A stretch of 64,000 nt of DNA, taken from Bacilli bacterium. Lineage in GTDB: Bacteria > Bacillota_I > Bacilli_A > JAJDGJ01. Numbering within the stretch: position 1 is the stretch's first letter; each line of letters starts with the position of its first letter. Positions 1 through 64,000 of this stretch are shown here, one piece after another. The translations under genes and the position numbers were made by a program. Where the stretch lies: assembly GCA_031272545.1 (NCBI GenBank), contig JAISTP010000022.1, forward strand, positions 1,533 through 65,532, read 5' to 3'. The notes below the pieces were generated by a model. That model had not been told where the DNA came from, ran no database searches, and saw nothing but the letters and a program-made list of their open reading frames with translations.

Positions 1-823
1 CTTTATTTTGATTACTGTAGTATTCAGTTAAATAGTTGACTAAAGAAACGGAACGATGATGTCCACCAGTACAACCAAAACCAATTACTAAATAAGAACG
101 ATTAGTAGCTTGTTGTTCTTTAATACAATAATCTAAAAGGGGAATTAAATTATTTAAAAAAACTTGTGTTTCTTTTTGTTTCATTACAAAATCAAAGACC
201 ATATTGTCATTACCAGTTAATAACTTCATATTATCATCATAATATGGATTGGGAATAAATCTAACATCAAAAGCATAATCTAAATCTTGCGGTATCCCAA
301 ATTTATAACCATAAGATACAAAGCATAATCTAAATAATGATTTCATATCCTTGTTTAATGCTTTCGCTAAATAGCTCCGTAATTTAGCTTCAGTTAACTT
401 ACTAGTATCAATGATAAGATCAGCTTTATTTCTAATACTTTGAAGATTTAACCTTTCTTGCATAACAGCTTCACTTAATAAATCAAATTCATTAATAAAA
501 GGATGTTGTTTTCTAGTAATTTGAAATCTTCTTTTTAAAATTTCATCTTTAACATCTAAATAAACAATTTTAATTTTTAACCAATCATATGAACGTAAAG
601 TAACAATCATATTAGTTATCTTTTCTTCATTTACATTTGAATTAATCGCAATAGCATAATATTGATAATTTTCTTCTTTATTTAAAACATTAATTGTATT
701 GCTGACTAAATCAACTGGTAAATTATCAATACAATAATAACCAATACTTTCTAAATAAGCCATAGTTATTGATTTACCAGCACCTGAAATACCACAAACT
801 AAAACTAATTCTTTATTATCCAT
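1..823 (-). CDS. rapZ: RapZ/YvcJ-family P-loop nucleotide-binding protein; C-terminal part runs off the window start
   Basis: My own minus-strand translation from the ATG at 821-823 gives MDNKELVLVCGISGAGKSITMAYLESIGYYCIDNLPVD..., with P-loop GISGAGKS. The frame stays open to position 1. Absent from the ORF track because it is partial. Confidence 0.75.
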   Translation of the reverse strand, partial: MDNKELVLVCGISGAGKSITMAYLESIGYYCIDNLPVDLVSNTINVLNKEENYQYYAIAINSNVNEEKITNMIVTLRSYDWLKIKIVYLDVKDEILKRRFQITRKQHPFINEFDLLSEAVMQERLNLQSIRNKADLIIDTSKLTEAKLRSYLAKALNKDMKSLFRLCFVSYGYKFGIPQDLDYAFDVRFIPNPYYDDNMKLLTGNDNMVFDFVMKQKETQVFLNNLIPLLDYCIKEQQATNRSYLVIGFGCTGGHHRSVSLVNYLTEYYSNQNK

Positions 824-842
824 GATATCACCCCTAAATAGT

Positions 843-866
843 CAAAAAAGAGTGGTAACACTCTTT
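843..866 (-). terminator. Intrinsic terminator after rplS
   Basis: Hairpin AGAGTG-GTAA-CACTCT flanked by A and T runs, directly 3' of the rplS stop. Confidence 0.55.
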
Positions 867-1214
867 TTATCTCTTTTCTTTAATTCTTGCAGATTTACCA
901 GAACGTTCTCTAAGATAGAATAATTTATTACGTCTAACTTTACCACGACGAATAACTTCAATCTTTGCAACACGTGGTGAATGTAATGGGAATGTTCTTT
1001 CAACACCAACACCACTAGAAATCTTTCTAACAGTATAAGTTTCTGAAATTCCGCCACCTTGACGTTTAATTACTACACCTTCAAATACTTGGATACGTTC
1101 TCTATTACCTTCAACGATTTTAACGTGAACACGAACAGTATCTCCTGAATTAAATTCAGGAATATCGGATTTGATTTGACGTTTAGTAATGTCTTCAACA
1201 ACTCTTAAATTCAT
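867..1214 (-). CDS. rplS: 50S ribosomal protein L19
   Basis: Typical L19 sequence ([29 protein letters not shown]..., [10 protein letters not shown]). The ATG at 1214 is preceded by AGGAGTG; the ORF-track start at 1223 is a GTG with no SD. Confidence 0.95.
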
Positions 1215-1490
1215 TTCTCTCACTCCTACTAAATTTTACCTTGTGATTAATATTAATACCAGCGCACAAAGTTCACTTAATTAAATAAGCTTATTTATTA
1301 TACCTTTTTTATAATATAGATGCAATAATAAGTTTAATATTACTAATTTATTAGTATAAATTAATAATCAATTTACTAAATATTTCCATAATTAAAAAAT
1401 AGAATAATGTATGAAATATAATAGTTTTATTTACATAAACAATACTATTACTTAATTTAAGCAATCTGCTAAATGCAAATTATAATTAAT

Positions 1491-3488
1491 TTATTTTACT
1501 TTCTTTTTATGTTCTATTATATCTATTTCTTTTCTTTTACCCATAATTAATGGAATTATTTCCGTAGTATATTCACTAAATTCTAAACCGAACCATTTAG
1601 CTGGTGATGTCGTAAACTTTTTAATAGTTAATTTCATTTGAATAATTTGTTTAGCCAATTTATCAATACGATAGTTATTAGATAATCGTTCTTCTATTAA
1701 AATATATCTAAAATCTCCTACATCGCTAGAAACACTACCAAATTTTTGTGTTTGTGGTGCTAATCTTCCATCATCTATTAATTTTCTAATAATTCTTCTT
1801 AAGTATATAGTTACATTTTGATTTAATTTAAAACCTAAGTGAAGTTTAACAATAACAATATAATCAGTATCCAACATATCTATTTCATAATATTTAGTGT
1901 ATGGAGCACTATCTACTTCAATTGAAACAAACCAGTAAACACTAGCTCTTTTAGGATGTCTATCTAAAATAGAAGAGATAACATTTCTTCTTACTTTATA
2001 ATCTTTTAAATGTGTTGTTAGATAAACTAAATTTGTTTGTAATAAATTATAACTAGTATCATTTCTTAATTTTAATAATTGATCTTTATAATCTCTTAAA
2101 TCAAGTAACTTAGTATATTTTTTAACAACAACATCCGCATAATGCCATATGGCAATTATTGATAGAATTAATAAAGCTATTATAACTGCAATGTATCCAC
2201 CATGTAAGAATTTAACAGCACATGAGATAAAGAATAATGTTTCAATACTTCCAAAGAAAATAACAATAGGAAAAGCAATTTTCTTAGAAATATTCTTATA
2301 TCTTAAATAGAAGAATAACAGGCAAGTACTCATTAACATCGTAATAGTGATACTTAATCCATAAGCAGCTTCCATTTTACTACTATACTTAAAGAAAAGA
2401 ACCACAAAACAAGTACCAATCCACAATAATAAAGCAACACTAGGTAAATATACTTGAGATATTTCTCGTGAAGGATAATGCGTTTTTAATTTAGGCAATA
2501 ATCTTAATTTAATCGCAATACTAACTAAAGAAAAACTACCACTTATTAAAGCTTGTGAAGCAATAATAGCTGCAATTGTCGCAATAACAACACTGAATAT
2601 CTTTAAAGGATCATCTACCATCGCAAAGAAAGGATTAAGATCATCAACATTTAAGTAACTAGGATTATCTTTAACACTTAATAACCAAGCTGCTTGACCA
2701 AAATAAGAAAGTATTAAACATAATTTAACATAAGGCCAAGACAATCTAATATTCTTTTTACCAACATGTCCTAAATCTGCATATAAATCTTCAGCTCCAG
2801 TAGTTGCTAGAAAAATACTACCTAAAATAAATATACCCATTTTATTACCAGGACTGGATAATAATTCAATAGCATAATAAGGATTAATGGCTTTTAATAT
2901 TTCTAAATTACCTATTAAATGAGAAAGACCAATTAAACCAATAAAAGTAAACCAAATAAACATAATAGGACCAAAACTTTTTCCTAAAAAATCAGTTCCA
3001 AAACGTTGAATTAGAAATAATAAAGTAATAATTGTTAAACTTATCACAACGATAATATTTTGATTATCACCAATGGTATTTGCGAATAAAGGTATTCCTT
3101 TTAATCCCTCAGCACTTGAAGTTATAGTTACAGCAGGTGTTAAAACCGAATCAGCTAATAATGTAGCTCCGCCAATAGCCGCTGGTATTAATAAATATTT
3201 AGCTTTTTTACGAACTAATAAAAATAATGAAAAAATACCACCTTCACCATTGTTATCCGCATTTAATAAAATTGTGACATATTTGATTGTAGTTAGAATA
3301 GTTATTGTCCATAATATTAAAGATACACTACCAATAATAAAATTCTCACTTATATTAGCTAATCCACCTTGTCCTTGAACAATAGATTTCATAACATATA
3401 AAGGAGAAGTTCCAATATCACCATAAACTATTCCTAAAGCTACTAAAATACCACTTAATTTTAATTTTTTCTTAATATCTTTACTCAT
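1491..3488 (-). CDS. kup: KUP/HAK/KT family potassium uptake protein
   Basis: GDIGTSPLY signature near the N-terminus, a multi-TM N-terminal half plus a cytoplasmic C-terminal domain, 665 aa. Confidence 0.9.
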   Translation of the reverse strand: MSKDIKKKLKLSGILVALGIVYGDIGTSPLYVMKSIVQGQGGLANISENFIIGSVSLILWTITILTTIKYVTILLNADNNGEGGIFSLFLLVRKKAKYLLIPAAIGGATLLADSVLTPAVTITSSAEGLKGIPLFANTIGDNQNIIVVISLTIITLLFLIQRFGTDFLGKSFGPIMFIWFTFIGLIGLSHLIGNLEILKAINPYYAIELLSSPGNKMGIFILGSIFLATTGAEDLYADLGHVGKKNIRLSWPYVKLCLILSYFGQAAWLLSVKDNPSYLNVDDLNPFFAMVDDPLKIFSVVIATIAAIIASQALISGSFSLVSIAIKLRLLPKLKTHYPSREISQVYLPSVALLLWIGTCFVVLFFKYSSKMEAAYGLSITITMLMSTCLLFFYLRYKNISKKIAFPIVIFFGSIETLFFISCAVKFLHGGYIAVIIALLILSIIAIWHYADVVVKKYTKLLDLRDYKDQLLKLRNDTSYNLLQTNLVYLTTHLKDYKVRRNVISSILDRHPKRASVYWFVSIEVDSAPYTKYYEIDMLDTDYIVIVKLHLGFKLNQNVTIYLRRIIRKLIDDGRLAPQTQKFGSVSSDVGDFRYILIEERLSNNYRIDKLAKQIIQMKLTIKKFTTSPAKWFGLEFSEYTTEIIPLIMGKRKEIDIIEHKKKVK

Positions 3489-3744
3489 TTTATCACCGTT
3501 AATTTTTAATTGCGTTATTCATTATACACTTGATGCAACACATGTAAATTATCTTTACATAAAATTAACATTTTTATTTTTATTGTAATAAAGATTAAAT
3601 TATACTTATTATAAATATAATATTTTCTATATATATTTTTTATTATTATATTAATATAACTAAAAGTTTTTCTTATTTAATTATTGTACATTTTATGTTT
3701 TAATAGTAAAATAACACTATATTAAGATAAAGGAGATATTTTTA

Positions 3745-4995
3745 ATGAAGAGTTTATTAAAAAAGTATACTGAAACTAGTTTAATTCTTAGAATAGTTAT
3801 CGGTATGATTATTGGTCTATGTTTAGCATTAATTGTTCCTAACATTGAAGTTATTGGTATGTTAGGTTCTATTTTTGTTGGGGCTTTAAAAGCAACTGCT
3901 CCAATGTTAGTATTCTTCCTTGTTATGAGTGCTATTTCTCATCATAAACAAGGTCAAAAAACTAATATGAGTCGTATTATTGTTTTATATATACTAAGTA
4001 CTTTCTTAGCTGCCGCTGCTGCTGTAGTAGTTAGTTTTTTATTCCCAACTACTTTAGTACTTACTAGTGCCGCACAAGATGTTGCCCCACCTAGTGGAAT
4101 TGGTGAAGTGTTAAAAACTTTAGTAATGAATATAGTTGATAATCCAGTAAATGCCTTAGTTAATGCTAACTATATTGGTATTCTATTTTGGGCATTATTA
4201 ATTGGTTTTGCTTTTAAAGGTTTTGCTAGTGATAATACTAAAGACGTTGTATCTAATATTTCAAAAGCTTTTGGTACAATTGTTAGATGGATCATTAATT
4301 GTGCTCCATTTGGTATTTTAGGTTTAATGTATAAAACTGTATCTGAAACTGGAATTCAAGCATTGCTTGGTTATGGTAGATTAATCTTAATTTTAGTTGG
4401 AACTATGTTACTAATGGCTTTAGTCATTAATCCTATTATGGTCTTTATTAATACTAGAAAAAATCCATATCCATTAGTTTTTAAATGTCTTAAAGATTCA
4501 GGATTAACTGCTTTCTTTACTCGTAGTTCAGCTGCTAATATTCCAGTAAATATGGAATTATGTGAAGAGCTTGGTCTTGATGAAGATACCTATTCAGTAT
4601 CAATTCCTTTAGGAGCTACTATTAATATGGCAGGTGCATCTGTAACAATCACGGTTCTTGCTTTAGCTGCAGCCCATACTTTAGGTATTAATGTCGATGC
4701 ACCATCAGCTATTATTCTTTCTGTATTAGCCGCTGTCTCTGCTTGTGGTGCTTCTGGAGTATCAGGAGGATCATTATTATTAATTCCATTAGCATGTTCA
4801 TTATTTGGTATATCTAATGATGTAGCTATGCAAGTAGTTGGGGTTGGGTTTATCATTGGCGTAATTCAAGATTCTTGTGAAACTGCCTTAAACTCATCAA
4901 GTGATGTTTTATTTACCGCAACAGCTGAATTTAATCAATGGCGTAAACAAGGAAAAGAAATAGTTTATAATTGGAAAAAGAAAACAAATAAATAG
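3745..4995 (+). CDS. sstT: Serine/threonine:sodium symporter SstT (DAACS family)
   Basis: Colinear with remembered E. coli SstT blocks ([45 protein letters not shown]). SD AAAGGAGA lies upstream. Confidence 0.9.
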
Positions 4996-5000
4996 AAATA

Positions 5001-5027
5001 AAAAGATATTGAAATTCAATATCTTTT
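5001..5027. terminator. Bidirectional terminator between convergent sstT and the ltaS-like gene
   Basis: Perfect hairpin AAAAGATATTGAA/TTCAATATCTTTT with A and T runs on both sides. Confidence 0.6.
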
Positions 5028-5028
5028 T

Positions 5029-6852
5029 TCATTTCTTAATTTCATGATTATATTTAAAATCAGAACTTTCAATATAATAATCACTAAAATAATTAGATTT
5101 AATAATTTTATCACTTATTGAAAATGACTTCTTAATATTAGCTGCCATATCTTTATCAACATTACCTAGAATAATACCATTATTTTCAATAACATAACCA
5201 ATATTATCTTCTAATAAATTATTACCCATAGCTGTATCTTGATATTCTTTTTTATCAACACCTAACAAAGATAATACGGTAGGCATAATATCTATTTCGC
5301 CACCTACTTTTGAAATTTCTTCTCCAATCATACCTTTGCTATAAATTATTAAAGGAATCTTACCATCATTTTCATAATCACTAACATTACCAACTTCTTT
5401 TTCAATAGTAGCATCTGTTGTATATTTATGTAATCCTTCATGATCACCATAAATAACAATTATTGTATTATCTAATTGATTATCTTTATCTAAAGTATCA
5501 ATAAAATTGCCAATAGCACTATCAGTATAATGTACTGCTTGATAATAACGTCCAACTACAGTATTATTAATAGAATCATCTAATTTTAAAGTTTGCATCT
5601 CTTCTGGTATTTTAAATGGCGTATGTGATGTTTCAGTAACTGTAAAAAGATAATATTTATTCTTTTGTTCATTACATAACTGAGCTACTTGTTGTAAGTT
5701 TGCATCATCTTTAAGCCCCATAAAAAACATATCTTCTTTATTAGCTTTCATACCATCAATATCTATTACTTCATCAAAACCTAAATTTGGTAAATAAACA
5801 TTTTTATTCCAAAAATAACTTTTACCACTATGAATAGCGATACTATGATAATCATCTTCTCTTAATAAAACAGGAAGACTATTATAATGATTATAAGGAT
5901 ATAAATATGATTGAGCCCCATTTCTTAAAGGTAATATCGAAGTATTAACCATAAAATCTGCATCACTACTATTACCTTCATTTACTTGTTCATGAACATT
6001 ATTAAAGTAATAACTATTCTTTAATAACTTATTTAAGTTAGGAGTAATTTCTTGGCCATCAACACTTTTATTAATTACAAAATTTTCTAAACTCTCTACT
6101 TGTAAAAAAATAACATTTTTATCTTTAAAAACACCAAAATCACTAACTTTACCAACATTAGTATTTTTAATCTTAAAATAATCCTCAATACTATTTTTTA
6201 CACTATTTTTTGATACTCTTTTATTCAAATCATTAATAAACGAATCAATATCATAATAATGATAACCAATAATACTTAATTTAGCACCTGTTTCAATTTT
6301 AGTTGGTTTTGGTGAAAAAATTTCATCATATCGCGAGATAATAAAACCACAAAATATTAAATAAACCATAAAAATTAATTTAACTTTAATACTTTTATTT
6401 TCTTCACCAGCAACTAAATTTAATAATTTCTTGTGAAAGACTATTAATAATATTGGATCAATAAAGATAATGATATCTAAAGGTTTAATTAAAGCTAAAG
6501 CAGAAGAACCAATTATTCCAAATAATTTATATTGAAAAATATTATAAATACTTATATAAGATTCAAAGCTTCTAAAATAAATTAAATCGGCATACATAAG
6601 AACACTTAAAATAATATCTAAAATCATTAATATTTTATAAGTTGTCTTATTATTAAATATTAAGCTTATCGCAAAATAAGAAAAAGCACAAAAAAGATAT
6701 GAAAGAAGATAACGATTTATTTCAAAATTAGTATCTTTAATCAAAACATCCTCTTGTGAATGAACAACCATCGTAAATATTATTAACTTTATAAAAACAA
6801 ACAAAGATAATAATAAGTAAATAATATTTATTTTAGAAAATAATTTTTTCAA
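5029..6852 (-). CDS. LTA synthase family protein (membrane-anchored sulfatase-type phosphoglycerol transferase)
   Basis: About 5 N-terminal TM helices followed by an extracellular alkaline-phosphatase/sulfatase-like domain (ETSHTPF, VIYGDHEG). Confidence 0.7.
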   Translation of the reverse strand: MKKLFSKINIIYLLLSLFVFIKLIIFTMVVHSQEDVLIKDTNFEINRYLLSYLFCAFSYFAISLIFNNKTTYKILMILDIILSVLMYADLIYFRSFESYISIYNIFQYKLFGIIGSSALALIKPLDIIIFIDPILLIVFHKKLLNLVAGEENKSIKVKLIFMVYLIFCGFIISRYDEIFSPKPTKIETGAKLSIIGYHYYDIDSFINDLNKRVSKNSVKNSIEDYFKIKNTNVGKVSDFGVFKDKNVIFLQVESLENFVINKSVDGQEITPNLNKLLKNSYYFNNVHEQVNEGNSSDADFMVNTSILPLRNGAQSYLYPYNHYNSLPVLLREDDYHSIAIHSGKSYFWNKNVYLPNLGFDEVIDIDGMKANKEDMFFMGLKDDANLQQVAQLCNEQKNKYYLFTVTETSHTPFKIPEEMQTLKLDDSINNTVVGRYYQAVHYTDSAIGNFIDTLDKDNQLDNTIIVIYGDHEGLHKYTTDATIEKEVGNVSDYENDGKIPLIIYSKGMIGEEISKVGGEIDIMPTVLSLLGVDKKEYQDTAMGNNLLEDNIGYVIENNGIILGNVDKDMAANIKKSFSISDKIIKSNYFSDYYIESSDFKYNHEIKK

Positions 6853-6883
6853 ACTTACCCCTTCTTAATGACTATAAAAATAA

Positions 6884-7342
6884 TTAAAATAATTTTAAAA
6901 TAGCATCCTTACCTTTAACTAATGTACGATTATGTTCTTCATCATAAACATAGGCATAAATATCACAATCAATATTATTACTCTTTGTTTTATAATCAAG
7001 ATAATCTTGCATTAATTTATATTCCCCTTCATGTAATGCATCTAACATATTAAATTTTTCATAACCTAATTCTTCAAAACTTTTCGCAACGACATCCATA
7101 CTACTAATATCTATTTCATCTACATGATATTTTTTTAATAATAAATGTAAATATTCTAAACCAACACCAAATTTCTTCGCATAATTATAACCATAATAAG
7201 CATTATTAATGTCTTCACTAGCATTATAATCATATCCAATAATTTCAACATCAATATCTTTCTTTTTATTTATATCGATTAGTTTATCAACTAATTCGTA
7301 ACTATCTTTATTAAGAAAATCAAGATAGATAATACACTTCAT
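6884..7342 (-). CDS. DsbA/FrnE-like thioredoxin-fold protein lacking the CxxC motif (putative)
   Basis: Visible paralogy to the CPYC-containing ORF at 45682-46248 (G.GL.f.H......y.vD....S; ..LG..K blocks). The ATG at 7342 has better SD spacing than 7351. Confidence 0.35.
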   Translation of the reverse strand: MKCIIYLDFLNKDSYELVDKLIDINKKKDIDVEIIGYDYNASEDINNAYYGYNYAKKFGVGLEYLHLLLKKYHVDEIDISSMDVVAKSFEELGYEKFNMLDALHEGEYKLMQDYLDYKTKSNNIDCDIYAYVYDEEHNRTLVKGKDAILKLF

Positions 7343-7453
7343 AATAATCATCCTTTCAATATTTAATAATTATACTACAATTAATGATACTTTTCTTACA
7401 ATAAGTCACAAAAGTTCTAAGATGATGTATAATAGTTAAAAAAGGAGGATAAT

Positions 7454-8122
7454 ATGATTAAAATAATAACTAATTTTATTGATACTCATTATTATATAGT
7501 TTTTATCTTTATGATAATTGTTTTAATATTAGTCCTTCTTTTATTAAGAAAAATATATCTTTATTTCCATGGAAATTTTGGAGAAGGTAATATTTATAAA
7601 AGATTAAGAAGATTATATAACGAATATGATTATCCCTTTATCAAACAGATAATATTAAGTTATAATAATAAAAGTTATGCTTATTATGATGCTATAGTCT
7701 TTGGAGATTATTATATTTATGTATTTGATATTAAAAATCATCATACTACTCTTAAAATAGATCCAATTGATTATTGGCAATTTCAAGAAAAAGATGAAAT
7801 TATTACGATAATTAATCCTTTTTATGAATTAGAAATTAAAAAACATATTCTAAGAAGATATTTAGAAGTAGATGCTTATCGTATTATTGATGTTGTTATT
7901 ATTAATGATAAAACCAAAGTAGTTGGACAAAAAGGTAATCATCATCTTATTAAGCCAAGTCAAATAACTTCATTGATAAGACATTATGAACAAGAAGCAA
8001 CAGTATCAAAGATGAATCCTAAGTTTATTGAAAAAATAGGTAATAACATATTAACTATCAATCAAAAGAAAAATAGAAGAAAAATAATTAATAATATTAA
8101 AAATCAACGAGTAAAGGAGTAA
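7454..8122 (+). CDS. NERD-domain protein with an N-terminal TM anchor
   Basis: GNFGEGNIYKRL ... YDAIVFGDYYIYVFDIKNH fits the NERD GxxGE / D..v / (D/E).K pattern. One N-terminal TM helix. Confidence 0.5.
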   Translation: MIKIITNFIDTHYYIVFIFMIIVLILVLLLLRKIYLYFHGNFGEGNIYKRLRRLYNEYDYPFIKQIILSYNNKSYAYYDAIVFGDYYIYVFDIKNHHTTLKIDPIDYWQFQEKDEIITIINPFYELEIKKHILRRYLEVDAYRIIDVVIINDKTKVVGQKGNHHLIKPSQITSLIRHYEQEATVSKMNPKFIEKIGNNILTINQKKNRRKIINNIKNQRVKE

Positions 8123-8126
8123 TAAT

Positions 8127-8774
8127 ATGAATATAAGTGCAATTATTTTAGCAGCTGGTAAAGGTACTAGAATGAATTTAGGTTTTAATAAAATGTTTTT
8201 AGAAGTAGATGGGGTTACTATAATTGAACATAGTGTTTATGAATTCTCTAAAATAAAAGAAATTAATCAAATTATCGTAGTCGTTAATCAAGAAGAGCTA
8301 ACACAAATGCAGGATATTTTAAGAAATTATCATGTTCAATTTTGTATCGGTGGTAATAAAAGATATCAATCAGTTTATCAAGGATTACAACATGTCGATA
8401 ATGAATATGTCTTAATTCATGATGGAGCACGTTGTTATGTCAGTGAAGATTTAATTAATCGTGTTATGACATCTTTAAAAGATGGTAATAATGCAGTATG
8501 TCTTGGAGTACCATCTAAAGATACTATTCATTATGTCGATGAAAATAATTACATTAATAAAATCATTGATCGTAACCAACTTTATATTGCGCAAACTCCG
8601 CAAGGATTTAAAACATCTACTATTTTAAAAGCCTATGATAATTTCTTAAATTCTAATAAGCGAATAAAAATGACTGACGATGCTATGATAGTAAAAGAAT
8701 GTACTAAAGAAGCTGTTAAAATAGTACAAGGAGAATATTATAATATTAAGGTTACTACCCAAGATGACATTTAA
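8127..8774 (+). CDS. ispD: 2-C-methyl-D-erythritol 4-phosphate cytidylyltransferase
   Basis: N-terminal AAGKGTRM motif; IspD length and C-terminal ITTQDD-like end. Confidence 0.9.
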   Translation: MNISAIILAAGKGTRMNLGFNKMFLEVDGVTIIEHSVYEFSKIKEINQIIVVVNQEELTQMQDILRNYHVQFCIGGNKRYQSVYQGLQHVDNEYVLIHDGARCYVSEDLINRVMTSLKDGNNAVCLGVPSKDTIHYVDENNYINKIIDRNQLYIAQTPQGFKTSTILKAYDNFLNSNKRIKMTDDAMIVKECTKEAVKIVQGEYYNIKVTTQDDI

Positions 8775-9942
8775 AAAGATGATAGTAACAGGAATTGTTG
8801 TCGAGTATAATCCTTTTCATAATGGTCATGTATATCATATTGAACAAGCACGTAAATTAACTAATTGTGATTTATTAATAGCTATTATGTCCAGTACTTT
8901 CATGCAACGAGGCGAACCAGCTATCTTAAATAAATTCATTAGAACAAAATGGGCTTTAGAAAATAATATTGATTTAGTTATTGAATTACCAACTTATTAT
9001 TCTTTACAATCAGCTGAGTATTTTGGTAATGGAGCCATCACTTTATTAAATGAATTTAATATTGATTATCTTTGTTTTGGTTCTGAAAGTAATGATCTTA
9101 GTAATTTAAGAAAAGCTGCTTTAATTAATAAAGATAGTGCTTACCAATTAAAAGTTAAAGAATTAATGAAACAAGGATTAAGATATGCTAACGCATGTAA
9201 TGAAGCATTAATTGAATTTAATATTAAACCCATTACTAAATCAAATGATATTCTAGCTTTATCTTATCTCCAAGCTATTGAACAAAATAACTTTAACATT
9301 AAAGCAATAACAATTCAAAGAACTAATTCTTTTCTTGATACTACTTTATCTAATAATACAATAAGTGCTCAAGCTTTAAGAAAAGCTCTTAAGGAAAAAG
9401 AAGATATAACCAAATATACTCCTGTCGCAAATGATATTAATAAGTATCATCATGAAATTGTTTTCTTAGATGATTATTTTGATTTACTTAAATATAAGAT
9501 TTTAACAATGTCACTTAATGATTTAAAACAAATACATAATATGGTTGAAGGAATAGAATATAAAATAAAAAAAGAAATTAATCATGTTAATTCCATAACT
9601 GAATTAGTAGAAGTATTATCTTCTAAAAGATATCCCAAAACAAGAATTCAAAGATTATTAATATATATCTTAACTAATATAACTAAAGATGAGATTAATA
9701 ATATAGAGATTGATTATCTCCGTATCTTAGGAATGAATGAGAAAGCTCAAAAATATCTTAGAAGAATAAAGAATAATACTAATTATCATATTGTAACTAG
9801 TTTTAGTGAATATCAAAGTAAAGGCTTAGATTTAGAATTAAAAATATCACAAATTTATAGCTTAGCTAAAAAAGATATTAATTATCTAAGTGATAAAGAA
9901 TATAAACAACCAGTAATTATATATAAAAAAAATAGATTATAA
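8764..9942 (+). CDS. tmcAL: tRNA(Met) cytidine acetate ligase (YlbM/TmcAL family nucleotidyltransferase)
   Basis: EYNPFHNGHVYH HIGH-type motif at the N-terminus, about 390 aa. Overlaps the ispD end by 11 nt. Confidence 0.8.
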   Translation: MTFKKMIVTGIVVEYNPFHNGHVYHIEQARKLTNCDLLIAIMSSTFMQRGEPAILNKFIRTKWALENNIDLVIELPTYYSLQSAEYFGNGAITLLNEFNIDYLCFGSESNDLSNLRKAALINKDSAYQLKVKELMKQGLRYANACNEALIEFNIKPITKSNDILALSYLQAIEQNNFNIKAITIQRTNSFLDTTLSNNTISAQALRKALKEKEDITKYTPVANDINKYHHEIVFLDDYFDLLKYKILTMSLNDLKQIHNMVEGIEYKIKKEINHVNSITELVEVLSSKRYPKTRIQRLLIYILTNITKDEINNIEIDYLRILGMNEKAQKYLRRIKNNTNYHIVTSFSEYQSKGLDLELKISQIYSLAKKDINYLSDKEYKQPVIIYKKNRL

Positions 9943-9951
9943 TCTATTTTT

Positions 9952-10224
9952 TTAATTTCCTTGTGAATGTTTTTTAATAATTTCATTAATTTCTTTCTCT
10001 AAGAAACCTCTTGATGTAAACCAATTAACAATATTATCATAACTTACTTCACTATTTAAAAATGTTTTTAAGGCTGATAAACAATTAGTAATATACTTTT
10101 TTTCTAATGGGAATAATACTACTTCACCAATATCAGTACCATTGTTTAAACTAATAATTACTACACTATTTAAATAATTTGAAATATTAATATTTAATGG
10201 TAAATTTGTTTCTTTTGTACTCAT
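9952..10224 (-). CDS. Hypothetical small protein
   Basis: ORF with the ATG at 10224 preceded by AAGAGGGA; the ORF-track start at 10281 is a GTG without an SD. No recognisable motif. Confidence 0.4.
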   Translation of the reverse strand: MSTKETNLPLNINISNYLNSVVIISLNNGTDIGEVVLFPLEKKYITNCLSALKTFLNSEVSYDNIVNWFTSRGFLEKEINEIIKKHSQGN

Positions 10225-10291
10225 TAATAATCCCTCTTTCTTATAAGATACATTTATTATATATCTTTTTGAAAATAACACAATGAAGTAC

Positions 10292-11803
10292 TTAAATTAT
10301 ATTTATCATTCTATTTTCATCTAAACAATTAATATAATCTAATATTTCTTTTATCTCTCTATTATTAGGTAAATAAGATAATTCAAATATCATAATATTA
10401 TTAGCTATTGTTTCAACATTATTAACTTGATAATTAGTAATTATAATATCGATATTATCTTGTTTAATAATTTCATTATCAATTAATTTATTAGAAATAA
10501 TAGTTAAATTAATATTATTCAAATTTAAAGCTTTTAATTCCTTTCTTAAATATAACTTAATTAATGGTTCACCTGAAATAAAAGCTACAATATTAATTTT
10601 TCTTAATTCTTTAATTAAATATTTAGTAGTTAATAAAGCTAAAGAAGTCGCAATATCTTCTAAGTAAAAGAATAATGTTCTTCGCTCTTTAATAAATATT
10701 TGTAAATTTCTATACCATAAATCATAGATAATCGCTTGATTATTTTTTAACTCTTCTTTTATTTTCTTATTACACAATTGATATAAAGGACTAACTATCG
10801 ATAAAGCATTCAAATTAAGTAAATAATTATTTATAACTTTATTTAAGAATATTTCTCTATCTTTAACACATATTTGTGAAGTAACTCTTTTAGTAAGTAT
10901 TGAATATTTCATTACTTCACTAATATCCACATCATTTCTAACCATAATCGTATTATTATTATCACTAACATCATAATTAACACAATCTAAAATTAATAAG
11001 TAAAAAGCTAAAACAAAATTAACATTCTTATCCAAATTATTAATTATTTTTAATTTATTCTGTTTAGAATAAAGATATAAAGCATTTTTAAAATTATTAT
11101 AGCTTCTTCTTTGATTATATTCCTCAATTATTTCTTTTTCAAAATCAATATATTTACCTACTTGATATCGTTCTAAAATAACTTGTAAATGATACGATGC
11201 ATAATTATAATCAATACTTAAACTACTTAATCCTAATTCTAAATAAATATTAATAATTTTCATAATAATATCATAATAAAGATTAGTTCTATTATTAAAC
11301 AAACTAAAATTAGAAGTAAATAAGTAATTAAAATAAAAATATTGTATATCAGCCTCCTTACCTTCAATATGAAGTTTAGGGCCGTAAATACCAATATTAA
11401 ACTTATTTATAAGACTATTTAAATAATTAAGATAACGAGTAAAATTAACATACGAAACATTATTTTCATCCGCAAACTTCTTAATATTTATTTGTTCATC
11501 ATAATATAAACTTTTAAAAAGACGATAAGATATTGTATTAAAATAAATATCATCAATAATATCTTGATATTTATCTTTACTTATATCTAAGAAAAAATAT
11601 TTATTATCATATATCTTAATAATATGTTTATATTCATCATTAATCCAGTCAATATCATTATAAATGGTCTTATGTTTATAACCAATACTAGTAACTAATT
11701 CATTGATATAAATTGGTTGATCATAGTCATACAAAAACTTTAGAATCTTAAGTCTTCTTCTAATAATCTTATCTTCTATTGTTTCAATAACTAAATCATA
11801 CAA
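10292..11803 (-). CDS. Mga/PRD-like helix-turn-helix transcriptional regulator (putative)
   Basis: The N-terminal winged-HTH-like segment (RRRLKILKFLYDYDQPIYINELVTSIGYKHKTIYNDI) and the ~500 aa size resemble Mga-type regulators. Weak call. Confidence 0.4.
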   Translation of the reverse strand: MYDLVIETIEDKIIRRRLKILKFLYDYDQPIYINELVTSIGYKHKTIYNDIDWINDEYKHIIKIYDNKYFFLDISKDKYQDIIDDIYFNTISYRLFKSLYYDEQINIKKFADENNVSYVNFTRYLNYLNSLINKFNIGIYGPKLHIEGKEADIQYFYFNYLFTSNFSLFNNRTNLYYDIIMKIINIYLELGLSSLSIDYNYASYHLQVILERYQVGKYIDFEKEIIEEYNQRRSYNNFKNALYLYSKQNKLKIINNLDKNVNFVLAFYLLILDCVNYDVSDNNNTIMVRNDVDISEVMKYSILTKRVTSQICVKDREIFLNKVINNYLLNLNALSIVSPLYQLCNKKIKEELKNNQAIIYDLWYRNLQIFIKERRTLFFYLEDIATSLALLTTKYLIKELRKINIVAFISGEPLIKLYLRKELKALNLNNINLTIISNKLIDNEIIKQDNIDIIITNYQVNNVETIANNIMIFELSYLPNNREIKEILDYINCLDENRMINII

Positions 11804-11847
11804 AATAATCTCTCCTTACAATAGTAAAGATGTTCTAATACTCATTT

Positions 11848-12076
11848 ATCTTATAACACTTATCAGCATAGGCTATCCTATAAAAATAGTCTAAGAGTTA
11901 AAGGGATAATTAATTTTTAAAATAATTTATTATGTCTATTTAAATAAAGGGGGGCTTTAATTAAATATATTATTTTTACTACAGCTTTTCAGAAATAATT
12001 ATTATTATATTTAGTATTCATGCTCTTGTTTACTAAATTTATAGGATACCTATGCCGATTAATATTATCTTAAGAT
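11848..12076. repeat. Long imperfect inverted repeat (about 37-nt arms, about 150-nt spacer) in a 580-bp intergenic region
   Basis: The reverse complement of the left arm (11848-11884) is TTTATAGGATAGCCTATGCTGATAAGTGTTATAAGAT. The right arm (12038-12076) is TTTATAGGATACCTATGCCGATTAATATTATCTTAAGAT. About 30 of 37 positions match by hand alignment. Confidence 0.6.
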
Positions 12077-12385
12077 AATAGATACCTTACAATATCTTTA
12101 TAATTTCTCTTCTTTATTTCATATGTTATTTATTATAAATAACGCCATTATTATACTTACTTATTTAGTATAAACAATCAAGTTATAATAAAATTTACAA
12201 ATATTGAAAATTTTAATAGTTATTAAAACAAATAATCACTATACAATAATATAAATTTCAATATTAATTAATAAACACTTTTTATTGATATTAATAACTT
12301 TTACTATTAAATAAATTGTTCAAATAAGTTACATTTTATTTACCTACAAAAGTATATAATAAGTTATATAAGGAGGTTAATTGTT

Positions 12386-12631
12386 ATGGAAAATAGAGTT
12401 GCCATAATTGGTATTATCGTTGAAGATATTGAAAGTGCTGAACAAATAAATCATATTCTTCATGAATATGCAAATGTTATCATTGGTAGAATGGGCATCC
12501 CATATCATGAAAAAGATTTAAATATTATTAGTATTGCAATAGATGCTAATAATGATGTCATTAATTCTTTAACAGGTAAAATAGGTAAACTTAAAGGTGT
12601 AAGTGCTAAAGCTGTTTATTCATCAAAATAG
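12386..12631 (+). CDS. TM1266-family small ACT-like protein (family annotated as putative iron-only hydrogenase system regulator)
   Basis: 81 aa. The pattern IIGIIVED....A..IN.ILHEY...I.GRMG.P........ISI.ID...D.I..L.GK.G.L.GV..K matches my memory of TM1266-like proteins. Strong SD AAGGAGG. Confidence 0.55.
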   Translation: MENRVAIIGIIVEDIESAEQINHILHEYANVIIGRMGIPYHEKDLNIISIAIDANNDVINSLTGKIGKLKGVSAKAVYSSK

Positions 12632-13111
12632 TTAATTATTACCTTTATTAAAAGTAATAATATTTTGATTAGATGAACCTATAAAAGGAATATTTAATGT
12701 TCTTAACTCTTCAATATATGGTCCATCAACTAGAACACTAATATATTTAAAGATAGAACTATATCCTAAACGGATAAGTTCTTTTTTAGTATAACCACTA
12801 TAAATCCATAAATCATAATTTTTAAAAGCTTGTGCTAAGACTAATAATTGTTCATATTGAAGAAATGGTTCCCCACCACTAATTGTTATCTTATTAATTG
12901 TTTTATTATTTTTTATTTGATTAATTAATTCATCAATATTCATTATAATATTATCTTCATTACTATGTGTTTGCATATTATGACAATTATAACAATGATG
13001 ATTACATCCTTGAAAAAAGATAACACATCTTAAACCAGGTCCATCAACTATACTATCATAAATAATACCTGCTAAATTAACGTCCATGTTTAATACGATC
13101 TCTTTCTTCAC
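12632..13111 (-). CDS. nrdG: Anaerobic ribonucleoside-triphosphate reductase activating protein (radical SAM)
   Basis: DGPGLRCVIFFQGCNHHCYNCHN (CxxxCxxC) and its position downstream of nrdD. The real start may be Met9 at 13087. Confidence 0.9.
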   Translation of the reverse strand: MKKEIVLNMDVNLAGIIYDSIVDGPGLRCVIFFQGCNHHCYNCHNMQTHSNEDNIIMNIDELINQIKNNKTINKITISGGEPFLQYEQLLVLAQAFKNYDLWIYSGYTKKELIRLGYSSIFKYISVLVDGPYIEELRTLNIPFIGSSNQNIITFNKGNN

Positions 13112-15329
13112 TAGCTTTTGCTTTATTAAAATGATCTAAAGTTCCAACAAGATAACCAGTAATTCTTCTTATTCTTTCAAATTTAATATCTTTCTCTAAA
13201 CGATGACACTTAGGACATTCATCATAGATTACTCCATTATATCCACATACTGGATCTCGATCTAAAGGATGATTGATAGCTCCATAACCAATATTTAATT
13301 CTTTCTTCATTCTAACAATATCTTCAAAGGCGCTTAAGTTAAGTGATGGATCACCATCTAATTCAATATATGAGATATGACCAGCATTACTTAATTCATG
13401 ATAAGGTGCTTCTTTTTTTAATTTATCATAAATGCTAATAGGATAATCTACCGGAATATGAAAGCTATTAGTATAATAATCTTTATCAGTTATTCCTTTA
13501 ATTAAACCAAACTTTTCTTTATCTATTTTTGTAAAACGACCTGATAAACCTTCAGCAGGTGTCGCTAATAATGAATAATTAAGCTTTGTTTTATTAGCTT
13601 CATTATCCATTTTATTTCTTAAAAAACGAATTATTTTTAAACCTAATTCTTGAGCTTCATCACTTTCACCATGATGTTTATTAATTAATACTTTTAAACA
13701 TTCAGCTAAACCAATATAACCTAAAGATAATGTCCCATGTTTTAATATCTCTGCTATTTTATCATCAACATTTAATTTATCACTATCTAACCAAACACCT
13801 TGAGACATTAAGAAAGGAAAATTTCTTTTAGTCTTATTTACTAATAATAAATAACGATCATATAGTTGTTTAATAATTTCATTACTATAATAATTTAGCT
13901 TGTCAAAGAAATCATCAATGTCTTTTGAAATTAAAGCAATACGAACAAGGTTTAATGTAGTAAAAGATAAATTACCACGACCAGTAACTACTTCATTATT
14001 TTTGTCGTAAATATTTGATATAACACGAGTACGACATCCCATATATGCTATTTCAGTATTAGGATTATTTTTATCATAATATTGTCTATTAAAAGAAGCA
14101 TCAATAAATGAAAAATTAGGAAACATTCTTAAAGCAGAAGTTTTAATAGCTAATTGAAACAAATCATAATTAGGATCAGTTGGATTATAATTTATTCCTT
14201 CTTTTACTTTAAATATTTGAATTGGAAAGATATAAGTTTCACTATTACCCATACCAGCTTGTGTTGCTTTTAAAACACTTTCAATTATTAATCTTCCTTC
14301 AATACTTGTATCTGTTCCATAATTAATACTACTAAAAGGAACTTGTGCTCCAGCTCGTGAATGCATCGTATTAAGATTATGTAATAAAGATTCCATAGCT
14401 TGATAAGTAGCTCTTTTAGTTTCTTTTACTGCTTCTTCATAAGCAAATTTACTAGCTTTCTCATCTTTAAATAAAGCTAATTCTTTTACTAAATAATTAT
14501 CATAATTACTCATTGATAATTCTTCATTATTTTCTTTAATAAAATTAGTATAACTTCTTATCATAATAGCATTTTCTAGTTTTAAATATTTAAGATAATT
14601 ACGATGATAATTTTTCTTAAAAGTTTTTTTAACTCCTGCAGCTAAAGCATAATCAAAAGTAGGAATTGATTGACCGCCATGTTGATCATTTTGATTAGAT
14701 TGAATAGCAATACAAGTTAATGCGGCATATGAGCTAATATCATTAGGTTCACGAAGATGACCATGACCAGTAGAAAAGCCATCTTTAAATAATTTAGTTA
14801 AATCTATTTGACAACATGTCGTAGTTAAAGAATAAAAATCTAAGTCATGAATATGAATAAAACCTTCATCATGTAATTTAACATGCAATGGATTAATTAA
14901 ATTATTCTTATAAAATGCTTTTGCGGCTTCTGAGCCATAACGTAACATTGTAGCCATTGGTGTATTCCCATCAATATTAGCATTTTCTTTTTTTAAATCA
15001 CTTTCATTAGCATCTAAAAAAGTTAATTCAGCTAACACCTCCATTAACTTAGATTTTTTCTCTCTTATTTCAGTTCGATGATTACGATATAAAATAAATT
15101 TCTTAGCTGTTAAAGCAAGATTAGCCTTAATTAATTCTTCTTCAATTAAATCTTGTATTTCTTCAACATGCCATTTATCTTTAGTACTCATCCTATTATA
15201 AACTGCTTCATATATTTTATTAATATCAAATTTCTCTTGCGAACTAATACTAGCCTTACTAATCGCGTTAATAATCTTTTCAGGATTAAAAATAAGGATA
15301 CGACCATCTCTTTTAATTACTTCTTTCAT
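13077..15329 (-). CDS. nrdD: Anaerobic ribonucleoside-triphosphate reductase
   Basis: N-terminal ATP-cone (VIKRDGRILIF), C-terminal zinc ribbon (CPKCH) and glycyl-radical motif RRITGYLVG. The ATG at 15329 follows AAAGAGG; the track start at 15353 is a TTG. Confidence 0.95.
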   Translation of the reverse strand: MKEVIKRDGRILIFNPEKIINAISKASISSQEKFDINKIYEAVYNRMSTKDKWHVEEIQDLIEEELIKANLALTAKKFILYRNHRTEIREKKSKLMEVLAELTFLDANESDLKKENANIDGNTPMATMLRYGSEAAKAFYKNNLINPLHVKLHDEGFIHIHDLDFYSLTTTCCQIDLTKLFKDGFSTGHGHLREPNDISSYAALTCIAIQSNQNDQHGGQSIPTFDYALAAGVKKTFKKNYHRNYLKYLKLENAIMIRSYTNFIKENNEELSMSNYDNYLVKELALFKDEKASKFAYEEAVKETKRATYQAMESLLHNLNTMHSRAGAQVPFSSINYGTDTSIEGRLIIESVLKATQAGMGNSETYIFPIQIFKVKEGINYNPTDPNYDLFQLAIKTSALRMFPNFSFIDASFNRQYYDKNNPNTEIAYMGCRTRVISNIYDKNNEVVTGRGNLSFTTLNLVRIALISKDIDDFFDKLNYYSNEIIKQLYDRYLLLVNKTKRNFPFLMSQGVWLDSDKLNVDDKIAEILKHGTLSLGYIGLAECLKVLINKHHGESDEAQELGLKIIRFLRNKMDNEANKTKLNYSLLATPAEGLSGRFTKIDKEKFGLIKGITDKDYYTNSFHIPVDYPISIYDKLKKEAPYHELSNAGHISYIELDGDPSLNLSAFEDIVRMKKELNIGYGAINHPLDRDPVCGYNGVIYDECPKCHRLEKDIKFERIRRITGYLVGTLDHFNKAKASEERDRIKHGR

Positions 15330-15392
15330 AATAAAACCTCTTTTCTTATACAAAAAACATCATGATAACTCACGATGTTTATAAATTTAACT

Positions 15393-15533
15393 AAAAAAGC
15401 TAAATTCATACGAATTTAGCTAGAAATCAAATCGCGTGAATTATCATTTCAAACAAAGTTTTCTGGCTTGATTTTCATCTTACAGTGGCGCGTCCGCTCA
15501 GGCTTTTAACCTGATTGCCTTTGTTTAATATTT
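15393..15533 (-). promoter_or_regulatory. Cobalamin (B12) riboswitch with a terminator expression platform, leader of nrdDG
   Basis: The minus-strand RNA reads AAACAAAGGCAATCAGGTTAAAAGCCTGAGCGGACGCGCCACTGTAAGATGAAAATCAAGCCAGAAAACTTTGTTT. It has the conserved GCCACTG core, a B12-box-like AAGCCAGAAAAC, and a closing P1 (AAACAAAG/CTTTGTTT). A hairpin AGCTAAATTC-GTAT-GAATTTAGCT plus T6 follows (15393-15421). Confidence 0.75.
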
Positions 15534-15539
15534 TTTTAT

Positions 15540-15567
15540 ATTATAGCATAGATAATTTAATAATCAA
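15540..15567 (-). promoter_or_regulatory. Promoter for the B12-riboswitch-nrdDG transcript
   Basis: Extended -10 TGCTATAAT (plus strand 15540-15548) with TTGATT about 16 nt upstream. Confidence 0.45.
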
Positions 15568-17933
15568 TTACGATACACTTCTTTTGCGACATCTACTCCA
15601 GCTAAAGCATCTTTACAATAATAATCGGCATTTATTTCTTGCGCATATTTTTTATTTAATACGGCTCCACCAACCATTATCTTAATATTGCTATCATAAT
15701 TATTAATATCTTTAATAATATCTTTCATACTAGCAACAGTAGTAGTCATTAATGCACTAAGACCAACTAATTTAACATTATTTTTATTTAATACCCTTAT
15801 TATTTCTTCACTACTAACATCTTTACCTAAATCAATAATTTTATAACCATAATTAGCAAGGATAACTTTAACAATATTCTTTCCTATATCATGAACATCA
15901 CCTTTTACCGTAGCTAAAACAATAATACCTTTACTTTCAACAGTATTATCTTTAAATTCTTTTTTTATAACATCAAAAATATTAGTTACTGTTTGAGCAG
16001 ATTGAATTAATTGTGGTAAATATAATTGTTTTTCTTCAAATCTTTTTCCTACTTCATCTAAACTTTTAACAATATCATTTTCTATTATATCTAATGGTTT
16101 GCGTATTTTTAATTCTTTTCTTGTCTTATCAATAGCCTCATCTTTTAAACCTTTAATAATTATTTCTTTTAAACTATAATTATTATCTTTAACTATTTTT
16201 AGTTTTTTATCTTGGTATACATTAAAATAAGATAAATAATTATTTGCTTGTTTATCAATATTAAATAATACTTCATAAGCATAGATAGTATTCATTACTT
16301 CTAATGAAGCTGTATTTAATATGGCACTATCTAATCCTTTACTTAAAGCTAAACTTAAAAAAGTACTATTTAAAAGAGGACGATTAGGTAAACCAAATGA
16401 TACATTAGAAAGTCCTAATATTGTTTTTAAACCTAACTCTTTTTTTATTAAATAGATAGCTTCTAGTGTTGCTTTAACATCTTCTTGTTGGGCACTAGCT
16501 GTTAATGTTAAAGGATCAATAATTAAATTTTCTTTATCAATACCATATTCTAAAACTTTATTTAATATTTTTCTTGCGACTCTTAATTTATCATCGACAC
16601 TTAAAGCTAAACCTTTTTCATCAATACAAAGTCCAATAATTAAAGCACCATACTTTTTCGCAAGTGGTAATATTGTATTTAAACTTTCTTCTTTACCATT
16701 AACTGAATTAATAATTGGTTTTCCATTATAAATACGTAATGCTTTGGCTAAAGCTTTTTCTTTTGTTGTATCTATTTGTAATGGAACATTAACATATTCT
16801 TGAACTTTTTTAATTATTTGTGGCAATTTATTCTCTTCATCAAAATTAGGTAATCCTACATTAATATCAAGCACATTGGCCTTTTCTTCTTCTTGAGCTA
16901 ATGCTTCTTTAATAATAGGAGTATCATCATTATTTAATAAAGCTTGTTTTAAATGTTCTTTACCAGTAGGATTAATTCTCTCACCTATTTTAATAAAGTT
17001 ATTATCAAAAATAACACCTTTTGTCCCACTTGAAGTAATAGTTAAATTTTTTTTATTTGGTAATATTGGTTTCTTATCTTTAATATAAGAAGCAATTAAT
17101 TTAATAAAATCATAATTAGTACCACAACATCCCCCAACAATAGTTGCACCTTCATTTATAATTTCTTTCATATAAATAATAAAATCTTCTGCTTTTACAT
17201 TATAACTACCATCTAAATTAGGTAATCCTGCATTAGGTTGAACCATTATTGGTAAAGAAGAATATTTAATAAACTCTTTAACTAAAGGTAACATATCTTG
17301 CGGTCCAAAACCACAATTTAAACCTAATGCATCTACATTTAAGCCCTCTAAAGTAGCTACAATACTTATAATATCATTACCTACTAATGTCTTATGATTA
17401 TTTTCAAAAGTATGACTTACAAAAATTGGTTTATTACTATTTTCTTTAATAGCTAATATTGCGGCTTTAGCTTCATATAAATCAGATATTGTTTCTACGA
17501 CAAATAAATCAATATCTAATTTATTCGCAATCCTTACAATTCTAGTAAATGCATCATAAGCTTTTTCAAAAGATAAAGTTCCAGATGGTTCTAATAATTC
17601 GCCTAAAGGACCAATATCATAAGCTACAAATGCTTTTTTATTAACTCTTTTTACTGCATTGTTCGCATTACTTACAGCCATTTGAATAATATCATCTAAA
17701 GAATAATTTATTTCTTCATACTTAATTGGATTAGCCGAAAAAGTATTAGTTAAGATTACATTAGCACCACTATTCAAATAATTAAAATGAATATCTTCAA
17801 TTAAATTAGGTTTAGTTATATTTAATTCAATAGGATTTTCATCTAATTTCATTCCTCCTTGTTGTAATAAAGAACCCATAGCTCCATCAAAAACAAGATA
17901 ATGATCTTTTAAATATTCTCTTATATCATTCAT
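15564..17933 (-). CDS. metH: Cobalamin-dependent methionine synthase (Hcy-binding, pterin-binding and B12-binding modules; no C-terminal activation domain)
   Basis: Hcy S-methyltransferase N-terminus (GGCCGT), a pterin-binding middle, and the B12-binding DxHxxG motif (GDVHDIGKN) near the C-terminus. 789 aa. Confidence 0.9.
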   Translation of the reverse strand: MNDIREYLKDHYLVFDGAMGSLLQQGGMKLDENPIELNITKPNLIEDIHFNYLNSGANVILTNTFSANPIKYEEINYSLDDIIQMAVSNANNAVKRVNKKAFVAYDIGPLGELLEPSGTLSFEKAYDAFTRIVRIANKLDIDLFVVETISDLYEAKAAILAIKENSNKPIFVSHTFENNHKTLVGNDIISIVATLEGLNVDALGLNCGFGPQDMLPLVKEFIKYSSLPIMVQPNAGLPNLDGSYNVKAEDFIIYMKEIINEGATIVGGCCGTNYDFIKLIASYIKDKKPILPNKKNLTITSSGTKGVIFDNNFIKIGERINPTGKEHLKQALLNNDDTPIIKEALAQEEEKANVLDINVGLPNFDEENKLPQIIKKVQEYVNVPLQIDTTKEKALAKALRIYNGKPIINSVNGKEESLNTILPLAKKYGALIIGLCIDEKGLALSVDDKLRVARKILNKVLEYGIDKENLIIDPLTLTASAQQEDVKATLEAIYLIKKELGLKTILGLSNVSFGLPNRPLLNSTFLSLALSKGLDSAILNTASLEVMNTIYAYEVLFNIDKQANNYLSYFNVYQDKKLKIVKDNNYSLKEIIIKGLKDEAIDKTRKELKIRKPLDIIENDIVKSLDEVGKRFEEKQLYLPQLIQSAQTVTNIFDVIKKEFKDNTVESKGIIVLATVKGDVHDIGKNIVKVILANYGYKIIDLGKDVSSEEIIRVLNKNNVKLVGLSALMTTTVASMKDIIKDINNYDSNIKIMVGGAVLNKKYAQEINADYYCKDALAGVDVAKEVYRN

Positions 17934-17934
17934 A

Positions 17935-18588
17935 TTATTTATTTACCTCCAAACATTTACCACTACATTTACCATTAGGTAAACATAAATGACATTTACT
18001 TAAATTATTAGCTATCTTTTTTGAACTTAAACCAATAATAGCTGTTATTGATTTTGATGGAACCATTAAATTACTATCTAATAAGTTAACTCCAATTAAT
18101 TTAGCACTATTTAATAATGATAAAATATCATTTTGATATTTTAAATCTACATCACCATAACCAATTGAATATCGAGAAGAATGATATTTATCATTTGGTA
18201 GTATTTCTAATTGTAAATAGTCAAGGTATTTTTCAATATATTCAGTTGCTAGAGCATTAATTACATAAGCTAAGCCAATATCATTAATTTCTAATTTTTT
18301 TATTTCTTGATCTAAAGCTAAACCAAGGGTTGCGACTAGAATTATTATTTCATCACAATCAATTAAATGTTTACTCAAACTTTTACTCTCTATTATGATA
18401 CTAGTATCTTTAATAATAACTTTATTATTATCATTGCTAATATCAAATCTTCTAGCTAAGTATTTAGGTCTAATTATATCTTCTAAAATAACAAGTCCTT
18501 TATCTATATTAGCTTTTGTATTACTATCTAATTCACCTTGATAATTTAAATATCTTTGTACTTCTTTTAAATCAAGCTCTAATTTCAT
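17935..18588 (-). CDS. Stand-alone methionine synthase activation-domain-like protein (putative)
   Basis: About 217 aa ORF wedged between the yitJ-like gene and metH, Cys-rich C-terminus. Weak resemblance to separate MetH reactivation domains in bacteria with short MetH. The ATG at 18588 follows GAGGGA. Confidence 0.5.
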   Translation of the reverse strand: MKLELDLKEVQRYLNYQGELDSNTKANIDKGLVILEDIIRPKYLARRFDISNDNNKVIIKDTSIIIESKSLSKHLIDCDEIIILVATLGLALDQEIKKLEINDIGLAYVINALATEYIEKYLDYLQLEILPNDKYHSSRYSIGYGDVDLKYQNDILSLLNSAKLIGVNLLDSNLMVPSKSITAIIGLSSKKIANNLSKCHLCLPNGKCSGKCLEVNK

Positions 18589-18613
18589 CTTTTTTCCCTC
18601 AACTATCATTTTA

Positions 18614-20362
18614 TTAATTATTTAATTTAATTGCTTTAATAATATCACAAACATAATTAACTTTCTTTAATGGTGTCGAAATATAATAACCATGACAATA
18701 ATCTTTTACTTTACCTATTATATCTAAAATATAATCTTTAACAATTACTTGATAATTATTACTATCACTTTCTTTTAATTCTTTAATTAATGAATCAGGT
18801 ATTTTTATACCTTTAACTTCATTATTTAAGAACATAGCATTCTTATAACTAACTATTGGATAAAATCCTACAATAATAGGTACATCTAATTCAAGAAAAG
18901 CTTTCTTTAAATTATCAATAGCTTTATAAGAGAATATTGATTGAGTAATAAAATATTTAGTTCCTAATGAGATCTTTTTCTTTGCTCTAATTAATTCATT
19001 ATCAAAATTACTAGCATTAATATTTAAAGCAGAACCAATTAAGTAAGGATTATTATAGAATGTTGTTTGATTTAATTCATTTATATAATTAATAAGATTA
19101 AATGAATTAAAATTAAAGACACCTTTTTTATTTTCACGATCAATTTGTGCAATCGCATCACCACTTAAAGCTAAGACATTATTAATACCATTAATATTAG
19201 CAGCTAATAAACCACCTTTTAAAGCTATTTGATTTTTATCTCGACAAGTTTGATGTACCAAAATATCTACATTTAATTCTTGTTTAATTTTAGAAGCTAT
19301 CATTAAAGAATCAGCTCTTGTTTTCCCTAATGGAGAATCTACTAAAGTAATTAAATCTATATTTAAAGCTTTATATTTATAAATAGCATCATATAAATAA
19401 TCAATATCTGTATCAATAGGAGGTTCTAATTCTACTAATATTACTTTTTTATCACTCTTTAATTTTTGATAAAAATCGCTTTCTTTTTTACTATCTATAA
19501 TTTTAATTTGTTTAGGCAATTGATAATTAATAGGAGTTGTATTAATTTTTTCAATAAACTTCTTAATATGTTCTGGAGTACTTCCACAACACCCTCCAAT
19601 AATCTTAGTATCAAGACTAGCCATTTTAAGTAATACATCACTAAAATAATCAGGATTATAATCATATAAAGGTTCATGATTTAATTCAGGATAACCAGCA
19701 TTAGGCATCAAAGATACATTGTATTTATTCATATCAATATTTTGAGCTAATTGATACATATGAGTCGGACCACAAATACAATTTAGTCCAAAATAATCAG
19801 CTATTGAACTAACTTCTTCACATAATTTTAAATAATAATTACCTAATTGCGTATAACCATCTTGATTAACACTAAAAGAGACAATTACGACACTATCTTT
19901 AACATTATCTTTAATATACTTAACACTTTCTTTAATACTTTCAAATTCAATATTAGTTTCAAAAAGAAATTTATTTATCCCATTTTCCAAAAAGATATTA
20001 ACAATATCTAAATATTCATGCTTATTATTTTCATCAATATCTATCGGACCAATATCCGCAAAGATATTAACTTTTTTATCTTTACATGCTTTTTTAGCAT
20101 TCTTTATTGCTTTAACAATTAATAAATTACGATACTTAACATCTTTTATTAAATTAGTATTTAATCTAAAAGTATTTGTTTTAATTGCATTTACCCCAGC
20201 ATCAATATATTCTTGGTGAATATTAATAATTTCTTTCGCATGAGTAATGTTACATAATTCAATAGGTTGATTTTGTTTATATTTACTTGCAAAATAAGTA
20301 CCATAAGCACCATCAAAAATATAATCTAAGTATTTATTAGGAATTTTTTTATTCATTATCAT
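18614..20362 (-). CDS. Bifunctional homocysteine S-methyltransferase / 5,10-methylenetetrahydrofolate reductase (YitJ-like)
   Basis: N-terminal Hcy methyltransferase domain (IIGGCCGSTPEH) fused to a C-terminal MTHFR-like domain. 582 aa. Confidence 0.8.
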   Translation of the reverse strand: MIMNKKIPNKYLDYIFDGAYGTYFASKYKQNQPIELCNITHAKEIINIHQEYIDAGVNAIKTNTFRLNTNLIKDVKYRNLLIVKAIKNAKKACKDKKVNIFADIGPIDIDENNKHEYLDIVNIFLENGINKFLFETNIEFESIKESVKYIKDNVKDSVVIVSFSVNQDGYTQLGNYYLKLCEEVSSIADYFGLNCICGPTHMYQLAQNIDMNKYNVSLMPNAGYPELNHEPLYDYNPDYFSDVLLKMASLDTKIIGGCCGSTPEHIKKFIEKINTTPINYQLPKQIKIIDSKKESDFYQKLKSDKKVILVELEPPIDTDIDYLYDAIYKYKALNIDLITLVDSPLGKTRADSLMIASKIKQELNVDILVHQTCRDKNQIALKGGLLAANINGINNVLALSGDAIAQIDRENKKGVFNFNSFNLINYINELNQTTFYNNPYLIGSALNINASNFDNELIRAKKKISLGTKYFITQSIFSYKAIDNLKKAFLELDVPIIVGFYPIVSYKNAMFLNNEVKGIKIPDSLIKELKESDSNNYQVIVKDYILDIIGKVKDYCHGYYISTPLKKVNYVCDIIKAIKLNN

Positions 20363-20371
20363 CCATCCTTT

Positions 20372-21271
20372 TTATAAATCATATGGTACTTCTTGATATA
20401 CATAATAATTTAACCAATTATTATAGAAAGTACTTGCATTACTAACCCAATTATAATTAATAAGAGTTTCTTCTTCATTAAGATAGTAATGTAATGGTTT
20501 TAAAACATCTTCATTATTAATATCTCTTAAATATTCCTTTTCTAAAGTATCTTTATCATATTCATAATGACCAAAAACAAATAATTGTTTATTATCTTTG
20601 CTTTTAACTAAATGAATTCCTGCTTCCTTAGAATAAGCTAATATTTCTAAATTACTATTTCTTTTTATTTGATCAGGATTACTTTGAGTAAGACGAGAAT
20701 GACATACTTCAAAAATATCATCACTTCCAATAAATAACTGATCATTAGGTTTGACTTTATAATGCTTAAAAACACCAAATAATTTTTGTTTAAAATTATC
20801 TTTTTTAATATCATAGAAATAGTTTAAGGCAAATTGCGCTGAATAACAAATAAACATTGAAGTAAAAACATTATCTATAGACCACTTTAATATCTCTTTT
20901 AATTCATCATAGTAATTAACTTCATTAAAATCAAGATGTTCAATAGGAGCGCCTGTCACAATAAGAGCATCAAATTTCTTATGCTTAATTTCTTCAAAAC
21001 TTTTATAAAAAGTTTTTAAATATTTTAAAGAAGTATTCTTTGGTTTGTGTGATTTTATAGCTAATAAAGTAATATTTATTTGAATAATATTATTACTAAG
21101 CTTCTTAAGTAATTGATTTTCAGTACTAATTTTGTCAGGCATTAAATTTAAAATAATAATTTCTAAAGGTCTAATATCTTGATGAAAAGCTTTAATATCA
21201 TTCATCACAAAAACATTATGTTTTTTTAAATAACTAGATGCAGGTAAATCTTTATTAATTATAACAGGCAT
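20372..21271 (-). CDS. metA: Homoserine O-acyltransferase (MetA family)
   Basis: MetA N-terminus (MPVIINKDLPA..L...NVFVM......HQDIRPLEI.ILNLMP). About 300 aa. Confidence 0.9.
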   Translation of the reverse strand: MPVIINKDLPASSYLKKHNVFVMNDIKAFHQDIRPLEIIILNLMPDKISTENQLLKKLSNNIIQINITLLAIKSHKPKNTSLKYLKTFYKSFEEIKHKKFDALIVTGAPIEHLDFNEVNYYDELKEILKWSIDNVFTSMFICYSAQFALNYFYDIKKDNFKQKLFGVFKHYKVKPNDQLFIGSDDIFEVCHSRLTQSNPDQIKRNSNLEILAYSKEAGIHLVKSKDNKQLFVFGHYEYDKDTLEKEYLRDINNEDVLKPLHYYLNEEETLINYNWVSNASTFYNNWLNYYVYQEVPYDL

Positions 21272-21272
21272 C

Positions 21273-22550
21273 TTATTTACTCTTATCTAATGCTTGAATA
21301 AAATCAGCTTTAATATCTTCAATATTTTCAATACCTACAGAAACTCTAATTAAATTTTCACTTACACCACTAGCTAATAATTCATCACCACTTAATTGAC
21401 GATGAGTTGTGCTAGCTGGATGAGTTACAATAGTTCTAACATCACCAACATTTGCCGCATGAATACCTAATTCAAGAGAATTAATAAACTTTTTACCAGC
21501 TTCTAATCCACCTTTAATACCAAAAGCCAAAATTCCACTACTACCTAAAGGTAGATATTTACTTGCAAGTTCATAATTAGGATGAGATTTTAATCCTGGA
21601 TATTTAACCCATTCTACTTGTGGGGAAGATTCAAGAAACTCAGCTAAAGCTAGAGCATTTTGTGAATGTCTTTCTAAACGAAGATGTAATGTTTGAAGTC
21701 CAGTAGTTAAAAGAAAAGCATTAAATGGACTAAGGCTTGGCCCGTAATCTCTTAATCCTTTAGCTCTTACATAAAGGCCATAAGCTGCTTCTTTAAATGT
21801 TTCACTAAAATTTAAACCATGATATGAGCTATCAGGAGTAGTTAAATGAGAAAATTTATCATCTTTATTCCAATCAAAGTTACCGCCATCAATGATAACG
21901 CCACCTACTACTTGACCATGACCACCAAGATATTTAGTAGCACTATAGACAACAATATTAGCTCCATGATCTAGAGGTTTAAATAAATAAGGAGTAAAAG
22001 TATTATCAATAACTAATGGTAAATGATTTTCTTTAGCAAGCTTACTAAATTTTTCATAATCTAAAACTGGTACTGTTGGATTACCTATAGTTTCCGCAAA
22101 TATTAATTTAGTATTAGCTTTAATTTCTTTATTTAATTCTTCATAACTAGCTTCTTGATTAACGAAAGTAGTTTCAATACCTAAATCTTTTAATTGATTA
22201 TTTAATAAAGAAGTTGTCCCTCCATAAATAGAATTACTAGCGATTATATGATCACCAGCTTTAACTAATGAAATAATTGCTAGAAAAATAGCTGCTGCTC
22301 CACTTGAAGTGCTAATACCAGCTACGCCTCCCTCTAATTTTGCGACTACATCAGAAAAAGCATCATAAGTAGGATTAGTTAAGCGTGAATAAATATTTCC
22401 AGTTACCTTTAAATCAAAAAGGTCAGCTCCATGATCAGCATCATTGAAAAAATAAGCTGAAGTTGGATAAATAGGGCGAACAATTGAATTTGTTTCATCC
22501 CCTCTAAAAAATTGATGTACTGCATCTGTTGCATAATTGTGTTTTGACAT
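21273..22550 (-). CDS. metY: O-acetylhomoserine aminocarboxypropyltransferase (sulfhydrylase), PLP-dependent
   Basis: Cys/Met-metabolism PLP family with the lysine motif SATKYLGGHG. 425 aa. Confidence 0.9.
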   Translation of the reverse strand: MSKHNYATDAVHQFFRGDETNSIVRPIYPTSAYFFNDADHGADLFDLKVTGNIYSRLTNPTYDAFSDVVAKLEGGVAGISTSSGAAAIFLAIISLVKAGDHIIASNSIYGGTTSLLNNQLKDLGIETTFVNQEASYEELNKEIKANTKLIFAETIGNPTVPVLDYEKFSKLAKENHLPLVIDNTFTPYLFKPLDHGANIVVYSATKYLGGHGQVVGGVIIDGGNFDWNKDDKFSHLTTPDSSYHGLNFSETFKEAAYGLYVRAKGLRDYGPSLSPFNAFLLTTGLQTLHLRLERHSQNALALAEFLESSPQVEWVKYPGLKSHPNYELASKYLPLGSSGILAFGIKGGLEAGKKFINSLELGIHAANVGDVRTIVTHPASTTHRQLSGDELLASGVSENLIRVSVGIENIEDIKADFIQALDKSK

Positions 22551-22603
22551 GTTTTGTCATCCTTTCTAAAATAATTTTTTCTACTTGATGAAGTACACAG
22601 TTA

Positions 22604-22874
22604 TAAAAAAAGTCCTTCATCCTCTAATAAGGACGAAAGACTTCGTGTTACCACCTTAGTTTATAAGTATTTCACAATACTTACCTCATCAAGTACTCTG
22701 TTCAATGACAGGTTATACTCTAGCACGATAATGGGTGCAACCATACTAGCCTAACATATTATTATGCTCGGTAGTCCGCTCCAAAGCCATTTTCATTATT
22801 GTTCACTTATCTAGTTTCACCAAACCTAGACTCTCTATAAAGTTAGTAATAATTACTTTCTTTTTCATTGCGTT
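22604..22874 (-). promoter_or_regulatory. T-box riboswitch leader of the metY-metA-yitJ-metH operon (probable Met specifier)
   Basis: The minus-strand RNA contains AGAGAG (AG bulge), distal loop TTTGGTGAAAC, T-box core AACTAAGGTGGTAACACGAAG, and a terminator GTCTTTCGTCC..GGATGAAGGAC plus T7 (22604-22641). An ATGA tetranucleotide lies on the 3' side of Stem I. The specifier was not verified by folding. Confidence 0.8.
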
Positions 22875-22880
22875 GCAATT

Positions 22881-22909
22881 ATTCTATATCTTTATAACAT
22901 CTTTGTCAA
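22881..22909 (-). promoter_or_regulatory. Sigma-A-type promoter of the met T-box leader
   Basis: Minus strand TTGACA, 17 nt, TAGAAT. Confidence 0.65.
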
Positions 22910-22938
22910 CATAAAAAGTAATTTTTTTAATTTTTTAC

Positions 22939-22980
22939 GATTAACTTATGATAATGTTTTAGGTATTAACTTTTGAAAAT
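22939..22980 (-). promoter_or_regulatory. Conserved 42-nt upstream motif, copy 1 (shared with the asnA upstream region)
   Basis: GATTAACTTATGATAATGTTTTAGGTATTAACTTTTGAAAAT matches 42912-42953 at 35/42 positions in an ungapped hand alignment. It starts about 29 nt upstream of the -35 box. Confidence 0.4.
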
Positions 22981-23024
22981 AGCTTAAATCAGTTATCATC
23001 TTTTAATAAAAACATAAAAGTAAT

Positions 23025-23054
23025 AAAAAAGTTCTTGAAGCATTCAAGAACTTT
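23025..23054 (-). terminator. Intrinsic terminator ending the arg operon
   Basis: Minus strand AGTTCTTGAA-TGCT-TTCAAGAACT followed by T6. Confidence 0.7.
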
Positions 23055-23056
23055 AA

Positions 23057-23161
23057 TTAGTTATACATGAAATAACAAATTAAACCTATTATTATGACAA
23101 TAGTTATTAAGATAAAACGTACTATCTTATAACCAATAAATAATTCAATTAATTTCTTCAT
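23057..23161 (-). CDS. 34-aa hydrophobic peptide (single TM) at the 3' end of the arg operon
   Basis: My own translation gives MKKLIELFIGYKIVRFILITIVIIIGLICYFMYN. SD AAAGGAGA lies 7 nt upstream and a terminator immediately follows the stop. Below the ORF-track size cut-off. Confidence 0.4.
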   Translation of the reverse strand: MKKLIELFIGYKIVRFILITIVIIIGLICYFMYN

Positions 23162-23228
23162 AATATCATTTCTCCTTTACAAGGATAATATAACATAAAT
23201 TTAATTAATATTAAATACTTATTTTCTA

Positions 23229-24560
23229 TTATTTATTGTTATTATCTAACCAATTCTTATTTAAATTACGTTTATTAAAACAATTTTCTAAAGATATCTC
23301 TTGATAAATATCATCTTCAAAAAATGATGATACTTCTTGATATTTATTTAAAGGTAATGTTGAAAAATCTAAATCCTGTTCTAAACAATAAGCAACTAAT
23401 TTTCCAACTATTTGATAGGCTTCACGAAATGGAACTCCTTTTTTTGCTAGGTAATCCGCCACATCTGTTGCATTAATAAATCCTTTATGAGCTGCTTCTT
23501 TCATATTATCTTTTAACACTTTCATACTTGATAACATCGGAATGAATGTTTTTAAACATATCTTAACAGTATCAATACTATCAAAGATAGCTTCTTTATC
23601 TTCTTGCATATCTTTATTATAGGCTAAAGGCAGAGCTTTAAGCATCGTCAACAAAGCAATACTATTACCATAAACACGTCCTGTTTTACCACGGACTAAT
23701 TCCGCAATATCAGGATTTTTCTTTTGAGGCATAATTGATGAACCTGTCGCAAAAGCATCATCTAATTCAATATACTTAAATTCATTTGAACACCAAAGTA
23801 CTATTTCTTCACTAAATCTAGATAAATGCATCATAATAATATTAATAGCACTAGCTAGTTCTAAACAATAATCACGATCAGAAACAGCGTCCATGGTATT
23901 GATCATAGGTTTATTAAAACCAAGTAATGAACTAGTTTCTTCTTGACTAATAGGATGAGTAGTACCAGCTAAAGCACCAGCACCTAATGGGCTTTCATTC
24001 ATTCGATTATAACAATCATCAAGTCTTGTAATATCACGTTTGAACATTTGAACATAAGCATCTAAATGAATTGCTAAACTTATTGGTTGTGCTTTTTGTA
24101 AATGAGTATATCCACTCATAATAGTATTCTCATGTTCTAAACATAATTTATTTAAAACTAATAGTAATTCTTTTAAATATTTCTTAATATTATTAATTTC
24201 TTTTTTTACATATAATCTTAAATCTAAAGCTACTTGATCATTTCTACTTCTAGCTGTATGTAATTTCTTACCTAAAGTTCCTAATCTTTTAGTTAATTCC
24301 TGTTCAATAAAAGAATGAATATCTTCGGCATCTTTAATTTCTAATTTATCACTATCTATATCTTTTAAAATATTATTTAATTCATCAATAATCTTATTAC
24401 TTTCTTCTTTATCAATAATATTACAATCACCTAACATAGTTACATGCGCAATAGAACCAATAATATCTTCATAATATAGTCTTTTATCAAAAGGTAATGA
24501 TGAATTAAAATCATTAACATCTTGATTTAATTCTTTACTAAAACGTCCTTTCCATAACAT
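23229..24560 (-). CDS. argH: Argininosuccinate lyase
   Basis: Fumarate-lyase signature GSSIMPQKKNPD and the ArgH N-terminus (LWKGRFS). Confidence 0.95.
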   Translation of the reverse strand: MLWKGRFSKELNQDVNDFNSSLPFDKRLYYEDIIGSIAHVTMLGDCNIIDKEESNKIIDELNNILKDIDSDKLEIKDAEDIHSFIEQELTKRLGTLGKKLHTARSRNDQVALDLRLYVKKEINNIKKYLKELLLVLNKLCLEHENTIMSGYTHLQKAQPISLAIHLDAYVQMFKRDITRLDDCYNRMNESPLGAGALAGTTHPISQEETSSLLGFNKPMINTMDAVSDRDYCLELASAINIIMMHLSRFSEEIVLWCSNEFKYIELDDAFATGSSIMPQKKNPDIAELVRGKTGRVYGNSIALLTMLKALPLAYNKDMQEDKEAIFDSIDTVKICLKTFIPMLSSMKVLKDNMKEAAHKGFINATDVADYLAKKGVPFREAYQIVGKLVAYCLEQDLDFSTLPLNKYQEVSSFFEDDIYQEISLENCFNKRNLNKNWLDNNNK

Positions 24561-24562
24561 AA

Positions 24563-25801
24563 TTACTTTTCCTTTCCATCAATATCTTCAGTTAATTTAT
24601 TTTTTAATAAACCTAATGTTTTCATTTCTAAACCATATATTTTAAGAAAACCAGAACTATCTTTTTGATTAAAAATATCATCTTCTTCAAAAGTTGCTAG
24701 TTCTTGTGAATGTAAAGAATATTTTGATTTTAATCCAGCTACTATCATATTACCTTTATATAATTTAAGTTTTACTACACCGCTAACATGTTCTTGAGTC
24801 TTATCCACAAAGACATCTAATGCTTCTTTTAATGGAGTAAACCAATGACCAGTATAAACAAGTTGTGCATATTCTTGGGCTACAAAGTTTTTAAAATGAG
24901 TAGTACTCTTATCTAAACAAAGACTTTCTAATAATTCATGAGCACGATATAACAAAGTCGCTCCAGGTGATTCAGATACACTATGTGCTTTCATACCAAT
25001 AATTCTATTAGCGACAATATCTAATATCCCAATACCATGTTTACCTGCTATTTCATTTAATTTCTTTACTAAAGATAAGCTATCTAAATATTCATCATTT
25101 ACTTTAATAGGTAATCCTTTTTCAAATTCAATACTAATATATTCAGCTTCATCACTTGCTTTTTCAGGAGTATTACATAATTCCATATATTCCCAATTAG
25201 GTTCATTACTTGGATCTTCTAATTCCATCCCTTCATGTGATAAATGCCATAAATTTAAATCTTTTGAATAATTCTTTTCTCTGCTAATACCATTTAATTT
25301 AATATTATGCTTTTCACAATAATCAAATTCATCACTTCTTGAAGTTAATTCCCATTCACGCCAAGGTGCTATTATTTTGATATTAGGAGCTAAATTCATA
25401 ATACTTAATTCAAATCTAACTTGATCATTACCTTTACCAGTGGCTCCATGACAAATAGCATCAGCATGTTCTTTATTGGCGATTTCTACTAATTTTTGGG
25501 CAATTAATGGTCTAGCAAGTGGAGTACCCATTGTATACCCTTCATATTTAGCACCCGCTTTTAAAGCTTTAAAACAATAATTATCAATAAATTCTTTTTG
25601 TGCATCAATGACAATTAATTTATCTAAACCACTACTATTAGCTCTTTTATTAATATTACTTAATTCACTAGTTTGACCAACATTAACACATACACCAATA
25701 ACAAAAGGATTATTATAATTTTCTTTTAACCATGGCACAATAACTGATGTATCTAGTCCACCACTATATGCCAAAACTACTTTTTTAATATTATTACTCA
25801 T
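24563..25801 (-). CDS. argG: Argininosuccinate synthase
   Basis: AYSGGLDTS PP-loop. The ATG at 25801 follows GGGGGAAAAG and overlaps the upstream stop (ATGAGTAA). Confidence 0.95.
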   Translation of the reverse strand: MSNNIKKVVLAYSGGLDTSVIVPWLKENYNNPFVIGVCVNVGQTSELSNINKRANSSGLDKLIVIDAQKEFIDNYCFKALKAGAKYEGYTMGTPLARPLIAQKLVEIANKEHADAICHGATGKGNDQVRFELSIMNLAPNIKIIAPWREWELTSRSDEFDYCEKHNIKLNGISREKNYSKDLNLWHLSHEGMELEDPSNEPNWEYMELCNTPEKASDEAEYISIEFEKGLPIKVNDEYLDSLSLVKKLNEIAGKHGIGILDIVANRIIGMKAHSVSESPGATLLYRAHELLESLCLDKSTTHFKNFVAQEYAQLVYTGHWFTPLKEALDVFVDKTQEHVSGVVKLKLYKGNMIVAGLKSKYSLHSQELATFEEDDIFNQKDSSGFLKIYGLEMKTLGLLKNKLTEDIDGKEK

Positions 25802-26288
25802 CTTCTTTTCCCCCATTAAAATATATTTGTTTATTTCCAGTTAATCTAGCCCAATAATCAGTCCCATACTCAAAATGCCACCATTCATTATAAAAGTTAA
25901 TAAAACCTTCATCTTTCATTAAAGAACATAATAATTCACGATTAGCTTTAACTTCATCATTAATATAATATTCAGTAGCTTGAGTACCGTCAAAACAAAG
26001 ATAATCACTACCCATATCTTTATCTAATAATGCAATATCTACTGCGCCTCCAGTAACATGAACCGCTTTGCTTGGTATTGCAATATATTTATGGACTTGT
26101 TCATCACTCATATCAGGATGTTCTTCTTTAAATTTATTAAACATAGCTATTTGTTTTTCAATAGGGCGATAGCCTTCATAAAGAATTATTTTATGATTTT
26201 TTGCAACTCTTTTTAACTTTTCATAAACTTCTTCTTGAAGATATTGTGTAGTATAAGTAATTATATTTTTATCATCTACTTTAATCAC
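25794..26288 (-). CDS. M15-family zinc D-Ala-D-Ala dipeptidase/carboxypeptidase-like protein (VanX/VanY fold)
   Basis: HxxGxAxD (VHVTGGAVD) and EWWHFEY motifs. GTG start at 26288 with SD AAGGAGA 6 nt upstream. Overlaps both neighbouring genes by 8 nt. Confidence 0.75.
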   Translation of the reverse strand: MIKVDDKNIITYTTQYLQEEVYEKLKRVAKNHKIILYEGYRPIEKQIAMFNKFKEEHPDMSDEQVHKYIAIPSKAVHVTGGAVDIALLDKDMGSDYLCFDGTQATEYYINDEVKANRELLCSLMKDEGFINFYNEWWHFEYGTDYWARLTGNKQIYFNGGKEDE

Positions 26289-27900
26289 AATTAATCTCCT
26301 TTACATTTAAAGCTTGTCCCATTATTAACATGGCTTCCGCAATACCTAAACCATTAGAAAATTCTTGTAAAGTAATAATATCATTATCAAATAAACAAAC
26401 TTCATCATCATATTTACAATCAATACCTGTTACATCTATCATACAAATATCCATACAAACTTTACCTATTATTGGCGCTTTCTTGCCATTAACAATGACA
26501 AAACCTTTATTAGATAAATTTTTTCCAATACCATCCGCATAACCACCACTAATAGTTGCGACTTTGGTTTCTTTATCTGTTTTATATGTTCTATTATAAC
26601 CAACATAATAATCTTTTGGTAAAGTAGTTATTTGAATAATCTTACTAGTTAATTTTAAAGCTGGTTTTAAAGATACATATTTTTTTAAATGTTCTTCAGG
26701 ATAATAACCATATAAAATTAAACCTATTCTTGCCATATTACAATGATCCTGTGGTTGAACAAACGAAGCTGAAGAACAACCAGAATGTTTATATTTTATT
26801 TCACCTAGGATACTTTGTGCTATATCAATACATTCAAGAAATATTTTTGTTTGCATATTAGAATACTCAATATCTTCAATAGCTTCACTTTCAGTACAAC
26901 AATAATGCATAAATATTCCATCTACTTTTATATTTTTTAATTCTTTTATTTTCTTACAAAATTCTAATAAATCTTGTGGTAAAATACCTAACATTCCTGA
27001 ACCTGCTTCAATATTTAAATGAACTTTAGTTCCCCCTTCATCATTTAATTGTTCTAGAAATTCAATATTATTACTTACAGCTATTTGAAATTTATGACTA
27101 ACTATTTCAGGAATATCTTCAAAACAAGGTTGATACATTAAGAAAACATCACCTTTATAATATTGTTTTAATTTAATAGCTTCAGCTAAAGTCGCAACAC
27201 CAGCAATACGAGAATTCTTGATCACTTTCGCAATAGCTTCAAAACCAATTCCATAAGCATGTCCCTTAACAACAGGCATAACTTCCATTTTAATAGCATT
27301 TTCTATATTCTTTAAATTATCTTTCATAGCTTTAATATCAACTAATAAATTTGTTGGATTAAACATAGTACTCTTCTCCTTATCAAATAACATATATATT
27401 CTATAATCATCACTTGTATTACCATTACCTTTCTGTATTAAAGGTAATTCTTCAAAACCCATTCTTTTATGTAAAGCAATACTTGGCACATTATCTGTTT
27501 TAGTTCTCATTAATATTTTATTAACAGGGCATTGTTTGATTGTTTCTTCTAATAATTTCTTGGCGATATTATTACCTCGATCTGATTTAATTACGCCTAA
27601 CTCTGAATGATAATATACTTCTGTTGGTTTATTAAAATAGTTTTTAACTTCATTAGAAATATATTCATCATATAATAATGGTCTAGATCCCGCAAAACCA
27701 ACTAATTTTTTATTTTTATAGGCAAATAAAAGAAAACCTGTTTTTAGATGGTTACTATAAATATCCCATAATTCTTCATCAGAGTATTTAATAAAATACG
27801 GTGCACTTCCAAAACATTCATCAAATAATTTAGGAAAACCTTTATTAAATTCTTCTTTTAATTCTTGTTCATCTTTTAATCTTTTAATTTCAATATCCAT
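26281..27900 (-). CDS. Fusion protein: N-terminal GNAT acetyltransferase plus C-terminal alanine-racemase-fold PLP enzyme
   Basis: Residues ~1-175 are GNAT (DRGNNIAKKLL motif A, ALHKRMGFEE). Residues ~180-539 are Alr-like (VVKGHAYGIG PLP-lysine motif, GGYADG, GKVCMD). Confidence 0.8.
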   Translation of the reverse strand: MDIEIKRLKDEQELKEEFNKGFPKLFDECFGSAPYFIKYSDEELWDIYSNHLKTGFLLFAYKNKKLVGFAGSRPLLYDEYISNEVKNYFNKPTEVYYHSELGVIKSDRGNNIAKKLLEETIKQCPVNKILMRTKTDNVPSIALHKRMGFEELPLIQKGNGNTSDDYRIYMLFDKEKSTMFNPTNLLVDIKAMKDNLKNIENAIKMEVMPVVKGHAYGIGFEAIAKVIKNSRIAGVATLAEAIKLKQYYKGDVFLMYQPCFEDIPEIVSHKFQIAVSNNIEFLEQLNDEGGTKVHLNIEAGSGMLGILPQDLLEFCKKIKELKNIKVDGIFMHYCCTESEAIEDIEYSNMQTKIFLECIDIAQSILGEIKYKHSGCSSASFVQPQDHCNMARIGLILYGYYPEEHLKKYVSLKPALKLTSKIIQITTLPKDYYVGYNRTYKTDKETKVATISGGYADGIGKNLSNKGFVIVNGKKAPIIGKVCMDICMIDVTGIDCKYDDEVCLFDNDIITLQEFSNGLGIAEAMLIMGQALNVKEINCD

Positions 27901-27914
27901 ATTATTACCTCCCT

Positions 27915-27956
27915 AATAAAAAATGACGTTACTCACTTATTTGAATAACGTCATTT
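27915..27956 (-). terminator. Leader terminator (attenuator) 10 nt upstream of the SD of the GNAT-racemase gene
   Basis: Minus strand AATGACGTTATTC-AAATAAGT-GAGTAACGTCATT (13 bp including one G-U) followed by a T-run, then TAGGGAGG and the ATG. Confidence 0.7.
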
Positions 27957-27995
27957 AAATTGTTCATTAACTACAAAAATATTATCTTTTTGTCT

Positions 27996-28079
27996 TTACA
28001 AGTCACAATGAAATACGACGCATCCATTATAACGGCGTCGAACTACGATATTTACATTATTATTAATTAAATTAATCAT
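27996..28079 (-). CDS. Candidate leader peptide (27 aa) with three consecutive Arg codons
   Basis: My own translation gives MINLINNNVNIVVRRRYNGCVVFHCDL. SD AAGGAGA is upstream. The Arg codons are CGA CGC CGT, in a genome where Arg appears mostly AGA-encoded, and they form the 5' arm of a CGACGC/GCGTCG hairpin. Confidence 0.4.
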   Translation of the reverse strand: MINLINNNVNIVVRRRYNGCVVFHCDL

Positions 28080-28107
28080 AGTTATTATCTCCTTTACTTG
28101 ATGCTTT

Positions 28108-28138
28108 ATAATATAAAGGTTTCTTAAATATTTGTCAA
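28108..28138 (-). promoter_or_regulatory. Promoter of the Arg-leader transcript
   Basis: Minus strand TTGACA (28133-28138) followed about 17-19 nt later by TATATTAT. Confidence 0.45.
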
Positions 28139-28162
28139 GATAAATTTATTTAATGTTATAAT
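28132..28162 (+). promoter_or_regulatory. Promoter of the decarboxylase gene
   Basis: TTGTCA (28132-28137) and extended -10 TGTTATAAT (28154-28162). The -35 overlaps the divergent TTGACA. Confidence 0.45.
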
Positions 28163-28186
28163 TTCTACAATGAAAGGAAGATATTA

Positions 28187-29506
28187 ATGGATAAAAATTA
28201 TGAAAAACTTTTAGATAAAACTTTATTATTTTCAAAAGAATATCTTAATTTATTAGAAAATAGAGAGATCTTTCCTTCTAAAGATAATCTATCATATTTA
28301 AAACAAATAGATACTAAACTACCAATAGAAACGCTTAATGAAATAGAAGTATTAAATGAAATTCATGAACTAGCAAAAAAGACAACTGTTATTCAAAATA
28401 GTGGTCGATATTTTGGTTATGTCATTGGAAGTATGTTACCGATAGCTCATGCGATTAGTTGGTTAAGTGATACTTATAATCAAAATAATGCACTTTATCA
28501 TATGTCTTTATTTAATGCGAAAATTGAAGAAATTACTCAAAAATGGTTAAATGAATTATTAAGACTTGATAAAAGATGTGTAACAGGTTTTGTTAGTGGC
28601 TCAACTACAGCTACTCTTTGTGCTATAAGTATTGCTAGAAATAATATTTATAAAAATAATGATATTAATAAATTAAGAATAATTATCAGTGAACAAGCTC
28701 ACTTAACGATATTTAAAGCATTAAAAATATTAGGAATTAATGAAAACATTATTATAAAAGTACCTTGTGATAAAGATGGTAAGATAATTGTATCTGAATT
28801 ACCTAAACTTACTTGTAATGATATTATCATTATTCAAGTTGGAAATTTAAATGGTGGTGCAAATGATGATATCAATGCGATATGTTCAATAGCCCAAAAA
28901 GTTAAAGCATGGGTTCATATTGATGGAGCTTTTGGTTTATGGAGTTGTATGTTAGATGAATATAAAAATGATTTTATTGGGCTTGAAAAAGCTGATTCAT
29001 ACTCATTAGATGCTCATAAAACATTAAATGCATGTTATAGTTGTGGCATGATAATATGTAAACATAAAGATATATTTATTGATACAATGAATTATAACTT
29101 ACAAAAAACTAATGATGATAAGAGAAATAATATGACTTATTCATTAGAAATGTCTAAAAGAAGTAGAGCTTTAATGGTATATGCGACTATTAAGCAATTA
29201 GGAAAAAATGGTATTATTAATATGTTAGAACAAATGTCAGAAATAACAAAATATTTTGCAAGTGAACTAAAGAAACATCACTTAACTATTGTTAATAAAG
29301 TTAATTTTAATCAATTTATGTTTTATTATGACAATGATACTAAAACAAAAATACTATTAAATAAAATAAATAGTAGTGGAAAATGTTATTTTTCAAGTAG
29401 CACTTTTAATAATCATTATGTAATAAGAGTTAGCGTTTGTTCATATAAAACAAATAAAAATGATATAGATTATTGTATTAATATTATTAAAGAATTATTA
29501 GTTTAA
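28187..29506 (+). CDS. Group II PLP-dependent decarboxylase-like protein
   Basis: SLDAHKTLN PLP-lysine motif, fold-type I layout. 439 aa. Confidence 0.65.
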   Translation: MDKNYEKLLDKTLLFSKEYLNLLENREIFPSKDNLSYLKQIDTKLPIETLNEIEVLNEIHELAKKTTVIQNSGRYFGYVIGSMLPIAHAISWLSDTYNQNNALYHMSLFNAKIEEITQKWLNELLRLDKRCVTGFVSGSTTATLCAISIARNNIYKNNDINKLRIIISEQAHLTIFKALKILGINENIIIKVPCDKDGKIIVSELPKLTCNDIIIIQVGNLNGGANDDINAICSIAQKVKAWVHIDGAFGLWSCMLDEYKNDFIGLEKADSYSLDAHKTLNACYSCGMIICKHKDIFIDTMNYNLQKTNDDKRNNMTYSLEMSKRSRALMVYATIKQLGKNGIINMLEQMSEITKYFASELKKHHLTIVNKVNFNQFMFYYDNDTKTKILLNKINSSGKCYFSSSTFNNHYVIRVSVCSYKTNKNDIDYCINIIKELLV

Positions 29507-29637
29507 TAAAAAAGTTTTTTAATGAAACTTTATTCTATTTATTTTAATATTTGCTAAAATCATTATGTTTAATTTCCACTATAATATCTTATTACTTATC
29601 TTTTCATAATTATTAAATAAGTAATTTTTTCAAAGTA

Positions 29638-29661
29638 AAAGCACCCCGTAAGGTGCTTTTG
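29638..29661. terminator. GC-rich bidirectional terminator hairpin
   Basis: AAAAGCACC-CCGTAA-GGTGCTTTT. Confidence 0.6.
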
Positions 29662-29788
29662 TGATAACACTATGTTTCTCTCGAAAGTTTGTTTTTAACA
29701 TATAGAATTTTTCTAAACAAACAAAATCCAAATTCCTGTTGTCAATATTATATTATAGTAATCGTAATGCTTATATAAATTTAAGATA

Positions 29789-29815
29789 ATAAAAACCACT
29801 AATAAATAGTGGTTA
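29789..29815 (-). terminator. Terminator of the tRNA-Asn/tRNA-Glu transcript
   Basis: Minus strand AACCACT-ATTTATT-AGTGGTT followed by T5. Confidence 0.55.
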
Positions 29816-29824
29816 AATTTAATA

Positions 29825-29901
29825 TGGTGACCTGTACGGGATTCGAACCCGTGTATGCATGCGTGAAAGGCATGTGTGTTAAACCGCTTCACCAACAGGC
29901 C
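29825..29901 (-). tRNA. tRNA-Glu (anticodon UUC), CCA encoded
   Basis: Folded by hand: acceptor GGCCTGT/ACAGGTC, anticodon stem CATGC/GCATG with loop CTTTCAC, T-arm ACGGG-TTCGAAT-CCCGT. Close to my memory of B. subtilis tRNA-Glu. Confidence 0.9.
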
Positions 29902-29907
29902 AATTAA

Positions 29908-29982
29908 TGGCGCCTGAGATAGGGCTCGAACCTATGACCGATCGGTTAACAGCCGATTGCTCTACCACTGAGCTACTCAGGC
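29908..29982 (-). tRNA. tRNA-Asn (anticodon GUU), CCA encoded
   Basis: Folded by hand: acceptor GCCTGAG/CTCAGGC, D-arm GCTC-AGTGGTA-GAGC, anticodon stem ATCGG/CCGAT with loop CTGTTAA, T-arm ATAGG-TTCGAGC-CCTAT. Confidence 0.9.
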
Positions 29983-29994
29983 GAGTACTTTGTT

Positions 29995-30023
29995 ATTATA
30001 CTAAAAAAACTTGTCTATTTCAA
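29995..30023 (-). promoter_or_regulatory. Promoter of the tRNA operon
   Basis: Minus strand TTGAAA, 17 nt, TATAAT, 12 nt before the tRNA-Asn 5' end. Confidence 0.65.
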
Positions 30024-30090
30024 TAGTTTTTCTTAACTTTATAGATTTTTTTTGCTGTGATATAATTAGTTTAAATAAGGAGGTACAATA

Positions 30091-30255
30091 ATGAATATTG
30101 CAAATGTCCTAAGAATAATTGCCGTTATTGAATTAACTATATTATTAATTATTGATTTAGCTTTTAATTTAAATAAAACATTAGTTTATATTGGAGTAGG
30201 TATTGGATTACTATTAATAATAATTGGTAATGTTTTATCGAAGATAAAAAAATAA
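30091..30255 (+). CDS. 54-aa two-TM small membrane protein
   Basis: My own translation gives MNIANVLRIIAVIELTILLIIDLAFNLNKTLVYIGVGIGLLLIIIGNVLSKIKK. SD TAAGGAGGT, extended -10 TGATATAAT at 30058-30066, and a terminator straight after the stop. Confidence 0.45.
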   Translation: MNIANVLRIIAVIELTILLIIDLAFNLNKTLVYIGVGIGLLLIIIGNVLSKIKK

Positions 30256-30277
30256 GGAGTGTAACACTCCTTTTTTT
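30253..30277. terminator. Bidirectional terminator between the small ORF and the NlpC/P60 gene
   Basis: AGGAGTG-TAA-CACTCCT with flanking A and T runs. Confidence 0.6.
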
Positions 30278-31286
30278 AGATCATTCTTTTTGCATAGCTA
30301 GGTTTAAAGTAATTAAATGTTTTAATATTAACACCTTTACCATAATCTTCTGCATGAATATATTTACCATTTCCTAAATAAATACCAACATGATAAGGTG
30401 ATTTTTTAGCACCCCAGAATACTAAATCACCAGGTTGTAATTTCTTTAAAGAAACATAAGATCCTTTTTTTGTTTGATTATATGTTGCGCGCCCAATATT
30501 CTTATTTAATACTTTCTTATAAACATAGCTAGTTAATCCACTACAATCAAATCCTTTAGGACTTGTCCCACCTGAGCGGTATTTACTTCCTTTTAATTTT
30601 TTAGCATAGTTTACTAAAGCAGCTTGTTTAGCAGCTTTTGTTTTATAAACAGTTTTAGTTAATTTACCTTTTGAATTATAGTAATTAATATAAGCTAAAC
30701 GTTTACTATGATTACTATATTTTGTTTTTGAGGAATAGTAATATATGGCAACTGTTTTTTTGTTTATTATTTTCTTAACATATTTAATAGATTTATTTTT
30801 ATAATAGTAAAAGTTAAGTTGATAACTTATTCTTTTACTATGATTACCATATCTTGTTCCACTTTTATAATAATATTCATTAAGTACTAAACCTTTTTGA
30901 ATTTTCTTAGCTAACTTAAGAGTATTATTTTTATTATAATAGAAATCAAAATAATAACTTATTCTTTTACTATGACTTCCAAATTTAGTTCCTTTTTTAT
31001 AATAATATTGTGATACTACTTTATTACCTTTAACTTTAGTAGCATATTTAATTGTATTATTACTATTGTAATAGAACTTGTAAGTATATAATACTTTATC
31101 ATCTTTGGTAGAAGATGTGTTTTTGTTATCGACATACTTTTGTTCAATAACTCTATTTTTACTATCATAAGAATTAGTAACTATTGTTTTAGCACTTATC
31201 TCGACATTGTTTAAAGCAATACTTATGCTGAATACAAATACTAAGCATAGTATTATTTTTCTTAAAAATTGTTTGTTTTTAAGCAT
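30276..31286 (-). CDS. Secreted NlpC/P60 cell-wall hydrolase with N-terminal Tyr-rich repeats
   Basis: Signal peptide, and a C-terminal NlpC/P60 domain (GFDCSGLTSYVY catalytic Cys, PGDLVFW, YHVGIY). Confidence 0.85.
   Translation of the reverse strand: MLKNKQFLRKIILCLVFVFSISIALNNVEISAKTIVTNSYDSKNRVIEQKYVDNKNTSSTKDDKVLYTYKFYYNSNNTIKYATKVKGNKVVSQYYYKKGTKFGSHSKRISYYFDFYYNKNNTLKLAKKIQKGLVLNEYYYKSGTRYGNHSKRISYQLNFYYYKNKSIKYVKKIINKKTVAIYYYSSKTKYSNHSKRLAYINYYNSKGKLTKTVYKTKAAKQAALVNYAKKLKGSKYRSGGTSPKGFDCSGLTSYVYKKVLNKNIGRATYNQTKKGSYVSLKKLQPGDLVFWGAKKSPYHVGIYLGNGKYIHAEDYGKGVNIKTFNYFKPSYAKRMI
30645..31091 (-). repeat. About 44-aa (132-nt) in-frame repeats inside the NlpC/P60 gene
   Basis: The unit YYYK.GT+(F/Y)G.HSKRISY...FYY.KN..+K...K+I.....V recurs 2 full and 2 partial times (about aa 66-214). 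Confidence 0.7.
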
Positions 31287-31438
31287 TTAATCATCCTAAC
31301 TTATTTTATTTATTGTGTCTTAATATTCATTAGACTTTTATTTATTTTGGGTTAGTATTTTTAATACCATTATCTAGTATACATTATTTTTTAACGTTAA
31401 TATGTCTATTTTGTGCAAGATTTTTTCACTAATGTAAA

Positions 31439-33052
31439 TTAAAATTTAATAATTTCAACGATTTTTTGATAGTCTTCTTTACTAATAAATCGCTTTAAAA
31501 TAGGCAATATTTTAAAGTTAACGACGTCTTTATATTCGTTGATATTAACACCACGATCGTTCTTTAAAAATAAACCATGATTAATTGATAAATCATATTT
31601 TTCTAACATTTTATTTACTTCAATATAAACACCTGCAATCTTTTTACCAAGAAATTCATCAGTAAACATCTTAATAAATTTTTCATTATATAAAGCAAAT
31701 AATTCAAATACTAATAAATTACTTAATTCTAAATTATTACTATACATACGATCATCTCTACTAGTTAATATTACATAAATATTTTTAGGAATAAAGTATT
31801 TTTCATCACTAAAAATAACATCTAAAGCAGATTCTACATTACGATTATTATCTTCTATTAAGTGCGATAATTCTCCTAAAGTATTACTAATATCTACTTG
31901 ATGACAATCTTCAATTATTATTACATAATTATCAATGGTATTTTTTCGAGCCATCTCAATAAAACGATATAATTTTCTAGTATTTGGATTTACTAATAAA
32001 TCCTCATATTTTAAAGATGGATGCATTTGTAAATGAAAAATATGATCTAAATCACGGCTATTATTAATTAGAAAAGCTAAACGATGGGCAAAATATGATT
32101 TTCCACATCCCCAAGGTCCAATCAATAATAAAGTACGTTTATTTAAAATTAAATCTAAAGCTTTTTGGTACCATTTACTAGGATAGACACTATTTAAACT
32201 AGCTAATTTTAAAGAATAACCATCACTACTAAAATGATAATAATCTACTATTTTATTATTAACTAATGCTTGTTCTAATTTAGGATTAATTAATAAAGAT
32301 ATAAAACCATCACGAATTATTCCATTAAATACATTTCCTAAATATGTACCATTATAATCAACACTTAAATCAAAATAATTACATACTTTTCTTGAAAATG
32401 ACTCTAATACATCTTTTGGTTCATAATCTTCAGTTAATTTATTTAATTCATAAAGAGATAAACCCATTTCCTTACTATTATAAATAAGATTTAAAATCTC
32501 TACTTCATAAGGAGTAAGTAGTACTTCATTTAAGAAATTTTGATATTCTAAAGTACTTACTTTTGATACATGATTAATTAATAAACCATTATCTTCATCA
32601 ATAAGATTTTCATTAATAATAGCCTCGATCTTATCAATATTCTCTTCTCTTTCTATCTCTCTAATCTTAATTCTAAAATTACCATCTTCTAAGTCAATAG
32701 TTTCTTTACTAACCCATTGAATTTTACGAGTATGTGGTAATGTTTTGTTTCTATTATAGCGATAATTTGAATTAACAATACCAATAGCTTTAACTGATTT
32801 AATATCACTTAAACAAACAACATCACCAATTTCAATTTCAAAAAGAAAACGATTAAAAATTTCTTTTAATTCTTTACTTCTAATATTATTCTTTTCTAAT
32901 ACTTTAGTAAGTTCTTCACTAGGTTCATCACTATTATATAAGGTACTTAAATCAATTTTAAGTTCCTCTAATCCAATGATATTATTATCAATCATCGTAC
33001 GATAATCATTATCATAATTAAATAATAAATATTTTCTAATATGCTTTTTCAT
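31439..33052 (-). CDS. McrB-like AAA+ (AAA_5) protein with a degenerate Walker B, no McrC partner
   Basis: Walker A LLLIGPWGCGKS. IIIEDCHQVDISNTLGELSHLIE resembles McrB DE.NR......GEL..LIE. IPKNIYVILTSRDDR resembles IP.N..IIGTMNTADRS. SD TAGGAGG lies 14 nt after the rseP stop. Confidence 0.5.
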   Translation of the reverse strand: MKKHIRKYLLFNYDNDYRTMIDNNIIGLEELKIDLSTLYNSDEPSEELTKVLEKNNIRSKELKEIFNRFLFEIEIGDVVCLSDIKSVKAIGIVNSNYRYNRNKTLPHTRKIQWVSKETIDLEDGNFRIKIREIEREENIDKIEAIINENLIDEDNGLLINHVSKVSTLEYQNFLNEVLLTPYEVEILNLIYNSKEMGLSLYELNKLTEDYEPKDVLESFSRKVCNYFDLSVDYNGTYLGNVFNGIIRDGFISLLINPKLEQALVNNKIVDYYHFSSDGYSLKLASLNSVYPSKWYQKALDLILNKRTLLLIGPWGCGKSYFAHRLAFLINNSRDLDHIFHLQMHPSLKYEDLLVNPNTRKLYRFIEMARKNTIDNYVIIIEDCHQVDISNTLGELSHLIEDNNRNVESALDVIFSDEKYFIPKNIYVILTSRDDRMYSNNLELSNLLVFELFALYNEKFIKMFTDEFLGKKIAGVYIEVNKMLEKYDLSINHGLFLKNDRGVNINEYKDVVNFKILPILKRFISKEDYQKIVEIIKF

Positions 33053-33066
33053 TGTAAGCCTCCTAT

Positions 33067-34122
33067 CTATCTAAATAATTTAGTTATATCATTAAAAGTA
33101 ACAATAATTATTAAACCAAATAATAGAATAAAACTTCCACCAATAATAGCTGATTCTACTTTTGGATTTAATCTTCTTCTAAAAATACTTTCAATAAGTA
33201 TTATTAAAATTCTTCCTCCATCAAGAGCTGGTATTGGTAATAAATTGAAAATAGCTAAATTGATACTTAATAATCCAGTAAATTTAACTAATCCGACAAA
33301 ACCAGAACTTTGACTAATTTGACTAGTTAATGAAACCATCCCCACCGGACCAGAAACATCATCTAATTTAGCTTGACCAGTTAATAACATTTGTAATGAT
33401 AAAAAGACATCTTTACAAACGCCAATACTTAAATCAATACCATTTTTGAAAGCATAAAAAATATTATGATCGGCATATAAAATACTAGGTTGAAAACCAG
33501 CAATATAACGATTTGTTTCTTTATCAAAGTAAGGAGTAATATTTAAAGTAATATTCTTATTGTCTCTAATTACATTCATTTGATAAGATTTACCTTCTTT
33601 ATTCTTCATGCTAAATAATTGTAATTCAGTATAAGAATTAATCTTATCAACTTTACCATCTAAGACAATACTTTTAACATAATCATTTTTTTTAAGCCCA
33701 GCTTTTTGAGCTGGTGAATTGGCAATAACTTCACCTATTATCGGTTTAGGATTAATATTATCAGTACTAAAAGCCAATCCTACAAAAAGTAATAAACCTA
33801 AGATAATGTTCATTAAGCTACCACCAAACATAATCCAAAATTGTTTAAAGCGGTTAACTCCTTTTACTGTTCTTTCAAAAGGAATATTAGCATATTTTTC
33901 ATCTATTTCTCCTTCTTCACCAACCATAGCCGCATAACCACCTAAAGGTAAAATTCTAATTGAAAATTCAGTCTCCTTACCTTTTTTAGAAAATATTTTA
34001 GGTCCAAAACCTAAAGCAAATTCAGTTACATAAACATTGAATAATTTCGCAAACATAAAATGTCCTAATTCATGAACTGTTATTAAAATTAATAAGATTA
34101 CTAAAAATAAAATAATACTCAT
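33067..34122 (-). CDS. rseP: RIP site-2 metalloprotease RseP/RasP (M50)
   Basis: HELGHF zinc motif, an internal PDZ-like segment, and NLLPIPALDGG. Confidence 0.9.
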   Translation of the reverse strand: MSIILFLVILLILITVHELGHFMFAKLFNVYVTEFALGFGPKIFSKKGKETEFSIRILPLGGYAAMVGEEGEIDEKYANIPFERTVKGVNRFKQFWIMFGGSLMNIILGLLLFVGLAFSTDNINPKPIIGEVIANSPAQKAGLKKNDYVKSIVLDGKVDKINSYTELQLFSMKNKEGKSYQMNVIRDNKNITLNITPYFDKETNRYIAGFQPSILYADHNIFYAFKNGIDLSIGVCKDVFLSLQMLLTGQAKLDDVSGPVGMVSLTSQISQSSGFVGLVKFTGLLSINLAIFNLLPIPALDGGRILIILIESIFRRRLNPKVESAIIGGSFILLFGLIIIVTFNDITKLFR

Positions 34123-35282
34123 TAAAAATCTCCTTTCATAATTAATTCTTCAATAAATACTCTTGTCTTTTGATCAGTTTTAAAAAGATCATCTAAAGTA
34201 GGATTAGTAATAACTTGATGTTTTTCTAAAGCTATTTTAACTAATTTAGTAATATCTAAAAACTTAATTTTATTATTTAAAAAAGCATTAGTCGCAACTT
34301 CTTTACTAGCATTTAGAACACATGGATAAGTATGTCCTTTTTTACCAGCATTGATGGCTAGAGCTAAACCTTCAAATCTTACTAGATCTATTGGTTTAAA
34401 AGTAAGATTTAACATTTTAGAAAAATCAATACTTGATTGCGTATATTTGATTCTATTAGGATAACCTAAACAATAGTTAATAGGTTGTTTCATATTAGGT
34501 AATGATAGTTGAGCTAAAATACTACTATCTTTAAATTCTACCATACTATGAACAATGCTCTCATAATGAAGAACTACATCAATACTTTCATAAGGTACAT
34601 TAAAAAGATGATGTGCTTCTATTACTTCTAAACCTTTATTTAACATTGTAGCACTATCAACAGTAATACTAGCTCCCATACTCCAATTAGGATGATTTAA
34701 AGCATCATCAATACTAACATTACTTAATTCAGCTAAAGTTTTATCTCTAAAAGCACCACCACTAGCAGTAATAATAAGTTTATTTAATTCATCTTTATTA
34801 GTTTTATCAAGGCATTGGTAAATAGCACAATGTTCACTATCAACTGGTAATATTTTAGATTTAGGATGTTCTAATAATAATTTATTAATATACTCACCAG
34901 CTACAACCATCGTCTCTTTATTTGCTAGGGCTAATATTTTATCTTTTTCAATTGCTTTTATTGAACTTTTAAGTCCAGCAAACCCAACTATAGCATTCAA
35001 AACAATATCATAATCATGATAATCTAATAATTTTAAAATACCTTCTTCATGATAATGAAAAGAAATATTGGGATATTTCTTTTCTAATATATCTTTACTT
35101 TTTTCATCTAATAAAGCTACTTCTTTAATCGATGAAAAAACATCTAATATTTCTATTAATTTACTTATGTTATAACCAACACTAATACAAACTAATTCAT
35201 ATAAATCTTTATTTTCCTTTATTATTTCTATTGTTTGTCTACCAATTGAACCAGAAGCACCTAATAAAATAACTTTTTTCAT
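34122..35282 (-). CDS. dxr: 1-deoxy-D-xylulose 5-phosphate reductoisomerase
   Basis: LGASGSIG NADPH motif; Dxr blocks (DSEH.AI.QC, NKGLE.IEA). Confidence 0.95.
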   Translation of the reverse strand: MKKVILLGASGSIGRQTIEIIKENKDLYELVCISVGYNISKLIEILDVFSSIKEVALLDEKSKDILEKKYPNISFHYHEEGILKLLDYHDYDIVLNAIVGFAGLKSSIKAIEKDKILALANKETMVVAGEYINKLLLEHPKSKILPVDSEHCAIYQCLDKTNKDELNKLIITASGGAFRDKTLAELSNVSIDDALNHPNWSMGASITVDSATMLNKGLEVIEAHHLFNVPYESIDVVLHYESIVHSMVEFKDSSILAQLSLPNMKQPINYCLGYPNRIKYTQSSIDFSKMLNLTFKPIDLVRFEGLALAINAGKKGHTYPCVLNASKEVATNAFLNNKIKFLDITKLVKIALEKHQVITNPTLDDLFKTDQKTRVFIEELIMKGDF

Positions 35283-36106
35283 AGAACTACTCCATTAAAT
35301 AATTTAAAAATACTTAAAATACTAATAAATAAATAAAAAACAATAAAGTTGGTTAAATGTGAATCAATACGATCTAATATTCCTCCATGGCCTGGTAAGA
35401 AATTACTAAAATCTTTAATGCCATTAGCTCTTTTAATTGATGAGAAAAATAAATCACCAATAACAGCACCAATACCAAGTAATAAAGAAGCAATAACAAA
35501 AATTAAAGTATTTTCAGGTAAATAAATATCTACTAATAAACAATATAAAGTTCCTACAATAACAGCACAAATTAAACCACCAATTAACCCTTCAACACTC
35601 TTTTTTGGTGATAAACGAGGGGCAAGTTTATGTTTACCCATAGCACTACCAACAAAGAAAGCGCCAGTATCACAAGCTACGGTAACAATAATAATATACA
35701 TAATAGTTTGAAAACCTACACTATTACTACGTTCATACATCGCACAATTTGCGGAAAGAATAATGAAAATACTAACAAAACCTAAATAACTTATATCTTC
35801 AAATTCCATACTATGATCAAAAATAATTAATAATAAATAAATACAAAAAATTATTGATAACATGAAAGGCAAACTTAATTGCAGAGTACTATAAAAATAA
35901 GCAAATAGTAAAGTAGTAATATTTACAAGATAAATTAATCCTTGAGAAATAATACTAAATTTTTTATTTTTTCTTGCTTGTAACATTTCATGAGTACCAA
36001 TTAATATTAAAGCACAAGCTAATATTAAAAAAGCTAATTTACTAAACCAAATTAAAGGTATTAAAACAGCTAAAATAATAATAGCAGTTATAACTCTACT
36101 TTTCAT
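35279..36106 (-). CDS. cdsA: Phosphatidate cytidylyltransferase
   Basis: Signature SSIKRANGIKDFSNFLPGHGGILDRIDS; multi-TM. Confidence 0.9.
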   Translation of the reverse strand: MKSRVITAIIILAVLIPLIWFSKLAFLILACALILIGTHEMLQARKNKKFSIISQGLIYLVNITTLLFAYFYSTLQLSLPFMLSIIFCIYLLLIIFDHSMEFEDISYLGFVSIFIILSANCAMYERSNSVGFQTIMYIIIVTVACDTGAFFVGSAMGKHKLAPRLSPKKSVEGLIGGLICAVIVGTLYCLLVDIYLPENTLIFVIASLLLGIGAVIGDLFFSSIKRANGIKDFSNFLPGHGGILDRIDSHLTNFIVFYLFISILSIFKLFNGVVL

Positions 36107-36806
36107 TTTTTATCCCCCCAAAACGACGATCTCTTTGATAATAATTAGCAATTGCTTTATCTAATTCTTCTTCATTAAAATCAGGCCACATAACATTAGT
36201 AAAATATATTTCACTATAAGCTATTTGCCATAACAGAAAATTAGATATTCTTTGTTCTCCACTTGTTCTAATTAATAAATCAACAGGAGTACTATCCATT
36301 AAATATTCTTCAAAAGTTTCTTTCGTAATATCTTCAATATTTAACTTGTCTTCTTTAACTAAAGAAGCAATATTTCTTGTCGCATTAATAATTTCTTGAT
36401 ATGAGCCATAATTTAAAGCAAAGCATAAGACCATTCCTGTATTATTTTTTGTTTTTTCAATACAATCATTAATCGCTTTTTTAGCATTACTACTAACTTG
36501 TGAAATATCTCCAATACATTCAATTTTAATTTGATATTTCATTAAATCACTTAAATACATATCTAAGAATAAACGAGGTAATTTAAAAATATAATCAATT
36601 TCACTAGTTGGTCTTTTCCAATTTTCAGTTGAAAAGGCATAAACACTCATTCTTTTAATCCCTTTTAAGCTAGCCGCAATAGCAATTTCTTTTACCCTTT
36701 TTCCGCCTTCATAATGACCTTTAAAACGAGGTAAATTTCTAGCTTGCGCCCAACGACCATTACCATCTAATATAATAGCTAAATGATTAAGTTTTTTCTT
36801 TTCCAT
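36096..36806 (-). CDS. uppS: Isoprenyl transferase (undecaprenyl diphosphate synthase)
   Basis: HLAIILDGNGRWA motif and RTSGEQRISNFLLWQ. Confidence 0.95.
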   Translation of the reverse strand: MEKKKLNHLAIILDGNGRWAQARNLPRFKGHYEGGKRVKEIAIAASLKGIKRMSVYAFSTENWKRPTSEIDYIFKLPRLFLDMYLSDLMKYQIKIECIGDISQVSSNAKKAINDCIEKTKNNTGMVLCFALNYGSYQEIINATRNIASLVKEDKLNIEDITKETFEEYLMDSTPVDLLIRTSGEQRISNFLLWQIAYSEIYFTNVMWPDFNEEELDKAIANYYQRDRRFGGIKNEK

Positions 36807-36888
36807 TAATTAAATCACCTACCTAAAATTATACCATATTAATTATTATTAAAATTTTAATTAATATATTAAGACACATTTAAGAATA

Positions 36889-38226
36889 TTATTCAATAGT
36901 TAAATTTACTAACCATCTTTTTTTATGATAACGTCGATATGCAATATATAACTTTACAAAATCGATAAATTGCATTGAAAAGAAAAATAAGGGCATGTAA
37001 AGATGGAATCTACTTAAAAATAAAGCAATAGGAAGTGCAATGATCCAAGTATATAAACTATCCATTATTAAAGCACCTTTAGTATCACCACCTGCTCTTA
37101 AAGAGTAGAACAAGCAACCATTAAGATAATATAACCAGCTAAAACAAGTATAAACTAAAATACATAATCGAGCTTTAGTAATTGTTTCAATTGAAACATT
37201 GTATATTTGCGTAATAAATAAAGAAAGAATTAACATAAATATTCCTAAAGCTAAACCAAGAAAAGAACCAAGTTTAATTAAAATCTTACTATCACTTAAA
37301 GCATGTTCAAACTTTGATTTTCCTAAACTATCACCAACGATAATCGCAATAGCAGTAGCCATACCACCCATACCAATAAAAACAAAATTACCGATAACAC
37401 TCGCAATAGACATTGCCGCAATATTATTACTCTCTCTAAAAGTATAGATAATATTTAAAGTTTGAATACCAAAAGACCATAAAAACTCATTGCTTAATAA
37501 AGGTATACCTTTCTTAACGACATCTTCTAATAATTTTGTACTAAAACTAAATATCTTAAAAAGATTAATCATTATTGGCGTCTTTAATTTAATCATTATT
37601 ATAACAATAACTATTAATTCAATTATTCTTGCGTTTAAAGTAGATATTCCAGCCCCTAATATTTCTAAACGAGGAAAACCAAAATTTCCATAGATTAAAC
37701 AATAATTACCAATAATATTTAAGATTGTAGCTACTATTGAAGTATACATTGCTATTTTTACATATCCATAAAATCTTAATGATGCACCAATTGCTAGCGT
37801 AAAAGGATAAAATAAAAAAGTAAATTTTAATATTGAGGCAAACTTTATTGCGGCTTCTATTGTAACTAAATCTTTTGTAAAAATACCAAATATTTGATAA
37901 GGGAAAAATGTTATCAGTAAAAAAAACAATATTCCAAAAATAGTAGCGAATACTAAAACAATACGAAATACTTCACTTATTTTCTCTTTATTATGCGCTC
38001 CTTTATATTGAGTAATAAAAATACCACCAGTAGCACACATTCCTAAAATTAAAACAGTAAAAACAAAATATAATTGGTTCATGATACTTACTCCAGCAAT
38101 AGCTGTTTCATTTAAACGGCCAACCATAATATTGTCTACCATTTGTGAGATATTTATAACAAATTGTTGTGCAATATTAGGCAATGCTATTAACAAAGCC
38201 ATCTTAATAAATTCTTTATTTTTCAT
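36889..38226 (-). CDS. MATE family efflux transporter
   Basis: 12-TM protein with a MATE N-terminus (ALPNIAQQFV...) and a two-fold repeat. Confidence 0.8.
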   Translation of the reverse strand: MKNKEFIKMALLIALPNIAQQFVINISQMVDNIMVGRLNETAIAGVSIMNQLYFVFTVLILGMCATGGIFITQYKGAHNKEKISEVFRIVLVFATIFGILFFLLITFFPYQIFGIFTKDLVTIEAAIKFASILKFTFLFYPFTLAIGASLRFYGYVKIAMYTSIVATILNIIGNYCLIYGNFGFPRLEILGAGISTLNARIIELIVIVIIMIKLKTPIMINLFKIFSFSTKLLEDVVKKGIPLLSNEFLWSFGIQTLNIIYTFRESNNIAAMSIASVIGNFVFIGMGGMATAIAIIVGDSLGKSKFEHALSDSKILIKLGSFLGLALGIFMLILSLFITQIYNVSIETITKARLCILVYTCFSWLYYLNGCLFYSLRAGGDTKGALIMDSLYTWIIALPIALFLSRFHLYMPLFFFSMQFIDFVKLYIAYRRYHKKRWLVNLTIE

Positions 38227-38300
38227 ATCTAATAGTATAACATTTTAAACAAACAATTTATATAAGATGAATATAATATCTGTTATAAAAAAAGAAGTAT

Positions 38301-39461
38301 TTAAACTTCTTTATCTTTATCATTTAAATCAATAATTTCAATACTATCATCATCTTTTGCTAAAGCCTTATCAAGCATTTCATTATTATTAATATCATCA
38401 CTTACTAATTTAGTCGTATCTATTTCATCAATAACTTGATCTTCTTTATTATCTACCTTTATTTCATCACTTATATTTTCATTATTATCTATAATTATCT
38501 CATTAGTACTTTTTTCTTCTTTATTATCTAAATCAATATTATCTTCACTTACTACTTTTTCTAAATTATTTGTATCCATATAATCTTTTTTCTCTTCAAA
38601 AATGGTTTTAACTAATAATTTAAAATATAACCCATTAATCATTAAAGTAGTATCAAATGCTTTAATAAGTTCATCATTACTATTGTAAAATTCAATAATA
38701 TCATTTTGATGATATTGAGCATGATTACCTTCATGTTTTTTAATTCTAATATAATCTTTTTTAAGTGTTGAAGCCATATTTTTCTTATTATAATAAATAC
38801 TATCGATTGTTACTACGACACGTTCATTTTCAAAAGAACCATAAGTATTACCATATTGAGTTATTGTTTTTTCAAAATTCTTTAATTGATGATCAACATC
38901 TTTTTCATCTTTTAAAGATAAATAAGCAAATCTAACTCCTTGAGTATCATCAATCTCTTTAATCGAACGATTAAGCTTTAAATTGGCATAGACACTGTTG
39001 ATATCATTAATTAATATTAAACTAGAATTACCTTTTTTAGTATAGAATTTACTTGAAATACTTTCCCATACTTCATTTTTATGAAAACGAAAAGCTAAAC
39101 TATCACTAAAACCAAAAGGTATATCTTTATTTAAACGATAATTAAACATTTCATCAATATTCTTAATATTAAATTCGTGCTCTACTTCTCTACCAAAACA
39201 AAATTTAATTATAGTACCATCAAATCTAATATTCTTTCTTTTATTAGCTTTAGCAGCCAATATTAAAAAGATAAATCCTAGAACTAATAAAATCCATGCA
39301 CCAATAATTATATATAAGCTATAACTACGATAATAAGAAACGACATTTAAGTGTAACAATAACACATATAAAAATACTAGGATAGCAATTAATAATAATA
39401 ATTTCCCAATAAATCTTAAAAATTTTGCGATAAATCTTTGTTTTTCATAATATATTTCCAT
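38301..39461 (-). CDS. Hypothetical membrane protein with an acidic low-complexity C-terminal tail
   Basis: Two N-terminal TM helices, a central globular part, and a D/E/N-rich tail. No known motif. Confidence 0.5.
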   Translation of the reverse strand: MEIYYEKQRFIAKFLRFIGKLLLLIAILVFLYVLLLHLNVVSYYRSYSLYIIIGAWILLVLGFIFLILAAKANKRKNIRFDGTIIKFCFGREVEHEFNIKNIDEMFNYRLNKDIPFGFSDSLAFRFHKNEVWESISSKFYTKKGNSSLILINDINSVYANLKLNRSIKEIDDTQGVRFAYLSLKDEKDVDHQLKNFEKTITQYGNTYGSFENERVVVTIDSIYYNKKNMASTLKKDYIRIKKHEGNHAQYHQNDIIEFYNSNDELIKAFDTTLMINGLYFKLLVKTIFEEKKDYMDTNNLEKVVSEDNIDLDNKEEKSTNEIIIDNNENISDEIKVDNKEDQVIDEIDTTKLVSDDINNNEMLDKALAKDDDSIEIIDLNDKDKEV

Positions 39462-39588
39462 AATTACTAACTACTCCTTATTAAATTCTTTAATTATTAT
39501 AACACTTTAATTACATCTTATTTAATAAATTACAAATTTATTAAATAAAAAAAAGGAACATTATTTTTATAATAACATTCCTAATCTA

Positions 39589-41313
39589 TTATTTATTCAA
39601 TTCTTCTAATAAAGCAATAGCAGCTAAATGAGGACCATCATGTTCTAATCCTTTAATTCCTAATCTTGTTTTTAATTGACCTACTTTAATATTATTATCT
39701 TTCATTAATTTAAAATATTCATCAATTAATTTCTTAGTTTTATTTTTTCTTTGAACAGGACCAAATGGATTCGCAAAGAAACTTTTAACTAAACCTTTTT
39801 CAGTTGTTGTGCCTTTAGCCATTCTTGCTCCATCAATAAATACTTGTTTGGCTTCATCAATATCTTTAAATAATTCTATTCCTTTACCATCCGCATCATA
39901 ATTATTCGCATAAACAAATAAATCAATTTCATAACCAGCAATTATTTCTTCATAGCTTGCGACTGGTATCACAATACGAGCATTAACTTTATCTGGATTC
40001 ATAAAGATTGAACGATCAATAGTACGATAAGCATATCCAGCATCTAAATCATCTAACCTTACAAAAGCACCTACTTCTGTACCATAAGCTTTGATAACAT
40101 TATCTTCATTAAATAAGATACCCATATCATCAAAGATAATTTTAATATCTCTAATACCATTATCTTCTAAAGTTCTTAAAGCTTCTAATGTTTCTGATTT
40201 ACCAGCCCCACTATCACCCATAATAATAACATTTTTTCTTTGTCCATTATTCATCGTAATTAAAGCCATTGCGCCATGAATTGGTAGACCACCTTCATCA
40301 ATTCCCTTAACATTATGTAATGTTAAAATCATTTTCTTCATATATCCAAAATAATCAAATTCTTCACTATATGAAGCATAACCTATTAAAATGTCTTCAT
40401 CTTTATCATGATAGAAACAAGTTTTTTCTTCTTCATCTTTAATGCCAAAGACATACATTAAATCAGGTTTAGTATTTTTAACATATTCTACTTCAGCTAA
40501 TTCAAATAAATTTGCTAGAGTAACACCCATTGACATAAAGTCTTTATGAAAATATATTAAACAAAAGTATTTCCCTACTTTAGCTGGATAACATAAGAAA
40601 TCATTTTTATCAATACTAATATCTTCCAAAGGATTGACCATAACTTCTTTAAAAATACCATCCCTTGTTGTGCGACGAGGATAAGTAATAAAAGGTGGAT
40701 GAAGAATAATATTTTCAATAATAGGAACTTGTCTTAATTTATCATAAACTCCTTTTTCATGAGCTAAATGATAATCATTTAAAATAATTCCTGCATTAAC
40801 ACCTGCTATTAATTGACGATATACTCTATTTTTCTTACCTTGTAATTTCTCACTTAAAGTACGATATGTTTCTAATATAAGATTTTCAAAATCAGTATGT
40901 GATTCAATAAAATGAACATTTTGAATACCTTTTTGTGATTTAGAATTATATACTAAAGCATATCTTTCTAAAGAACGCCAATAATCATACATTGTTTCCA
41001 CAAATTCTAAAAGTGATTTTTGTTTCTCCATATATTTAAAATAATCAGTATGAACAACTTTAATTAAATTAATATCCATTACCACTAGAAGTTTAAACAT
41101 AACTATTAAATCATATACTAATTGTTTATCATCACTCTCTATTTCATTCAATTCAAAGTATAATGGTTTTTGTTTTCTTTTTAAATATTTTAAATGAACA
41201 GTCACAAATTCCTTAAATGCACTAGTATTTAATAATTCAATTGTCGATGTGCAGTAATATTTTGTAAAATTTAAAACTGCATTAGTTTTTGATAATGTAA
41301 ATGATTTTGCCAT
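39589..41313 (-). CDS. Uncharacterised protein with a C-terminal HPr-kinase/PEPCK-like P-loop domain
   Basis: HGAMALI...NVIIMGDSGAGKSETLEAL....IFDDMGIL parallels the HprK/P pattern HG.L......GVLI.G.SG.GKSE.ALEL......L.ADD. The ~330-aa N-terminal part is unrecognised. Confidence 0.45.
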   Translation of the reverse strand: MAKSFTLSKTNAVLNFTKYYCTSTIELLNTSAFKEFVTVHLKYLKRKQKPLYFELNEIESDDKQLVYDLIVMFKLLVVMDINLIKVVHTDYFKYMEKQKSLLEFVETMYDYWRSLERYALVYNSKSQKGIQNVHFIESHTDFENLILETYRTLSEKLQGKKNRVYRQLIAGVNAGIILNDYHLAHEKGVYDKLRQVPIIENIILHPPFITYPRRTTRDGIFKEVMVNPLEDISIDKNDFLCYPAKVGKYFCLIYFHKDFMSMGVTLANLFELAEVEYVKNTKPDLMYVFGIKDEEEKTCFYHDKDEDILIGYASYSEEFDYFGYMKKMILTLHNVKGIDEGGLPIHGAMALITMNNGQRKNVIIMGDSGAGKSETLEALRTLEDNGIRDIKIIFDDMGILFNEDNVIKAYGTEVGAFVRLDDLDAGYAYRTIDRSIFMNPDKVNARIVIPVASYEEIIAGYEIDLFVYANNYDADGKGIELFKDIDEAKQVFIDGARMAKGTTTEKGLVKSFFANPFGPVQRKNKTKKLIDEYFKLMKDNNIKVGQLKTRLGIKGLEHDGPHLAAIALLEELNK

Positions 41314-41364
41314 ATATGTTATACCCCTAACTTAAAATTATACTCATTAATTATACCTTATTAA

Positions 41365-42366
41365 CTATAACAAAGGAATATTTAATTTAGCACACTCTTC
41401 TTCCATATCTTTAGGCCAAACACTCGCTTGAACTTCTCCAATATGAGCTTTTTCAAGAAAGAATAAACATAATCTTGATTGACCAATTCCTCCTCCAACA
41501 GTTAAAGGAAGTACTTCATTTATAATATTTTTATGATATGGTAATTCTAATCTTTCCATTGCATCCGCATATTCTAATTGAACTAATAATCTAGTTTTAT
41601 CCACTCTAATACCCATACTACTTAGTTCTAAAGCACAATCTAATACTGGATGATAAAAAATAATATCTCCATTTAATTGCCAATCATCATAATCTGGAGC
41701 ACGACCATCATGTCTAGTTCCATCACCTAGTTCTTTACCAATTTGTTTAATAAAGATTGCTTTATATTCACGAGCTGCTTTATGTTCTCTTTCTTTTGGT
41801 GTTAAACTAGGATCTTTTTCTCTAAGTTCTTCACTAGTTAAGAAAGTAATATCTTCAGGTAATTTCTTATCTAAAACTGAATATAATCCATTAATATATG
41901 TTTCAGTTCTTTTAAAGACTCCATAAATTCTTTTAACAATACTTTCTAAGAATTCATCAGTACGATCTTCATCTTCAATTATCATTTCCCAATCCCATTG
42001 ATCAACATATAAAGAATGGAATTGTGATAAATCTTCATCTCTTCTAATAGCATTCATATCAGTATATAAACCTGTATATGGTTTGAATTTATATCTTTTT
42101 AAAGCATTTCTTTTCCATTTTGCTAGAGAGTGAACTATTTGAACTTCTTCACCATCTTTAGTTTCAAATGCTATAGGTCTTTCTACACCATTTAAATTAT
42201 CATTCAAACCAGTGCTAGCCTTTACAAATAAAGGTGCACTAACTCTCATTAAATTTAATTCTTCAGCTAATGCTCTTTCAAAATAATCTTTTAAGTCCTT
42301 AATGGCCTTTTGTGTTTCGATAACACTTAGTTTGCTTTCATATGGTTTTTTTAAATCTAGTTTCAT
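41365..42366 (-). CDS. asnA: Aspartate-ammonia ligase (asparagine synthetase A)
   Basis: AsnA-type class-II-synthetase-like sequence (ETQKAIKDLKDYFE, LMRVSAPLFV, GGGIGQSRLCLFFL). The ATG at 42366 follows AGGAGGGG. Confidence 0.9.
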   Translation of the reverse strand: MKLDLKKPYESKLSVIETQKAIKDLKDYFERALAEELNLMRVSAPLFVKASTGLNDNLNGVERPIAFETKDGEEVQIVHSLAKWKRNALKRYKFKPYTGLYTDMNAIRRDEDLSQFHSLYVDQWDWEMIIEDEDRTDEFLESIVKRIYGVFKRTETYINGLYSVLDKKLPEDITFLTSEELREKDPSLTPKEREHKAAREYKAIFIKQIGKELGDGTRHDGRAPDYDDWQLNGDIIFYHPVLDCALELSSMGIRVDKTRLLVQLEYADAMERLELPYHKNIINEVLPLTVGGGIGQSRLCLFFLEKAHIGEVQASVWPKDMEEECAKLNIPLL

Positions 42367-42384
42367 ACTAACCCCTCCTGTAAA

Positions 42385-42600
42385 ATAAAAAAAGCTTCTA
42401 ATCATAGAAGCGCTAATAGCACGGTGCCATTCTACTTAATATAACTAATAACATTAGTAATATCATCTCTTTACTGTAACGTAGTTACACGGGATAGTCT
42501 ACTTAAGTTCTCCTATCCAACTCCTAAAGTGTTCCCTTAGCACAAACATTAAACTTTTTCACCAGCCAAGTTCTCTCTTAAATGTTTTTGTGTAAGAATC
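42385..42600 (-). promoter_or_regulatory. T-box riboswitch, proximal copy (Asn specifier AAC likely)
   Basis: The minus-strand RNA has AAGAGAG, distal loop GGCTGGTGAAA, GGGAACAC (AAC followed by A) 3' of Stem I, T-box GTAGAATGGCACCGTG, and terminator GCTTCTA-TGAT-TAGAAGC plus T7. Confidence 0.8.
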
Positions 42601-42623
42601 TTTAATCAAAGTTATTCATATTA

Positions 42624-42845
42624 AATAAAAAAAACGCATCTACATAGAAACGTAAATACGCGGTACCATTCTACTTCATATCAAAAGATATGCCCTCTAC
42701 TTATAACGCTAAGTATGCGAGATAGTCTACTATTAGTTCTCCTATCTGACTCCAAAAGTGTTCCTTATTTAAGATATTTAAGCTTTCACACCACCCAAGC
42801 TCTCTCTTTAAATATTACTTAAACAAAGTCTTTCTTCCATGTCTT
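42624..42845 (-). promoter_or_regulatory. T-box riboswitch, distal copy (Asn specifier AAC likely)
   Basis: The minus-strand RNA has AAAGAGAG, distal loop GGGTGGTGTGA, AGGAACAC, T-box GTAGAATGGTACCGCG, and terminator ACGTTTCTA-TG-TAGATGCGT plus T8. Confidence 0.8.
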
Positions 42846-42852
42846 GTGCACT

Positions 42853-42881
42853 AGTTTAACATATTGAATTATCAAATGCAA
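42853..42881 (-). promoter_or_regulatory. Promoter of the tandem T-box/asnA transcript
   Basis: Minus strand TTGCAT, 17 nt, TAAACT, with TG at the extended -10 position. Confidence 0.55.
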
Positions 42882-42911
42882 TGATAAATTGAAAATATTT
42901 TTAAAATTTAT

Positions 42912-42953
42912 GATTAACTTATAATAGTATCTTAAGAATTAACTCTTGAAAAT
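42912..42953 (-). promoter_or_regulatory. Conserved 42-nt upstream motif, copy 2
   Basis: GATTAACTTATAATAGTATCTTAAGAATTAACTCTTGAAAAT matches 22939-22980 at 35/42 positions. It starts about 30 nt upstream of the -35 box. Confidence 0.4.
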
Positions 42954-43124
42954 TTCCTACATAAATTATTATATTATTAAGAGTATTATATGTAATGAAT
43001 TTTTTTATAAAATAAAAACTTTTAAAAATAATTAAAATAATATAATAATTTTCATTTTTTTCTTAAATTAAATATCTTATTCAGTACCCCATATTAATAT
43101 GGTATAATGTTATGAGGTGAAAAT

Positions 43125-44480
43125 ATGGAAAATTATAAATTAATGAAAAATGCTAAAATAACTTCGCTTTTATGGAAATTCTCATTACCTGCTATTGTAG
43201 GAATGTTAGTAAATGCTTTATATAATATTATTGATCGAATTTTTGTTGGAAATGCTAGTGATTTAGGGACTAACGGTTTAGCAGGAATGACTGTAGTATT
43301 CCCAATCTTTATGATAATCATGGCTGTTTCTTTAACTTGTGGTGTTGGTGGAGCTGCTTTGTTTTCTATATCAATGGGAGAGAAAAAATATAAAAAAGCT
43401 AATAATATTATTGGTAATGCTTTTGCTTTAGCTTTATTGTTAACTTTTTTAGTAGCTGTATTCTTTTTTAGTTTTATGGATCCAATTTTAAAACAATTTG
43501 GTGCTAGTGAAACAGTTTTACCTTATTCAAAAGCTTATCTATCAATGATATTATTAGGAGCTATGTTTCAAGGATGGAATATGACTGGTAATAATCTTAT
43601 AAGAGCTAATGGCTCTCCAAAAATTTCAATGTTATCTATTATTTTAGGAGTATGTGTTAATTGTATTTTGGCTCCTTTATTCATTTATGTCTTTAAATGG
43701 GGGATGACTGGATGTGGACTAGCGACAATATTAGGAATGTTATCATCATCAATTTGGATTTTTATTTATTTCTATAGATCTCAACATAAATTTACTTTTA
43801 AAAAATTACTTCTTAAAAAAGATTTATCAAAAGGTATCTTTATTACAGGATTACCAGCTTTCTGTATTCAATTTGCTGGTAGTGCTTTTAATATGGTACT
43901 AAATGCTTCATTAATAAAATATGGTGGTGACATTGCTGTTTCAAGTATGGGCTTAGTAAATAGTGTTCAAACATTAGTTGCTTTACCAATTATTGGTCTA
44001 AATCAAGGGGCTTTGCCTATTATTGGTTTTAATTTTGGAGCCAAGGATTTTAATCGTGTTATTTCAACTGTAAAAATAAGTGCTGTTATTGCGACAATAA
44101 TGTCTATTATTGGTTTTATTATAACTCATACTATTAATAGAGAAATAATTATGATTTTTAATCGTGATCCTGAATTAATAAAGATGGGTTCATATTTTCT
44201 ATGGATGTGGTTCTTAGCTTTCCCTCTTGTCGGTGTTGGGATGGTTGGAGGAAACTATTTTCAATCAATTGGTAAAGCAGTCCCTGCTATCTTCTTATCT
44301 TTAACAAGACAAGTTATTATCTTAATACCTTTAATTTTTATCTTACCTAACTTCTTTGGTTTAGATGGGGTGGTTATGGCACAACCAATTGCGGATGTAT
44401 CATCTACCTTTATTGGTGTTACTTGTTTAATATTATCATTAAAAAAATTAAAAAAAGAAATGAATTCTAAAAATACTTAA
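43125..44480 (+). CDS. MATE family efflux transporter
   Basis: 12 TM helices with a MATE N-terminal block (LWKFSLPAIVGMLVNALYNIIDRIFVG). Confidence 0.85.
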   Translation: MENYKLMKNAKITSLLWKFSLPAIVGMLVNALYNIIDRIFVGNASDLGTNGLAGMTVVFPIFMIIMAVSLTCGVGGAALFSISMGEKKYKKANNIIGNAFALALLLTFLVAVFFFSFMDPILKQFGASETVLPYSKAYLSMILLGAMFQGWNMTGNNLIRANGSPKISMLSIILGVCVNCILAPLFIYVFKWGMTGCGLATILGMLSSSIWIFIYFYRSQHKFTFKKLLLKKDLSKGIFITGLPAFCIQFAGSAFNMVLNASLIKYGGDIAVSSMGLVNSVQTLVALPIIGLNQGALPIIGFNFGAKDFNRVISTVKISAVIATIMSIIGFIITHTINREIIMIFNRDPELIKMGSYFLWMWFLAFPLVGVGMVGGNYFQSIGKAVPAIFLSLTRQVIILIPLIFILPNFFGLDGVVMAQPIADVSSTFIGVTCLILSLKKLKKEMNSKNT

Positions 44481-44557
44481 TTAGTATTTTTTTTTATCTT
44501 TTTTTATGTTATTATGTAAATAATTTATATTATACTTTTATAAGTGGGGTTTAAAAT

Positions 44558-45613
44558 ATGAAAAAAATAATATGTTTTTTATTATTCTTTGTTTTAGCAA
44601 TTAATTATCAAGTTAATGCGGATACAAAAGATGATGCAGCTAATGAATTCTATAATTTAATTAATAAAATAGAAAAAGGTAATGGTATAAATGCTAGTAT
44701 AGCATTAGATGCTAATTTAATTGATAGTGATGATAATTCAAGTATTCCTTTAAATTTTAATTCTAATATTATTATAGATAATAATTTTAATGCTCATATT
44801 ACAAATACTTTTTATGACAAAACTATTTTAGAATTATTACCACCAGATGTATCTTATGATGAATTTTATTTTGACAATGATTACATTTATTTTAAATATA
44901 ATAATACTTGGTATAAAATAGATCCTTATCTTATTCAATATTTAATAAATGATATAGATAATGAAGAATATAATGATTCAGAAGATAATATTGAAGATAT
45001 AGATAATGAAGAGTTTAATGATTTAGAAGATAATATTGAAGATGTTGATAATGAAGACTTTAATGATTTAGAAGATAATATTGAAGATGTCATAATAGAT
45101 AATGATTTTGAACAATATGTTACCAATATTAATACTGATGATATAATTTCATTTTTTAATAATTTAGAAAATGCTACTTATACCAAAGATAATAATGATT
45201 ATATTGTAACTGGTCGTATTAATAGTGATTTGCTTAGTAAATATGCAAAAGGATTTGGTATTGATGATCAAGAAACTATTAATGAAATAAGTAGTAATCA
45301 AGTAGATCTTAAAATATCAATACTTAATAGTAAATCACAAATTATCTTTAGTTTTACTAATTTAAGTAAAGAAAGTTCTTTATATCAAAATGGGTTTCAT
45401 TTAAATAGTTTAGTTATTAAATTAACAGAAAATAATGAAAATGTAATTATTCCTGAAGATGTTTTAAATGCTATAGATATATCTAGTTTAATGCGTCTTA
45501 CAGATAATGAAGGAAGAATAATACCTAGTACTGGTTCTAATTTATTAATATTAAATACTTTTAGTTTTATATTATTATTAACAACTAGTATTATCTATAA
45601 AAGAAATTATTAA
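44558..45613 (+). CDS. Secreted acidic surface protein with a sortase-type C-terminal sorting signal (IPSTG)
   Basis: Signal peptide. The C-terminus has IPSTG, then a hydrophobic stretch, then a KRNY tail. Acidic 15-aa repeats lie in the middle. Confidence 0.55.
   Translation: MKKIICFLLFFVLAINYQVNADTKDDAANEFYNLINKIEKGNGINASIALDANLIDSDDNSSIPLNFNSNIIIDNNFNAHITNTFYDKTILELLPPDVSYDEFYFDNDYIYFKYNNTWYKIDPYLIQYLINDIDNEEYNDSEDNIEDIDNEEFNDLEDNIEDVDNEDFNDLEDNIEDVIIDNDFEQYVTNINTDDIISFFNNLENATYTKDNNDYIVTGRINSDLLSKYAKGFGIDDQETINEISSNQVDLKISILNSKSQIIFSFTNLSKESSLYQNGFHLNSLVIKLTENNENVIIPEDVLNAIDISSLMRLTDNEGRIIPSTGSNLLILNTFSFILLLTTSIIYKRNY
44957..45091 (+). repeat. 3 x 45-bp in-frame tandem repeat (DNEE[YF]ND[SL]EDNIED[IV])
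   Basis: Units at 44957-45001, 45002-45046 and 45047-45091 differ at only a few positions. Confidence 0.9.
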
Positions 45614-45624
45614 TAAAAAAGTAT

Positions 45625-45652
45625 AACACGACTTAATTATGTCGTGTTTTTG
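45625..45652 (+). terminator. Intrinsic terminator after the surface-protein gene
   Basis: AACACGAC-TTAATTAT-GTCGTGTT followed by a T-run. Confidence 0.65.
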
Positions 45653-45681
45653 TTATAATTAGAGTGAAAAGAGGTAATAAT

Positions 45682-46248
45682 ATGAATTATTTAATAACTA
45701 ATCCAGCATGTCCTTATTGTTATGCTAATGTAATGATGATGGAAAAAGAATTAAAGAATCTTGATGATAATGATTTATATCTTCTTCCTTATACATTAAC
45801 TCCAGATGTACAAGAGTATGATGATAAACTATATCAAACAACAAAAGATAATTTTGAAAATAATGTTCTTGAAGAATTAAGTAAGTATGATATTAAACAA
45901 CCAAAGTTTTATTTAAAAGAAAATATTGGTTCATCTAAATTAGTATTCATGACTTATTATTATTTAAGAGAATATAATTTAGGATTAAAATTCTATCATG
46001 AAATAACTAAATTATTTTATTTAGATGATTTTAATTATTCAAATATTAATAATTTAACTAATATCATAGAAAAATTAGGATTGAATAAAGATGATTATTT
46101 AAATAAAATTAATAACTATGAAGCTATCTATTTAGATGAATTAAATAAAGTAGATGATTATGAAATAGAGAGTGTTCCTGCTTATATTATTGATAATGAA
46201 ATCTATTATGGTATTAATAAACCAATTAACATTCTAAAAAACAAATAA
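45682..46248 (+). CDS. DsbA/FrnE-like thioredoxin-fold protein (CPYC active site)
   Basis: N-terminal NPACPYCY CxxC motif and a DsbA-like helical insertion. The ATG at 45682 follows AAAGAGG; the track start at 45664 is a GTG. Confidence 0.45.
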   Translation: MNYLITNPACPYCYANVMMMEKELKNLDDNDLYLLPYTLTPDVQEYDDKLYQTTKDNFENNVLEELSKYDIKQPKFYLKENIGSSKLVFMTYYYLREYNLGLKFYHEITKLFYLDDFNYSNINNLTNIIEKLGLNKDDYLNKINNYEAIYLDELNKVDDYEIESVPAYIIDNEIYYGINKPINILKNK

Positions 46249-46380
46249 TTATTATTTGTTTTTTTATTGTCTATTATTAACTATAACCTAAAATATTTTG
46301 TATAATAGCGATTGAATATGAAAATAATTTTATTTAATTTTTAAATAAACAAATAAATTTTTTAAGAGAGGTTTGATTTT

Positions 46381-47169
46381 ATGTCAAAGAAATGTATTTT
46401 ATCAATTATATTATATGTGCTAGGAGGCCTATTAATTATTTATGGGATTTGGGCTACTGTAGAATTAATTATTGTTATTAAACAATATGTTGCTCAAGGA
46501 ATGCAATTAAATACTCATGCTTTAATTTTCCAAGCATTTGATTATGTTCTTAAAGAAGTAGTTTTATACTATGGTTTTGGTATCTTATTTATAGTATTAG
46601 GATTCTTTAATTGTAAATTAAATGGTTTAACTAAAAACAAAGCTAATATTACTAAAAAAGATAGTTTAAAAGAAGTAGTAGCTGCTAATGAAAATAGTGT
46701 AGATGATACAAAAAAAGATTACTATGATAAAGACACTGAAGCTATTATCAAAGATAATAGTGAAAGTAAAAAAGAAAATGTTTCAGAAGATGTTATTGAA
46801 GAACAAATTGAAGAGCCAAAGAATAGTGAAGATGTTAAAATTACTAATGAATACAATGATAGTTTAGAAGCTAAAGACGACAATAAAGGGTTAGATTCTT
46901 TAGATATTGTCGATGAAACATTAAATAAAGATAAGAAGTTATCTAAAAAAGAATTAGAAACTATTGTTAGTGATGCTATTAATTTAACTCCATCAGCTTT
47001 AAGTAAAAGAGAAGAATCTGGATGGACTAAAGTGGATTTTACTACTTTAGAAGAAGCTAAAGAATTAGCTAAAGATAATAAAGTTAAATTTGTTGTTTCT
47101 AAAAAAGATAAAACTTTAATTGATAGTTTAGAAGATATTAAGTATTTAATTACTAAACCATTAAAATAA
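46381..47169 (+). CDS. Hypothetical two-TM membrane protein with an acidic cytoplasmic region
   Basis: Two N-terminal TM helices followed by a K/E/D-rich region. No known motif. Confidence 0.45.
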   Translation: MSKKCILSIILYVLGGLLIIYGIWATVELIIVIKQYVAQGMQLNTHALIFQAFDYVLKEVVLYYGFGILFIVLGFFNCKLNGLTKNKANITKKDSLKEVVAANENSVDDTKKDYYDKDTEAIIKDNSESKKENVSEDVIEEQIEEPKNSEDVKITNEYNDSLEAKDDNKGLDSLDIVDETLNKDKKLSKKELETIVSDAINLTPSALSKREESGWTKVDFTTLEEAKELAKDNKVKFVVSKKDKTLIDSLEDIKYLITKPLK

Positions 47170-47185
47170 GAATTAATTAATCATA

Positions 47186-47216
47186 AAACAAGAACTGGTT
47201 AACCAGTTCTTTTTTA
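47186..47216. terminator. Bidirectional terminator
   Basis: Perfect palindrome AAGAACTGGTT/AACCAGTTCTT with flanking A and T runs. Confidence 0.7.
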
Positions 47217-47234
47217 TGATTAAATCATTAATGA

Positions 47235-47972
47235 TTATAATCTCATACCACCATTAACATTTAATGTTTGACCAGTAATATATGAAGATTCATCACTTGC
47301 TAGAAATAATGCAGCATTAGCAATTTCTTCAGGTTGTCCTAATCTTCCAAGCATAGTTAATTTAGCAAATCCATCTAATAAATCTTGTGGAACTGTTTTT
47401 AAAATGTCTGTCATAACATATCCTGGAGCAATAGCATTACATCTTACATTTTCACCTTTACGAGCAAATTCTTTAGCCCATGTTTTAGTTAATCCTAAGA
47501 CACCTGCTTTTGTAGCCGCATAATTAGCTTGTCCAATATTACCAAATACTCCAACAACACTTGAAATATTAATAATTGATCCATAACCATTACTTTGCAT
47601 ATGAGGACCAACATATCTAGTTAAATTAAATACTCCTTTTAAGTTAACATCAATAACTAAATCCCACATTTCATCAGTCATTTTAACTGTTAAACCATCT
47701 CTAGTAATTCCAGCATTATTAACTAAGATATCAATCTTTCCATATTTAGCAACAACTTCATCAAATACTTTCTTACAGTTTTCACCATCAGAAACATTAA
47801 GTTTAACACCTTCTACATTATCATGGCTGTAAGTTAAATCAGCCATATCAGCAGCAATAACTTTAGCTCCTTCATTTGCAAATTTAAGAGCAATTTCCAT
47901 ACCAATACCTTTAGCAGCACCTGTTACTAAAGCAACTTTATTTTCTAATCTCATAATATTTTTTACCTCCAA
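47235..47972 (-). CDS. SDR-family 3-oxoacyl-(ACP/CoA) reductase
   Basis: TGAAKGIG cofactor motif, NNAG, catalytic YAATKAG. Lies immediately downstream of the thiolase gene. Confidence 0.85.
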   Translation of the reverse strand: MEVKNIMRLENKVALVTGAAKGIGMEIALKFANEGAKVIAADMADLTYSHDNVEGVKLNVSDGENCKKVFDEVVAKYGKIDILVNNAGITRDGLTVKMTDEMWDLVIDVNLKGVFNLTRYVGPHMQSNGYGSIINISSVVGVFGNIGQANYAATKAGVLGLTKTWAKEFARKGENVRCNAIAPGYVMTDILKTVPQDLLDGFAKLTMLGRLGQPEEIANAALFLASDESSYITGQTLNVNGGMRL

Positions 47973-47976
47973 TAAT

Positions 47977-49182
47977 TTAATCCATATTTTCTACTAAAAT
48001 TGCAATACCCATTCCTCCACCTATACATAGTGAAGCAACTCCGTATCTCTTATTTAATCTTTTCATATTATGTAATAATGTTACAAGAATTCTACTTCCA
48101 CTAGCTCCAACTGGATGACCTAAGGCAATTGCTCCTCCAGTAAGATTAGTTTTCGCAAATATATCTTCTTGACTAACATTAAATCTTTCAGATAATAATT
48201 TAACTGAGCCTAATGATTGTGCCGCAAATGCTTCATTTAATTCAAAGATATCAACATCTTCAAATTTAACATCTTTAACCACATTAGTAAATAAATTATC
48301 AATAGCATAGAAAGGACCTAATCCCATTACTTTTGGATCTAATCCAGCTTGGGCCCAACCTAAAATCTTAGCCATTGGTTTAGCATTATATTTTTCTACA
48401 ATCTTATCATTAGCCACTACTACATAAGCTGCACCATCATTAATTCCTGATGCATTACCAGCAGTAACAGTACCATCTTTAATAAAAGCTGGTTTTAAAT
48501 TAGCTAATTTTTCCATTGATGTTTCTCTAGGATGTTCATCAGTATCAAAAATAATGTCACCTTTTCTATTTTTTACAGTAACTGGAACTATTTCATCTTT
48601 AAAATATCCATTTTTAATTGCATCTAATGCTTTTTCTTGTGATTTTAAAGAAAATTCATCTTGCATTTCTCTAGTAATTCCATATCTTTCCGCTACATTT
48701 TCTGCAGTTACACCCATATGAATATCATTGAAAGCATCAGTTAAAGCATCATAGACTAAAGTATCAGTAAGTTTTACATCAAAAAGTCTAAATCCACTTC
48801 TTGCTTGATTAGTCGCATATGGAGCTAATGACATATTTTCAGTTCCCCCAGCAATAATTAAGTCCGCAACTTCTGCTTTAATCATATTGTACGCATTAGT
48901 TACTGATTTAATTCCTGAACCACAAACCATATTTAATGAAGTACCAGGAATCTTTTCACTTAATCCTGCTTTAATAACAACTTGACGTCCTATCCCTTGT
49001 CCAGCTGCTCCAGGTAAAACATTTCCTGAAATTACTTCAAAAATGTCTTCTTCTTTAATATTATTTTTTTCTACTAAATCTTTAACAACAGCAGCTCCTA
49101 ATTCAGCAGCAGGTACTGTTGATAATCCCTTGCTTAAAGAACCAATTGCTGTTCTTTTCGCATCTAAAATATAAATACCCAT
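47977..49182 (-). CDS. Acetyl-CoA C-acetyltransferase (thiolase II)
   Basis: Active-site Cys in NMVCGSG, NEAFA, GHPVGASG, CIGGGMG. Confidence 0.9.
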   Translation of the reverse strand: MGIYILDAKRTAIGSLSKGLSTVPAAELGAAVVKDLVEKNNIKEEDIFEVISGNVLPGAAGQGIGRQVVIKAGLSEKIPGTSLNMVCGSGIKSVTNAYNMIKAEVADLIIAGGTENMSLAPYATNQARSGFRLFDVKLTDTLVYDALTDAFNDIHMGVTAENVAERYGITREMQDEFSLKSQEKALDAIKNGYFKDEIVPVTVKNRKGDIIFDTDEHPRETSMEKLANLKPAFIKDGTVTAGNASGINDGAAYVVVANDKIVEKYNAKPMAKILGWAQAGLDPKVMGLGPFYAIDNLFTNVVKDVKFEDVDIFELNEAFAAQSLGSVKLLSERFNVSQEDIFAKTNLTGGAIALGHPVGASGSRILVTLLHNMKRLNKRYGVASLCIGGGMGIAILVENMD

Positions 49183-49368
49183 GTATTTTCCTCCTATTTT
49201 ATTTTATTTTCTTATATATGATAACACTTTTATATTAGTAAAAATAGTAAAAACACAATATTTTATGTTAAAAAATCATAGTGTGTTTAATATCTAATTT
49301 TTTTATAAAAATCTATTATTATTCAATGCAAAATATCCTTCTTATTTACTTTTATTTAATATTAAAAG

Positions 49369-51126
49369 TTATACTATTCTTTTAAACATTTTTTCAATAT
49401 CATTTAATGTTAAAGTTAAGAATATTGGTCTACCATGAGGACAATGATCATTATTGCTACAATTTAATAAACGATTAACTAAATTAGTCATTTCTAAATT
49501 GCTTAACTTAGTATTCGCTTTTAAACTCATTTTACAACTTGCTAGAATTAAATCATCTTTAACAATATCAAAAGGAATTATCTTTTTATATTCTAATAAC
49601 TTACTTACAATATTCTCAATAACTTCCTGAGCTTTATCTTCTTCTATCCAAGAAGGAATACTTCTAATTAATAAATCATTATTAGCTTGTACTTCAAAAT
49701 TTAAACCTAGATCAATTAAATAATCTTTGAATTCCATTATTTTAATACTTTCACTAAAACTTAAATTAATAATAATAGGAACTATTAAATCATAATAAGT
49801 TAATTCTTTATTAAAATTATTTTTTATATTTTCATAATTAATTCTTTCCATAGCAGCATGTTGGTCAATCATTTGTAGTCCTTTTTCATTACTTATTAAA
49901 ATATAAGTACAAGCAAATTGTCCTATTACATCAAATAGATAGTTTCTATTAGTATCTTCTTTAATATTATTGCTTTCATTATTAATATCATTATCTTTTA
50001 AAGTGTTGGAGTAATCTTCAGTAACAACCTCACTAATTATCTTATTATTAGTATTATTATTTTGATAATTTTTACTTTCTATATCATTACTATTAAAATT
50101 AAATTGCATATTATTAATTTTATTATTATCAATAGCTTTATTAAATAAAGTAGGTCTAATACTTAATTTATCTTTTAAAGTATTAGTTATTAAATTACAT
50201 AATTCATTTTTTTTATCTAATCTTACTTCTTTTTTAGCTGGATGAACATTAACATCAACTAATTGATTATCACAAGTAATATTAAGGATTACAATAGGAA
50301 ATCTCCTTTCCATTAATAAAGTATCATAACCATCAATTATAGCTTGAACTATATTATTATCTTGAATTAATCTTTTATTGATAAAAAGATAAATTGCTCT
50401 TTTATTTGAACGAGTAATATCTTTATTACTATAATAACCATCTATCATAAAATCATCATTATTAGTTTTAAAATAATTCATATTTTCTGCTATATCTAAA
50501 CCATAAATAGCATTAAGTATTTCTATAATATTATTATTACCAGAAGTAGTTAAGATATTCTTACCATCATTAGTTAAAGAAAAAGCAATATTAGGATACA
50601 TTAATGAAAAACTATATATTAATTCGACAATACTACTATAAATACGATTATTTGAAGAAAGAAATTTAAAACGAGCTGGTACATTATAAAATAAGTTATT
50701 TACACTTATTTTAGTACCTTTATTTTGATAGCCCTCACTTAATAGATCATCATTAACATTATAAAAATAACCTTTATTATCATTATTAGTCGCAATCTTT
50801 ACCATAGCTACATTAGTAATGCTTGCTAGTGCTTCTCCTCTAAATCCTAAAGTATTAATATGATTTAAATCATATTGATTATTAATTTTAGATGTTGCAT
50901 GAACTTTGGTACATAATAATAAATCTTCTTTACTCATTCCTATTCCATTATCAACTACTTGAATTAATTGTAATCCATTATTTATAATTGTAATATCTAT
51001 TTTACTAGCATGAGCATCAATACTATTTTCGACTAATTCTTTTATTACTGAAGTTGGTGATTCAATTACTTCACCAGCAGCTATTTTAGAAACAATACTT
51101 TCTTCTAATATTTTAATTTTATTCAT
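49369..51126 (-). CDS. mutL: DNA mismatch repair protein MutL
   Basis: GHKL ATPase N-terminus (SKIAAGEVIESPTSVIKELVENSIDA), an N-rich linker, and a C-terminal dimerisation domain (CPHGRP). Confidence 0.95.
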   Translation of the reverse strand: MNKIKILEESIVSKIAAGEVIESPTSVIKELVENSIDAHASKIDITIINNGLQLIQVVDNGIGMSKEDLLLCTKVHATSKINNQYDLNHINTLGFRGEALASITNVAMVKIATNNDNKGYFYNVNDDLLSEGYQNKGTKISVNNLFYNVPARFKFLSSNNRIYSSIVELIYSFSLMYPNIAFSLTNDGKNILTTSGNNNIIEILNAIYGLDIAENMNYFKTNNDDFMIDGYYSNKDITRSNKRAIYLFINKRLIQDNNIVQAIIDGYDTLLMERRFPIVILNITCDNQLVDVNVHPAKKEVRLDKKNELCNLITNTLKDKLSIRPTLFNKAIDNNKINNMQFNFNSNDIESKNYQNNNTNNKIISEVVTEDYSNTLKDNDINNESNNIKEDTNRNYLFDVIGQFACTYILISNEKGLQMIDQHAAMERINYENIKNNFNKELTYYDLIVPIIINLSFSESIKIMEFKDYLIDLGLNFEVQANNDLLIRSIPSWIEEDKAQEVIENIVSKLLEYKKIIPFDIVKDDLILASCKMSLKANTKLSNLEMTNLVNRLLNCSNNDHCPHGRPIFLTLTLNDIEKMFKRIV

Positions 51127-51218
51127 TAGTTCACCTCTTTATCTATTAGCTATTATATTGATAAAATAAAATTTTGTTTTTTATAGAAATATTAAACTTT
51201 TTATGTTAGAATACAAAT

Positions 51219-51263
51219 GTAGATGGGCGTAAGCCGATGGGTCTCTAGCGGAGACCCTTTTTT
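51219..51263 (+). ncRNA. Candidate ~45-nt convergent small RNA / plus-strand terminator module at the abi 3' end
   Basis: Extended -10 TGTTAGAAT (51204-51212), then GGC-GTAA-GCC and GGGTCTC-TAGCG-GAGACCC hairpins, the latter followed by T6. One of the few GC-rich patches I noticed outside the tRNA and riboswitch regions. Confidence 0.25.
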
Positions 51264-52092
51264 ATTTAGTTAAATAATTTAATATTTTAATATAATCTTT
51301 TTTATCATCATTATCTCTTAAAGTCCTATTTTTTTTATTACTATAGTTTATTGTAATTTCTATACTATTGTTGTGGTAAACACAATTTCTAATATCGATT
51401 AATTTAAAAACTATTTTCTCAAAAGAAGCAATATTTTTACAAAATAGTACTTGATCTAATTTTAATAATTCTTTAAAGATTATTTTTTTTGTTTCTTTTC
51501 CTATACAAATGTAAACACTTAACAACTGACCAAAACTTAAATTGTCTAAAAAAACAAATATATTAGCATATTTACAATAATATTTTTTTAAATTCTTAAT
51601 ATGTTTTTTTATATTTTCAATACGTTCTTTAGAAAAAACATCATTATTTTTTAATCTATCAGCATTATTATTTAATAATACTACAAATTTATTAAAATTA
51701 TTTTCACTATCTATTTCATATTTAATACTAGTATAATAGGATAATATTGTAGAAAAGGTACTTTCAAATTTAGATATTTTTTTAAATATTAATGGATAAT
51801 ATTCTCTTTCTTTTTTATATAAATTAAGATAGCTATTAAAATCAGTTATACTATAATATTGATGTTTGTTATTACTATTTAGTATTGGATTATTATTAAT
51901 ATCCTTATTATAAAACTTATATTTAAATGGAGTAATAATATTTATATAATTTAGTTCATATAACTTCTTTTTAGCATCACATTCTGAAATAGAACTAAAT
52001 ATGATATTTTTAGTAGTTCTTAAATATTCAATTTGTTCATCTAAAGTTAATGGCTTTTTCCAATTAATTATATTATCTTTATCTTTATTCAT
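51262..52092 (-). CDS. Abi_2 (AbiD/AbiF-like) abortive-infection protein, HEPN-type
   Basis: N-terminus K.LTLDEQIEYL......I.....A...L...NY typical of Abi_2. R-x4-H motif in LIDIRNCVYHNNSIE. Confidence 0.65.
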   Translation of the reverse strand: MNKDKDNIINWKKPLTLDEQIEYLRTTKNIIFSSISECDAKKKLYELNYINIITPFKYKFYNKDINNNPILNSNNKHQYYSITDFNSYLNLYKKEREYYPLIFKKISKFESTFSTILSYYTSIKYEIDSENNFNKFVVLLNNNADRLKNNDVFSKERIENIKKHIKNLKKYYCKYANIFVFLDNLSFGQLLSVYICIGKETKKIIFKELLKLDQVLFCKNIASFEKIVFKLIDIRNCVYHNNSIEITINYSNKKNRTLRDNDDKKDYIKILNYLTK

Positions 52093-52128
52093 TAGTTCAC
52101 CTCTTTATCTATAAATACTTAGAGAAAA

Positions 52129-54645
52129 TTACTTTAATTTATCTTTTAGTTCTTTTAATAATAATAAAGCATCTATTCCGGTTAATTCATCTAATTTAAT
52201 ATCATTAATTAATTTAACAACTTCTTCATTACTATCTTTTATTACTTCAACATATTCAACTTTATTAATATTATTATTATCTATTTCAAAATTATTTAAT
52301 AAACTTTCAGCTCTTTTTAATATTGGATTAGGTATATTAGCTAATGAAGCAACATGTAATCCATATGAACGATCAATACTACCAGGCTTAATCTTATAAG
52401 TAAGTATTATTTCTTTGTCATTTTCAATTACTGAAGCATGATAGTTAACAATACTATCATTAGTATTTGCTAATTCTACTAATTCATGATAATGCGTAGA
52501 AAATAATAGTTTAGCTTTAATTTGTGAGGTAATATATTCAATAATAGCACCAGCTAATGACATTCCATCATAAGTAGCAGTACCTCGACCTATTTCATCG
52601 AAAATGATTAAACTATTCTCACTAGCATTTAAGATAGCATTACTTGCTTCTAACATTTCAACCATGAAAGTTGATTGTCCTTGAATAAGATTATCACTAG
52701 CACCAATACGAGTAAAGATATTATCAAAGATCATTAGATTAGCTTCTTGGGCTGGTACATAACATCCTATTTGAGCCATGATAATAATTAAAGCTAATTG
52801 ACGTTCATAAGTAGATTTACCACCCATATTAGGACCGGTAATAATCATCGTATTAATATCACTACCCATCATAAAATCATTATTAATAAACTCTTGTTCT
52901 TTATTAATTTGTTTAATAATAGGATGAAATGATGATTTAATATCTATCTTATGTTCATCATTAAATATTGGACAAGTATAATCACTTTGATTAGATATTT
53001 TACTTAGTGCTTGCATAACATCAATATAACTTAATTTACTAGCAATATCTTGCATATCTTTTATAAACTTATTTAATTCTTTTACAATATCATTAAATAA
53101 AATAATTTCTAATTTATTAACATTATCTTGAGCACTTAATATTTGAGATTCTTTTTCTTTAAGTTCAACATTAATATAACGTTCTCCATTAGTAAGGGTT
53201 TGTTTTCTAATATAGTTAAATTCATCTTTTATTAAATGTTTATTAGCATTACTTACTTCAATATAATAACCAAATGTTTTGTGATATTTAACTTTTAAAT
53301 TATTAATTCCCGTTATTTCTCTTTGTTTTTGTTCGAAATTTAATAACCAAGATGTACTATCATTTAATATATTACGATATTCATCAAGTTGTTCATTATA
53401 ACCGTCTTTAATTATTTTTTCATTATTACCATCTAGTATTTCTATTGGAATACTTTGTTCTATTAAAGATATAACTTCATGAACATCTTTAATATCATTT
53501 AAATAATTATTAATAATATCATTATTAAATTCTTTTAATAAGTTAAATATTTCATAACTAGCTTTAAGTGAATTATTTAACCATAATAATTCTTTAACAT
53601 TAATATTATTACTAGCTAATCTAACAACTAATCTTTCAATATCATAAACTTCTTGTAAGTATTTTCTTATTTTTTCTGTTTTAATAACATCACTTAAAAG
53701 TACTTTAATAAAATTTTGTCTATTAATAATTAATTCTTTTTTAATTAAAGGATTTTCAATAATTTCTTTTAATTTTCTTGAACCCATAGCAGTCTTAGTC
53801 TTATCTAAGTACCAAAATAAGGTACCATATTTATCATTATTACGAATTGAAGTAATTAATTCTAAATTATATTTGGCATTATAATCTAAACTCATTGAAT
53901 CTTTATTGTCATATTCAATTTCTAAATAATAATCAATATCATTAAATTGAATGGTTTTAATATAATTAAATAAATTACTAAAAGCATCATAATATTCTTT
54001 ATTAATTTCATTTAAATAAGGGTTACTATGATCTTGATTAAAGTTAAAACTAATTAATAAACGATATGTTTTTAATAAGTTATTAAAAATACTAGTATCA
54101 AATTTATCTCTTAAGACAATTTCTTTTATTTGATATTCTAATATAATATTAATAAGTTTATTTACATCTTTGATTATTTTCTTAGCCTTTAACTTACCTG
54201 TACTTAAATCCGCTAGAGCCAAATAATAATAATTAGGTTTAGTATCATCAATAAACATTAAGAAATTATATGATATTGATTCATTATCAGTATAAGATCC
54301 TGGAGTTAGTACTTTGATAACTCCACGATCAACCATTTTACCAATACCAGCTTCACTAAGTTGTTCACATATTGCTACTTTGTATCCTTCATCTAATAAT
54401 CTTTTTAAATAACTTTCATAAGCATGGTAAGGAATGCCGCACATTGGTACTCTTTGATCTAATCCAGCATTACGTCCAGTTAAGGCAATAGATAAGATAT
54501 TACTAGCTATTAATGCATCATCAAAGAACATTTCATAAAAATCACCTAGACGATAAAAAACAATACAATCCATGTATTTTCTTTTAATATCAATATATTG
54601 TTTCATCATTGGAGTTACTAAATCATATACTTTATCTATTTCCAT
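52129..54645 (-). CDS. mutS: DNA mismatch repair protein MutS
   Basis: TPMMKQY N-terminus, Walker A GPNMGGKST, DEIGRGT, STHYHEL. The ATG at 54645 follows AGGTG; the track start at 54654 is a GTG. Confidence 0.95.
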   Translation of the reverse strand: MEIDKVYDLVTPMMKQYIDIKRKYMDCIVFYRLGDFYEMFFDDALIASNILSIALTGRNAGLDQRVPMCGIPYHAYESYLKRLLDEGYKVAICEQLSEAGIGKMVDRGVIKVLTPGSYTDNESISYNFLMFIDDTKPNYYYLALADLSTGKLKAKKIIKDVNKLINIILEYQIKEIVLRDKFDTSIFNNLLKTYRLLISFNFNQDHSNPYLNEINKEYYDAFSNLFNYIKTIQFNDIDYYLEIEYDNKDSMSLDYNAKYNLELITSIRNNDKYGTLFWYLDKTKTAMGSRKLKEIIENPLIKKELIINRQNFIKVLLSDVIKTEKIRKYLQEVYDIERLVVRLASNNINVKELLWLNNSLKASYEIFNLLKEFNNDIINNYLNDIKDVHEVISLIEQSIPIEILDGNNEKIIKDGYNEQLDEYRNILNDSTSWLLNFEQKQREITGINNLKVKYHKTFGYYIEVSNANKHLIKDEFNYIRKQTLTNGERYINVELKEKESQILSAQDNVNKLEIILFNDIVKELNKFIKDMQDIASKLSYIDVMQALSKISNQSDYTCPIFNDEHKIDIKSSFHPIIKQINKEQEFINNDFMMGSDINTMIITGPNMGGKSTYERQLALIIIMAQIGCYVPAQEANLMIFDNIFTRIGASDNLIQGQSTFMVEMLEASNAILNASENSLIIFDEIGRGTATYDGMSLAGAIIEYITSQIKAKLLFSTHYHELVELANTNDSIVNYHASVIENDKEIILTYKIKPGSIDRSYGLHVASLANIPNPILKRAESLLNNFEIDNNNINKVEYVEVIKDSNEEVVKLINDIKLDELTGIDALLLLKELKDKLK

Positions 54646-54817
54646 AACATACACCTAATTTCCTAATAATTATAACATAAATTAAATTGTTTAATTTTTT
54701 AATATAATCTAAAATAAATTAACTAATATTTAACTATTTATTATCTTATATCTATTCTATTTTTTTATTATTGGCGTATAATAAAAATGCGAATAAATAG
54801 ATAAGGAGAATATTTTT

Positions 54818-55444
54818 ATGGCAATATTTCACAAGAAAGCAGATCCTTTCTTTATACAATTGATTGAATTCAATACACTAATTGTTAAGGCAGCTCAAGA
54901 ATATTATGATTTAGTTAATAATTATGATGATATTGAGAGAAGAGTTAAAGCTATTAAACAAATAGAACATGAATGTGATGATAAAACACATGAAATTCTT
55001 ACAAGTATTCATGCGACTTTCGTAACTCCAATTGATCGAGAAGATTTATTTTCAATTACAAAAGGTTTAGATGATATTGTAGATTGTATAGAAAAAGTAG
55101 CAGCTCGTTTTATTATCTTTAATGTTAAAAAGCCAACTAAAGAATGTATCGAAGCTGCAGAATTAATCTTAGAAGCTACACAAGAATTAAAGAAATTATT
55201 TGAATATTTACCTAATTCTAAACAAAACCTAGAAATGGTTAGAAAACAAATAATTGATGTTAATCGTATTGAAAATGATGGTGATACATTACATCGTGCT
55301 AGTCTTACTAGATTATTTAAAGATGAAAAAGATCCAATTGAAATAATTAAATGGAAACACATATATGAACAATTAGAAGATTGTATTGATTCATGTGAAT
55401 CAATTGCAAATATTGTTCAAGGGATAGTTGTTAAATATGTTTAG
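54818..55444 (+). CDS. DUF47 (PhoU-like/YkaA) phosphate-transport-associated protein
   Basis: About 205-aa helical protein immediately upstream of, and overlapping, the PiT gene. E.D..H...R.L pattern. Confidence 0.75.
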   Translation: MAIFHKKADPFFIQLIEFNTLIVKAAQEYYDLVNNYDDIERRVKAIKQIEHECDDKTHEILTSIHATFVTPIDREDLFSITKGLDDIVDCIEKVAARFIIFNVKKPTKECIEAAELILEATQELKKLFEYLPNSKQNLEMVRKQIIDVNRIENDGDTLHRASLTRLFKDEKDPIEIIKWKHIYEQLEDCIDSCESIANIVQGIVVKYV

Positions 55445-56429
55445 TGTTATATTAATTGCAGTTATTATCTTTGCTTTACTTTTTGAATTTATCAATGGGT
55501 TTCATGATACAGCTAATGCTATTGCGACATCGGTCTATACAAGAGCATTAACCCCTACAAAAGCAATTATCTTATCTGCTATTATGAATTTTGTTGGTGC
55601 ATTAGTTAGTGATAAAGTTGCGAAAACTATTACTAGTGGATTAATTGGTATTAGTTTAGATCAATATGTTATCTTAGCAGCTTTATTAGGGGCTATCGTT
55701 TGGAATTTAATTACTTGGTGGAAAGGTATCCCAAGTAGTTCATCACATGCTTTAATTGGTTCATTATTAGGAGCAACTATTGTCTATACTATGAGTGTTC
55801 AACATATTTTATGGAATGGTGTTTTAAATAAAATAATTATTCCTTTAATTACTTCACCATTTATTGGTTTAATCCTTGGATATATAGTAATGAAATTAAT
55901 ATTTAAGTTATTTGCAAAATGGTCTCATGCGAAAGCTAATAAATTATTTCATCGTTTACAAGTATTATCAGCTGCTTTAGTATCTTATTCTCATGGTAAT
56001 AATGATGCACAAAAAACAATGGGAATCATTACTCTTGCTTTGATAAGTGGTGGTATCTTAGCTAAAGATGCTGATGTACCAATTTGGGTAAAATTAATAT
56101 GTGGTATTATGATGGCTTTAGGTACTAGTGTTGGTGGCTGGAAAATTATGAAAACTATGGGACAAGGCGTTACTAAACTTGAACCTAGTAGTGGTTTTGC
56201 GGCTCAAACAAGTAGTGCTATTGTTATTGAAGCCATGACTCATTTAGGAGCACCTGTTAGTACAACTCATATTATAACAACTTCTGTTATGGGAGTAGGA
56301 AGTGCTAAAAGAATATCAGGCGTTAAATGGAGTGTAGCAAAGAACATTGTTATTGCCTGGGTTATAACAATTCCAATAACAATGTTTTTAGGTGGAATTG
56401 CGGTTAAAATAATTGAATTATTTATTTAA
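55428..56429 (+). CDS. Inorganic phosphate transporter, PiT family
   Basis: NGFHDTANAIATSV and YSHGNNDAQKTMG PiT signature pair. Confidence 0.9.
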   Translation: MLNMFSVILIAVIIFALLFEFINGFHDTANAIATSVYTRALTPTKAIILSAIMNFVGALVSDKVAKTITSGLIGISLDQYVILAALLGAIVWNLITWWKGIPSSSSHALIGSLLGATIVYTMSVQHILWNGVLNKIIIPLITSPFIGLILGYIVMKLIFKLFAKWSHAKANKLFHRLQVLSAALVSYSHGNNDAQKTMGIITLALISGGILAKDADVPIWVKLICGIMMALGTSVGGWKIMKTMGQGVTKLEPSSGFAAQTSSAIVIEAMTHLGAPVSTTHIITTSVMGVGSAKRISGVKWSVAKNIVIAWVITIPITMFLGGIAVKIIELFI

Positions 56430-56454
56430 ACTTATAAAAAGGATGTAAATAAAT

Positions 56455-57411
56455 TTATTTACACCCTTTTTTATTTTGTAAGACTTTTAACATATCACTA
56501 GTCATTTTATCTAAATCATATTGGTAAGAAAAATTCCATTCTTTTTTAGCAATGCTAGTGTCTAATGAATTAGGCCATGAATTGGCAATATTTTGTCTAA
56601 TTGGATCTACTTCATAATCTAAAACAAAATTAGGAAGATGTTTTTTTATACTTGTCGCAATCATTTCTGGTTCAATAGACATAGCGGAAACATTATAAGC
56701 ATTACGATGAATTAACTTATTAGCATCTGCTTCTATTAAATCAATAATACATTTAATTGCATCAGGCATATACATCATATCTAAATAAGTATTTTTATCA
56801 ATAAAAGAAGTATATTTACCTTTTTCTAAGGCATCATAATAGATATGAACAGCATAATCTGTCGTACCTCCTCCTGGCTTTGTAACATTAGATATTAATC
56901 CTGGAAAACGCACTGAACGAGTATCAACATTATATTTTAAAAAATAGTAATCACATAATAATTCTTGAGCTACTTTAGTAATACCATACATTGTTGTTGG
57001 ACGCATGATAGTATCTTGTGGAGTATGATCTTTTGGTGAATTAGGTCCAAAAGCTCCAATTGAGCTACAAGTAAATAACATTGAGTTAGTAATTCTTGAA
57101 ACTTCTAGTGCATTTAATAAGGTATCCATATTAATATGCCATGATGCAAGAGGATTTTCTTCAGCTTTTGCGGATAATACAGCTGCTAAATGAATAATTA
57201 CATTAACTTGATATTTTTGAGCTAGTCTAAGAAACTCATCATAATCATTAACATCCAATAATTCATAAATTCCATCATCTACTACTGGATTATTAATTGG
57301 TTTTCTTCTTCCAGTAGCAATAACATTATCAATACCATATTTCTTTCTAAGTTCAATTACTAATTCAGAACCTATTTGCCCTAAGCTACCAGTAACTAAT
57401 ATTCTTTTCAT
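56455..57411 (-). CDS. NAD-dependent epimerase/dehydratase-family protein (L-threonine 3-dehydrogenase-like)
   Basis: ILVTGSLGQIGSEL Rossmann motif, YGITK catalytic YxxxK. 318 aa. Confidence 0.65.
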   Translation of the reverse strand: MKRILVTGSLGQIGSELVIELRKKYGIDNVIATGRRKPINNPVVDDGIYELLDVNDYDEFLRLAQKYQVNVIIHLAAVLSAKAEENPLASWHINMDTLLNALEVSRITNSMLFTCSSIGAFGPNSPKDHTPQDTIMRPTTMYGITKVAQELLCDYYFLKYNVDTRSVRFPGLISNVTKPGGGTTDYAVHIYYDALEKGKYTSFIDKNTYLDMMYMPDAIKCIIDLIEADANKLIHRNAYNVSAMSIEPEMIATSIKKHLPNFVLDYEVDPIRQNIANSWPNSLDTSIAKKEWNFSYQYDLDKMTSDMLKVLQNKKGCK

Positions 57412-57487
57412 TATATTTCCTCCTTAAAGATATATAGTATTATTATACTTGATAATATTAAGATAAACTATTTAAATTATTAGATAA

Positions 57488-57516
57488 TTAAAAAACAATG
57501 GTTTTACCATTGTTTT
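57488..57516 (-). terminator. Terminator after the small GNAT gene
   Basis: Minus strand AAACAATGG-TAAAA-CCATTGTTT followed by T5. Confidence 0.6.
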
Positions 57517-57796
57517 ACTTATATTCCATTGTTTGGTATGTTTCAGGATGCTTTTGAAATAATCTTTTAGCATAAGGACATAAAGGAATAATCTTTATAC
57601 CTTTCTCTTTAGCATACTTTACAACTTCATCAACTAACATTCTTGCATAACCTTTCCCATTAAATCGATCATCTACATAAGTATGGTCAATAATGAGGAA
57701 CTCATTTGTCTCTGAAGTAAAAGTTACTTCACCAATAAATTCATTATCAAGAAATAATTGAAAACTTTGTTCAACTTTCTTTATTGAAAGTCCCAT
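57515..57796 (-). CDS. Small GNAT-like N-acetyltransferase (YjdJ type)
   Basis: 93 aa. IDHTYVDDRFNGKGYARMLV ... IIPLCPYA fits the short GNAT (Acetyltransf_CG) pattern. Confidence 0.6.
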   Translation of the reverse strand: MGLSIKKVEQSFQLFLDNEFIGEVTFTSETNEFLIIDHTYVDDRFNGKGYARMLVDEVVKYAKEKGIKIIPLCPYAKRLFQKHPETYQTMEYK

Positions 57797-58219
57797 GTTA
57801 TCACCACCTGAGACTATTCTAACATAAATTTTTTAAATAATAAAATATGGCTATGTCTTAAACTTATTATTTATTTAATAAGATTAATTTTATTACAATC
57901 AATAATTCTCAAAGAGTTATTATTAAACTATTATTTAAGGAAATTTGGGGAAATATTTATAAACTATACAAATTATGATTGCATTATTTTTTATTGTTTA
58001 CTTTTAAAGGAGAACATAGCCATATAAAAGAATAATTAGGTCAATAAATTATGACCACGATTAATATTATACAATAATGTAAGTATTATATTATTTTAAA
58101 ATATCCATATTTAACAAATAGTTATATTAAAGATACTATTTAAAAGAATTATTGGTTATAAATAAGTATTTTTAACTAAAAAAATTATATATATAGTTTA
58201 AAAATAATAACTAAATAAT

Positions 58220-58246
58220 AAAAAAATTAGTCAAATTATGACTAAT
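58220..58246 (-). terminator. Terminator after ddl
   Basis: Minus strand TTAGTCA-TAATT-TGACTAA followed by T7. Confidence 0.6.
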
Positions 58247-58254
58247 TTTATTAA

Positions 58255-59457
58255 TTAAACTTTATTTTTACTACCTTTACTTCCCTGTTCACCATAATGT
58301 TCTAAGACATTTGTATCAAAAGTAGTGACTAATTGTTTATTTTCTCTTTTTCTTTTAATAGCTAATTTAATTAATTCATCACATAATTTATCAAAAGGTA
58401 GATCTACTTCTGTCCATAAATAGAAAGCTAATGAACCAGGGATAGTATTAACTTCATTTAAATATACTTCATTAGTATTTTTATCAATTAAGAAATCTAT
58501 TCTTGTATCGCCTGATAAATTTAAAGCTTTAAATCCTTTAATAGCTAACTCTCTTACTTTAGCTTCAACTTCTTTACTTAAAGGAGCTGGAATTAAACGT
58601 TTAGTATTAGCCATACCACCAGCATCTTTATTTTTACTAGCTTTCGAACTTCCATTAGAACCATATTTATCACTATATGCTAGTAAATCACCTTCATGAA
58701 AAACTTGTTCAATAGCAGAAGTTTGTTGGCTAGAATAATCTCCTAGAACAGCACAATTAACTTCAATTAAATTATCAATTACTCTTTCAACAACAATTTT
58801 ATTTTCATATCTTAAAGCTTCACTAATGCTTTCTTTTAAAGAAGCTTTATCTTTAGCAATACTAATACCAACACTACTTCCCAAGTTAGCTGGTTTTACA
58901 ATAATAGGATATCTTAAATTAGTTTCAATTCTTTTAATAATACTATCTTCATCTTGATAATAATCACAATCATAGAACCAATCATATTTAACTACATTAA
59001 CGCCATTAGCTTGAAGAATACTTTTCATAAATACTTTATCTTGACCAACAGCTGCTCCTTTTGTATCACAAAAAGTATAAGTAGCATCTAAAGATTCAAG
59101 CATCCCTTGTAAAGTACCATCTTCTCCATTAGTACCATGCATCACCACAAAGAAAACATCTATTTCACTAATCTTAGATCCAAATAATTTATTTTCTATA
59201 GTATGTATTTCAATATTGTTTTTAACTTTTTTAAAAACAATATTTTGACCTGCTTCAATAGCTTTATTTAAATCTTTAAAATTACTAATATCAAAATATT
59301 GTTTAGAATAATAAAAGTCTTTATTTTTACTTATATATATTGGAAAAACTTCATAACGTTCTTCATCAAGAACATTTAAAACTTGATTAGCACTAATAAT
59401 ACTAATTTCATGTTCAACACTAGCTCCTCCAAAAATTACACCAATTCTTAGTTTCAT
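58255..59457 (-). CDS. ddl: D-alanine--D-alanine ligase (long form, 400 aa)
   Basis: IGVIFGGASVEHEISIIS N-terminus, ATP-grasp blocks (IIVKPANLGSSVGI, EVNTIPG). Carries a G/S/K-rich insertion and tail. Confidence 0.85.
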   Translation of the reverse strand: MKLRIGVIFGGASVEHEISIISANQVLNVLDEERYEVFPIYISKNKDFYYSKQYFDISNFKDLNKAIEAGQNIVFKKVKNNIEIHTIENKLFGSKISEIDVFFVVMHGTNGEDGTLQGMLESLDATYTFCDTKGAAVGQDKVFMKSILQANGVNVVKYDWFYDCDYYQDEDSIIKRIETNLRYPIIVKPANLGSSVGISIAKDKASLKESISEALRYENKIVVERVIDNLIEVNCAVLGDYSSQQTSAIEQVFHEGDLLAYSDKYGSNGSSKASKNKDAGGMANTKRLIPAPLSKEVEAKVRELAIKGFKALNLSGDTRIDFLIDKNTNEVYLNEVNTIPGSLAFYLWTEVDLPFDKLCDELIKLAIKRKRENKQLVTTFDTNVLEHYGEQGSKGSKNKV

Positions 59458-59526
59458 AACATCACATCCTTACAATATTATATCATTATAAATAAGTAGT
59501 TGCTATGTTTGAAATGTTAAGTTTAT

Positions 59527-60156
59527 TTATTTAACTAAATTAATAATAGTTTTCGCAATATCTTTAATATCTTCATCATGAGTCGCAATAATAATTGTTT
59601 TATCATTTTCATTTAATTTTTTTAATAATGAAATAATTAATTGACAATTATTCTTATCTAAATTACCAGTTGGTTCATCACATATTATGAATGGACTCTC
59701 TCGCATCAAAGCTCTTACTAAAGCAACCCTTATTTGCATTCCTGCACTTAAAGTATTAACTAAAACATTTAAATCTATTTCTAGATTAACATCTTTAAGA
59801 TACTTATTCATTAATTCTTTTTTCTCAACTACAGATAATTTTTTATCTAATAAAGCTAAATTCAAATTATAATAAATGCTTTGATCTAATAATAAGAAAC
59901 CATCTTGTGATAAGTAAGATATATATTTATTTTTAATAGTTCTCTTACTAATAATTTTATTAGTATCATCTAGATATTTTATTGTGCCAGCATTAATATT
60001 TTCAATATAACTAATCATATTTAATAATGTTGTCTTGCCTACACCACTATTACCATATATTGCAATAAAATCATTTTCTTTAATTTCTAAATCAAAATTA
60101 TTAAAAATTATATTACTACCATATTTTTTACAAACTTTATCAAGAATTATTTTCAT
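59527..60156 (-). CDS. ABC transporter ATP-binding protein (bacteriocin-locus associated)
   Basis: Walker A GNSGVGKTT, signature LSAGMQ, Walker B FIICDEPT. Confidence 0.85.
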   Translation of the reverse strand: MKIILDKVCKKYGSNIIFNNFDLEIKENDFIAIYGNSGVGKTTLLNMISYIENINAGTIKYLDDTNKIISKRTIKNKYISYLSQDGFLLLDQSIYYNLNLALLDKKLSVVEKKELMNKYLKDVNLEIDLNVLVNTLSAGMQIRVALVRALMRESPFIICDEPTGNLDKNNCQLIISLLKKLNENDKTIIIATHDEDIKDIAKTIINLVK

Positions 60157-61964
60157 TATTTACTCCTCATTTCTATTATTAAGTATTTATTAATTAAACG
60201 ATAAAACATCACATAAAAAATAAGAATATTTATTATAATTAAACTAATCAAAATAACTAATTTAAATAAACTAAAATTAATTATAATAAATAAAGCTATC
60301 ATTAAATAAATAATACTAGTGATAATAATTAATTCTTTAAATACTTTAAATATTGAATATCCAAAATGATATTTAATACATATTTGTCTTTGATAATGAT
60401 AAATAATACTAAATAATAATGTAAAATTAAATATTACTAAGCATAACAAATTAATAAAACTAAATAAGATATTCTCCATAGTAATATAATTTAAATAATA
60501 TTGAGATGATTCAACCATATTATTTATACTAATAACATTAACATTACCTTTATATCCTACTTGATGATAATATTCTTCAATAACTTCTTTAGCATTCTTA
60601 AAGCCAGTTGTTCTAAAATAATAAGTATCTAAATAATCTTCTTTATTTATTTTAATGTCGATATCTCCACTATCTGTTCTAGCAAGACCATTATCTAATA
60701 TTAAAATGTCTTTATTACTTGCGATAGATATAGTTTGATAGTTTTTTAAATATTTATTATTAGATGTTAAATAATAATTGTGATCATCTTTTATAAATAC
60801 TCTTTTATTACTTTTATTTAAGATGAAAAAATTATTTAAATAATTCTTTGTTGTCTCTACTACTAAATAACCATTACTATTATCAGTATTAAGAGAAAAA
60901 GCATTGTTATTACTAATTAATTCTTTATTAACCTTAATTAATTGTTGTTCATTACTATTTAAAGGGACTTCAAATGTATAATAATCATCCTTTAAATTAG
61001 ATGAAGTATATAAATTACTCATTTTATTTAAATTATAAACATTACTAACATGATTAATAACAATAACATTTATGATAATAAATAATAAAGAAAGAAAGAT
61101 TATTATTACTTTTCTTATATTCCTTTTTTTAAATAAATAAACTATTTTTAAGATAGCCATTTCAAATAATATTATTATTAATAATAAGAAAACTAATAAG
61201 GCAATAATAATTAAAAATGAATAATTTATTGCACGATAATATAATAATAATATTAATAAACTAATTATTAAAATAATACTAATTTGTTTTATTCGATTAT
61301 TAAGAACTAATTTTCTTAATACCAACAAATTATTATATCCAAAACTATTTAAGATATTTAATTCTTTAGATTTTTTATTAATATGATAAAAATCATAAAG
61401 AATAAAAGATAATGTTATTAACATACAACTTGAAATAAAATACATAAAATAAGTATTATCATAATAATTATCTGTATATTGTTCTTTTTCTATTATATTA
61501 AACTTATTAACTAGACCATATTTAACAAATTGATTTTTAATTTGTTCATAGTTAATATTATCTTTATATAAACTAAACATTTGTAAATCATTAAAAGATA
61601 TATCTTTCTTTTCATATCTAAAATTAAAGATATATTGATTAATAATATCATTTTGATAATTTTTAAAATAATTAATACAACTTAAATATTTACTTTGAGG
61701 ATCTTTATAATAAAGATTATTTTTATCTCCTATTTTAAAATTAGTTACTGTACTTTGAAATATTAAATTATTATTAATAATCATCTCTTTTAATTTATTA
61801 ATATCATTTCTAGAATAATTAAACATTTCTGAAGCAACTACACTAACATAATCATTATTACTATCACAATCTTGTGATATCAGACTATTATAATTACCTA
61901 TAGTAATAATTATTAAAAAAGATAAAAATAATGATGATAAAATTAATAGTATTTTAGTTTTCAT
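60156..61964 (-). CDS. Bacteriocin-associated integral membrane protein (FtsX-like permease/immunity type)
   Basis: Layout is TM1, extracellular domain, TM cluster, a second extracellular domain, TM cluster. Size and position match the membrane gene of lactococcin-972-type operons. The ATG at 61964 follows GGAG; the track start at 61979 is a TTG. Confidence 0.55.
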   Translation of the reverse strand: MKTKILLILSSLFLSFLIIITIGNYNSLISQDCDSNNDYVSVVASEMFNYSRNDINKLKEMIINNNLIFQSTVTNFKIGDKNNLYYKDPQSKYLSCINYFKNYQNDIINQYIFNFRYEKKDISFNDLQMFSLYKDNINYEQIKNQFVKYGLVNKFNIIEKEQYTDNYYDNTYFMYFISSCMLITLSFILYDFYHINKKSKELNILNSFGYNNLLVLRKLVLNNRIKQISIILIISLLILLLYYRAINYSFLIIIALLVFLLLIIILFEMAILKIVYLFKKRNIRKVIIIFLSLLFIIINVIVINHVSNVYNLNKMSNLYTSSNLKDDYYTFEVPLNSNEQQLIKVNKELISNNNAFSLNTDNSNGYLVVETTKNYLNNFFILNKSNKRVFIKDDHNYYLTSNNKYLKNYQTISIASNKDILILDNGLARTDSGDIDIKINKEDYLDTYYFRTTGFKNAKEVIEEYYHQVGYKGNVNVISINNMVESSQYYLNYITMENILFSFINLLCLVIFNFTLLFSIIYHYQRQICIKYHFGYSIFKVFKELIIITSIIYLMIALFIIINFSLFKLVILISLIIINILIFYVMFYRLINKYLIIEMRSK

Positions 61965-61988
61965 ATATTGGAGCTCCAATCACCATAG

Positions 61989-62342
61989 TTATTTTATAGT
62001 TGTAGCACAATGAACATGTGATGCAAAATTACCCCATCCAGCCGCAAAAGAAAATGCACCATTTTTTCTTTTAGGGCCAACATAAGTAAATTTTGAATTT
62101 TTCATTTTTACCCATGAATAATAATACTTGTTTTGTTTAGCTGAATATGAAGTTGTATAATATCTTGCACCAGCATCAAAAGTACGATCAATTCCAGAGT
62201 AATAATCAAAACTACTTTTTTGAATATCATTGGCAATATAATTATGATAAACACACATTTTAGCATTAATATTCAAACCACTTATCATTGTTATTAAAAA
62301 TACTAGTATTAAAGATAATACTAATTTATAAGCTGATTTCAT
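61989..62342 (-). CDS. Lactococcin 972 family bacteriocin precursor (putative)
   Basis: Sec signal peptide (cleavage near NINA/K). The ~90-aa Tyr/Ser-rich mature part ends in GWGNFASHVHCATT, reminiscent of Lcn972 SNYHHGSKTHSATV. Same three-gene context as lcn972. Confidence 0.5.
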   Translation of the reverse strand: MKSAYKLVLSLILVFLITMISGLNINAKMCVYHNYIANDIQKSSFDYYSGIDRTFDAGARYYTTSYSAKQNKYYYSWVKMKNSKFTYVGPKRKNGAFSFAAGWGNFASHVHCATTIK

Positions 62343-62414
62343 TATTAGTATTCCTTCCTTTTATTTTTATAAAATTCATGAATTTTATTTATTTTAACAT
62401 TTTTTAAATTACCA

Positions 62415-62422
62415 CCCCCCCC
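62415..62422 (-). repeat. G8 (C8 on the plus strand) homopolymer tract upstream of the bacteriocin gene
   Basis: Counted directly as eight consecutive C at 62415-62422. It lies between a TTG and the extended -10 TGTTAAAAT on the minus strand. Confidence 0.9.
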
Positions 62423-62526
62423 AACGTACATAAAAAGTACACATTAAAAAGTTTGTTGCACTAATTTCTATAATAAATTACAAACGTTAATTTTCTATAT
62501 TTTATTATCTATAACATTAATTTCCT

Positions 62527-62937
62527 TTATTCACTATAAACTTTTCTAAATATAATTCCAACAATAATATTTAAAATTCCTGTTAAAACAAATAAAATAT
62601 AAGGTCCAAAATTAGATAAACTAGTTTGTATTTGATAAGCAAAATTATAATATGGTATTAAAAGAATAATAGCTAATAATAACCATATAACGTAAATAAC
62701 AACAATTTCTTTTCTTATAACAAAAAGATTACAAATTCTACTATCTAATACAATAGTTAAAACAATTGGTAAAATGACTTTTAATGATTTTATTATAACT
62801 AAAGTAGAAGTAGTAGTAGAACCACTATAAATTAAATTATTATTTAGATAACCAAGATAATATATTGATAATATTCCTACAACTAATAATATTATAATTC
62901 TTATGATTGTAATTAATTTGAAACTTTTAATGTCCAT
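62527..62937 (-). CDS. Hypothetical 4-TM membrane protein
   Basis: 136 aa with four hydrophobic helices. No known motif. Confidence 0.4.
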   Translation of the reverse strand: MDIKSFKLITIIRIIILLVVGILSIYYLGYLNNNLIYSGSTTTSTLVIIKSLKVILPIVLTIVLDSRICNLFVIRKEIVVIYVIWLLLAIILLIPYYNFAYQIQTSLSNFGPYILFVLTGILNIIVGIIFRKVYSE

Positions 62938-63016
62938 ATAAACTCCCCTTTCTCATATAAAGACTTAAATAAATAGCTAATTGAACAATTTAATTACATT
63001 CTAAAGATTTAACCAG

Positions 63017-63631
63017 TTACAAATAACAACTATCTATTTTATTAATTTCTAATTTAGCATTAAATTGTTGTTCTATATTATTAATATCATTTTCATTTTC
63101 TAAATATATTATTAATTTAACTTTATCTTCATAACTAATATCTTTAATAATACCATCTAATTTATTAATAGTATATTTTAATTTTTCATTATTAGAATAA
63201 TCAATATTAATAATATAACCATAATATAATCTAGCTACTTTTATATCAGCTTTAGCTAGCGTATGTTTTAAAACTCCTGAATAAGCTCTAATTAATCCTC
63301 CAACTCCTAGTAAAGTTCCTCCAAAATATCTTGTAACAACGACAAGGACATTAACTAAATTTTCATATCTTAATATTTCTAACATTGGTAGTCCAGCTGT
63401 TTTTGATGGTTCACCATCATCTGATTGATTTTCAATATTTTGAAACTCATTTTTTATAATATAAGCATAACAATGATGACGTGCTTTAGGATGCTTTTCT
63501 TTAACAATATTTAAAAATTGCTTAGCTTCTTCTTCATTGTTAATCGGAAATATCTCACAAATAAATTGTGATTTTAAAACAACATCAGTATGAGTTATGT
63601 AGTCTTTAATTAATTTAATATTTTTAATCAT
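63017..63631 (-). CDS. yigZ: YigZ/IMPACT family protein
   Basis: KARHHCYAY ... DDGEPSKTAGLPML ... VVTRYFGGTLLG blocks typical of UPF0029/YigZ. Confidence 0.8.
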   Translation of the reverse strand: MIKNIKLIKDYITHTDVVLKSQFICEIFPINNEEEAKQFLNIVKEKHPKARHHCYAYIIKNEFQNIENQSDDGEPSKTAGLPMLEILRYENLVNVLVVVTRYFGGTLLGVGGLIRAYSGVLKHTLAKADIKVARLYYGYIINIDYSNNEKLKYTINKLDGIIKDISYEDKVKLIIYLENENDINNIEQQFNAKLEINKIDSCYL

Positions 63632-63704
63632 ATAATTACCTACTTTACTTAATATTACTATTATACAAGAAAATAATAAAAATGGCTTTAAGCCATTTAA
63701 TTAT

Positions 63705-64000
63705 CTATAATATTAACATACTATCACCAAAACTAAAGAAACGATATTTTTCATCTATAGCATGTTGATAAGCTTTCATAATTAATTCTTTATTAGCAAA
63801 AGCACTTACTAACATCATAAGTGTGGATTTAGGTAAATGAAAATTGGTTATTTGAGCATCTACCACTTTAAAATCAAAACCTGGATAAATAAAAATATCA
63901 GTATTACCCATACACGCTTTTATCTCATTATATTTATGAGCTATTGTTTCTAATGTTCTTGTGGAAGTTGTGCCAACACTAATTATTCTTTGATTATTAA
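63705..64000 (-). CDS. queA: S-adenosylmethionine:tRNA ribosyltransferase-isomerase; N-terminal part lies beyond the window end
   Basis: The C-terminal QueA sequence ([31 protein letters not shown]) and the frame continues open to 64000 (..[11 protein letters not shown]..). Confidence 0.85.

Follow-up and report, generated by a model that had tools for sequence, protein, structure and literature searches.

What do an acetyltransferase fused to a racemase and a VanX-like peptidase do in the same operon as argG and argH? The window (the whole stretch analysed, 64,000 nucleotides) carries on its minus strand a GNAT-racemase fusion (26281-27900, 539 aa), an M15 peptidase (25794-26288, 164 aa, GTG start), argG (24563-25816, with the ATG at 25801 as the likelier start, giving 24563..25801) and argH (23229-24560, a canonical argininosuccinate lyase). 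Direct reading of the sequence agreed with the four ORFs and the overlapping or abutting junctions listed in an earlier note: the stop codon of the fusion overlaps the GTG of the M15 gene (GTGATTAA), the M15 stop overlaps the inner ATG of argG (ATGAGTAA), and the argG/argH junction is TAA-TT-ATG. The motifs listed there, VVKGHAYGIG, HVTGGAVD (HxxGxAxD) and EWWH, were all found in the window proteins, and Pfam and NCBIfam profiles matched Acetyltransf_1, Ala_racemase_N/_C, Peptidase_M15/VanY, ArgG and ArgH across the operon. The minus strand has just two terminator-like hairpins, one in the leader (27956-27921) and one past a 34-aa hydrophobic ORF (the operon terminator, 23028..23054), and the best promoter-like site, TTGACA-17-TATATT, lies at 28110..28138 (top score in the region with 11 of 12 matches, as a consensus match only); it is therefore plausible that the genes from the fusion to argH form one transcription unit. 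The 34-aa ORF itself (23057-23161, minus strand) has its own ribosome-binding site. It had been counted as part of the unit, which did not hold: six relatives have no equivalent 3' of argH, and the ORF is local to the source genome, outside the conserved module.

Control by arginine, also proposed earlier, was supported. A leader ORF of 27 codons (27996..28079, minus strand), preceded by an AAAGGAG ribosome-binding site, reads MINLINNNVNIVVRRRYNGCVVFHCDL and has three Arg codons in a row, CGA CGC CGT, at 28040-28032. The attenuator, a predicted intrinsic terminator (27915..27956, minus strand), has a 15-bp stem followed by a U-run, and the leader/attenuator region folds with z = -4.8 relative to shuffles. 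Ten further loci, making 11 in total, have Arg-run leaders (RRR, RRRR or RVRR) 5' of the GNAT gene, and in L090 a T-box with an AGA (Arg) specifier, its register calibrated against the Met T-box of the window, replaces the leader ORF at the same position. These elements suggest that all five functions respond to arginine shortage. Junctions, promoter, leader and terminators fit a single Arg-controlled unit, and sequence comparison indicates a self-contained, horizontally mobile operon that would be induced when tRNA-Arg is uncharged or scarce.

The five functions of the module, namely GNAT, Alr-type PLP racemase, M15 amidase, ArgG and ArgH, were found together in at least 13 metagenomic loci with a GC content of 27-49% and differing flanks. 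Gene set and order are shared by L086, L087, L088/89, L090/91, L092, L096/97, L098, L101, L105 and L135, and L102-L104 have a partial module. Five loci encode a GNAT-racemase fusion; in the others the GNAT is its own gene directly upstream, overlapping the racemase gene in some (L088, L090, L096 and L098). The module was found in neither the five other genomes of the order nor a class-wide sample of about 400 genomes, and it is rare, horizontally spread and patchy in distribution; all copies probably descend from one ancestor. Every relative examined carries this gene set, far more than a chance juxtaposition would give. The neighbourhood survey thus disposed of the scenario in which relatives never have fusion and dipeptidase beside arg genes, and the combination, already described as not a known pathway unit, is a real, conserved and undescribed one. 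The earlier remark that the window holds no other arg genes extends to the source genome (98% complete), which lacks arcA as well as argA, B, C, D, F and J, and whose sole ArgG and sole ArgH are those of the module. The transcarbamylase gene that adjoins the module in L096 encodes a canonical OTC and not an acetylornithine transcarbamylase, which argues that the module input is free citrulline.

Could these be ordinary parts, that is, a short N-acetylglutamate synthase (NAGS), a housekeeping Alr and a D-Ala-D-Ala dipeptidase brought beside a standard argGH by chance or hitch-hiking? The racemase does score above the TIGR00492 cut-off (230.7 bits against 168), and neighbourhoods of GNAT with argH or argG in which the GNAT has NAGS function are known (PMC1382215). 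Such a reading is nevertheless hardly credible, since the module is kept through different flanks, two ordinary-length Alr paralogues lie elsewhere in the source genome, and the active sites of both racemase and ArgG are changed. The missing arg genes, these changes and the variant ArgG P0155, found in a module, already contradict it. The proposal of a short NAGS-like GNAT was likewise not supported, because ArgB, C, D, F and J, which would use N-acetylglutamate, are all missing from the genome, the GNAT has no similarity to NAGS profile models, and relatives have separate NAGS-type genes next to the module.

A change in the citrulline pocket of ArgG, missed by the earlier note, is the new finding of this work. 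The variant argininosuccinate synthase (24563..25801, minus strand) scores 545 bits on NF001770 and carries a module-specific loop, DIVANRIIGMKAHSVSESP. In a comparison of 9 module ArgGs with 21 ArgGs lacking the GNAT/racemase/M15 trio and the Thermus thermophilus enzyme, only four columns of the whole alignment split module from controls: E258A, S266A, G268S and Y270S (T. thermophilus numbering). The corresponding codons, Ala264, Ala272, Ser274 and Ser276 (24974..25012, minus strand), match human Glu270, Ser278, Gly280 and Tyr282 and T. thermophilus Glu258, Ser266, Gly268 and Tyr270, and all four fall in one loop near the amino-acid end of citrulline. Every module ArgG has Ala and Ser in place of human Glu270 and Tyr282, which are invariant elsewhere; the residues on the ATP, aspartate and ureido sides are intact. 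Among the best 120 ArgG matches from 5.8 billion proteins, 16 had Ala/Ser, all of them top-ranked, and 103 had Glu/Tyr. The variant stood beside the trio in 10 of 10 contexts and was not seen elsewhere; one of the ten is the locus of variant P0155, where a blind prediction that it would lie in a module was confirmed. The alignments mark the module ArgG as a distinct sequence subtype. Glu270 and Tyr282 presumably touch the alpha-amino group of citrulline specifically. In human ASS1, citrulline is contacted by Tyr87, Asn123, Arg127, Ser189, Glu191, Glu270 and Tyr282, the source giving contact with citrulline only, and the Glu270Gln enzyme has no activity (PMC13289927).

An ArgG altered at this pocket connects the three odd enzymes with the ArgG reaction, and not with a salvage running in parallel. 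Our best explanation, to which we give a probability of about 0.45, is that citrulline is N-blocked (by an acetyl group, probably in the D form), carried through ArgG and ArgH, deblocked by the M15 enzyme and re-inverted. We are surer of its core, in which the trio supplies the variant ArgG with an N-alpha-substituted citrulline as substrate, than of the details. Substituent and stereochemistry are deductions: acetyl because a GNAT is present, and the D configuration because of the racemase and the stereochemistry of the M15 family. We infer that GNAT, racemase and M15 act as steps within the citrulline-to-arginine conversion and not as a side activity. ArgH (592 bits on TIGR00838) had no module-specific columns at conserved positions in the same test as ArgG, and an unadapted ArgH counts against this explanation.

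A separate arginine-scavenging arm beside an ArgG that works on free L-citrulline, its loop changes compensated, appears unlikely. In such an arm, the M15 enzyme would split D,D-dipeptides and so release a D-amino acid. The racemase would turn D-arginine, or some other D-amino acid of the basic or ureido kind, into its L isomer, and the GNAT would acetylate a by-product. This accords with the Arg-responsive control of the whole operon, with a larger and less cationic racemase pocket, with the VanX-like acidic residues of M15, which suit a free N-terminus, and with the precedent of Pseudomonas DauA/DauB, which convert D- to L-arginine under arginine-regulon control. However, D-Arg dipeptides are not known as abundant, the GNAT has no necessary role, its fusion to the racemase is not accounted for, and neither is the loss of Glu270 and Tyr282 solely in company of the trio, given the inactive human Glu270Gln enzyme (PMC13289927).

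The Alr-family PLP racemase domain (fusion aa 177-539; 26281..27372, minus strand; Ala_racemase_N/_C at 187-526) keeps Lys212 (Lys39), His332, Arg391 (Arg219) and Tyr435 (Tyr265'), and has Asn296 for Lys129, Met303 for Arg136, Ile485 for Gln314 and Ala521 for Tyr354. Such replacements (Tyr354 to Ala/Gly, Arg136 to Met/Ile, Lys129 to Asn, Gln314 to Ile/Met/Leu/Thr) are fixed across the whole arg-linked clade and missing from sister Alrs. Since these four residues are lost although the catalytic Lys and Tyr are kept, the enzyme is predicted not to be a plain alanine racemase, as had been suspected. A kinship with Orr or Bsr, suggested at the same time, was not supported: the domain reaches 23.7 bits on the Orr model, whose cut-off is 480, and among solved structures Firmicute Alr and VanT come closest to it. 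In Geobacillus stearothermophilus Alr, Arg136 normally pairs with the carboxylate of the substrate; free citrulline or free arginine as a substrate does not account for the loss of this residue, a point against our explanation. The domain also reaches 219 bits against the catalytic model of VanT-G, which ranks third among its solved relatives, and the best sequence match of the M15 enzyme is VanXY-G, as would be expected of a VanT/VanXY-like pair that lowers D-Ala-D-Ala, or alters the precursor terminus, when arginine runs short and does no more than share a transcript with argGH. We hold such cell-wall remodelling to be very improbable, as the module has no ligase and no two-component regulator, the racemase lacks the Arg136 that VanT keeps, and the ArgG signature and the GNAT would go unexplained.

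The cytoplasmic M15 (VanX/VanXY-like) zinc peptidase (25794..26288, minus strand), assigned by the Peptidase_M15/VanY profile and by sequence and fold comparison, has Arg41, His77, Asp84, Glu135 and His138 intact, and the Ser of its SxH motif is replaced by Ala75. The catalytic residues are invariant, and the closest folds are those of VanX, VanXYc and LdcB. Scores on VanX (41.5 bits, cut-off 320) and VanXY (35.4, cut-off 250) are far below both cut-offs, and the subfamily comprises only about 20 clusters among 5.8 billion proteins. Glu38 and Asp100 align with VanX Asp68 and Asp142, which we take to hold the free N-terminal ammonium of D-Ala-D-Ala; their retention fits a dipeptide better than an N-acetyl substrate and counts against our explanation. 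Characterised M15 enzymes (VanX, VanY, LdcB) cleave before a D-centre, and to our knowledge every amide bond cut by the family has a D-centre on its amine side. Partly for that stereochemistry, it seems quite unlikely that the route runs in the L series, with the GNAT forming N-acetyl-L-citrulline, ArgG and ArgH working on L intermediates and M15 as an N-acetyl-L-arginine deacetylase. This version shares the ArgG evidence and is the simplest N-acetyl fit to the Glu-to-Ala and Tyr-to-Ser changes with carboxylate-side residues kept, but it assigns the racemase an unrelated or proofreading role and so leaves a strictly conserved, GNAT-fused enzyme functionless.

The GNAT domain (fusion aa 1-176; 27373..27900, minus strand; Pfam Acetyltransf_1 at aa 35-149) gave an AlphaFold model with pLDDT 90, whose best folds in Foldseek were ArsN, PAT, YncA and RimI-type N-alpha-acetyltransferases; the modelled fold seems nearest to amino-acid/peptide N-alpha-acetyltransferases. 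The acetyl-CoA motif RxxGxA is kept in most copies; the window copy has Asn at the Gly position (RGNNIA), which also weighs against our explanation. Nearest folds that detoxify (ArsN, PAT, YncA/MddA), weak NCBIfam matches to ArsN1 and streptothricin acetyltransferases, and a patchy, horizontally transferred distribution like that of resistance cassettes might suggest that the trio renders an analogue of arginine or citrulline harmless, for instance through inversion and N-acetylation, with M15 editing mis-made D,D-dipeptides and the altered ArgG pocket keeping the toxin out. We consider such a defence improbable: the Foldseek E-values are nearly flat over many GNATs, an ArgG without Glu270 should fail on citrulline too, and we know of no arginine or citrulline analogue toxin of this kind.

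In the protected-citrulline route that we favour, the racemase would convert L-citrulline to D-citrulline, and the GNAT, fused or translationally coupled to it, would use acetyl-CoA to trap N-alpha-acetyl-D-citrulline. The variant ArgG, its pocket lacking the negative charge and the large Tyr side chain with which the free alpha-ammonium is normally bound, would join L-aspartate to the ureido group, and ArgH would release fumarate to give N-acetyl-D-arginine. M15 would then take off the acetyl group, and the same racemase, its pocket enlarged by Tyr354 to Ala, would return D-arginine to L-arginine. Against this stand the cost of one acetyl-CoA and the probable single ancestry, through which the constant pairing of variant ArgG and trio may count as one evolutionary event. 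If true, it suggests an undescribed, chemically 'protected' route from citrulline to arginine.

The module shares with canonical ArgG-ArgH the same two families, both above equivalog cut-offs, but its ArgG lacks Glu270/Tyr282 and is always preceded by GNAT, PLP racemase and M15 amidase. Orphan argGH serve citrulline salvage in arginine auxotrophs such as streptococci, and the module argGH are likewise the genome's only arg genes, induced by arginine shortage. Acyl-protected arginine pathways, namely the N-acetylcitrulline route of Xanthomonas, which uses acetylornithine transcarbamylase, and the N-succinyl route of Bacteroides, resemble the proposal in a late N-alpha-acyl intermediate and a deblocking hydrolase. 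There, however, the acyl group is put on glutamate and removed by ArgE at the citrulline stage, ahead of a standard ArgG, whereas the module has a canonical OTC or none, and its block would be set on citrulline and taken off after the ArgH step; the enzymes are unrelated, and the intermediates would probably be of the D series. LysW-protected lysine/arginine biosynthesis (Thermus, Sulfolobus) is similar in concept only, a masked alpha-amino group with pockets adapted to the masked form; LysW is a protein carrier, acts in early steps and involves no enzyme homologous to the module. VanT and VanXY of VanC/VanG-type vancomycin-resistance operons, both adjacent cytoplasmic catalytic domains, are the closest characterised relatives of the racemase/M15 pair in sequence and fold, but the module has no D-Ala-D-Ser ligase, VanRS or membrane domain, is controlled by tRNA-Arg, and has Arg136, Lys129 and Gln314 replaced besides Tyr354. 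D-glutamate catabolism by DgcN/DgcA via N-acetyl-D-glutamate (Yu et al., 2023, cited in bioRxiv 10.1101/2024.10.14.618325) also joins an acetyltransferase and a racemase on a D-amino acid, with an N-acetyl-D intermediate and a link to arginine metabolism; its protein families differ, and its racemase takes the N-acetylated compound, whereas the PLP enzyme of the module needs the free amino acid. The control element, finally, resembles leader-peptide attenuators such as trpL and hisL in its short ORF with a run of regulatory codons followed by a terminator, a place filled in L090 by a T-box riboswitch, and differs from them in that its regulatory amino acid is arginine.

The central outcome of this analysis was the recognition of a variant argininosuccinate synthase (ArgG*), encoded in one module with a GNAT acetyltransferase, an Alr-type PLP racemase, an M15 peptidase and the lyase ArgH. 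As revealed by ORF calling and by Pfam Acetyltransf_1, Ala_racemase_N and Ala_racemase_C, the first gene of this minus-strand operon encodes a GNAT-racemase fusion of 539 aa (26281-27900), followed by an M15 peptidase of 164 aa with a GTG start (25794-26288; Peptidase_M15/VanY), argG (24563-25816; NF001770), for which the ATG at 25801 is the likelier start, and argH (23229-24560; TIGR00838). The four ORFs are consecutive, overlapping or abutting, and direct reading of the sequence returned exactly the junctions quoted in an earlier note on this DNA, namely GTGATTAA between the first two genes, ATGAGTAA at the argG start and TAA-TT-ATG before argH; Pfam and NCBIfam also agreed with the domains which that note had assigned to all four ORFs. 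Upstream, on the same strand, are a near-consensus promoter (28138-28110), a leader ORF of 27 codons (27996-28079) that has three Arg codons in a row and is preceded by a good ribosome-binding site, and a 15-bp terminator hairpin with a U-run (27956-27921). Since the only other minus-strand terminator at the operon (23054-23028) lies 3' of a small ORF of 34 aa, it is a reasonable reading of the sequence that the genes from the fusion to argH constitute one transcription unit. This hydrophobic 34-aa ORF, located after argH (23057-23161, minus strand) with its own ribosome-binding site, had also been counted in the unit, a membership that we rejected because the peptide is not conserved in relatives. 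A group II PLP decarboxylase gene (28187-29506, plus strand) is divergent from the arg leader promoter, and its linkage to the module was absent in all relatives compared.

A chance association of the acetyltransferase, racemase and peptidase (hereafter the trio) with arginine genes is refuted by the relatives, since every one of them with a readable contig shows the identical gene set in the identical order. Full-length relatives of the fusion number only six among 5.8 billion proteins; the same clade holds about eight racemase-only proteins with 52-60% identity, and ordinary Alrs begin at about 40%. The M15 subfamily counts about 20 clusters only in the 5.8-billion-protein database. The module is of the fusion type in five relative loci (L086, L087, L092, L101 and L135), carries the GNAT as a gene of its own, immediately 5' of that for the racemase, in others (L088/89, L090/91, L096/97, L098 and L105), with the two genes overlapping in L088-L091, and is fragmentary in L102-L104. 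The genes flanking it are different in every locus, and GC content ranges from 27 to 49%. Neither the fusion nor any ArgG was found in the other genomes of the window's order (six genomes in the order), one of which belongs to the window's genus and is 96% complete. A sample of about 400 genomes from the class or phylum likewise lacked the fusion and the M15 gene. The ArgGs of other modules share 66-72% identity with that of the window, and the best ArgG in the window's own class 60%. Synteny with the same-genus genome G001 ends at the met T-box bordering the operon; a clean empty site was sought in G001 and none was shown, the synteny just stopping there. Considering the conserved set, the differing flanks and GC, the patchy presence, the ArgG identities and the break of synteny, the five functions therefore move as one unit.

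No conserved linked transporter or ligase was found in any module flank examined, and the genome contigs, scanned with the fusion as query, yielded no more than distant Alr and MurF-Alr genes (Bacteroidales and others). The neighbourhoods of a sister racemase (P0020) and of a VanX-like protein (P0143) were uninformative, and the M15 homologue P0129 occurs alone, adjoining an esterase. Beside the module, comparison of the window (20372-21271) with locus L111 (G001, contig C71) revealed metY and MetH/MTHFR-like genes in the same order, and about 110 nt only in L111 where the window has metA (homoserine O-succinyltransferase). In two class relatives with small genomes (G233 and G020; loci L132 and L133), the ArgG genes contain 5-6 in-frame TGA codons, which suggests that part of the class reads TGA as Trp, a reading not needed for the genes of the window.

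A short ORF, a run of regulatory codons and an intrinsic terminator before the first gene were all found, as in a leader-peptide attenuator. Short ORFs with RRR, RRRR or RVRR are located upstream of the GNAT gene in 11 loci (the window, L086, L087, L088, L092, L096, L101, L103, L104, L105 and L135), and in L090/L091 the place of the leader is taken by a T-box (111 bits) with the specifier AGA (Arg), a register calibrated on the Met T-box of the window, which has AUG at the same model positions. Two different tRNA-sensing devices before the same genes suggest a need for GNAT, racemase and M15 under arginine shortage, and the whole module is thus predicted to answer to arginine. Other leaders were observed in these loci. 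In L090, another Arg T-box (5552-5781), almost identical to the first, lies ahead of an unannotated GNAT of 192 aa (5835-6413), unrelated to that of the module and with weak matches to NAGS-type models, which is directly followed by three tRNA-Arg genes (ACG, TCT and TCT; 6391-6642); these tRNA genes may lie downstream of a T-box-controlled gene. In L086, a leader ORF with four His codons, MIKKGTQSFNSLHHHHGMVDFALPVMI, is located between argH and hisG (12334-12417), and leader-peptide attenuation in this lineage seems to serve both histidine and arginine.

The genome (1.32 Mb, 98% complete) carries single copies of argG and argH. ArgB, ArgJ and OTC are absent from it, tblastn with the L096 proteins found no ArgA, ArgC or ArgD, and no arginine deiminase was found. 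A de novo supply of citrulline was considered and rejected, as the OTC-like match on contig C21 proved to be the pyrB gene of a pyrB-pyrC-carB operon, and a deiminase is missing. In L096, the module adjoins a complete set of arg genes, of which the OTC is canonical (401 bits, cut-off 306); an acetylornithine transcarbamylase supplying N-acetylcitrulline was thereby discarded, and the input of the module is free citrulline both there and in the window genome. Directly 3' of argH in this locus (6281-7648), a protein of 455 aa combines an N-terminal GNAT with a C-terminal acetylglutamate-kinase domain (TIGR00761, 177 bits, cut-off 151), a domain order reversed with respect to classical ArgA, and a second, stand-alone ArgB lies nearby. 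Outside the window, contig C50 of the window genome (12413-19640) holds an ornithine oxidative-fermentation cluster with an Orr-like racemase of 353 aa, OraE-like (731 aa) and OraS-like (123 aa) proteins and an arginase-fold gene (285 aa), all assigned from reading the sequences rather than from profiles; the organism may be a fermenter of arginine or ornithine that relies on the module to make arginine.

By profile, ArgG* is a member of its family, scoring above the equivalog cut-offs of NF001770 (545 vs 334 bits) and TIGR00032 (475 vs 268), and it conserves AYSGGLDTS, GATGKGNDQVRFE, YSKD and HLSHEG. The P-loop of N-type ATP pyrophosphatases and the residues of the aspartate and ureido side (Thr119, Asn123, Asp124, Arg127, Ser180, Ser189 and Glu191) were all found. 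We take Glu258 and Tyr270 of the T. thermophilus enzyme (Glu270 and Tyr282 in human) to hold the α-ammonium group of citrulline, as in the T. thermophilus and E. coli structures. Both contacts are replaced in ArgG*, by Ala264 and Ser276 in the window, within a loop that reads DIVANRIIGMKAHSVSESP instead of the DIVENRxVGxKSRGxYExP of T. thermophilus, T. maritima, Campylobacter and 6xnq. All 16 module-type ArgGs have Ala/Ser at these positions, and the 124 other ArgGs examined have Glu/Tyr. Nine module ArgGs were also compared, column by column, with the T. thermophilus enzyme and 21 ArgGs from genomes of the class that lack the trio, accepting columns in which module and controls have no residue in common and in which the controls are uniform to 85% or more. 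No more than four columns of the whole protein passed, all in one loop (E258A, S266A, G268S and Y270S, mapped by conserved motif to human Glu270, Ser278, Gly280 and Tyr282); looser criteria brought in adjacent positions of this loop and a small number of further columns. For ArgH (7 module and 19 control sequences), which is canonical (TIGR00838, 592 vs 279.5 bits), this comparison gave zero columns even when relaxed, and so the ArgG signal is not merely phylogenetic distance. Among the 120 best ArgG matches in the large database, 103 are Glu/Tyr and 16 are Ala/Ser, all of the latter top-ranked. One Ala/Ser ArgG, P0155, proved in a blind look-up to be preceded by a GNAT-racemase fusion and M15 and followed by ArgH, and all Ala/Ser ArgGs with readable context (10 of 10) lie in a module.

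In human ASS1, citrulline is contacted by Tyr87, Asn123, Arg127, Ser189, Glu191, Glu270 and Tyr282 (2026 deep-mutational study, drawing on the human structure, PMC13289927), and Glu270Gln is reported to be without activity (PMC13289927; also PMC10360398). ArgG* conserves the remaining citrulline contacts as well as the ATP loop and the residues for aspartate. Given the loss of an essential anionic contact and of a Tyr contact to citrulline in an otherwise intact enzyme that is the sole ArgG of the genome and is predicted to be induced by arginine shortage, the ligand is most likely citrulline with a different amino-acid end. The Ala/Ser replacements are what we would expect if the α-nitrogen bears a neutral acyl group, and a module argG without the trio probably cannot use free citrulline.

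The racemase of the module has the Alr fold and the catalytic set, with Lys212 (PLP), the second catalytic base Tyr435 (Tyr265') and Arg391 (Arg219, at the pyridine nitrogen) invariant in an alignment of the clade, its sister Alrs and the two other Alr paralogues of the genome. It passes the alanine-racemase equivalog TIGR00492 (230.7 bits, cut-off 168), a score that does not weigh active-site changes. In the numbering of G. stearothermophilus Alr, the arg-linked clade keeps Lys39, Tyr43, His166, Arg219, Tyr265', Tyr284', Met312' and Asp313', and is changed throughout at Lys129 (Asn), Arg136 (Met, Ile in two), Gln314 (Ile/Met/Leu/Thr) and Tyr354 (Ala/Gly); the sister proteins P0017 and P0022 keep Arg136 and Tyr354. 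In the G. stearothermophilus enzyme, Arg136 and carbamylated Lys129 anchor the carboxylate and O3', Tyr354 restricts the pocket to alanine, and Gln314 is a further residue of the substrate site. With these residues replaced, a plain alanine racemase, the outcome that would have deflated the earlier note, does not describe this protein: the two-base machinery is intact, the pocket is predicted to be larger, and two cationic groups are lost. A kinship with ornithine and broad-spectrum racemases, which the same note mentions as sharing the Alr fold, was not borne out, as NF040742 (Orr) gave 23.7 bits against a cut-off of 480 and the real Orr-like gene of the genome lies on contig C50, beside OraSE. 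The closest solved relatives are Firmicute Alr and VanT-G, with lysine racemase, Bsr and histidine racemase farther; membership of the Bsr/lysine-racemase group was rejected on scores of 93.8 bits (4dza) and 70-75 bits (4dyj/4beu) vs 164 for Firmicute Alr. The two Alr paralogues of this 1.3-Mb genome (C35:19139-20290 and C40:49377-50534; 383 and 385 aa) keep Lys129 and Arg136 and have His or Gln at the Tyr354 position, and one of them follows a GntR-like regulator.

The acetyltransferase domain is a GNAT by Pfam (E = 4.6e-9) and by its model (pLDDT 90, hundreds of GNAT fold matches). Its acetyl-CoA motif, Q/RxxGxG/A, takes the form RGKGLA or RRQGIA in most copies; the window copy has RGNNIA. 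The model is nearest to ArsN, PAT, YncA and RimI-type N-α-acetyltransferases, with E-values almost flat across GNATs. The possibility that it is a short NAGS failed: it has no NAGS-model matches, N-acetylglutamate would be useless in a genome where ArgB, C, D, J and OTC (ArgF) are absent, and the relatives carry NAGS-type genes of their own. In the M15 peptidase, the zinc ligands His77, Asp84 and His138, the catalytic Glu135 and Arg41 of the GYR motif are invariant in 22 sequences, and the SxHxxGxAxD motif reads A-V-H, its Ser being replaced by Ala75. The protein is shorter than VanX by roughly 30 N-terminal residues and falls below the VanX/VanXY equivalog cut-offs (NF033115, 41.5 vs 320; NF007557, 45.9 vs 176; NF000380, 35.4 vs 250). 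A model of moderate quality (pLDDT 79, TM about 0.45 to VanX) points to VanX, LdcB and VanXYc as best matches. Characterised M15 enzymes cut amides with a D-centre on the amine side.

Taken together, we propose that ArgG* acts on an N-blocked citrulline made by the trio, with a probability of roughly 45%. The acetyltransferase would install the acyl group, the amidase would remove it, and the racemase is physically coupled to the acetyltransferase. A PLP racemase requires a free amine, and this need, together with the D-centre cleavage of M15 enzymes, leads to a scheme using every part. The racemase would convert L-citrulline to D-citrulline, which the GNAT would acetylate to N-acetyl-D-citrulline; ArgG* would then produce N-acetyl-D-argininosuccinate and an ordinary ArgH N-acetyl-D-arginine, from which M15, as a VanX-fold N-acetyl-D-arginine amidase, would release D-arginine, returned to L-arginine by the same Alr-derived citrulline/arginine racemase. 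The whole route would be carried on a mobile five-function cassette under tRNA-Arg control. That the last arginine steps run in full on such mirror-image protected intermediates is a distinctly more doubtful proposal, which we regard as rather unlikely as it stands.

Several observations count against this interpretation, and parallel D-amino-acid salvage, an L-series route, antimetabolite defence and wall-precursor remodelling are, besides chance, its rivals. The M15 peptidase keeps acidic residues aligned with VanX Asp68 and Asp142, which may contact a free N-terminus and would suit a dipeptide better than an acylated substrate. The loss of Arg136 in the racemase is unaccounted for if the substrates have free carboxylates, and ArgH is without an adaptation signature. 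The module copies share one ancestor, so that the association of ArgG* with the trio may be a single evolutionary event. Finally, the benefit of the detour is not established; considering the arginase-like gene and the ornithine-fermentation cluster on C50, we speculate that it insulates the intermediates from L-specific catabolism.

To our knowledge, the steps from citrulline to arginine through ArgG and ArgH are considered universal and without variation. Two residues that all other ArgGs need for citrulline binding are missing from ArgG*, yet it is the only ArgG of its genome and is encoded in an operon predicted to respond to arginine starvation, and it is found only alongside an acetyltransferase, a re-tooled PLP racemase and a putative D-specific amidase. 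These observations point to an unrecognised chemical variant of the textbook pathway, comparable in kind to the discoveries of the N-acetylcitrulline and N-succinyl routes, here affecting the final steps and possibly involving D-intermediates. If true, it would give a new role to each of three large families, with a citrulline/arginine racemase of the Alr fold, a deacylase of the VanX fold and an ArgG specific for N-acyl-citrulline, and automated pathway tools would mis-score such genomes as 'ArgG present, citrulline to Arg intact'. As far as the sequences tell, the parts are known folds, of which ArgG, the racemase and M15 each fail one defining feature of their family. The module would be a variant of terminal arginine biosynthesis, near categorically new if the D-series chemistry is real, and a full-text literature search returned nothing on this gene combination or on a microbial route from N-acetylcitrulline to N-acetylarginine. 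The racemase and M15, taken as a pair, are most closely related to VanT and VanXY. Among known systems, the acyl-protected arginine pathways of Xanthomonas and Bacteroides come nearest, with a block that is removed before a standard ArgG acts.

Follow-up and report, generated by a model that had tools for sequence, protein, structure and literature searches.

A leader with tandem Arg codons, conserved upstream of orthologous argG-argH operons, as a probable arginine-responsive transcription attenuator

Can a ribosome that translates a short leader peptide sense arginine supply and thereby decide on transcription of argG and argH? The question is raised by a leader on the minus strand of the 64-kb stretch of DNA analyzed here (the window; overall GC content 24.6%), for which a sequence-only reading had proposed the classic trpL/hisL-type layout, with arginine as the amino acid sensed. 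In textbooks, arginine biosynthesis stands for control by a repressor (ArgR/AhrC), and arginine regulons are ArgR/AhrC-controlled or, in some Firmicutes, T-box-controlled; as far as we know, no arginine analogue of trpL or hisL has been established. We find the proposed layout supported by nine leaders and their alternative pairings as well as by an Arg T-box on an orthologous operon, and judge from sequence comparison and folding models that the leader most likely acts as an arginine-responsive, ribosome-mediated (leader-peptide) transcription attenuator.

Along the minus strand, the elements follow each other in the order promoter, Shine-Dalgarno (SD) sequence, 27-codon ORF, intrinsic terminator and four-gene operon. 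The sigma-70-type promoter, TTGACA-17-TATATT (28110–28138; -35 element at 28138–28133, -10 element at 28115–28110), is present as had been read and matches the consensus at 11/12 positions; the strong SD claimed for the leader ORF was likewise found (AAAGGAGA, 28095–28088, 8 nt 5' of the ATG). The ORF (27996–28079; ATG at 28079, TAA at 27998–27996) comprises 27 codons plus stop and encodes the peptide MINLINNNVNIVVRRRYNGCVVFHCDL, in which the putative regulatory codons CGA CGC CGT specify Arg14–16 (28032–28040). This Arg run exceeds chance expectation, since CGNCGNCG occurs a single time on both strands of the window (expected 0.06) and only 5 RRR-containing ORFs exist in all six frames. As had been assumed, Arg is mostly AGA-encoded in the window (AGA 64%, CGT 27%, CGA 5%, CGC 1.7%, CGG 0). 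The description of the run as tandem rare Arg codons thus holds for the three tandem CGN codons and for the rarity of CGA and CGC, but not for CGT, which is common here, so that codon rarity explains the Arg run only in part; GC-rich pairing may have driven the choice of CGN codons. No further copies of the leader were found in the window or in related loci.

The terminator required some correction: hairpin and T-run (TTTTTTATT, 27915–27923) are real, but the stem (hairpin 27956–27921; -17.3 kcal/mol) comprises 15 instead of the 13 pairs counted before, and the distance to the SD of the first structural gene (AGGGAGG, 27914–27908) is 6 nt rather than 10 nt. This gene (26281–27900, ATG at 27900) encodes a 539-aa fusion of a GNAT acetyltransferase and an alanine-racemase-like enzyme, whose GNAT domain gave generic acetyltransferase matches only when compared with solved structures and NCBIfam. 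It is followed on the same strand by genes for an M15 peptidase of the VanX or D-Ala-D-Ala dipeptidase-like type (25794–26288), for argininosuccinate synthase (argG, 24563–25816; 545 bits at a cut-off of 334) and for argininosuccinate lyase (argH, 23229–24560; 592 bits at a cut-off of 279.5), and then by an operon-end terminator (23028–23054), 3' of which a new promoter and a Met T-box precede methionine genes. The designation as an arg operon is hence appropriate for the last two genes, but not for the first two.

The CGACGC...GCGUCG hairpin over the Arg codons, noticed by eye, recurs alongside the terminator in the minimum-free-energy structure predicted for the leader (z = -3.8 versus shuffles). 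Region 1 (28030–28046), the 5' arm of this hairpin, overlaps the Arg codons; region 2 (AUGGAUGCGUCGUAUUUCA, 28009–28027) has either region 1 (1:2 duplex, -10.9 kcal/mol) or region 3 as its partner, acting in the latter case as the predicted antiterminator; and regions 3 (AAAUGACGUUAUUCA, 27942–27956) and 4 (UGAGUAACGUCAUUU, 27921–27935) are the 5' and 3' arms of the terminator. An unambiguous antiterminator had not been recognized by eye. We located it in GGAUGCGUCGU (28025–28015, inside region 2), which is complementary to the Arg codons and also to the terminator 5' arm, its partner in region 3 being 27954–27943. Pairing of region 2 with the terminator 5' arm AAUGACGUUAUUCA yields a 2:3 duplex of -12.2 kcal/mol (p = 0.02 in dinucleotide shuffles), and since 12 nt of region 2 are common to both duplexes, 1:2 and 2:3 are mutually exclusive.

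To represent the ribosome, ~28 nt were kept unpaired as a block, and folding was confined to the transcript present before synthesis of the terminator 3' arm. In this model, a stall with Arg14 in the A site left 14/15 nt of the terminator 5' arm paired to region 2, a stall at Arg15 or Arg16 still 11 or 9 nt, and a ribosome at the stop codon none, with the 1:2 hairpin re-forming behind the ribosome. As modelled, the leader conforms to the four-region scheme of 1:2, 2:3 and 3:4 pairings, in which a stall over region 1 favors 2:3. With the 3' arm present, the window terminator has P = 0.95 at equilibrium under every ribosome state, so that the hairpin choice has to be kinetic; in the window as well as in the type-B leaders described below, ribosome states could be separated only by the co-transcriptional test with the 3' arm still unmade. 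The trp leader is alike in this respect, its terminator being more stable than the antiterminator and its hairpin choice being kinetic.

Conservation of the RRR leader upstream of orthologous operons had been suggested as a check. Searching for homologs of ArgG and the fusion protein, we arrived at operons on metagenomic and MAG contigs, among which nine distinct leaders were identified (window, L001, L002, L005, L006, L007, L012, L014 and L100), all upstream of the orthologous operon, on contigs with a GC content of 25–49% and with protein identities of 54–74%. Every one of the nine combines a leader ORF, carrying a run of 3–4 tandem Arg codons from codon 13 or 14, with a downstream terminator, and an SD is seen wherever upstream sequence is present. 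The leaders have their own promoter and SD except L014, whose contig is 5'-truncated before SD and promoter and displays the ORF only; equivalents of the window promoter hence precede 7/8 of the other leaders. Next to the window peptide (Arg run CGA CGC CGT), the leader peptides and their Arg runs are MFDLSKNIHIADRRRKSSSVLFAFAFNVR in L001 (CGA CGC CGC), MFNFISKVDNVADRRRRLNSVLFACALRRCS in L002 (CGA CGC CGT AGA), MFKHKLKVNIIARRRRNFYKK in L005 (CGT CGC CGC CGT), MIKNNLNLNTIVRRRRNFYRK in L006 (CGC CGT CGC CGT), MPEFKQIIIVNEDRRRRMNASVLRF in L007 (AGG CGC CGC AGG), MIKYELPSRNIQVRRREIQASYLRFRGCGVSLM in L012 (CGA CGC CGT), MTNKSLKLNIIARARRNYLYEIEITTF in L014 (CGC (GCT) CGT CGT) and MHVTVIMLEVKEARRRRDNVLFL in L100 (CGA CGT CGT AGA). 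Among the 28 Arg-run codons of the eight leaders other than L100, 25 are CGN and 12 are CGC, the latter compared with 2–11% of Arg codons in low-GC hosts. When related loci were scanned generically for the combination of SD, Arg-run-containing small ORF and terminator, exactly these leaders were retrieved, plus one match inside a coding region, and a metagenome scan yielded one more leader (L012) and two leaderless loci. At L011 and L013, two related loci, the leader is short, contains no ORF and is not of this kind. All leaders stem from one set of related, uncultured lineages. In GTDB species genomes, the fusion protein as query gave no match and the M15 peptidase only relatives at 26–37% identity, so that no close ortholog could be placed taxonomically.

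Orthologous operons that carry other control devices are informative as to the signal. At L009/L010, where the gene set consists of GNAT, racemase, M15 peptidase, argG and argH, then a transporter and argS, the operon is preceded by a T-box (111 bits) with the specifier loop GAA-G-AGA-G. The specifier position was calibrated with the Met T-box of the window, where GAA-A-AUG-G occupies the corresponding model positions; as these positions read AUG there, the specifier of the L009 T-box is AGA (Arg). L009 has a second, near-identical Arg T-box, which lies upstream of a further GNAT gene and of three tRNA-Arg genes (ACG, TCT, TCT). In the relative L101, where the argGH pair stands alone and lacks a leader, the promoter carries an ARG-box-like site, TATGAATGAATAATCAAT. 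Both this site and the Arg T-box of the ortholog argue for operon control by arginine supply. Judged by these motifs, different lineages appear to use different devices to keep one operon under arginine-related control, and we regard this replacement of devices as the strongest indirect support for the leader sensing arginine supply.

The L101 site might also be taken to indicate that an ArgR/AhrC-type repressor at the promoter is in control throughout and that terminator and small ORF are accidental or decayed. Regulation of arg genes is usually by ArgR, and a site with 3 mismatches (28133–28150) overlaps the -35 element of the window promoter. However, scanning the window with the ARG box TNTGAATWWWWATTCANW gave 184 sites versus 265 expected from shuffles, which places this site at chance level, such a scan carrying little information in a genome of 25% GC. 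Moreover, that nine loci of very different GC content retain the leader, in two architectures (see below), is incompatible with chance. Repressor control in place of attenuation is the least probable of the alternatives that we considered; an additional repressor is conceivable, yet would not substitute for the attenuator.

The Arg T-box of the ortholog also bears on another reading of the Arg run, according to which ribosomes stall at RRR(R) for reasons other than tRNA charging, i.e., by polybasic or nascent-peptide arrest, possibly with free arginine being sensed as in the fungal arginine attenuator peptide, resulting in constant expression or in induction at high arginine. Translation is inherently slow at basic-residue runs and CGA codons, a loose N-I/V-x-x motif often lies ahead of the Arg run, and the operon begins with two genes outside the classical arg set, all of which would be in line with such an arrest. 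Conversely, the leader peptides (21 to 33 residues) are poorly conserved outside the Arg run, with the RNA sequence diverging as well, induction by surplus arginine would be senseless for argG-argH, and a T-box induces on uncharged tRNA-Arg, which conflicts with this reading. We thus consider it very unlikely. Membership among arrest peptides of the fungal type, in which a conserved sequence acts within the exit tunnel of the ribosome, was dismissed, as the leader peptides differ in length and sequence save for the Arg run and the loose N-I/V-x-x.

Returning to the charging-dependent attenuator, the folding check that had been suggested revealed an antiterminator in every leader, and a modelled stall on the first Arg codons pairs the terminator 5' arm with region 2. 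The 2:3 duplex amounts to -9 to -16 kcal/mol in 8/8 leaders tested (p ≤ 0.02 versus dinucleotide shuffles in 7/8), and 2:3 and 1:2 compete for the same nucleotides in 7/8. A ribosome footprint on the first Arg codon left 5–14 nt of the terminator 5' arm paired with region 2 before synthesis of the 3' arm, and with the ribosome at the stop codon no 2:3 pairing was seen in the window, L005, L006, L007 and L100. A ribosome modelled as stalled on the first two Arg codons lowered the equilibrium terminator probability from 0.6–0.9 to 0.0–0.47 in L001, L002, L007, L012 and L100. The window, L005, L006 and L014 have a terminator that exceeds the antiterminator in stability and dominates at equilibrium (P ~0.8–0.95 under any ribosome mask), so that the switch has to be kinetic there. 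The leader stop codon of L001, L002 and L012 lies well 3' of region 2; a terminating ribosome hence leaves region 2 unmasked, and termination must rest on 1:2 re-forming.

The leaders fall into two architectures. Type A (window, L001, L002, L007, L012 and L100) has a GACGC or GCGUC core in each of the four regions, with compensatory changes in the window 3:4 pairing and in the L100 1:2 pairing (GACGU:ACGUC in both) and with pairing kept through G·U pairs in L007 and L002. In an ungapped alignment of the type-A cores, 89% (1:2), 77% (2:3) and 72% (3:4) of the cells are paired, versus 17–72% in slid registers, and the pairing is thus clearly specific for the register; core-anchored segments were used for these counts, the whole-leader MAFFT alignment having misplaced region 3. 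Covariation among the six leaders is not significant (the observed score was reached by 38–64/500 shuffles), a weakness of the statistics that results from the paired cores hardly varying. Type B (L005, L006 and L014) is unrelated in sequence to type A and lacks pentamer repeats. Here, 1:2 is formed by CGUAAU (last Arg codon plus AAU) and AUUACG, and region 2 (GAAAUAGAGAUU), which includes the leader stop codon in L005 and L006, mimics the terminator 3' arm (GAAAUGGCGAUU), each of the two pairing with AAUCGCUAUUUC. Substitutions in regions 2, 3 and 4 are coordinated among L005, L006 and L014 (UAAG/CUUA/AGAAA versus UAUG/CAUA/UGAAA), and in L006 a one-base insertion in region 2 is matched by one in region 3. 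L005 and L006 have two tandem terminators, the 5' arm of the second being complementary to the 3' arm of the first (4:5); formation of 2:3 is thus predicted to free region 4 for region 5, whereby both terminators would be blocked. A double terminator switched through such a pairing chain is an unusual design. In the sequences and folding models, both architectures appear to share one 1:2 / 2:3 / 3:4 logic.

Alternative structures as such would also suit a translation-independent RNA switch, in which a protein or small ligand selects the hairpin and the small ORF is incidental. The fourfold GACGC/GCGUC pentamer of the type-A leaders might be a binding motif, and in L014 versus L005 and L006 the nucleotides 3' of the Arg run are conserved despite a different frame. 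What the two types have in common, however, is the start codon (with the SD where visible), the 12–13 codon distance and the in-frame Arg run, the pentamers being missing from type B; furthermore, the leader matches no Rfam family even at E ≤ 10, and the Arg T-box replacement in the ortholog indicates tRNA-Arg charging as the signal. On these grounds we rate a switch of this kind as very improbable.

Under the attenuator reading, transcription would start from the 28138–28110 promoter and a ribosome would initiate on the 27-codon leader. With ample charged tRNA-Arg, this ribosome would pass codons 14–16 and move onto region 2, leaving region 3 free for region 4; the 15-bp terminator would then form and halt transcription ahead of the structural genes. 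Behind the ribosome, or when the leader is not translated, 1:2 pairing would lead to termination likewise. With scarce Arg-tRNA(ICG), the ribosome would stall with the first Arg codon CGA (I:A wobble) in the A site, covering region 1 and exposing region 2, and region 2 (GGAUGCGUCGU) could capture nascent region 3 (AUGACGUUAUUC) before region 4 is made. The terminator would thus be blocked and RNA polymerase would enter the GNAT/racemase, M15 peptidase, argG and argH genes. Of this scheme, the anatomy with its conservation, the alternative pairings and the Arg T-box of an ortholog are observed, and we infer leader translation, ribosome stalling, the kinetic hairpin choice and the arginine response. 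CGU, CGC and CGA codons are all read by tRNA-Arg(ACG → ICG), and a single tRNA-Arg(ICG) is thus expected to read all three Arg codons of the window leader; the related locus L009 has, as mentioned, genes for tRNA-Arg(ACG) and tRNA-Arg(TCT). CGA is the first Arg codon in 5/6 type-A leaders, and a stall there leaves region 2 fully exposed in the model, although slow-codon and pairing pressures on CGA are inseparable, as GACGC pairing demands the same codon.

How does the leader compare with known systems? An Rfam 15 scan of the leader, at gathering score and at E ≤ 10, assigned it to no family, the best matches at E ≤ 10 being unrelated and attributable to chance. No T-box (RF00230) was matched at 27880–28160, in a scan that found two T-boxes elsewhere in the window, and the Rfam leader families (His, Trp, Leu, Thr, Phe and others) gave no covariance-model match to the window leader. 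A full-text search of open-access literature retrieved no arginine leader-peptide attenuator with an intrinsic terminator/antiterminator, and matches to 'arginine leader peptide' were twin-arginine signal peptides only. With E. coli and Salmonella trpL, hisL, leuL, thrL, pheL and ilvL, the leader shares the promoter and the short ORF with tandem codons for the end product, and with such classical attenuators also the four segments, the exclusive 1:2, 2:3 and 3:4 pairings and a terminator just 5' of the first gene. It differs from them in that the amino acid is arginine, in lacking sequence or covariance-model similarity to the Rfam leaders, in its low-GC Bacillota-type hosts, where T-boxes are the norm, in the subtype with two tandem terminators and chained 2:3 and 4:5 pairings, and in an operon that is not a complete arg pathway. 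The Arg T-box of L009/L010 shares the proposed signal (tRNA-Arg charging), the output (readthrough of an intrinsic terminator) and the orthologous operon, but T-boxes work independently of translation, by direct binding of uncharged tRNA, and the window leader is without T-box features; moreover, the Arg T-box reads tRNA-Arg(UCU) by its AGA specifier, whereas the leaders mostly have CGN codons for tRNA-Arg(ICG).

Two described systems, the nearest Arg-codon sensors that were found, use leader peptides with a different output. Salmonella speF orf34, also a small ORF in the 5' leader, has adjacent Arg codons (12–13), at which pausing under low arginine alters downstream RNA folding, but it acts on mRNA stability (RNase G), on Rho-dependent termination and on exposure of the RBS instead of on an intrinsic terminator/antiterminator pair, its peptide is the conserved domain DUF2618, and its target is ornithine decarboxylase and not arginine synthesis (PMC6386406). 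Staphylococcus aureus rbfL, a Firmicute leader peptide with Arg-codon sensing as proposed for the window leader, responds to arginine limitation by pausing at rare Arg codons; these are AGA and AGG (tRNA-Arg UCU), and the paused ribosome occludes a downstream ribosome-binding site and represses translation of a biofilm regulator, without a terminator (PMC13009471). New leader-peptide attenuators continue to emerge from comparative genomics, such as those predicted for the cysS uORF of Rhodobacterales and the aroF uORF of Acholeplasma, both with tandem cognate codons (cysS positions 14–15) followed by an intrinsic terminator, which differ in amino acid (Cys, Phe), sequence and taxon (PMC8632094). 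Arginine would thus represent a new specificity of a known attenuation mechanism, not a new principle.

On balance, we lean, if only slightly, toward the wider interpretation that these leaders constitute the first family of arginine-specific trp-type attenuators, that they read tRNA-Arg(ICG), that on the same genes they can be exchanged in evolution for Arg T-boxes and probably for ArgR operators, and that they mark the GNAT/Alr-like racemase/VanX-like peptidase module as an unrecognized part of arginine metabolism, induced on starvation together with argG-argH. With a conserved Arg attenuator, the range of amino acids served by the classical mechanism would grow by one. If true, the alternation among related lineages of leader peptide, T-box and repressor site on one and the same operon would amount to a natural experiment in regulatory turnover, and the leader would offer a compact, portable sensor of arginine or tRNA-Arg(ICG) for AT-rich Gram-positive hosts. 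The GNAT/racemase/M15-peptidase module, flagged in this way as co-regulated with arginine supply, may then provide a lead to a new function.

The leaders of L005 and L006, two metagenomic loci related to the window operon, belong to type B, whose sequences are unrelated to the window's type A, and each contains two successive terminator hairpins (L005 5294-5362; L006 3883-3962). In both leaders the 5' arm of the second terminator is complementary to the 3' arm of the first, so that whether the two terminators are blocked or allowed could be settled together by one choice of pairing made upstream.

Some related loci have no leader ORF. L101, which carries argG-argH only, has none at 4930-5005, where an ARG-box-like sequence, TATGAATGAATAATCAAT, immediately follows the -10 element and suggests control by ArgR at this locus. 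Two homologs of the GNAT/alanine-racemase fusion gene, in L013 and L011, are located 3' of queA and are preceded by short leaders devoid of an ORF (1720-1830 and 140-215, respectively). The one in L013 retains GCGTCATTTTTTAT, similar to the 3' arm of the terminator, which may be a leftover of a lost attenuator.

In the window, a group II PLP-dependent decarboxylase gene (28187-29506, plus strand), with weak similarity to decarboxylases of diaminobutyrate, aspartate and tyrosine, diverges from the leader; only 49 nt separate its start from the leader promoter's -35 element. Genes for tRNA-Glu(TTC) and tRNA-Asn(GTT) lie at 29825-29982 (minus strand); tRNA-Arg genes are absent from the 64-kb window. 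Two T-box leaders are also present on the minus strand, one at 42643-42848 and one with an AUG (Met) specifier at 22626-22877. The latter has a separate promoter (TTGACA-17-TAGAAT, 22909-22881) and lies ahead of genes with similarity to O-acetylhomoserine sulfhydrylase, metA and methionine synthase.

The related locus L009 constitutes an 'arginine island' (3552-4642). Here, a second GNAT gene is preceded by an Arg(AGA) T-box. Three tRNA-Arg genes (ACG, TCT, TCT) come next, the first of them overlapping the end of this GNAT gene, and 3' of them a near-duplicate of the T-box heads an operon of GNAT, racemase, M15 peptidase, argG and argH, with a transporter gene and argS downstream.

The gene trio for an acetyltransferase of the GNAT type, an enzyme resembling alanine racemase and an M15 peptidase similar to VanX/VanXY (25794-27900, minus strand, in the window) is linked to argG in every case (window, L001, L002, L005-L009, L014, L017, L100), usually accompanied by argH, the place of which is taken by an amidohydrolase gene in L017. 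GNAT and racemase form a single fused protein in some lineages and two separate ones in others; the racemase exceeds the TIGR00492 cut-off and is VanT-like as well. In L100, argA/B-like, argF and argD genes adjoin the cluster, and in L019 argS precedes the racemase gene. The entire GNAT/racemase/M15/argG(-argH) set is probably under Arg-tRNA control.

Follow-up and report, generated by a model that had tools for sequence, protein, structure and literature searches.

A putative AbiF-like toxin/small-RNA module inserted at the start of mutL in a Bacilli genome

An insert between mutS and mutL

The window analysed here is a stretch of 64,000 nucleotides from a very low-GC lineage of the Bacilli. 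On its minus strand, the list of open reading frames (ORFs) places a 276-aa ORF, here called abi, between mutS and mutL (Table 1). A preliminary description of this DNA had taken mutS and mutL to be normally adjacent, and in all six related lineages that we examined (contexts P0003, P0007, P0010, P0021, P0024 and P0029) the two genes are indeed uninterrupted, with an 8-nt overlap or a gap of 8 or 50 nt. MutL is 66% identical to that of the closest relative, P0003, and 39-40% identical to the closest MutL among GTDB species representatives. Exact-sequence look-ups returned no identical MutL or MutS from other assemblies, so no empty site from the same species was found. The relative L009 shares the gene order epimerase-PHO4-PhoU_div-mutS-mutL with the window. 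When the inserted block and one copy of the repeat described below are deleted in silico, the resulting mutS-mutL junction is collinear with the empty junction of L009, and the Shine-Dalgarno (SD) sequence and ATGA[A/G]TAAAATTAAA align. Judged by these comparisons, related lineages carry the empty site.

The insert is bounded by a perfect direct repeat. The 29-mer TTTATTCATTAGTTCACCTCTTTATCTAT occurs in two exact copies 966 bp apart, with differing flanking bases, as originally reported; an imperfect extension of the repeat matches at 33 of 35 positions. No further copy with up to three mismatches exists on either strand of the 64 kb, and dinucleotide-preserving shuffles never produced a copy (0/100). 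Since there are just two copies even when three mismatches are allowed, the repeat is not a generic ribosome-binding site, and the shuffles rule out a chance repeat. Comparison with relatives identifies it as host sequence, namely the start of mutL, which upholds the proposal that the SD and ATG-AAT-AAA are native to this gene. The copy at mutL is homologous to the region in which mutL translation starts in L009 (AAAGAG[G/T]TGA...ATGA[A/G]TAAAATTAAAATATTA). The mutL of the closest relative has a homologous ribosome-binding site, a collinear junction and a product that starts with MSKIKIL; among 33 MutL relatives, 15 start with MNK, and M[NSD]KIK is conserved. The other copy supplies the SD sequence of abi and its sole ATG. 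As this is the only Met codon in abi, Abi and MutL do both begin with MNK on an identical initiation region.

The unit made up of the inserted block and the upstream repeat copy (51147-52112) has a GC content of 18.4%, versus 24.6% for the window. The preliminary description regarded the insert as a single-gene Abi cassette. An 831-nt gene does lie between mutS and mutL, but a candidate convergent small RNA (sRNA) gene is also aboard. Between 36.9 and 63.6 kb, the insert is flanked by 22 ORFs of 110 aa or more. Pfam searches of 20 of these (one overlapping antisense ORF was left out, and one scanned ORF is shorter than 110 aa) detected no integrase, transposase or recombinase, in agreement with the initial reading; seven of the 20 have no Pfam match of any kind. 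There are no significant terminal inverted repeats at the ends of the insert and no tandem direct repeats in 50900-52400. No tRNA or tmRNA remnant was found at the G+C-rich island that follows abi, as ARAGORN predicts just tRNA-Glu and tRNA-Asn near 29.9 kb. A transposable element with a target-site duplication was rejected, given the lack of terminal inverted repeats and transposase, and a duplication of 29 bp versus the usual 2-15 bp.

The abi start codon lies 36 nt past the mutS stop codon, which leaves no room for a promoter of its own, and between mutS and mutL the coding strand lacks a predicted intrinsic terminator. Most likely, therefore, abi is co-transcribed with both genes. The preliminary description also pointed to a TATAAT facing mutL just inside the insert. 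The hexamer is present, but it is a weak candidate for a mutL promoter: the window contains 239 copies of TATAAT (roughly one for every 535 nt of strand), the -35 match is poor, and the site is absent from those that score at least 9 of 12 in our promoter scan. Such promoter-like sites are no commoner in the window than in shuffled sequence.

Table 1. Features at the mutS-mutL locus, in coordinates of the window
Feature	Position	Strand	Description
mutS	52129-54654	-	841 aa; Pfam MutS domains I-V, E down to 1.2e-78
Direct repeat, copy 1	52084-52112	-	29/29 exact match to copy 2; coding strand ATAGATAAAGAGGTGAACTA-ATG-AAT-AAA
Inserted block	51147-52083	-	937 bp between the repeat copies; abi codons 4-276, sRNA gene with promoter, 37-bp spacer
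abi	51262-52092	-	276 aa (831 nt with stop); Abi_2 (AbiD/AbiF-group) HEPN protein, candidate RNase toxin
R-x4-H HEPN catalytic motif	51373-51390	-	R235-N-C-V-Y-H240, read from the sequence (DIRNCVYHNN)
Small-RNA gene with promoter and terminator (candidate)	51184-51263	+	
sRNA promoter-like site	51184-51212	+	TAGAAA, 17-nt spacer, TG-n-TAGAAT (extended -10); scan 9/12 plus TG
Candidate sRNA	51217-51263	+	about 47 nt; convergent with abi; box, hairpin 1, terminator, U-tract
sRNA 5' box	51217-51226	+	ATGTAGATGG
sRNA hairpin 1	51226-51235	+	GGC-GUAA-GCC
sRNA terminator stem-loop	51239-51257	+	predicted on the plus strand only
sRNA U-tract	51258-51263	+	overlaps the abi stop codon (51262-51264)
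TATAAT hexamer	51152-51157	-	faces mutL, 5 nt inside the insert; ATTATA on the plus strand; -35 is AAAACA
Direct repeat, copy 2	51118-51146	-	translation-initiation region used by mutL, with its first three codons
mutL	49369-51126	-	585 aa, intact; Pfam HATPase_c_3, DNA_mis_repair, MutL_C

The Abi protein

Abi matches the Pfam family Abi_2 (PF07751; E = 3.7e-13) with a score of 50.6 bits, the cut-off being 25.6, across positions 2-181 of the 184 in the profile, and it matches AbiD in PADLOC (E = 1.4e-12). The two catalytic residues of the R-x4-H motif, R235 and H240, never vary among 44 aligned sequences of relatives, and Abi keeps all invariant and near-invariant residues of this alignment. 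The Abi_2/HEPN assignment made in advance is thus confirmed. In an AF2 model of Abi (pLDDT 95.5 overall, 62 for residues 1-10), the top Foldseek match in the PDB is 8VZ6_A, PbAbiF with its non-coding RNA (ncRNA) (E = 1.7e-3, probability 1.00; TM 0.49/0.46 over 257 columns), and the next PDB match has an E-value of 1.5. A sequence-profile search of the PDB returned the same chain, 8vz6_A, as its single and marginal match (E = 0.37). With moderate confidence, the modelled fold is similar to that of PbAbiF, and the relationship is distant.

An exhaustive HMMER search of 1.84 billion representatives yielded 139 relatives of Abi, none with more than 43% identity. A word-indexed search for close relatives retrieved Abi itself and no other protein, and tblastn found no match in INPHARED phages or PLSDB plasmids. 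Relatives are found in prophage or viral contigs and beside tRNA genes. No mutS or mutL gene lies within 4 kb of 85 of these relatives, and no direct repeats of at least 11 bp flank the module in 35 of them, except for imperfect ones in locus L045. The event at mutL is therefore a singleton, known from one metagenome-assembled genome (MAG) and one sample.

The first 10 or so residues of Abi form a low-confidence N-terminal extension in the model, and 11 residues precede the conserved [FY]KKP, whereas relatives have 2-8. Together with the single Met codon, this suggests that abi is probably translated from a borrowed mutL start, as an MNK fusion that reads through what was likely the 5' leader of the module. 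The GC content at third codon positions of abi is 9%, already host-like. A perfect repeat is compatible with this only if the donor was just as AT-rich or the repeat arose after the acquisition.

A small RNA beside Abi relatives and its candidate copy at mutL

Many loci with Abi relatives encode a conserved small RNA, which we define by a 5' box (AUG[UC]A[AG]AU[AUG]G), a hairpin of 3-5 bp, a linker and a terminator, encoded on the other strand from abi and adjoining its stop codon. Covariance model R3 detects it in at least 70 of 85 such loci, and all 71 matches are on the opposite strand, directly past the abi stop. In a MAFFT alignment of 14 of the RNAs, which was not fitted to the structure, 96.8% of cells are paired and 8 of 11 base pairs have compensatory changes, a result that none of 500 shuffles equalled. 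The G-U pairs are valid only on the strand opposite abi. Upstream of the relatives' RNAs lies a conserved TTGACA-17-TAnAAT promoter. The conserved, covarying RNA next to Abi relatives has two hairpins. Neither RF03085, sought at E <= 1, nor any other Rfam family was found in 10 of the relatives' loci.

At the mutL locus, the G+C-rich island that follows abi looks like a convergent gene of this kind, which the preliminary description overlooked. Its promoter-like site lies where the relatives' promoters do, the promoter/box stretch TTAGAATACA[A/G]ATGTA[A/G]AT is nearly identical to that of L027, and 4 nt separate the extended -10 from the box, as in L018, L027 and L033. The sRNA is presumably transcribed from this site. 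The relatives' box pattern ATGYARATDG has its sole match in 128 kb of strand at this site; about 3.8 random matches would be expected, and the probability that one would fall on the right strand of this 135-nt spacer is about 0.004. A two-hairpin fold is predicted (z = -2.5). A profile HMM of promoter and RNA built without the window has its top match here (E = 0.25).

These agreements in position, strand, box, promoter spacing and two-hairpin fold are set against covariance-model scores that are weak or nil. R1 and R2, which represent the best-conserved sRNA subgroup, have no match on the element, and an RNA-only profile HMM does not rank the site. R3 scores 10.3 bits, with E = 0.013 in the intergenic region chosen a priori and E = 5 (rank 11) across the window, and its alignment relies on the 5' box and U-tract and leaves the hairpins out. 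The purine-rich linker conserved in the relatives' RNAs is missing. In view of the weak R3 match and the missing linker, the element could be an unrelated terminator. We regard it as a candidate divergent copy, for which context is the main argument for homology. Rfam searches of 49000-55000 at E <= 10 gave nothing relevant and no RF03085; a match of Atu_C8 to the island (20.8 bits versus a gathering score of 50; E = 1.6) was rejected as a terminator-driven chance match.

Interpretation of the insert and its alternatives

The reading that we favour, with a probability of roughly 0.6, is that an AbiF-like toxin/RNA-antitoxin module was inserted at the start of mutL and is wired into the mismatch-repair operon. 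A two-part module, the gene for an Abi_2 HEPN RNase and that for an sRNA of about 47 nt, would have entered as one 937-bp block at the mutL translation start, by an event that either duplicated 29 bp of native mutL (the SD, the ATG and codons 2-3) or passed through them by recombination. The upstream copy would then have become the only SD and ATG of abi, and the downstream copy would have kept mutL intact. AbiD/F-group proteins are toxic HEPN RNases neutralized by a cognate ncRNA (PMC12373285, PMC13064643, PMC12737573). On the model of PbAbiF/AbiFr and C. difficile AbiF/RCd22, the sRNA may bind the HEPN protein and hold Abi inactive, until infection or transcription shut-off depletes the RNA and frees the RNase in a type III-like toxin-antitoxin or abortive-infection response. 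The characterized AbiF RNAs lie upstream on the same strand and belong to RF03085, features that are absent here, so for this module we infer the RNA-protein antagonism and the anti-phage function. The route of insertion is likewise a proposal.

The locus resembles several known systems in part. With the AbiF/AbiD/AbiD1 group it has in common the Abi_2 domain, the R-x4-H motif, a length of about 270-300 aa and a predicted fold that matches 8VZ6_A. As in Prevotellaceae PbAbiF-AbiFr (PDB 8VZ6) and C. difficile AbiFCd-RCd22, the protein gene is accompanied by a gene, here a candidate, for a small structured RNA. In the known AbiF systems, however, the RNA sits upstream of the protein gene on the same strand, serves in part as a leader or attenuator and contains the abiF motif RF03085 (PMC12373285, PMC13064643), whereas the candidate RNA here, like those at no fewer than 70 related loci, lies downstream of abi on the opposite strand under a promoter of its own, reaches or overlaps the abi stop codon and matches no Rfam family. 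Type III toxin-antitoxin systems (ToxIN, AbiQ, TenpIN) likewise combine an RNase toxin with an RNA antitoxin and act in abortive infection, a role that we also suspect here. Their antitoxins are tandem repeats upstream of the toxin gene, in the same transcript and processed by the toxin; the present locus has neither tandem repeats nor upstream space, and the toxin fold is unrelated, as ToxN is not a HEPN protein. In the Bacillus type I pairs txpA/RatA and bsrG/SR4, the genes for toxin and antitoxin RNA are convergent and overlap at the 3' end of the toxin gene, as here, but those toxins are small membrane peptides and their RNAs act by base pairing, unlike a 276-aa HEPN enzyme accompanied by an RNA with a conserved box and a covarying hairpin.

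The preliminary description likened the insert to the streptococcal SpyCI element. In both, foreign DNA separates mutS from mutL right at the mutL start, host sequence is repeated at both junctions and mutL expression could be altered, and some islands of the SpyCI type carry abi genes (PMC4129442). The analogy holds for the site at the mutL 5' end, but not for size or gene content. SpyCI islands are 13-20 kb long, carry genes for an integrase and for replication, and excise or reintegrate depending on growth phase (PMC4129442, PMC3430984), while this 937-bp insert has one protein gene, no replication gene and no recombinase, with none among the flanking ORFs scanned within about 14 kb either, and its host is not a streptococcus. 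We therefore reject identity with a SpyCI island.

Several features make the locus useful beyond this genome. AbiF-type HEPN/ncRNA pairs are under discussion as ancestors of Cas13, and an Abi subfamily with a convergent downstream RNA, outside Rfam and with clear covariation, would widen the known range of ways in which such ribonucleoproteins are encoded; it also offers a clean, testable protein-RNA pair. A toxin gene that has no start codon of its own and is expressed, within the mutS-mutL operon, from a second copy of a housekeeping initiation region would be an unusually explicit case of a defence module wired into core-gene expression, with no visible mobility gene, and a non-streptococcal addition to the cases in which the mutL 5' end serves as an insertion site. 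If none of these functional readings holds, the locus still provides a natural insertion with clear limits and an empty site that can be reconstructed intact. MutL expression may, as suggested earlier, be coupled to the element; should the sRNA or the insert alter mutL expression, phage defence would become linked to the mutation rate. A more far-reaching proposal, which we consider a long shot, is that the AbiF lineage includes an undescribed architecture in which an independently promoted, convergent sRNA of 45-70 nt, sometimes in two copies, shares the terminator region of the toxin gene. Here, the copied mutL initiation region would have wired this architecture into the mismatch-repair operon, toxin synthesis would track mutS-mutL transcription, and the sRNA, antisense to the abi-mutL spacer, would modulate the supply of MutL and link defence state to mutation rate.

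The role of the RNA can be read differently. The sRNA might be a cis-antisense, type I-like regulator that pairs with the abi 3' end and the abi-mutL spacer of the operon mRNA and triggers its processing or decay. Convergent antitoxin RNAs that overlap at the 3' end are known from Bacillus type I systems, the layout here is the same, the operon mRNA of the window would hold the full complement of the sRNA, and many relatives' RNAs lack a terminator before the abi stop codon and must run antisense into abi (L018, L027, L057). We nevertheless find this doubtful, though worth taking seriously, because a purely antisense RNA would not need a 5' box and a covarying hairpin conserved across otherwise differing loci, the toxin is an enzyme and not a small membrane peptide, and characterized Abi relatives are neutralized by direct RNA binding (PMC12373285). 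Alternatively, the G+C-rich island could be a mere orphan or bidirectional terminator hairpin, abi a single-gene system and the resemblance to the sRNA coincidental, as the R1, R2, R3 and RNA-only HMM results would allow. We judge this quite improbable in view of the uniqueness of the degenerate 10-nt box and the shared 4-nt spacing; moreover, the terminator is predicted to act on the plus strand only, where no protein gene needs terminating.

Other explanations concern the origin of the block. Perfect direct repeats of host sequence, tens of bp long, are typical of tyrosine-recombinase att cores, and so the block could be the last remnant of a larger, SpyCI-like site-specific element at the mutL 5' end, reduced to a CIME-like, integrase-less form. 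The 29-mers would be attL/attR cores, and deletions would have left just the addictive toxin/RNA pair, with abi fused in frame to the attL-borne mutL start. The lack of terminal inverted repeats and of a transposase fits this idea, and toxin-antitoxin pairs might be expected to outlast other genes in decaying elements. It is still unlikely: the block consists of abi, the sRNA and 37 bp, with no integrase, replication gene, pseudogene fragment or island debris, and none of the six related lineages has an island between mutS and mutL. The distance from the module's far boundary to the sRNA promoter is also about as short as at unrelated loci (L035 versus L036), which suggests that the module itself is the mobile unit. 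Finally, assembly could have created the arrangement, if a loop in the de Bruijn graph through the shared 29-mer had put an unrelated fragment or small circle into the mutS-mutL junction; mis-joins typically leave an insert between exact short repeats, and all data are from one sample. This is highly improbable, however, as abi is fused in frame to the ATG of the repeat and has no other start, and the MAG contig is identical to an independently assembled Logan contig from run SRR14710912 (L008, 3,989 bp, corresponding to 49584-53572 with 0 mismatches) that spans both junctions. Logan uses k = 31, longer than the 29-bp repeat, so that the k-mers supporting each junction must reach across the repeat into both flanks.

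An insertion at the start of mutL

Between mutS and mutL lies abi, a 276-aa ORF bounded by two copies of the 29-mer TTTATTCATTAGTTCACCTCTTTATCTAT (see table). Both copies of this perfect repeat at the mutL start, noted in a preliminary description of the sequence, were confirmed; its identity stops abruptly at the edges, and an extended match covers just 33 of 35 positions. We found no third copy on either strand of the window with up to 3 mismatches allowed, and no copies in 100 dinucleotide-preserving shuffles. Confined to two copies, the 29-mer does not behave like a generic ribosome-binding sequence shared by unrelated genes, a reading that the preliminary description had raised against itself. 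Read on the coding strand as ATAGATAAAGAGGTGAACTA-ATG-AAT-AAA, the repeat gives Abi and MutL the same MNK start after an identical Shine-Dalgarno sequence.

This arrangement is a singleton, seen in a single metagenome, and an assembler could in principle create such a duplication by looping through the 29-mer. This is unlikely, since Logan assemblies use k = 31, which exceeds the repeat length, and a contig of a separate Logan assembly (L008, run SRR14710912) is identical to the window over 3,989 bp, both junctions included.

Related genomes indicate which gene order is ancestral. The nearest MutL among 5.8 billion proteins searched (P0003, 66% identity) is encoded on contigs L009 and L010, which share with the window the order epimerase, PHO4, PhoU_div, mutS, mutL; there, mutS and mutL are separated by 50 bp with no gene in between. 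In five further lineages with MutL proteins of ~50% identity (P0007, P0010, P0021, P0024 and P0029), the two genes overlap by 8 nt or are 8 nt apart. When positions 51147-52112 are removed from the window, the junction is collinear with L009 across the Shine-Dalgarno sequence and start codon (AAAGAG[G/T]TGA ... ATGA[A/G]TAAAATTAAAATATTA). The N-terminus of MutL relatives is M[NSD]KIK, and 15 of 33 start with MNK. The empty junctions and the collinear alignment thus imply that the mutS-abi-mutL order is derived and that the 29 bp were duplicated from the host; judged by these comparisons, the 29-mer is mutL's own. Empty sites, whose absence would have counted against the insertion originally proposed, were therefore found, and the proposal stands with six related lineages lacking the insert, although it had overlooked an RNA gene (see below). 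The insertion is real and unusual; the defence gene that it brought in belongs to a known kind.

Positions of features discussed in the text (window coordinates unless a locus is named)
Feature	Position	Strand	Remarks
mutS	52129-54654	-	Pfam MutS domains I-V
abi, 276-aa ORF	51262-52092	-	Pfam Abi_2 (PF07751); PADLOC AbiD
mutL	49369-51126	-	Pfam MutL domains
29-bp repeat	51118-51146; 52084-52112	+	two copies
TATAAT hexamer	51152-51157	-	weak as promoter
Candidate sRNA promoter	51184-51212	+	TAGAAA, 17-nt spacer, TG-n-TAGAAT
Box pattern match	51217-51226	+
R3 covariance model match	51217-51268	+	10.3 bits
Terminator-like site	51239-51263	+	GGGTCTCTAGCGGAGACCC then T6
abi stop codon	51262-51264	-	overlapped by terminator T-tract
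sRNA, locus L023	2523-2575	-	abi on +
sRNA, locus L024	4829-4889	-	abi on +
sRNA, locus L057	4813-4870	-	abi on +
Doubled sRNA, locus L052	926-988; 1234-1294
Doubled sRNA, locus L022	about 2976-3020; 3090-3153
Direct repeat, locus L045	about 3870-3915; 5210-5260		imperfect, ~50 bp
tRNA gene, locus L024	3741-3822
tRNA gene, locus L027	4967-5052
tRNA gene, locus L078	4300-4372
Pfam-negative ORFs	38301-39461; 39589-41313; 44558-45613; 46381-47169; 61989-62342; 62527-62937		E <= 0.001; 117-574 aa
PhoU_div gene	54818-55444
117-aa ORF	55009-55362	-	antisense to PhoU_div gene
ABC-type ATPase gene	59527-60156
607-aa ORF	60156-61979	-	16.4% G+C

The inserted protein

The abi product scores 50.6 bits against Pfam Abi_2 (cut-off 25.6), and R235 and H240 of its R-x4-H HEPN motif (IRNCVYH) are invariant in an alignment of 44 relatives, in agreement with the Abi_2/HEPN identity first assigned to it. 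The protein retains all invariant and near-invariant residues of that alignment and is thus not decaying. A word-indexed search returned the self-match alone, and tblastn found no match among INPHARED phages or PLSDB plasmids; HMMER, run exhaustively on 1.84 billion representatives, yielded 139 relatives, all at no more than 43% identity. The AlphaFold2 model (mean pLDDT 95.5) has a sole meaningful PDB match, 8VZ6_A (‘PbAbiF dimer bound to ncRNA’; E 1.7e-3, probability 1.00, TM 0.49), the second-ranked match having an E of 1.5. A sequence profile matches 8VZ6_A no better than at E 0.37, and Abi is thus placed as a remote AbiD/AbiF-group protein.

The repeat's ATG is the single Met codon of the entire ORF. 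Ahead of the conserved [FY]KKP, the window protein has 11 residues, compared with 2-8 in relatives, and residues 1-10 form the sole low-confidence segment of the model (pLDDT 62). These features would fit a gene whose present start is an ATG borrowed from mutL and whose translation passes through its former leader.

A probable small RNA opposite abi

We retrieved 85 loci encoding Abi relatives (80 metagenomic and 5 viral, the latter IMG/VR contigs); mutS and mutL were absent within 4 kb in all of them. In nearly all of them, the opposite strand directly 3′ of abi carries a common unit: a promoter (TTGACA-17-TAnAAT), a box (AUG[UC]A[AG]AU[AUG]G) 4-5 nt past it, a hairpin of 3-5 bp, a purine-rich linker and usually a terminator, whose U-tract extends into the sequence complementary to the abi stop. 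The structure of this small RNA (sRNA) is well supported. In a MAFFT alignment of 14 relatives' RNAs, which was not structure-fitted and left the window out, 96.8% of cells are paired, with compensatory changes at 8 of 11 pairs; none of 500 shuffles equalled this, and slid controls reached at most 52% paired. In a model-fitted alignment of 19 distinct sRNAs, hairpin 1 is paired in 100% of cells and all 4 of its pairs show compensatory changes. The RNA's G-U pairs correspond to A-C mismatches on the abi strand, which places it on the opposite strand. Of three covariance models built from these loci (R1-R3), R3 finds the sRNA in 70 of the 85, with 71 of 71 matches opposite abi; in several R3-negative loci abi lies at the contig end. 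No Rfam 15 family covers this sRNA, and the abiF motif (RF03085) was undetected in the window and in 10 relatives' loci.

In L052 and L022, the sRNA gene is doubled in tandem after abi, with differing hairpin sequences. Such small arrays of RNA partners are relevant to the proposed route from AbiF to Cas13.

In the window, the 135-bp abi-mutL spacer contains an island of 54% G+C in a genome of 25% G+C. It holds the region's sole intrinsic-terminator-like site, directed towards abi and preceded by an extended −10 promoter-like element. The plus-strand RNA, expected to be ~47 nt long from near 51217 to the U-tract at 51258-51263, is predicted to fold into two hairpins (z = −2.5), and the island has the same strand and position relative to abi as the relatives' sRNA. 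Searched with the relatives' box pattern, 128 kb of strand gave a single match, within the spacer; because shuffles yield 3.8 matches in random places, such a placement on the correct strand has a chance of ~0.004. A stretch, TTAGAATACA[A/G]ATGTA[A/G]AT, is nearly identical to L027, and the island is the top window-wide match of a promoter-plus-RNA profile HMM trained without the window (E 0.25). R1 and R2 do not match the island, and R3 does so at E 5 when the whole window is searched (E 0.013 for the spacer), aligning the box and U-tract alone. The purine-rich linker typical of relatives is missing from the window RNA; since the window Abi is the most divergent of its set, a co-diverged RNA is plausible. 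Taken together, good contextual and weak model-based evidence suggest, with a probability of about 0.7, that the island belongs to the relatives' sRNA family.

Proteins of the AbiD/F group are toxic HEPN RNases restrained by a cognate protein-binding small RNA (PMC12373285, PMC12737573, PMC13064643), and the candidate RNA probably binds and restrains Abi likewise. The arrangement is unlike that of described AbiF systems. In C. difficile RCd22 (PMC12373285) and PbAbiF/AbiFr (summarised in PMC12737573, PMC13064643) the RNA lies upstream of the toxin on the same strand, whereas the relatives' RNA and the window's candidate lie downstream on the opposite strand. The space ahead of abi is too short for a separate promoter, and no coding-strand terminator is predicted from mutS to mutL; the toxin would therefore be translated from mutS operon mRNA via the copied mutL initiation region, and the candidate sRNA would come from its own extended −10 promoter. 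The TATAAT hexamer previously proposed as a promoter facing mutL is there, but is weak as a promoter, with 239 occurrences in the window and a poor −35; nor are promoter-like sites enriched relative to shuffles. An influence of the element on MutL expression, as also first suggested, is possible. A serious alternative, or addition, to binding of Abi is that the candidate sRNA acts in cis as an antisense RNA on operon mRNA, which between abi and mutL would hold its full complement; the relatives' RNA must, in many loci, extend antisense into abi.

Route of insertion and neighbouring sequences

As initially reported, mobility genes are absent nearby: Pfam detects no integrase, transposase or recombinase in 20 of 22 flanking ORFs (at least 110 aa, 36.9-63.6 kb), 7 of the 20 having no Pfam match at all. 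The insert ends have no terminal inverted repeats, and no comparable flanking repeat occurs among the loci of Abi relatives. A perfect 29-bp repeat of host sequence does not fit a transposase footprint. It is compatible with three routes: a site-specific recombination with the repeat as its core, of the kind that SpyCI islands use, a single crossover with a small circle, or a repair-associated duplication. In streptococci, SpyCI islands insert at the mutL 5′ end (PMC4129442, PMC3430984); the likeness drawn earlier to these islands holds for this site and not beyond it. Because the insert comprises the module plus just 37 bp past the sRNA promoter, a module-sized insertion is weakly favoured over a decayed island. 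The G+C content of abi is low (16.8%, second lowest among 46 ORFs and about 2.2 SD under the mean), yet its GC3 of 9.1% agrees with the host (10.7 ± 2.2); abi either came from a donor as AT-rich as the host or was acquired before the perfect repeat arose.

In L045, abi, the sRNA and a 107-aa ORF lie within an imperfect direct repeat made of the upstream gene's 3′ end (...KKDNK*) and intergenic sequence. Related junction sequence occurs in L033, L042, L044, L049 and L054, in L049 ahead of other cargo, which suggests a variable hotspot where modules may be swapped via conserved flanks. In L024, L027 and L078, tRNA genes lie a few hundred bases from the module; these and the five IMG/VR relatives are consistent with modules carried by prophages or integrated elements.

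Six ORFs of the window without Pfam matches fit a poorly sampled lineage, and the closest GTDB MutL proteins have no more than 39-40% identity. The 117-aa ORF wholly antisense within the PhoU_div gene is most likely spurious. The 607-aa ORF, which has the lowest G+C content of the 46 long ORFs and no Pfam matches, sits immediately 5′ of the ABC-type ATPase gene and abuts it, and the two may form a further accessory or defence-type pair.
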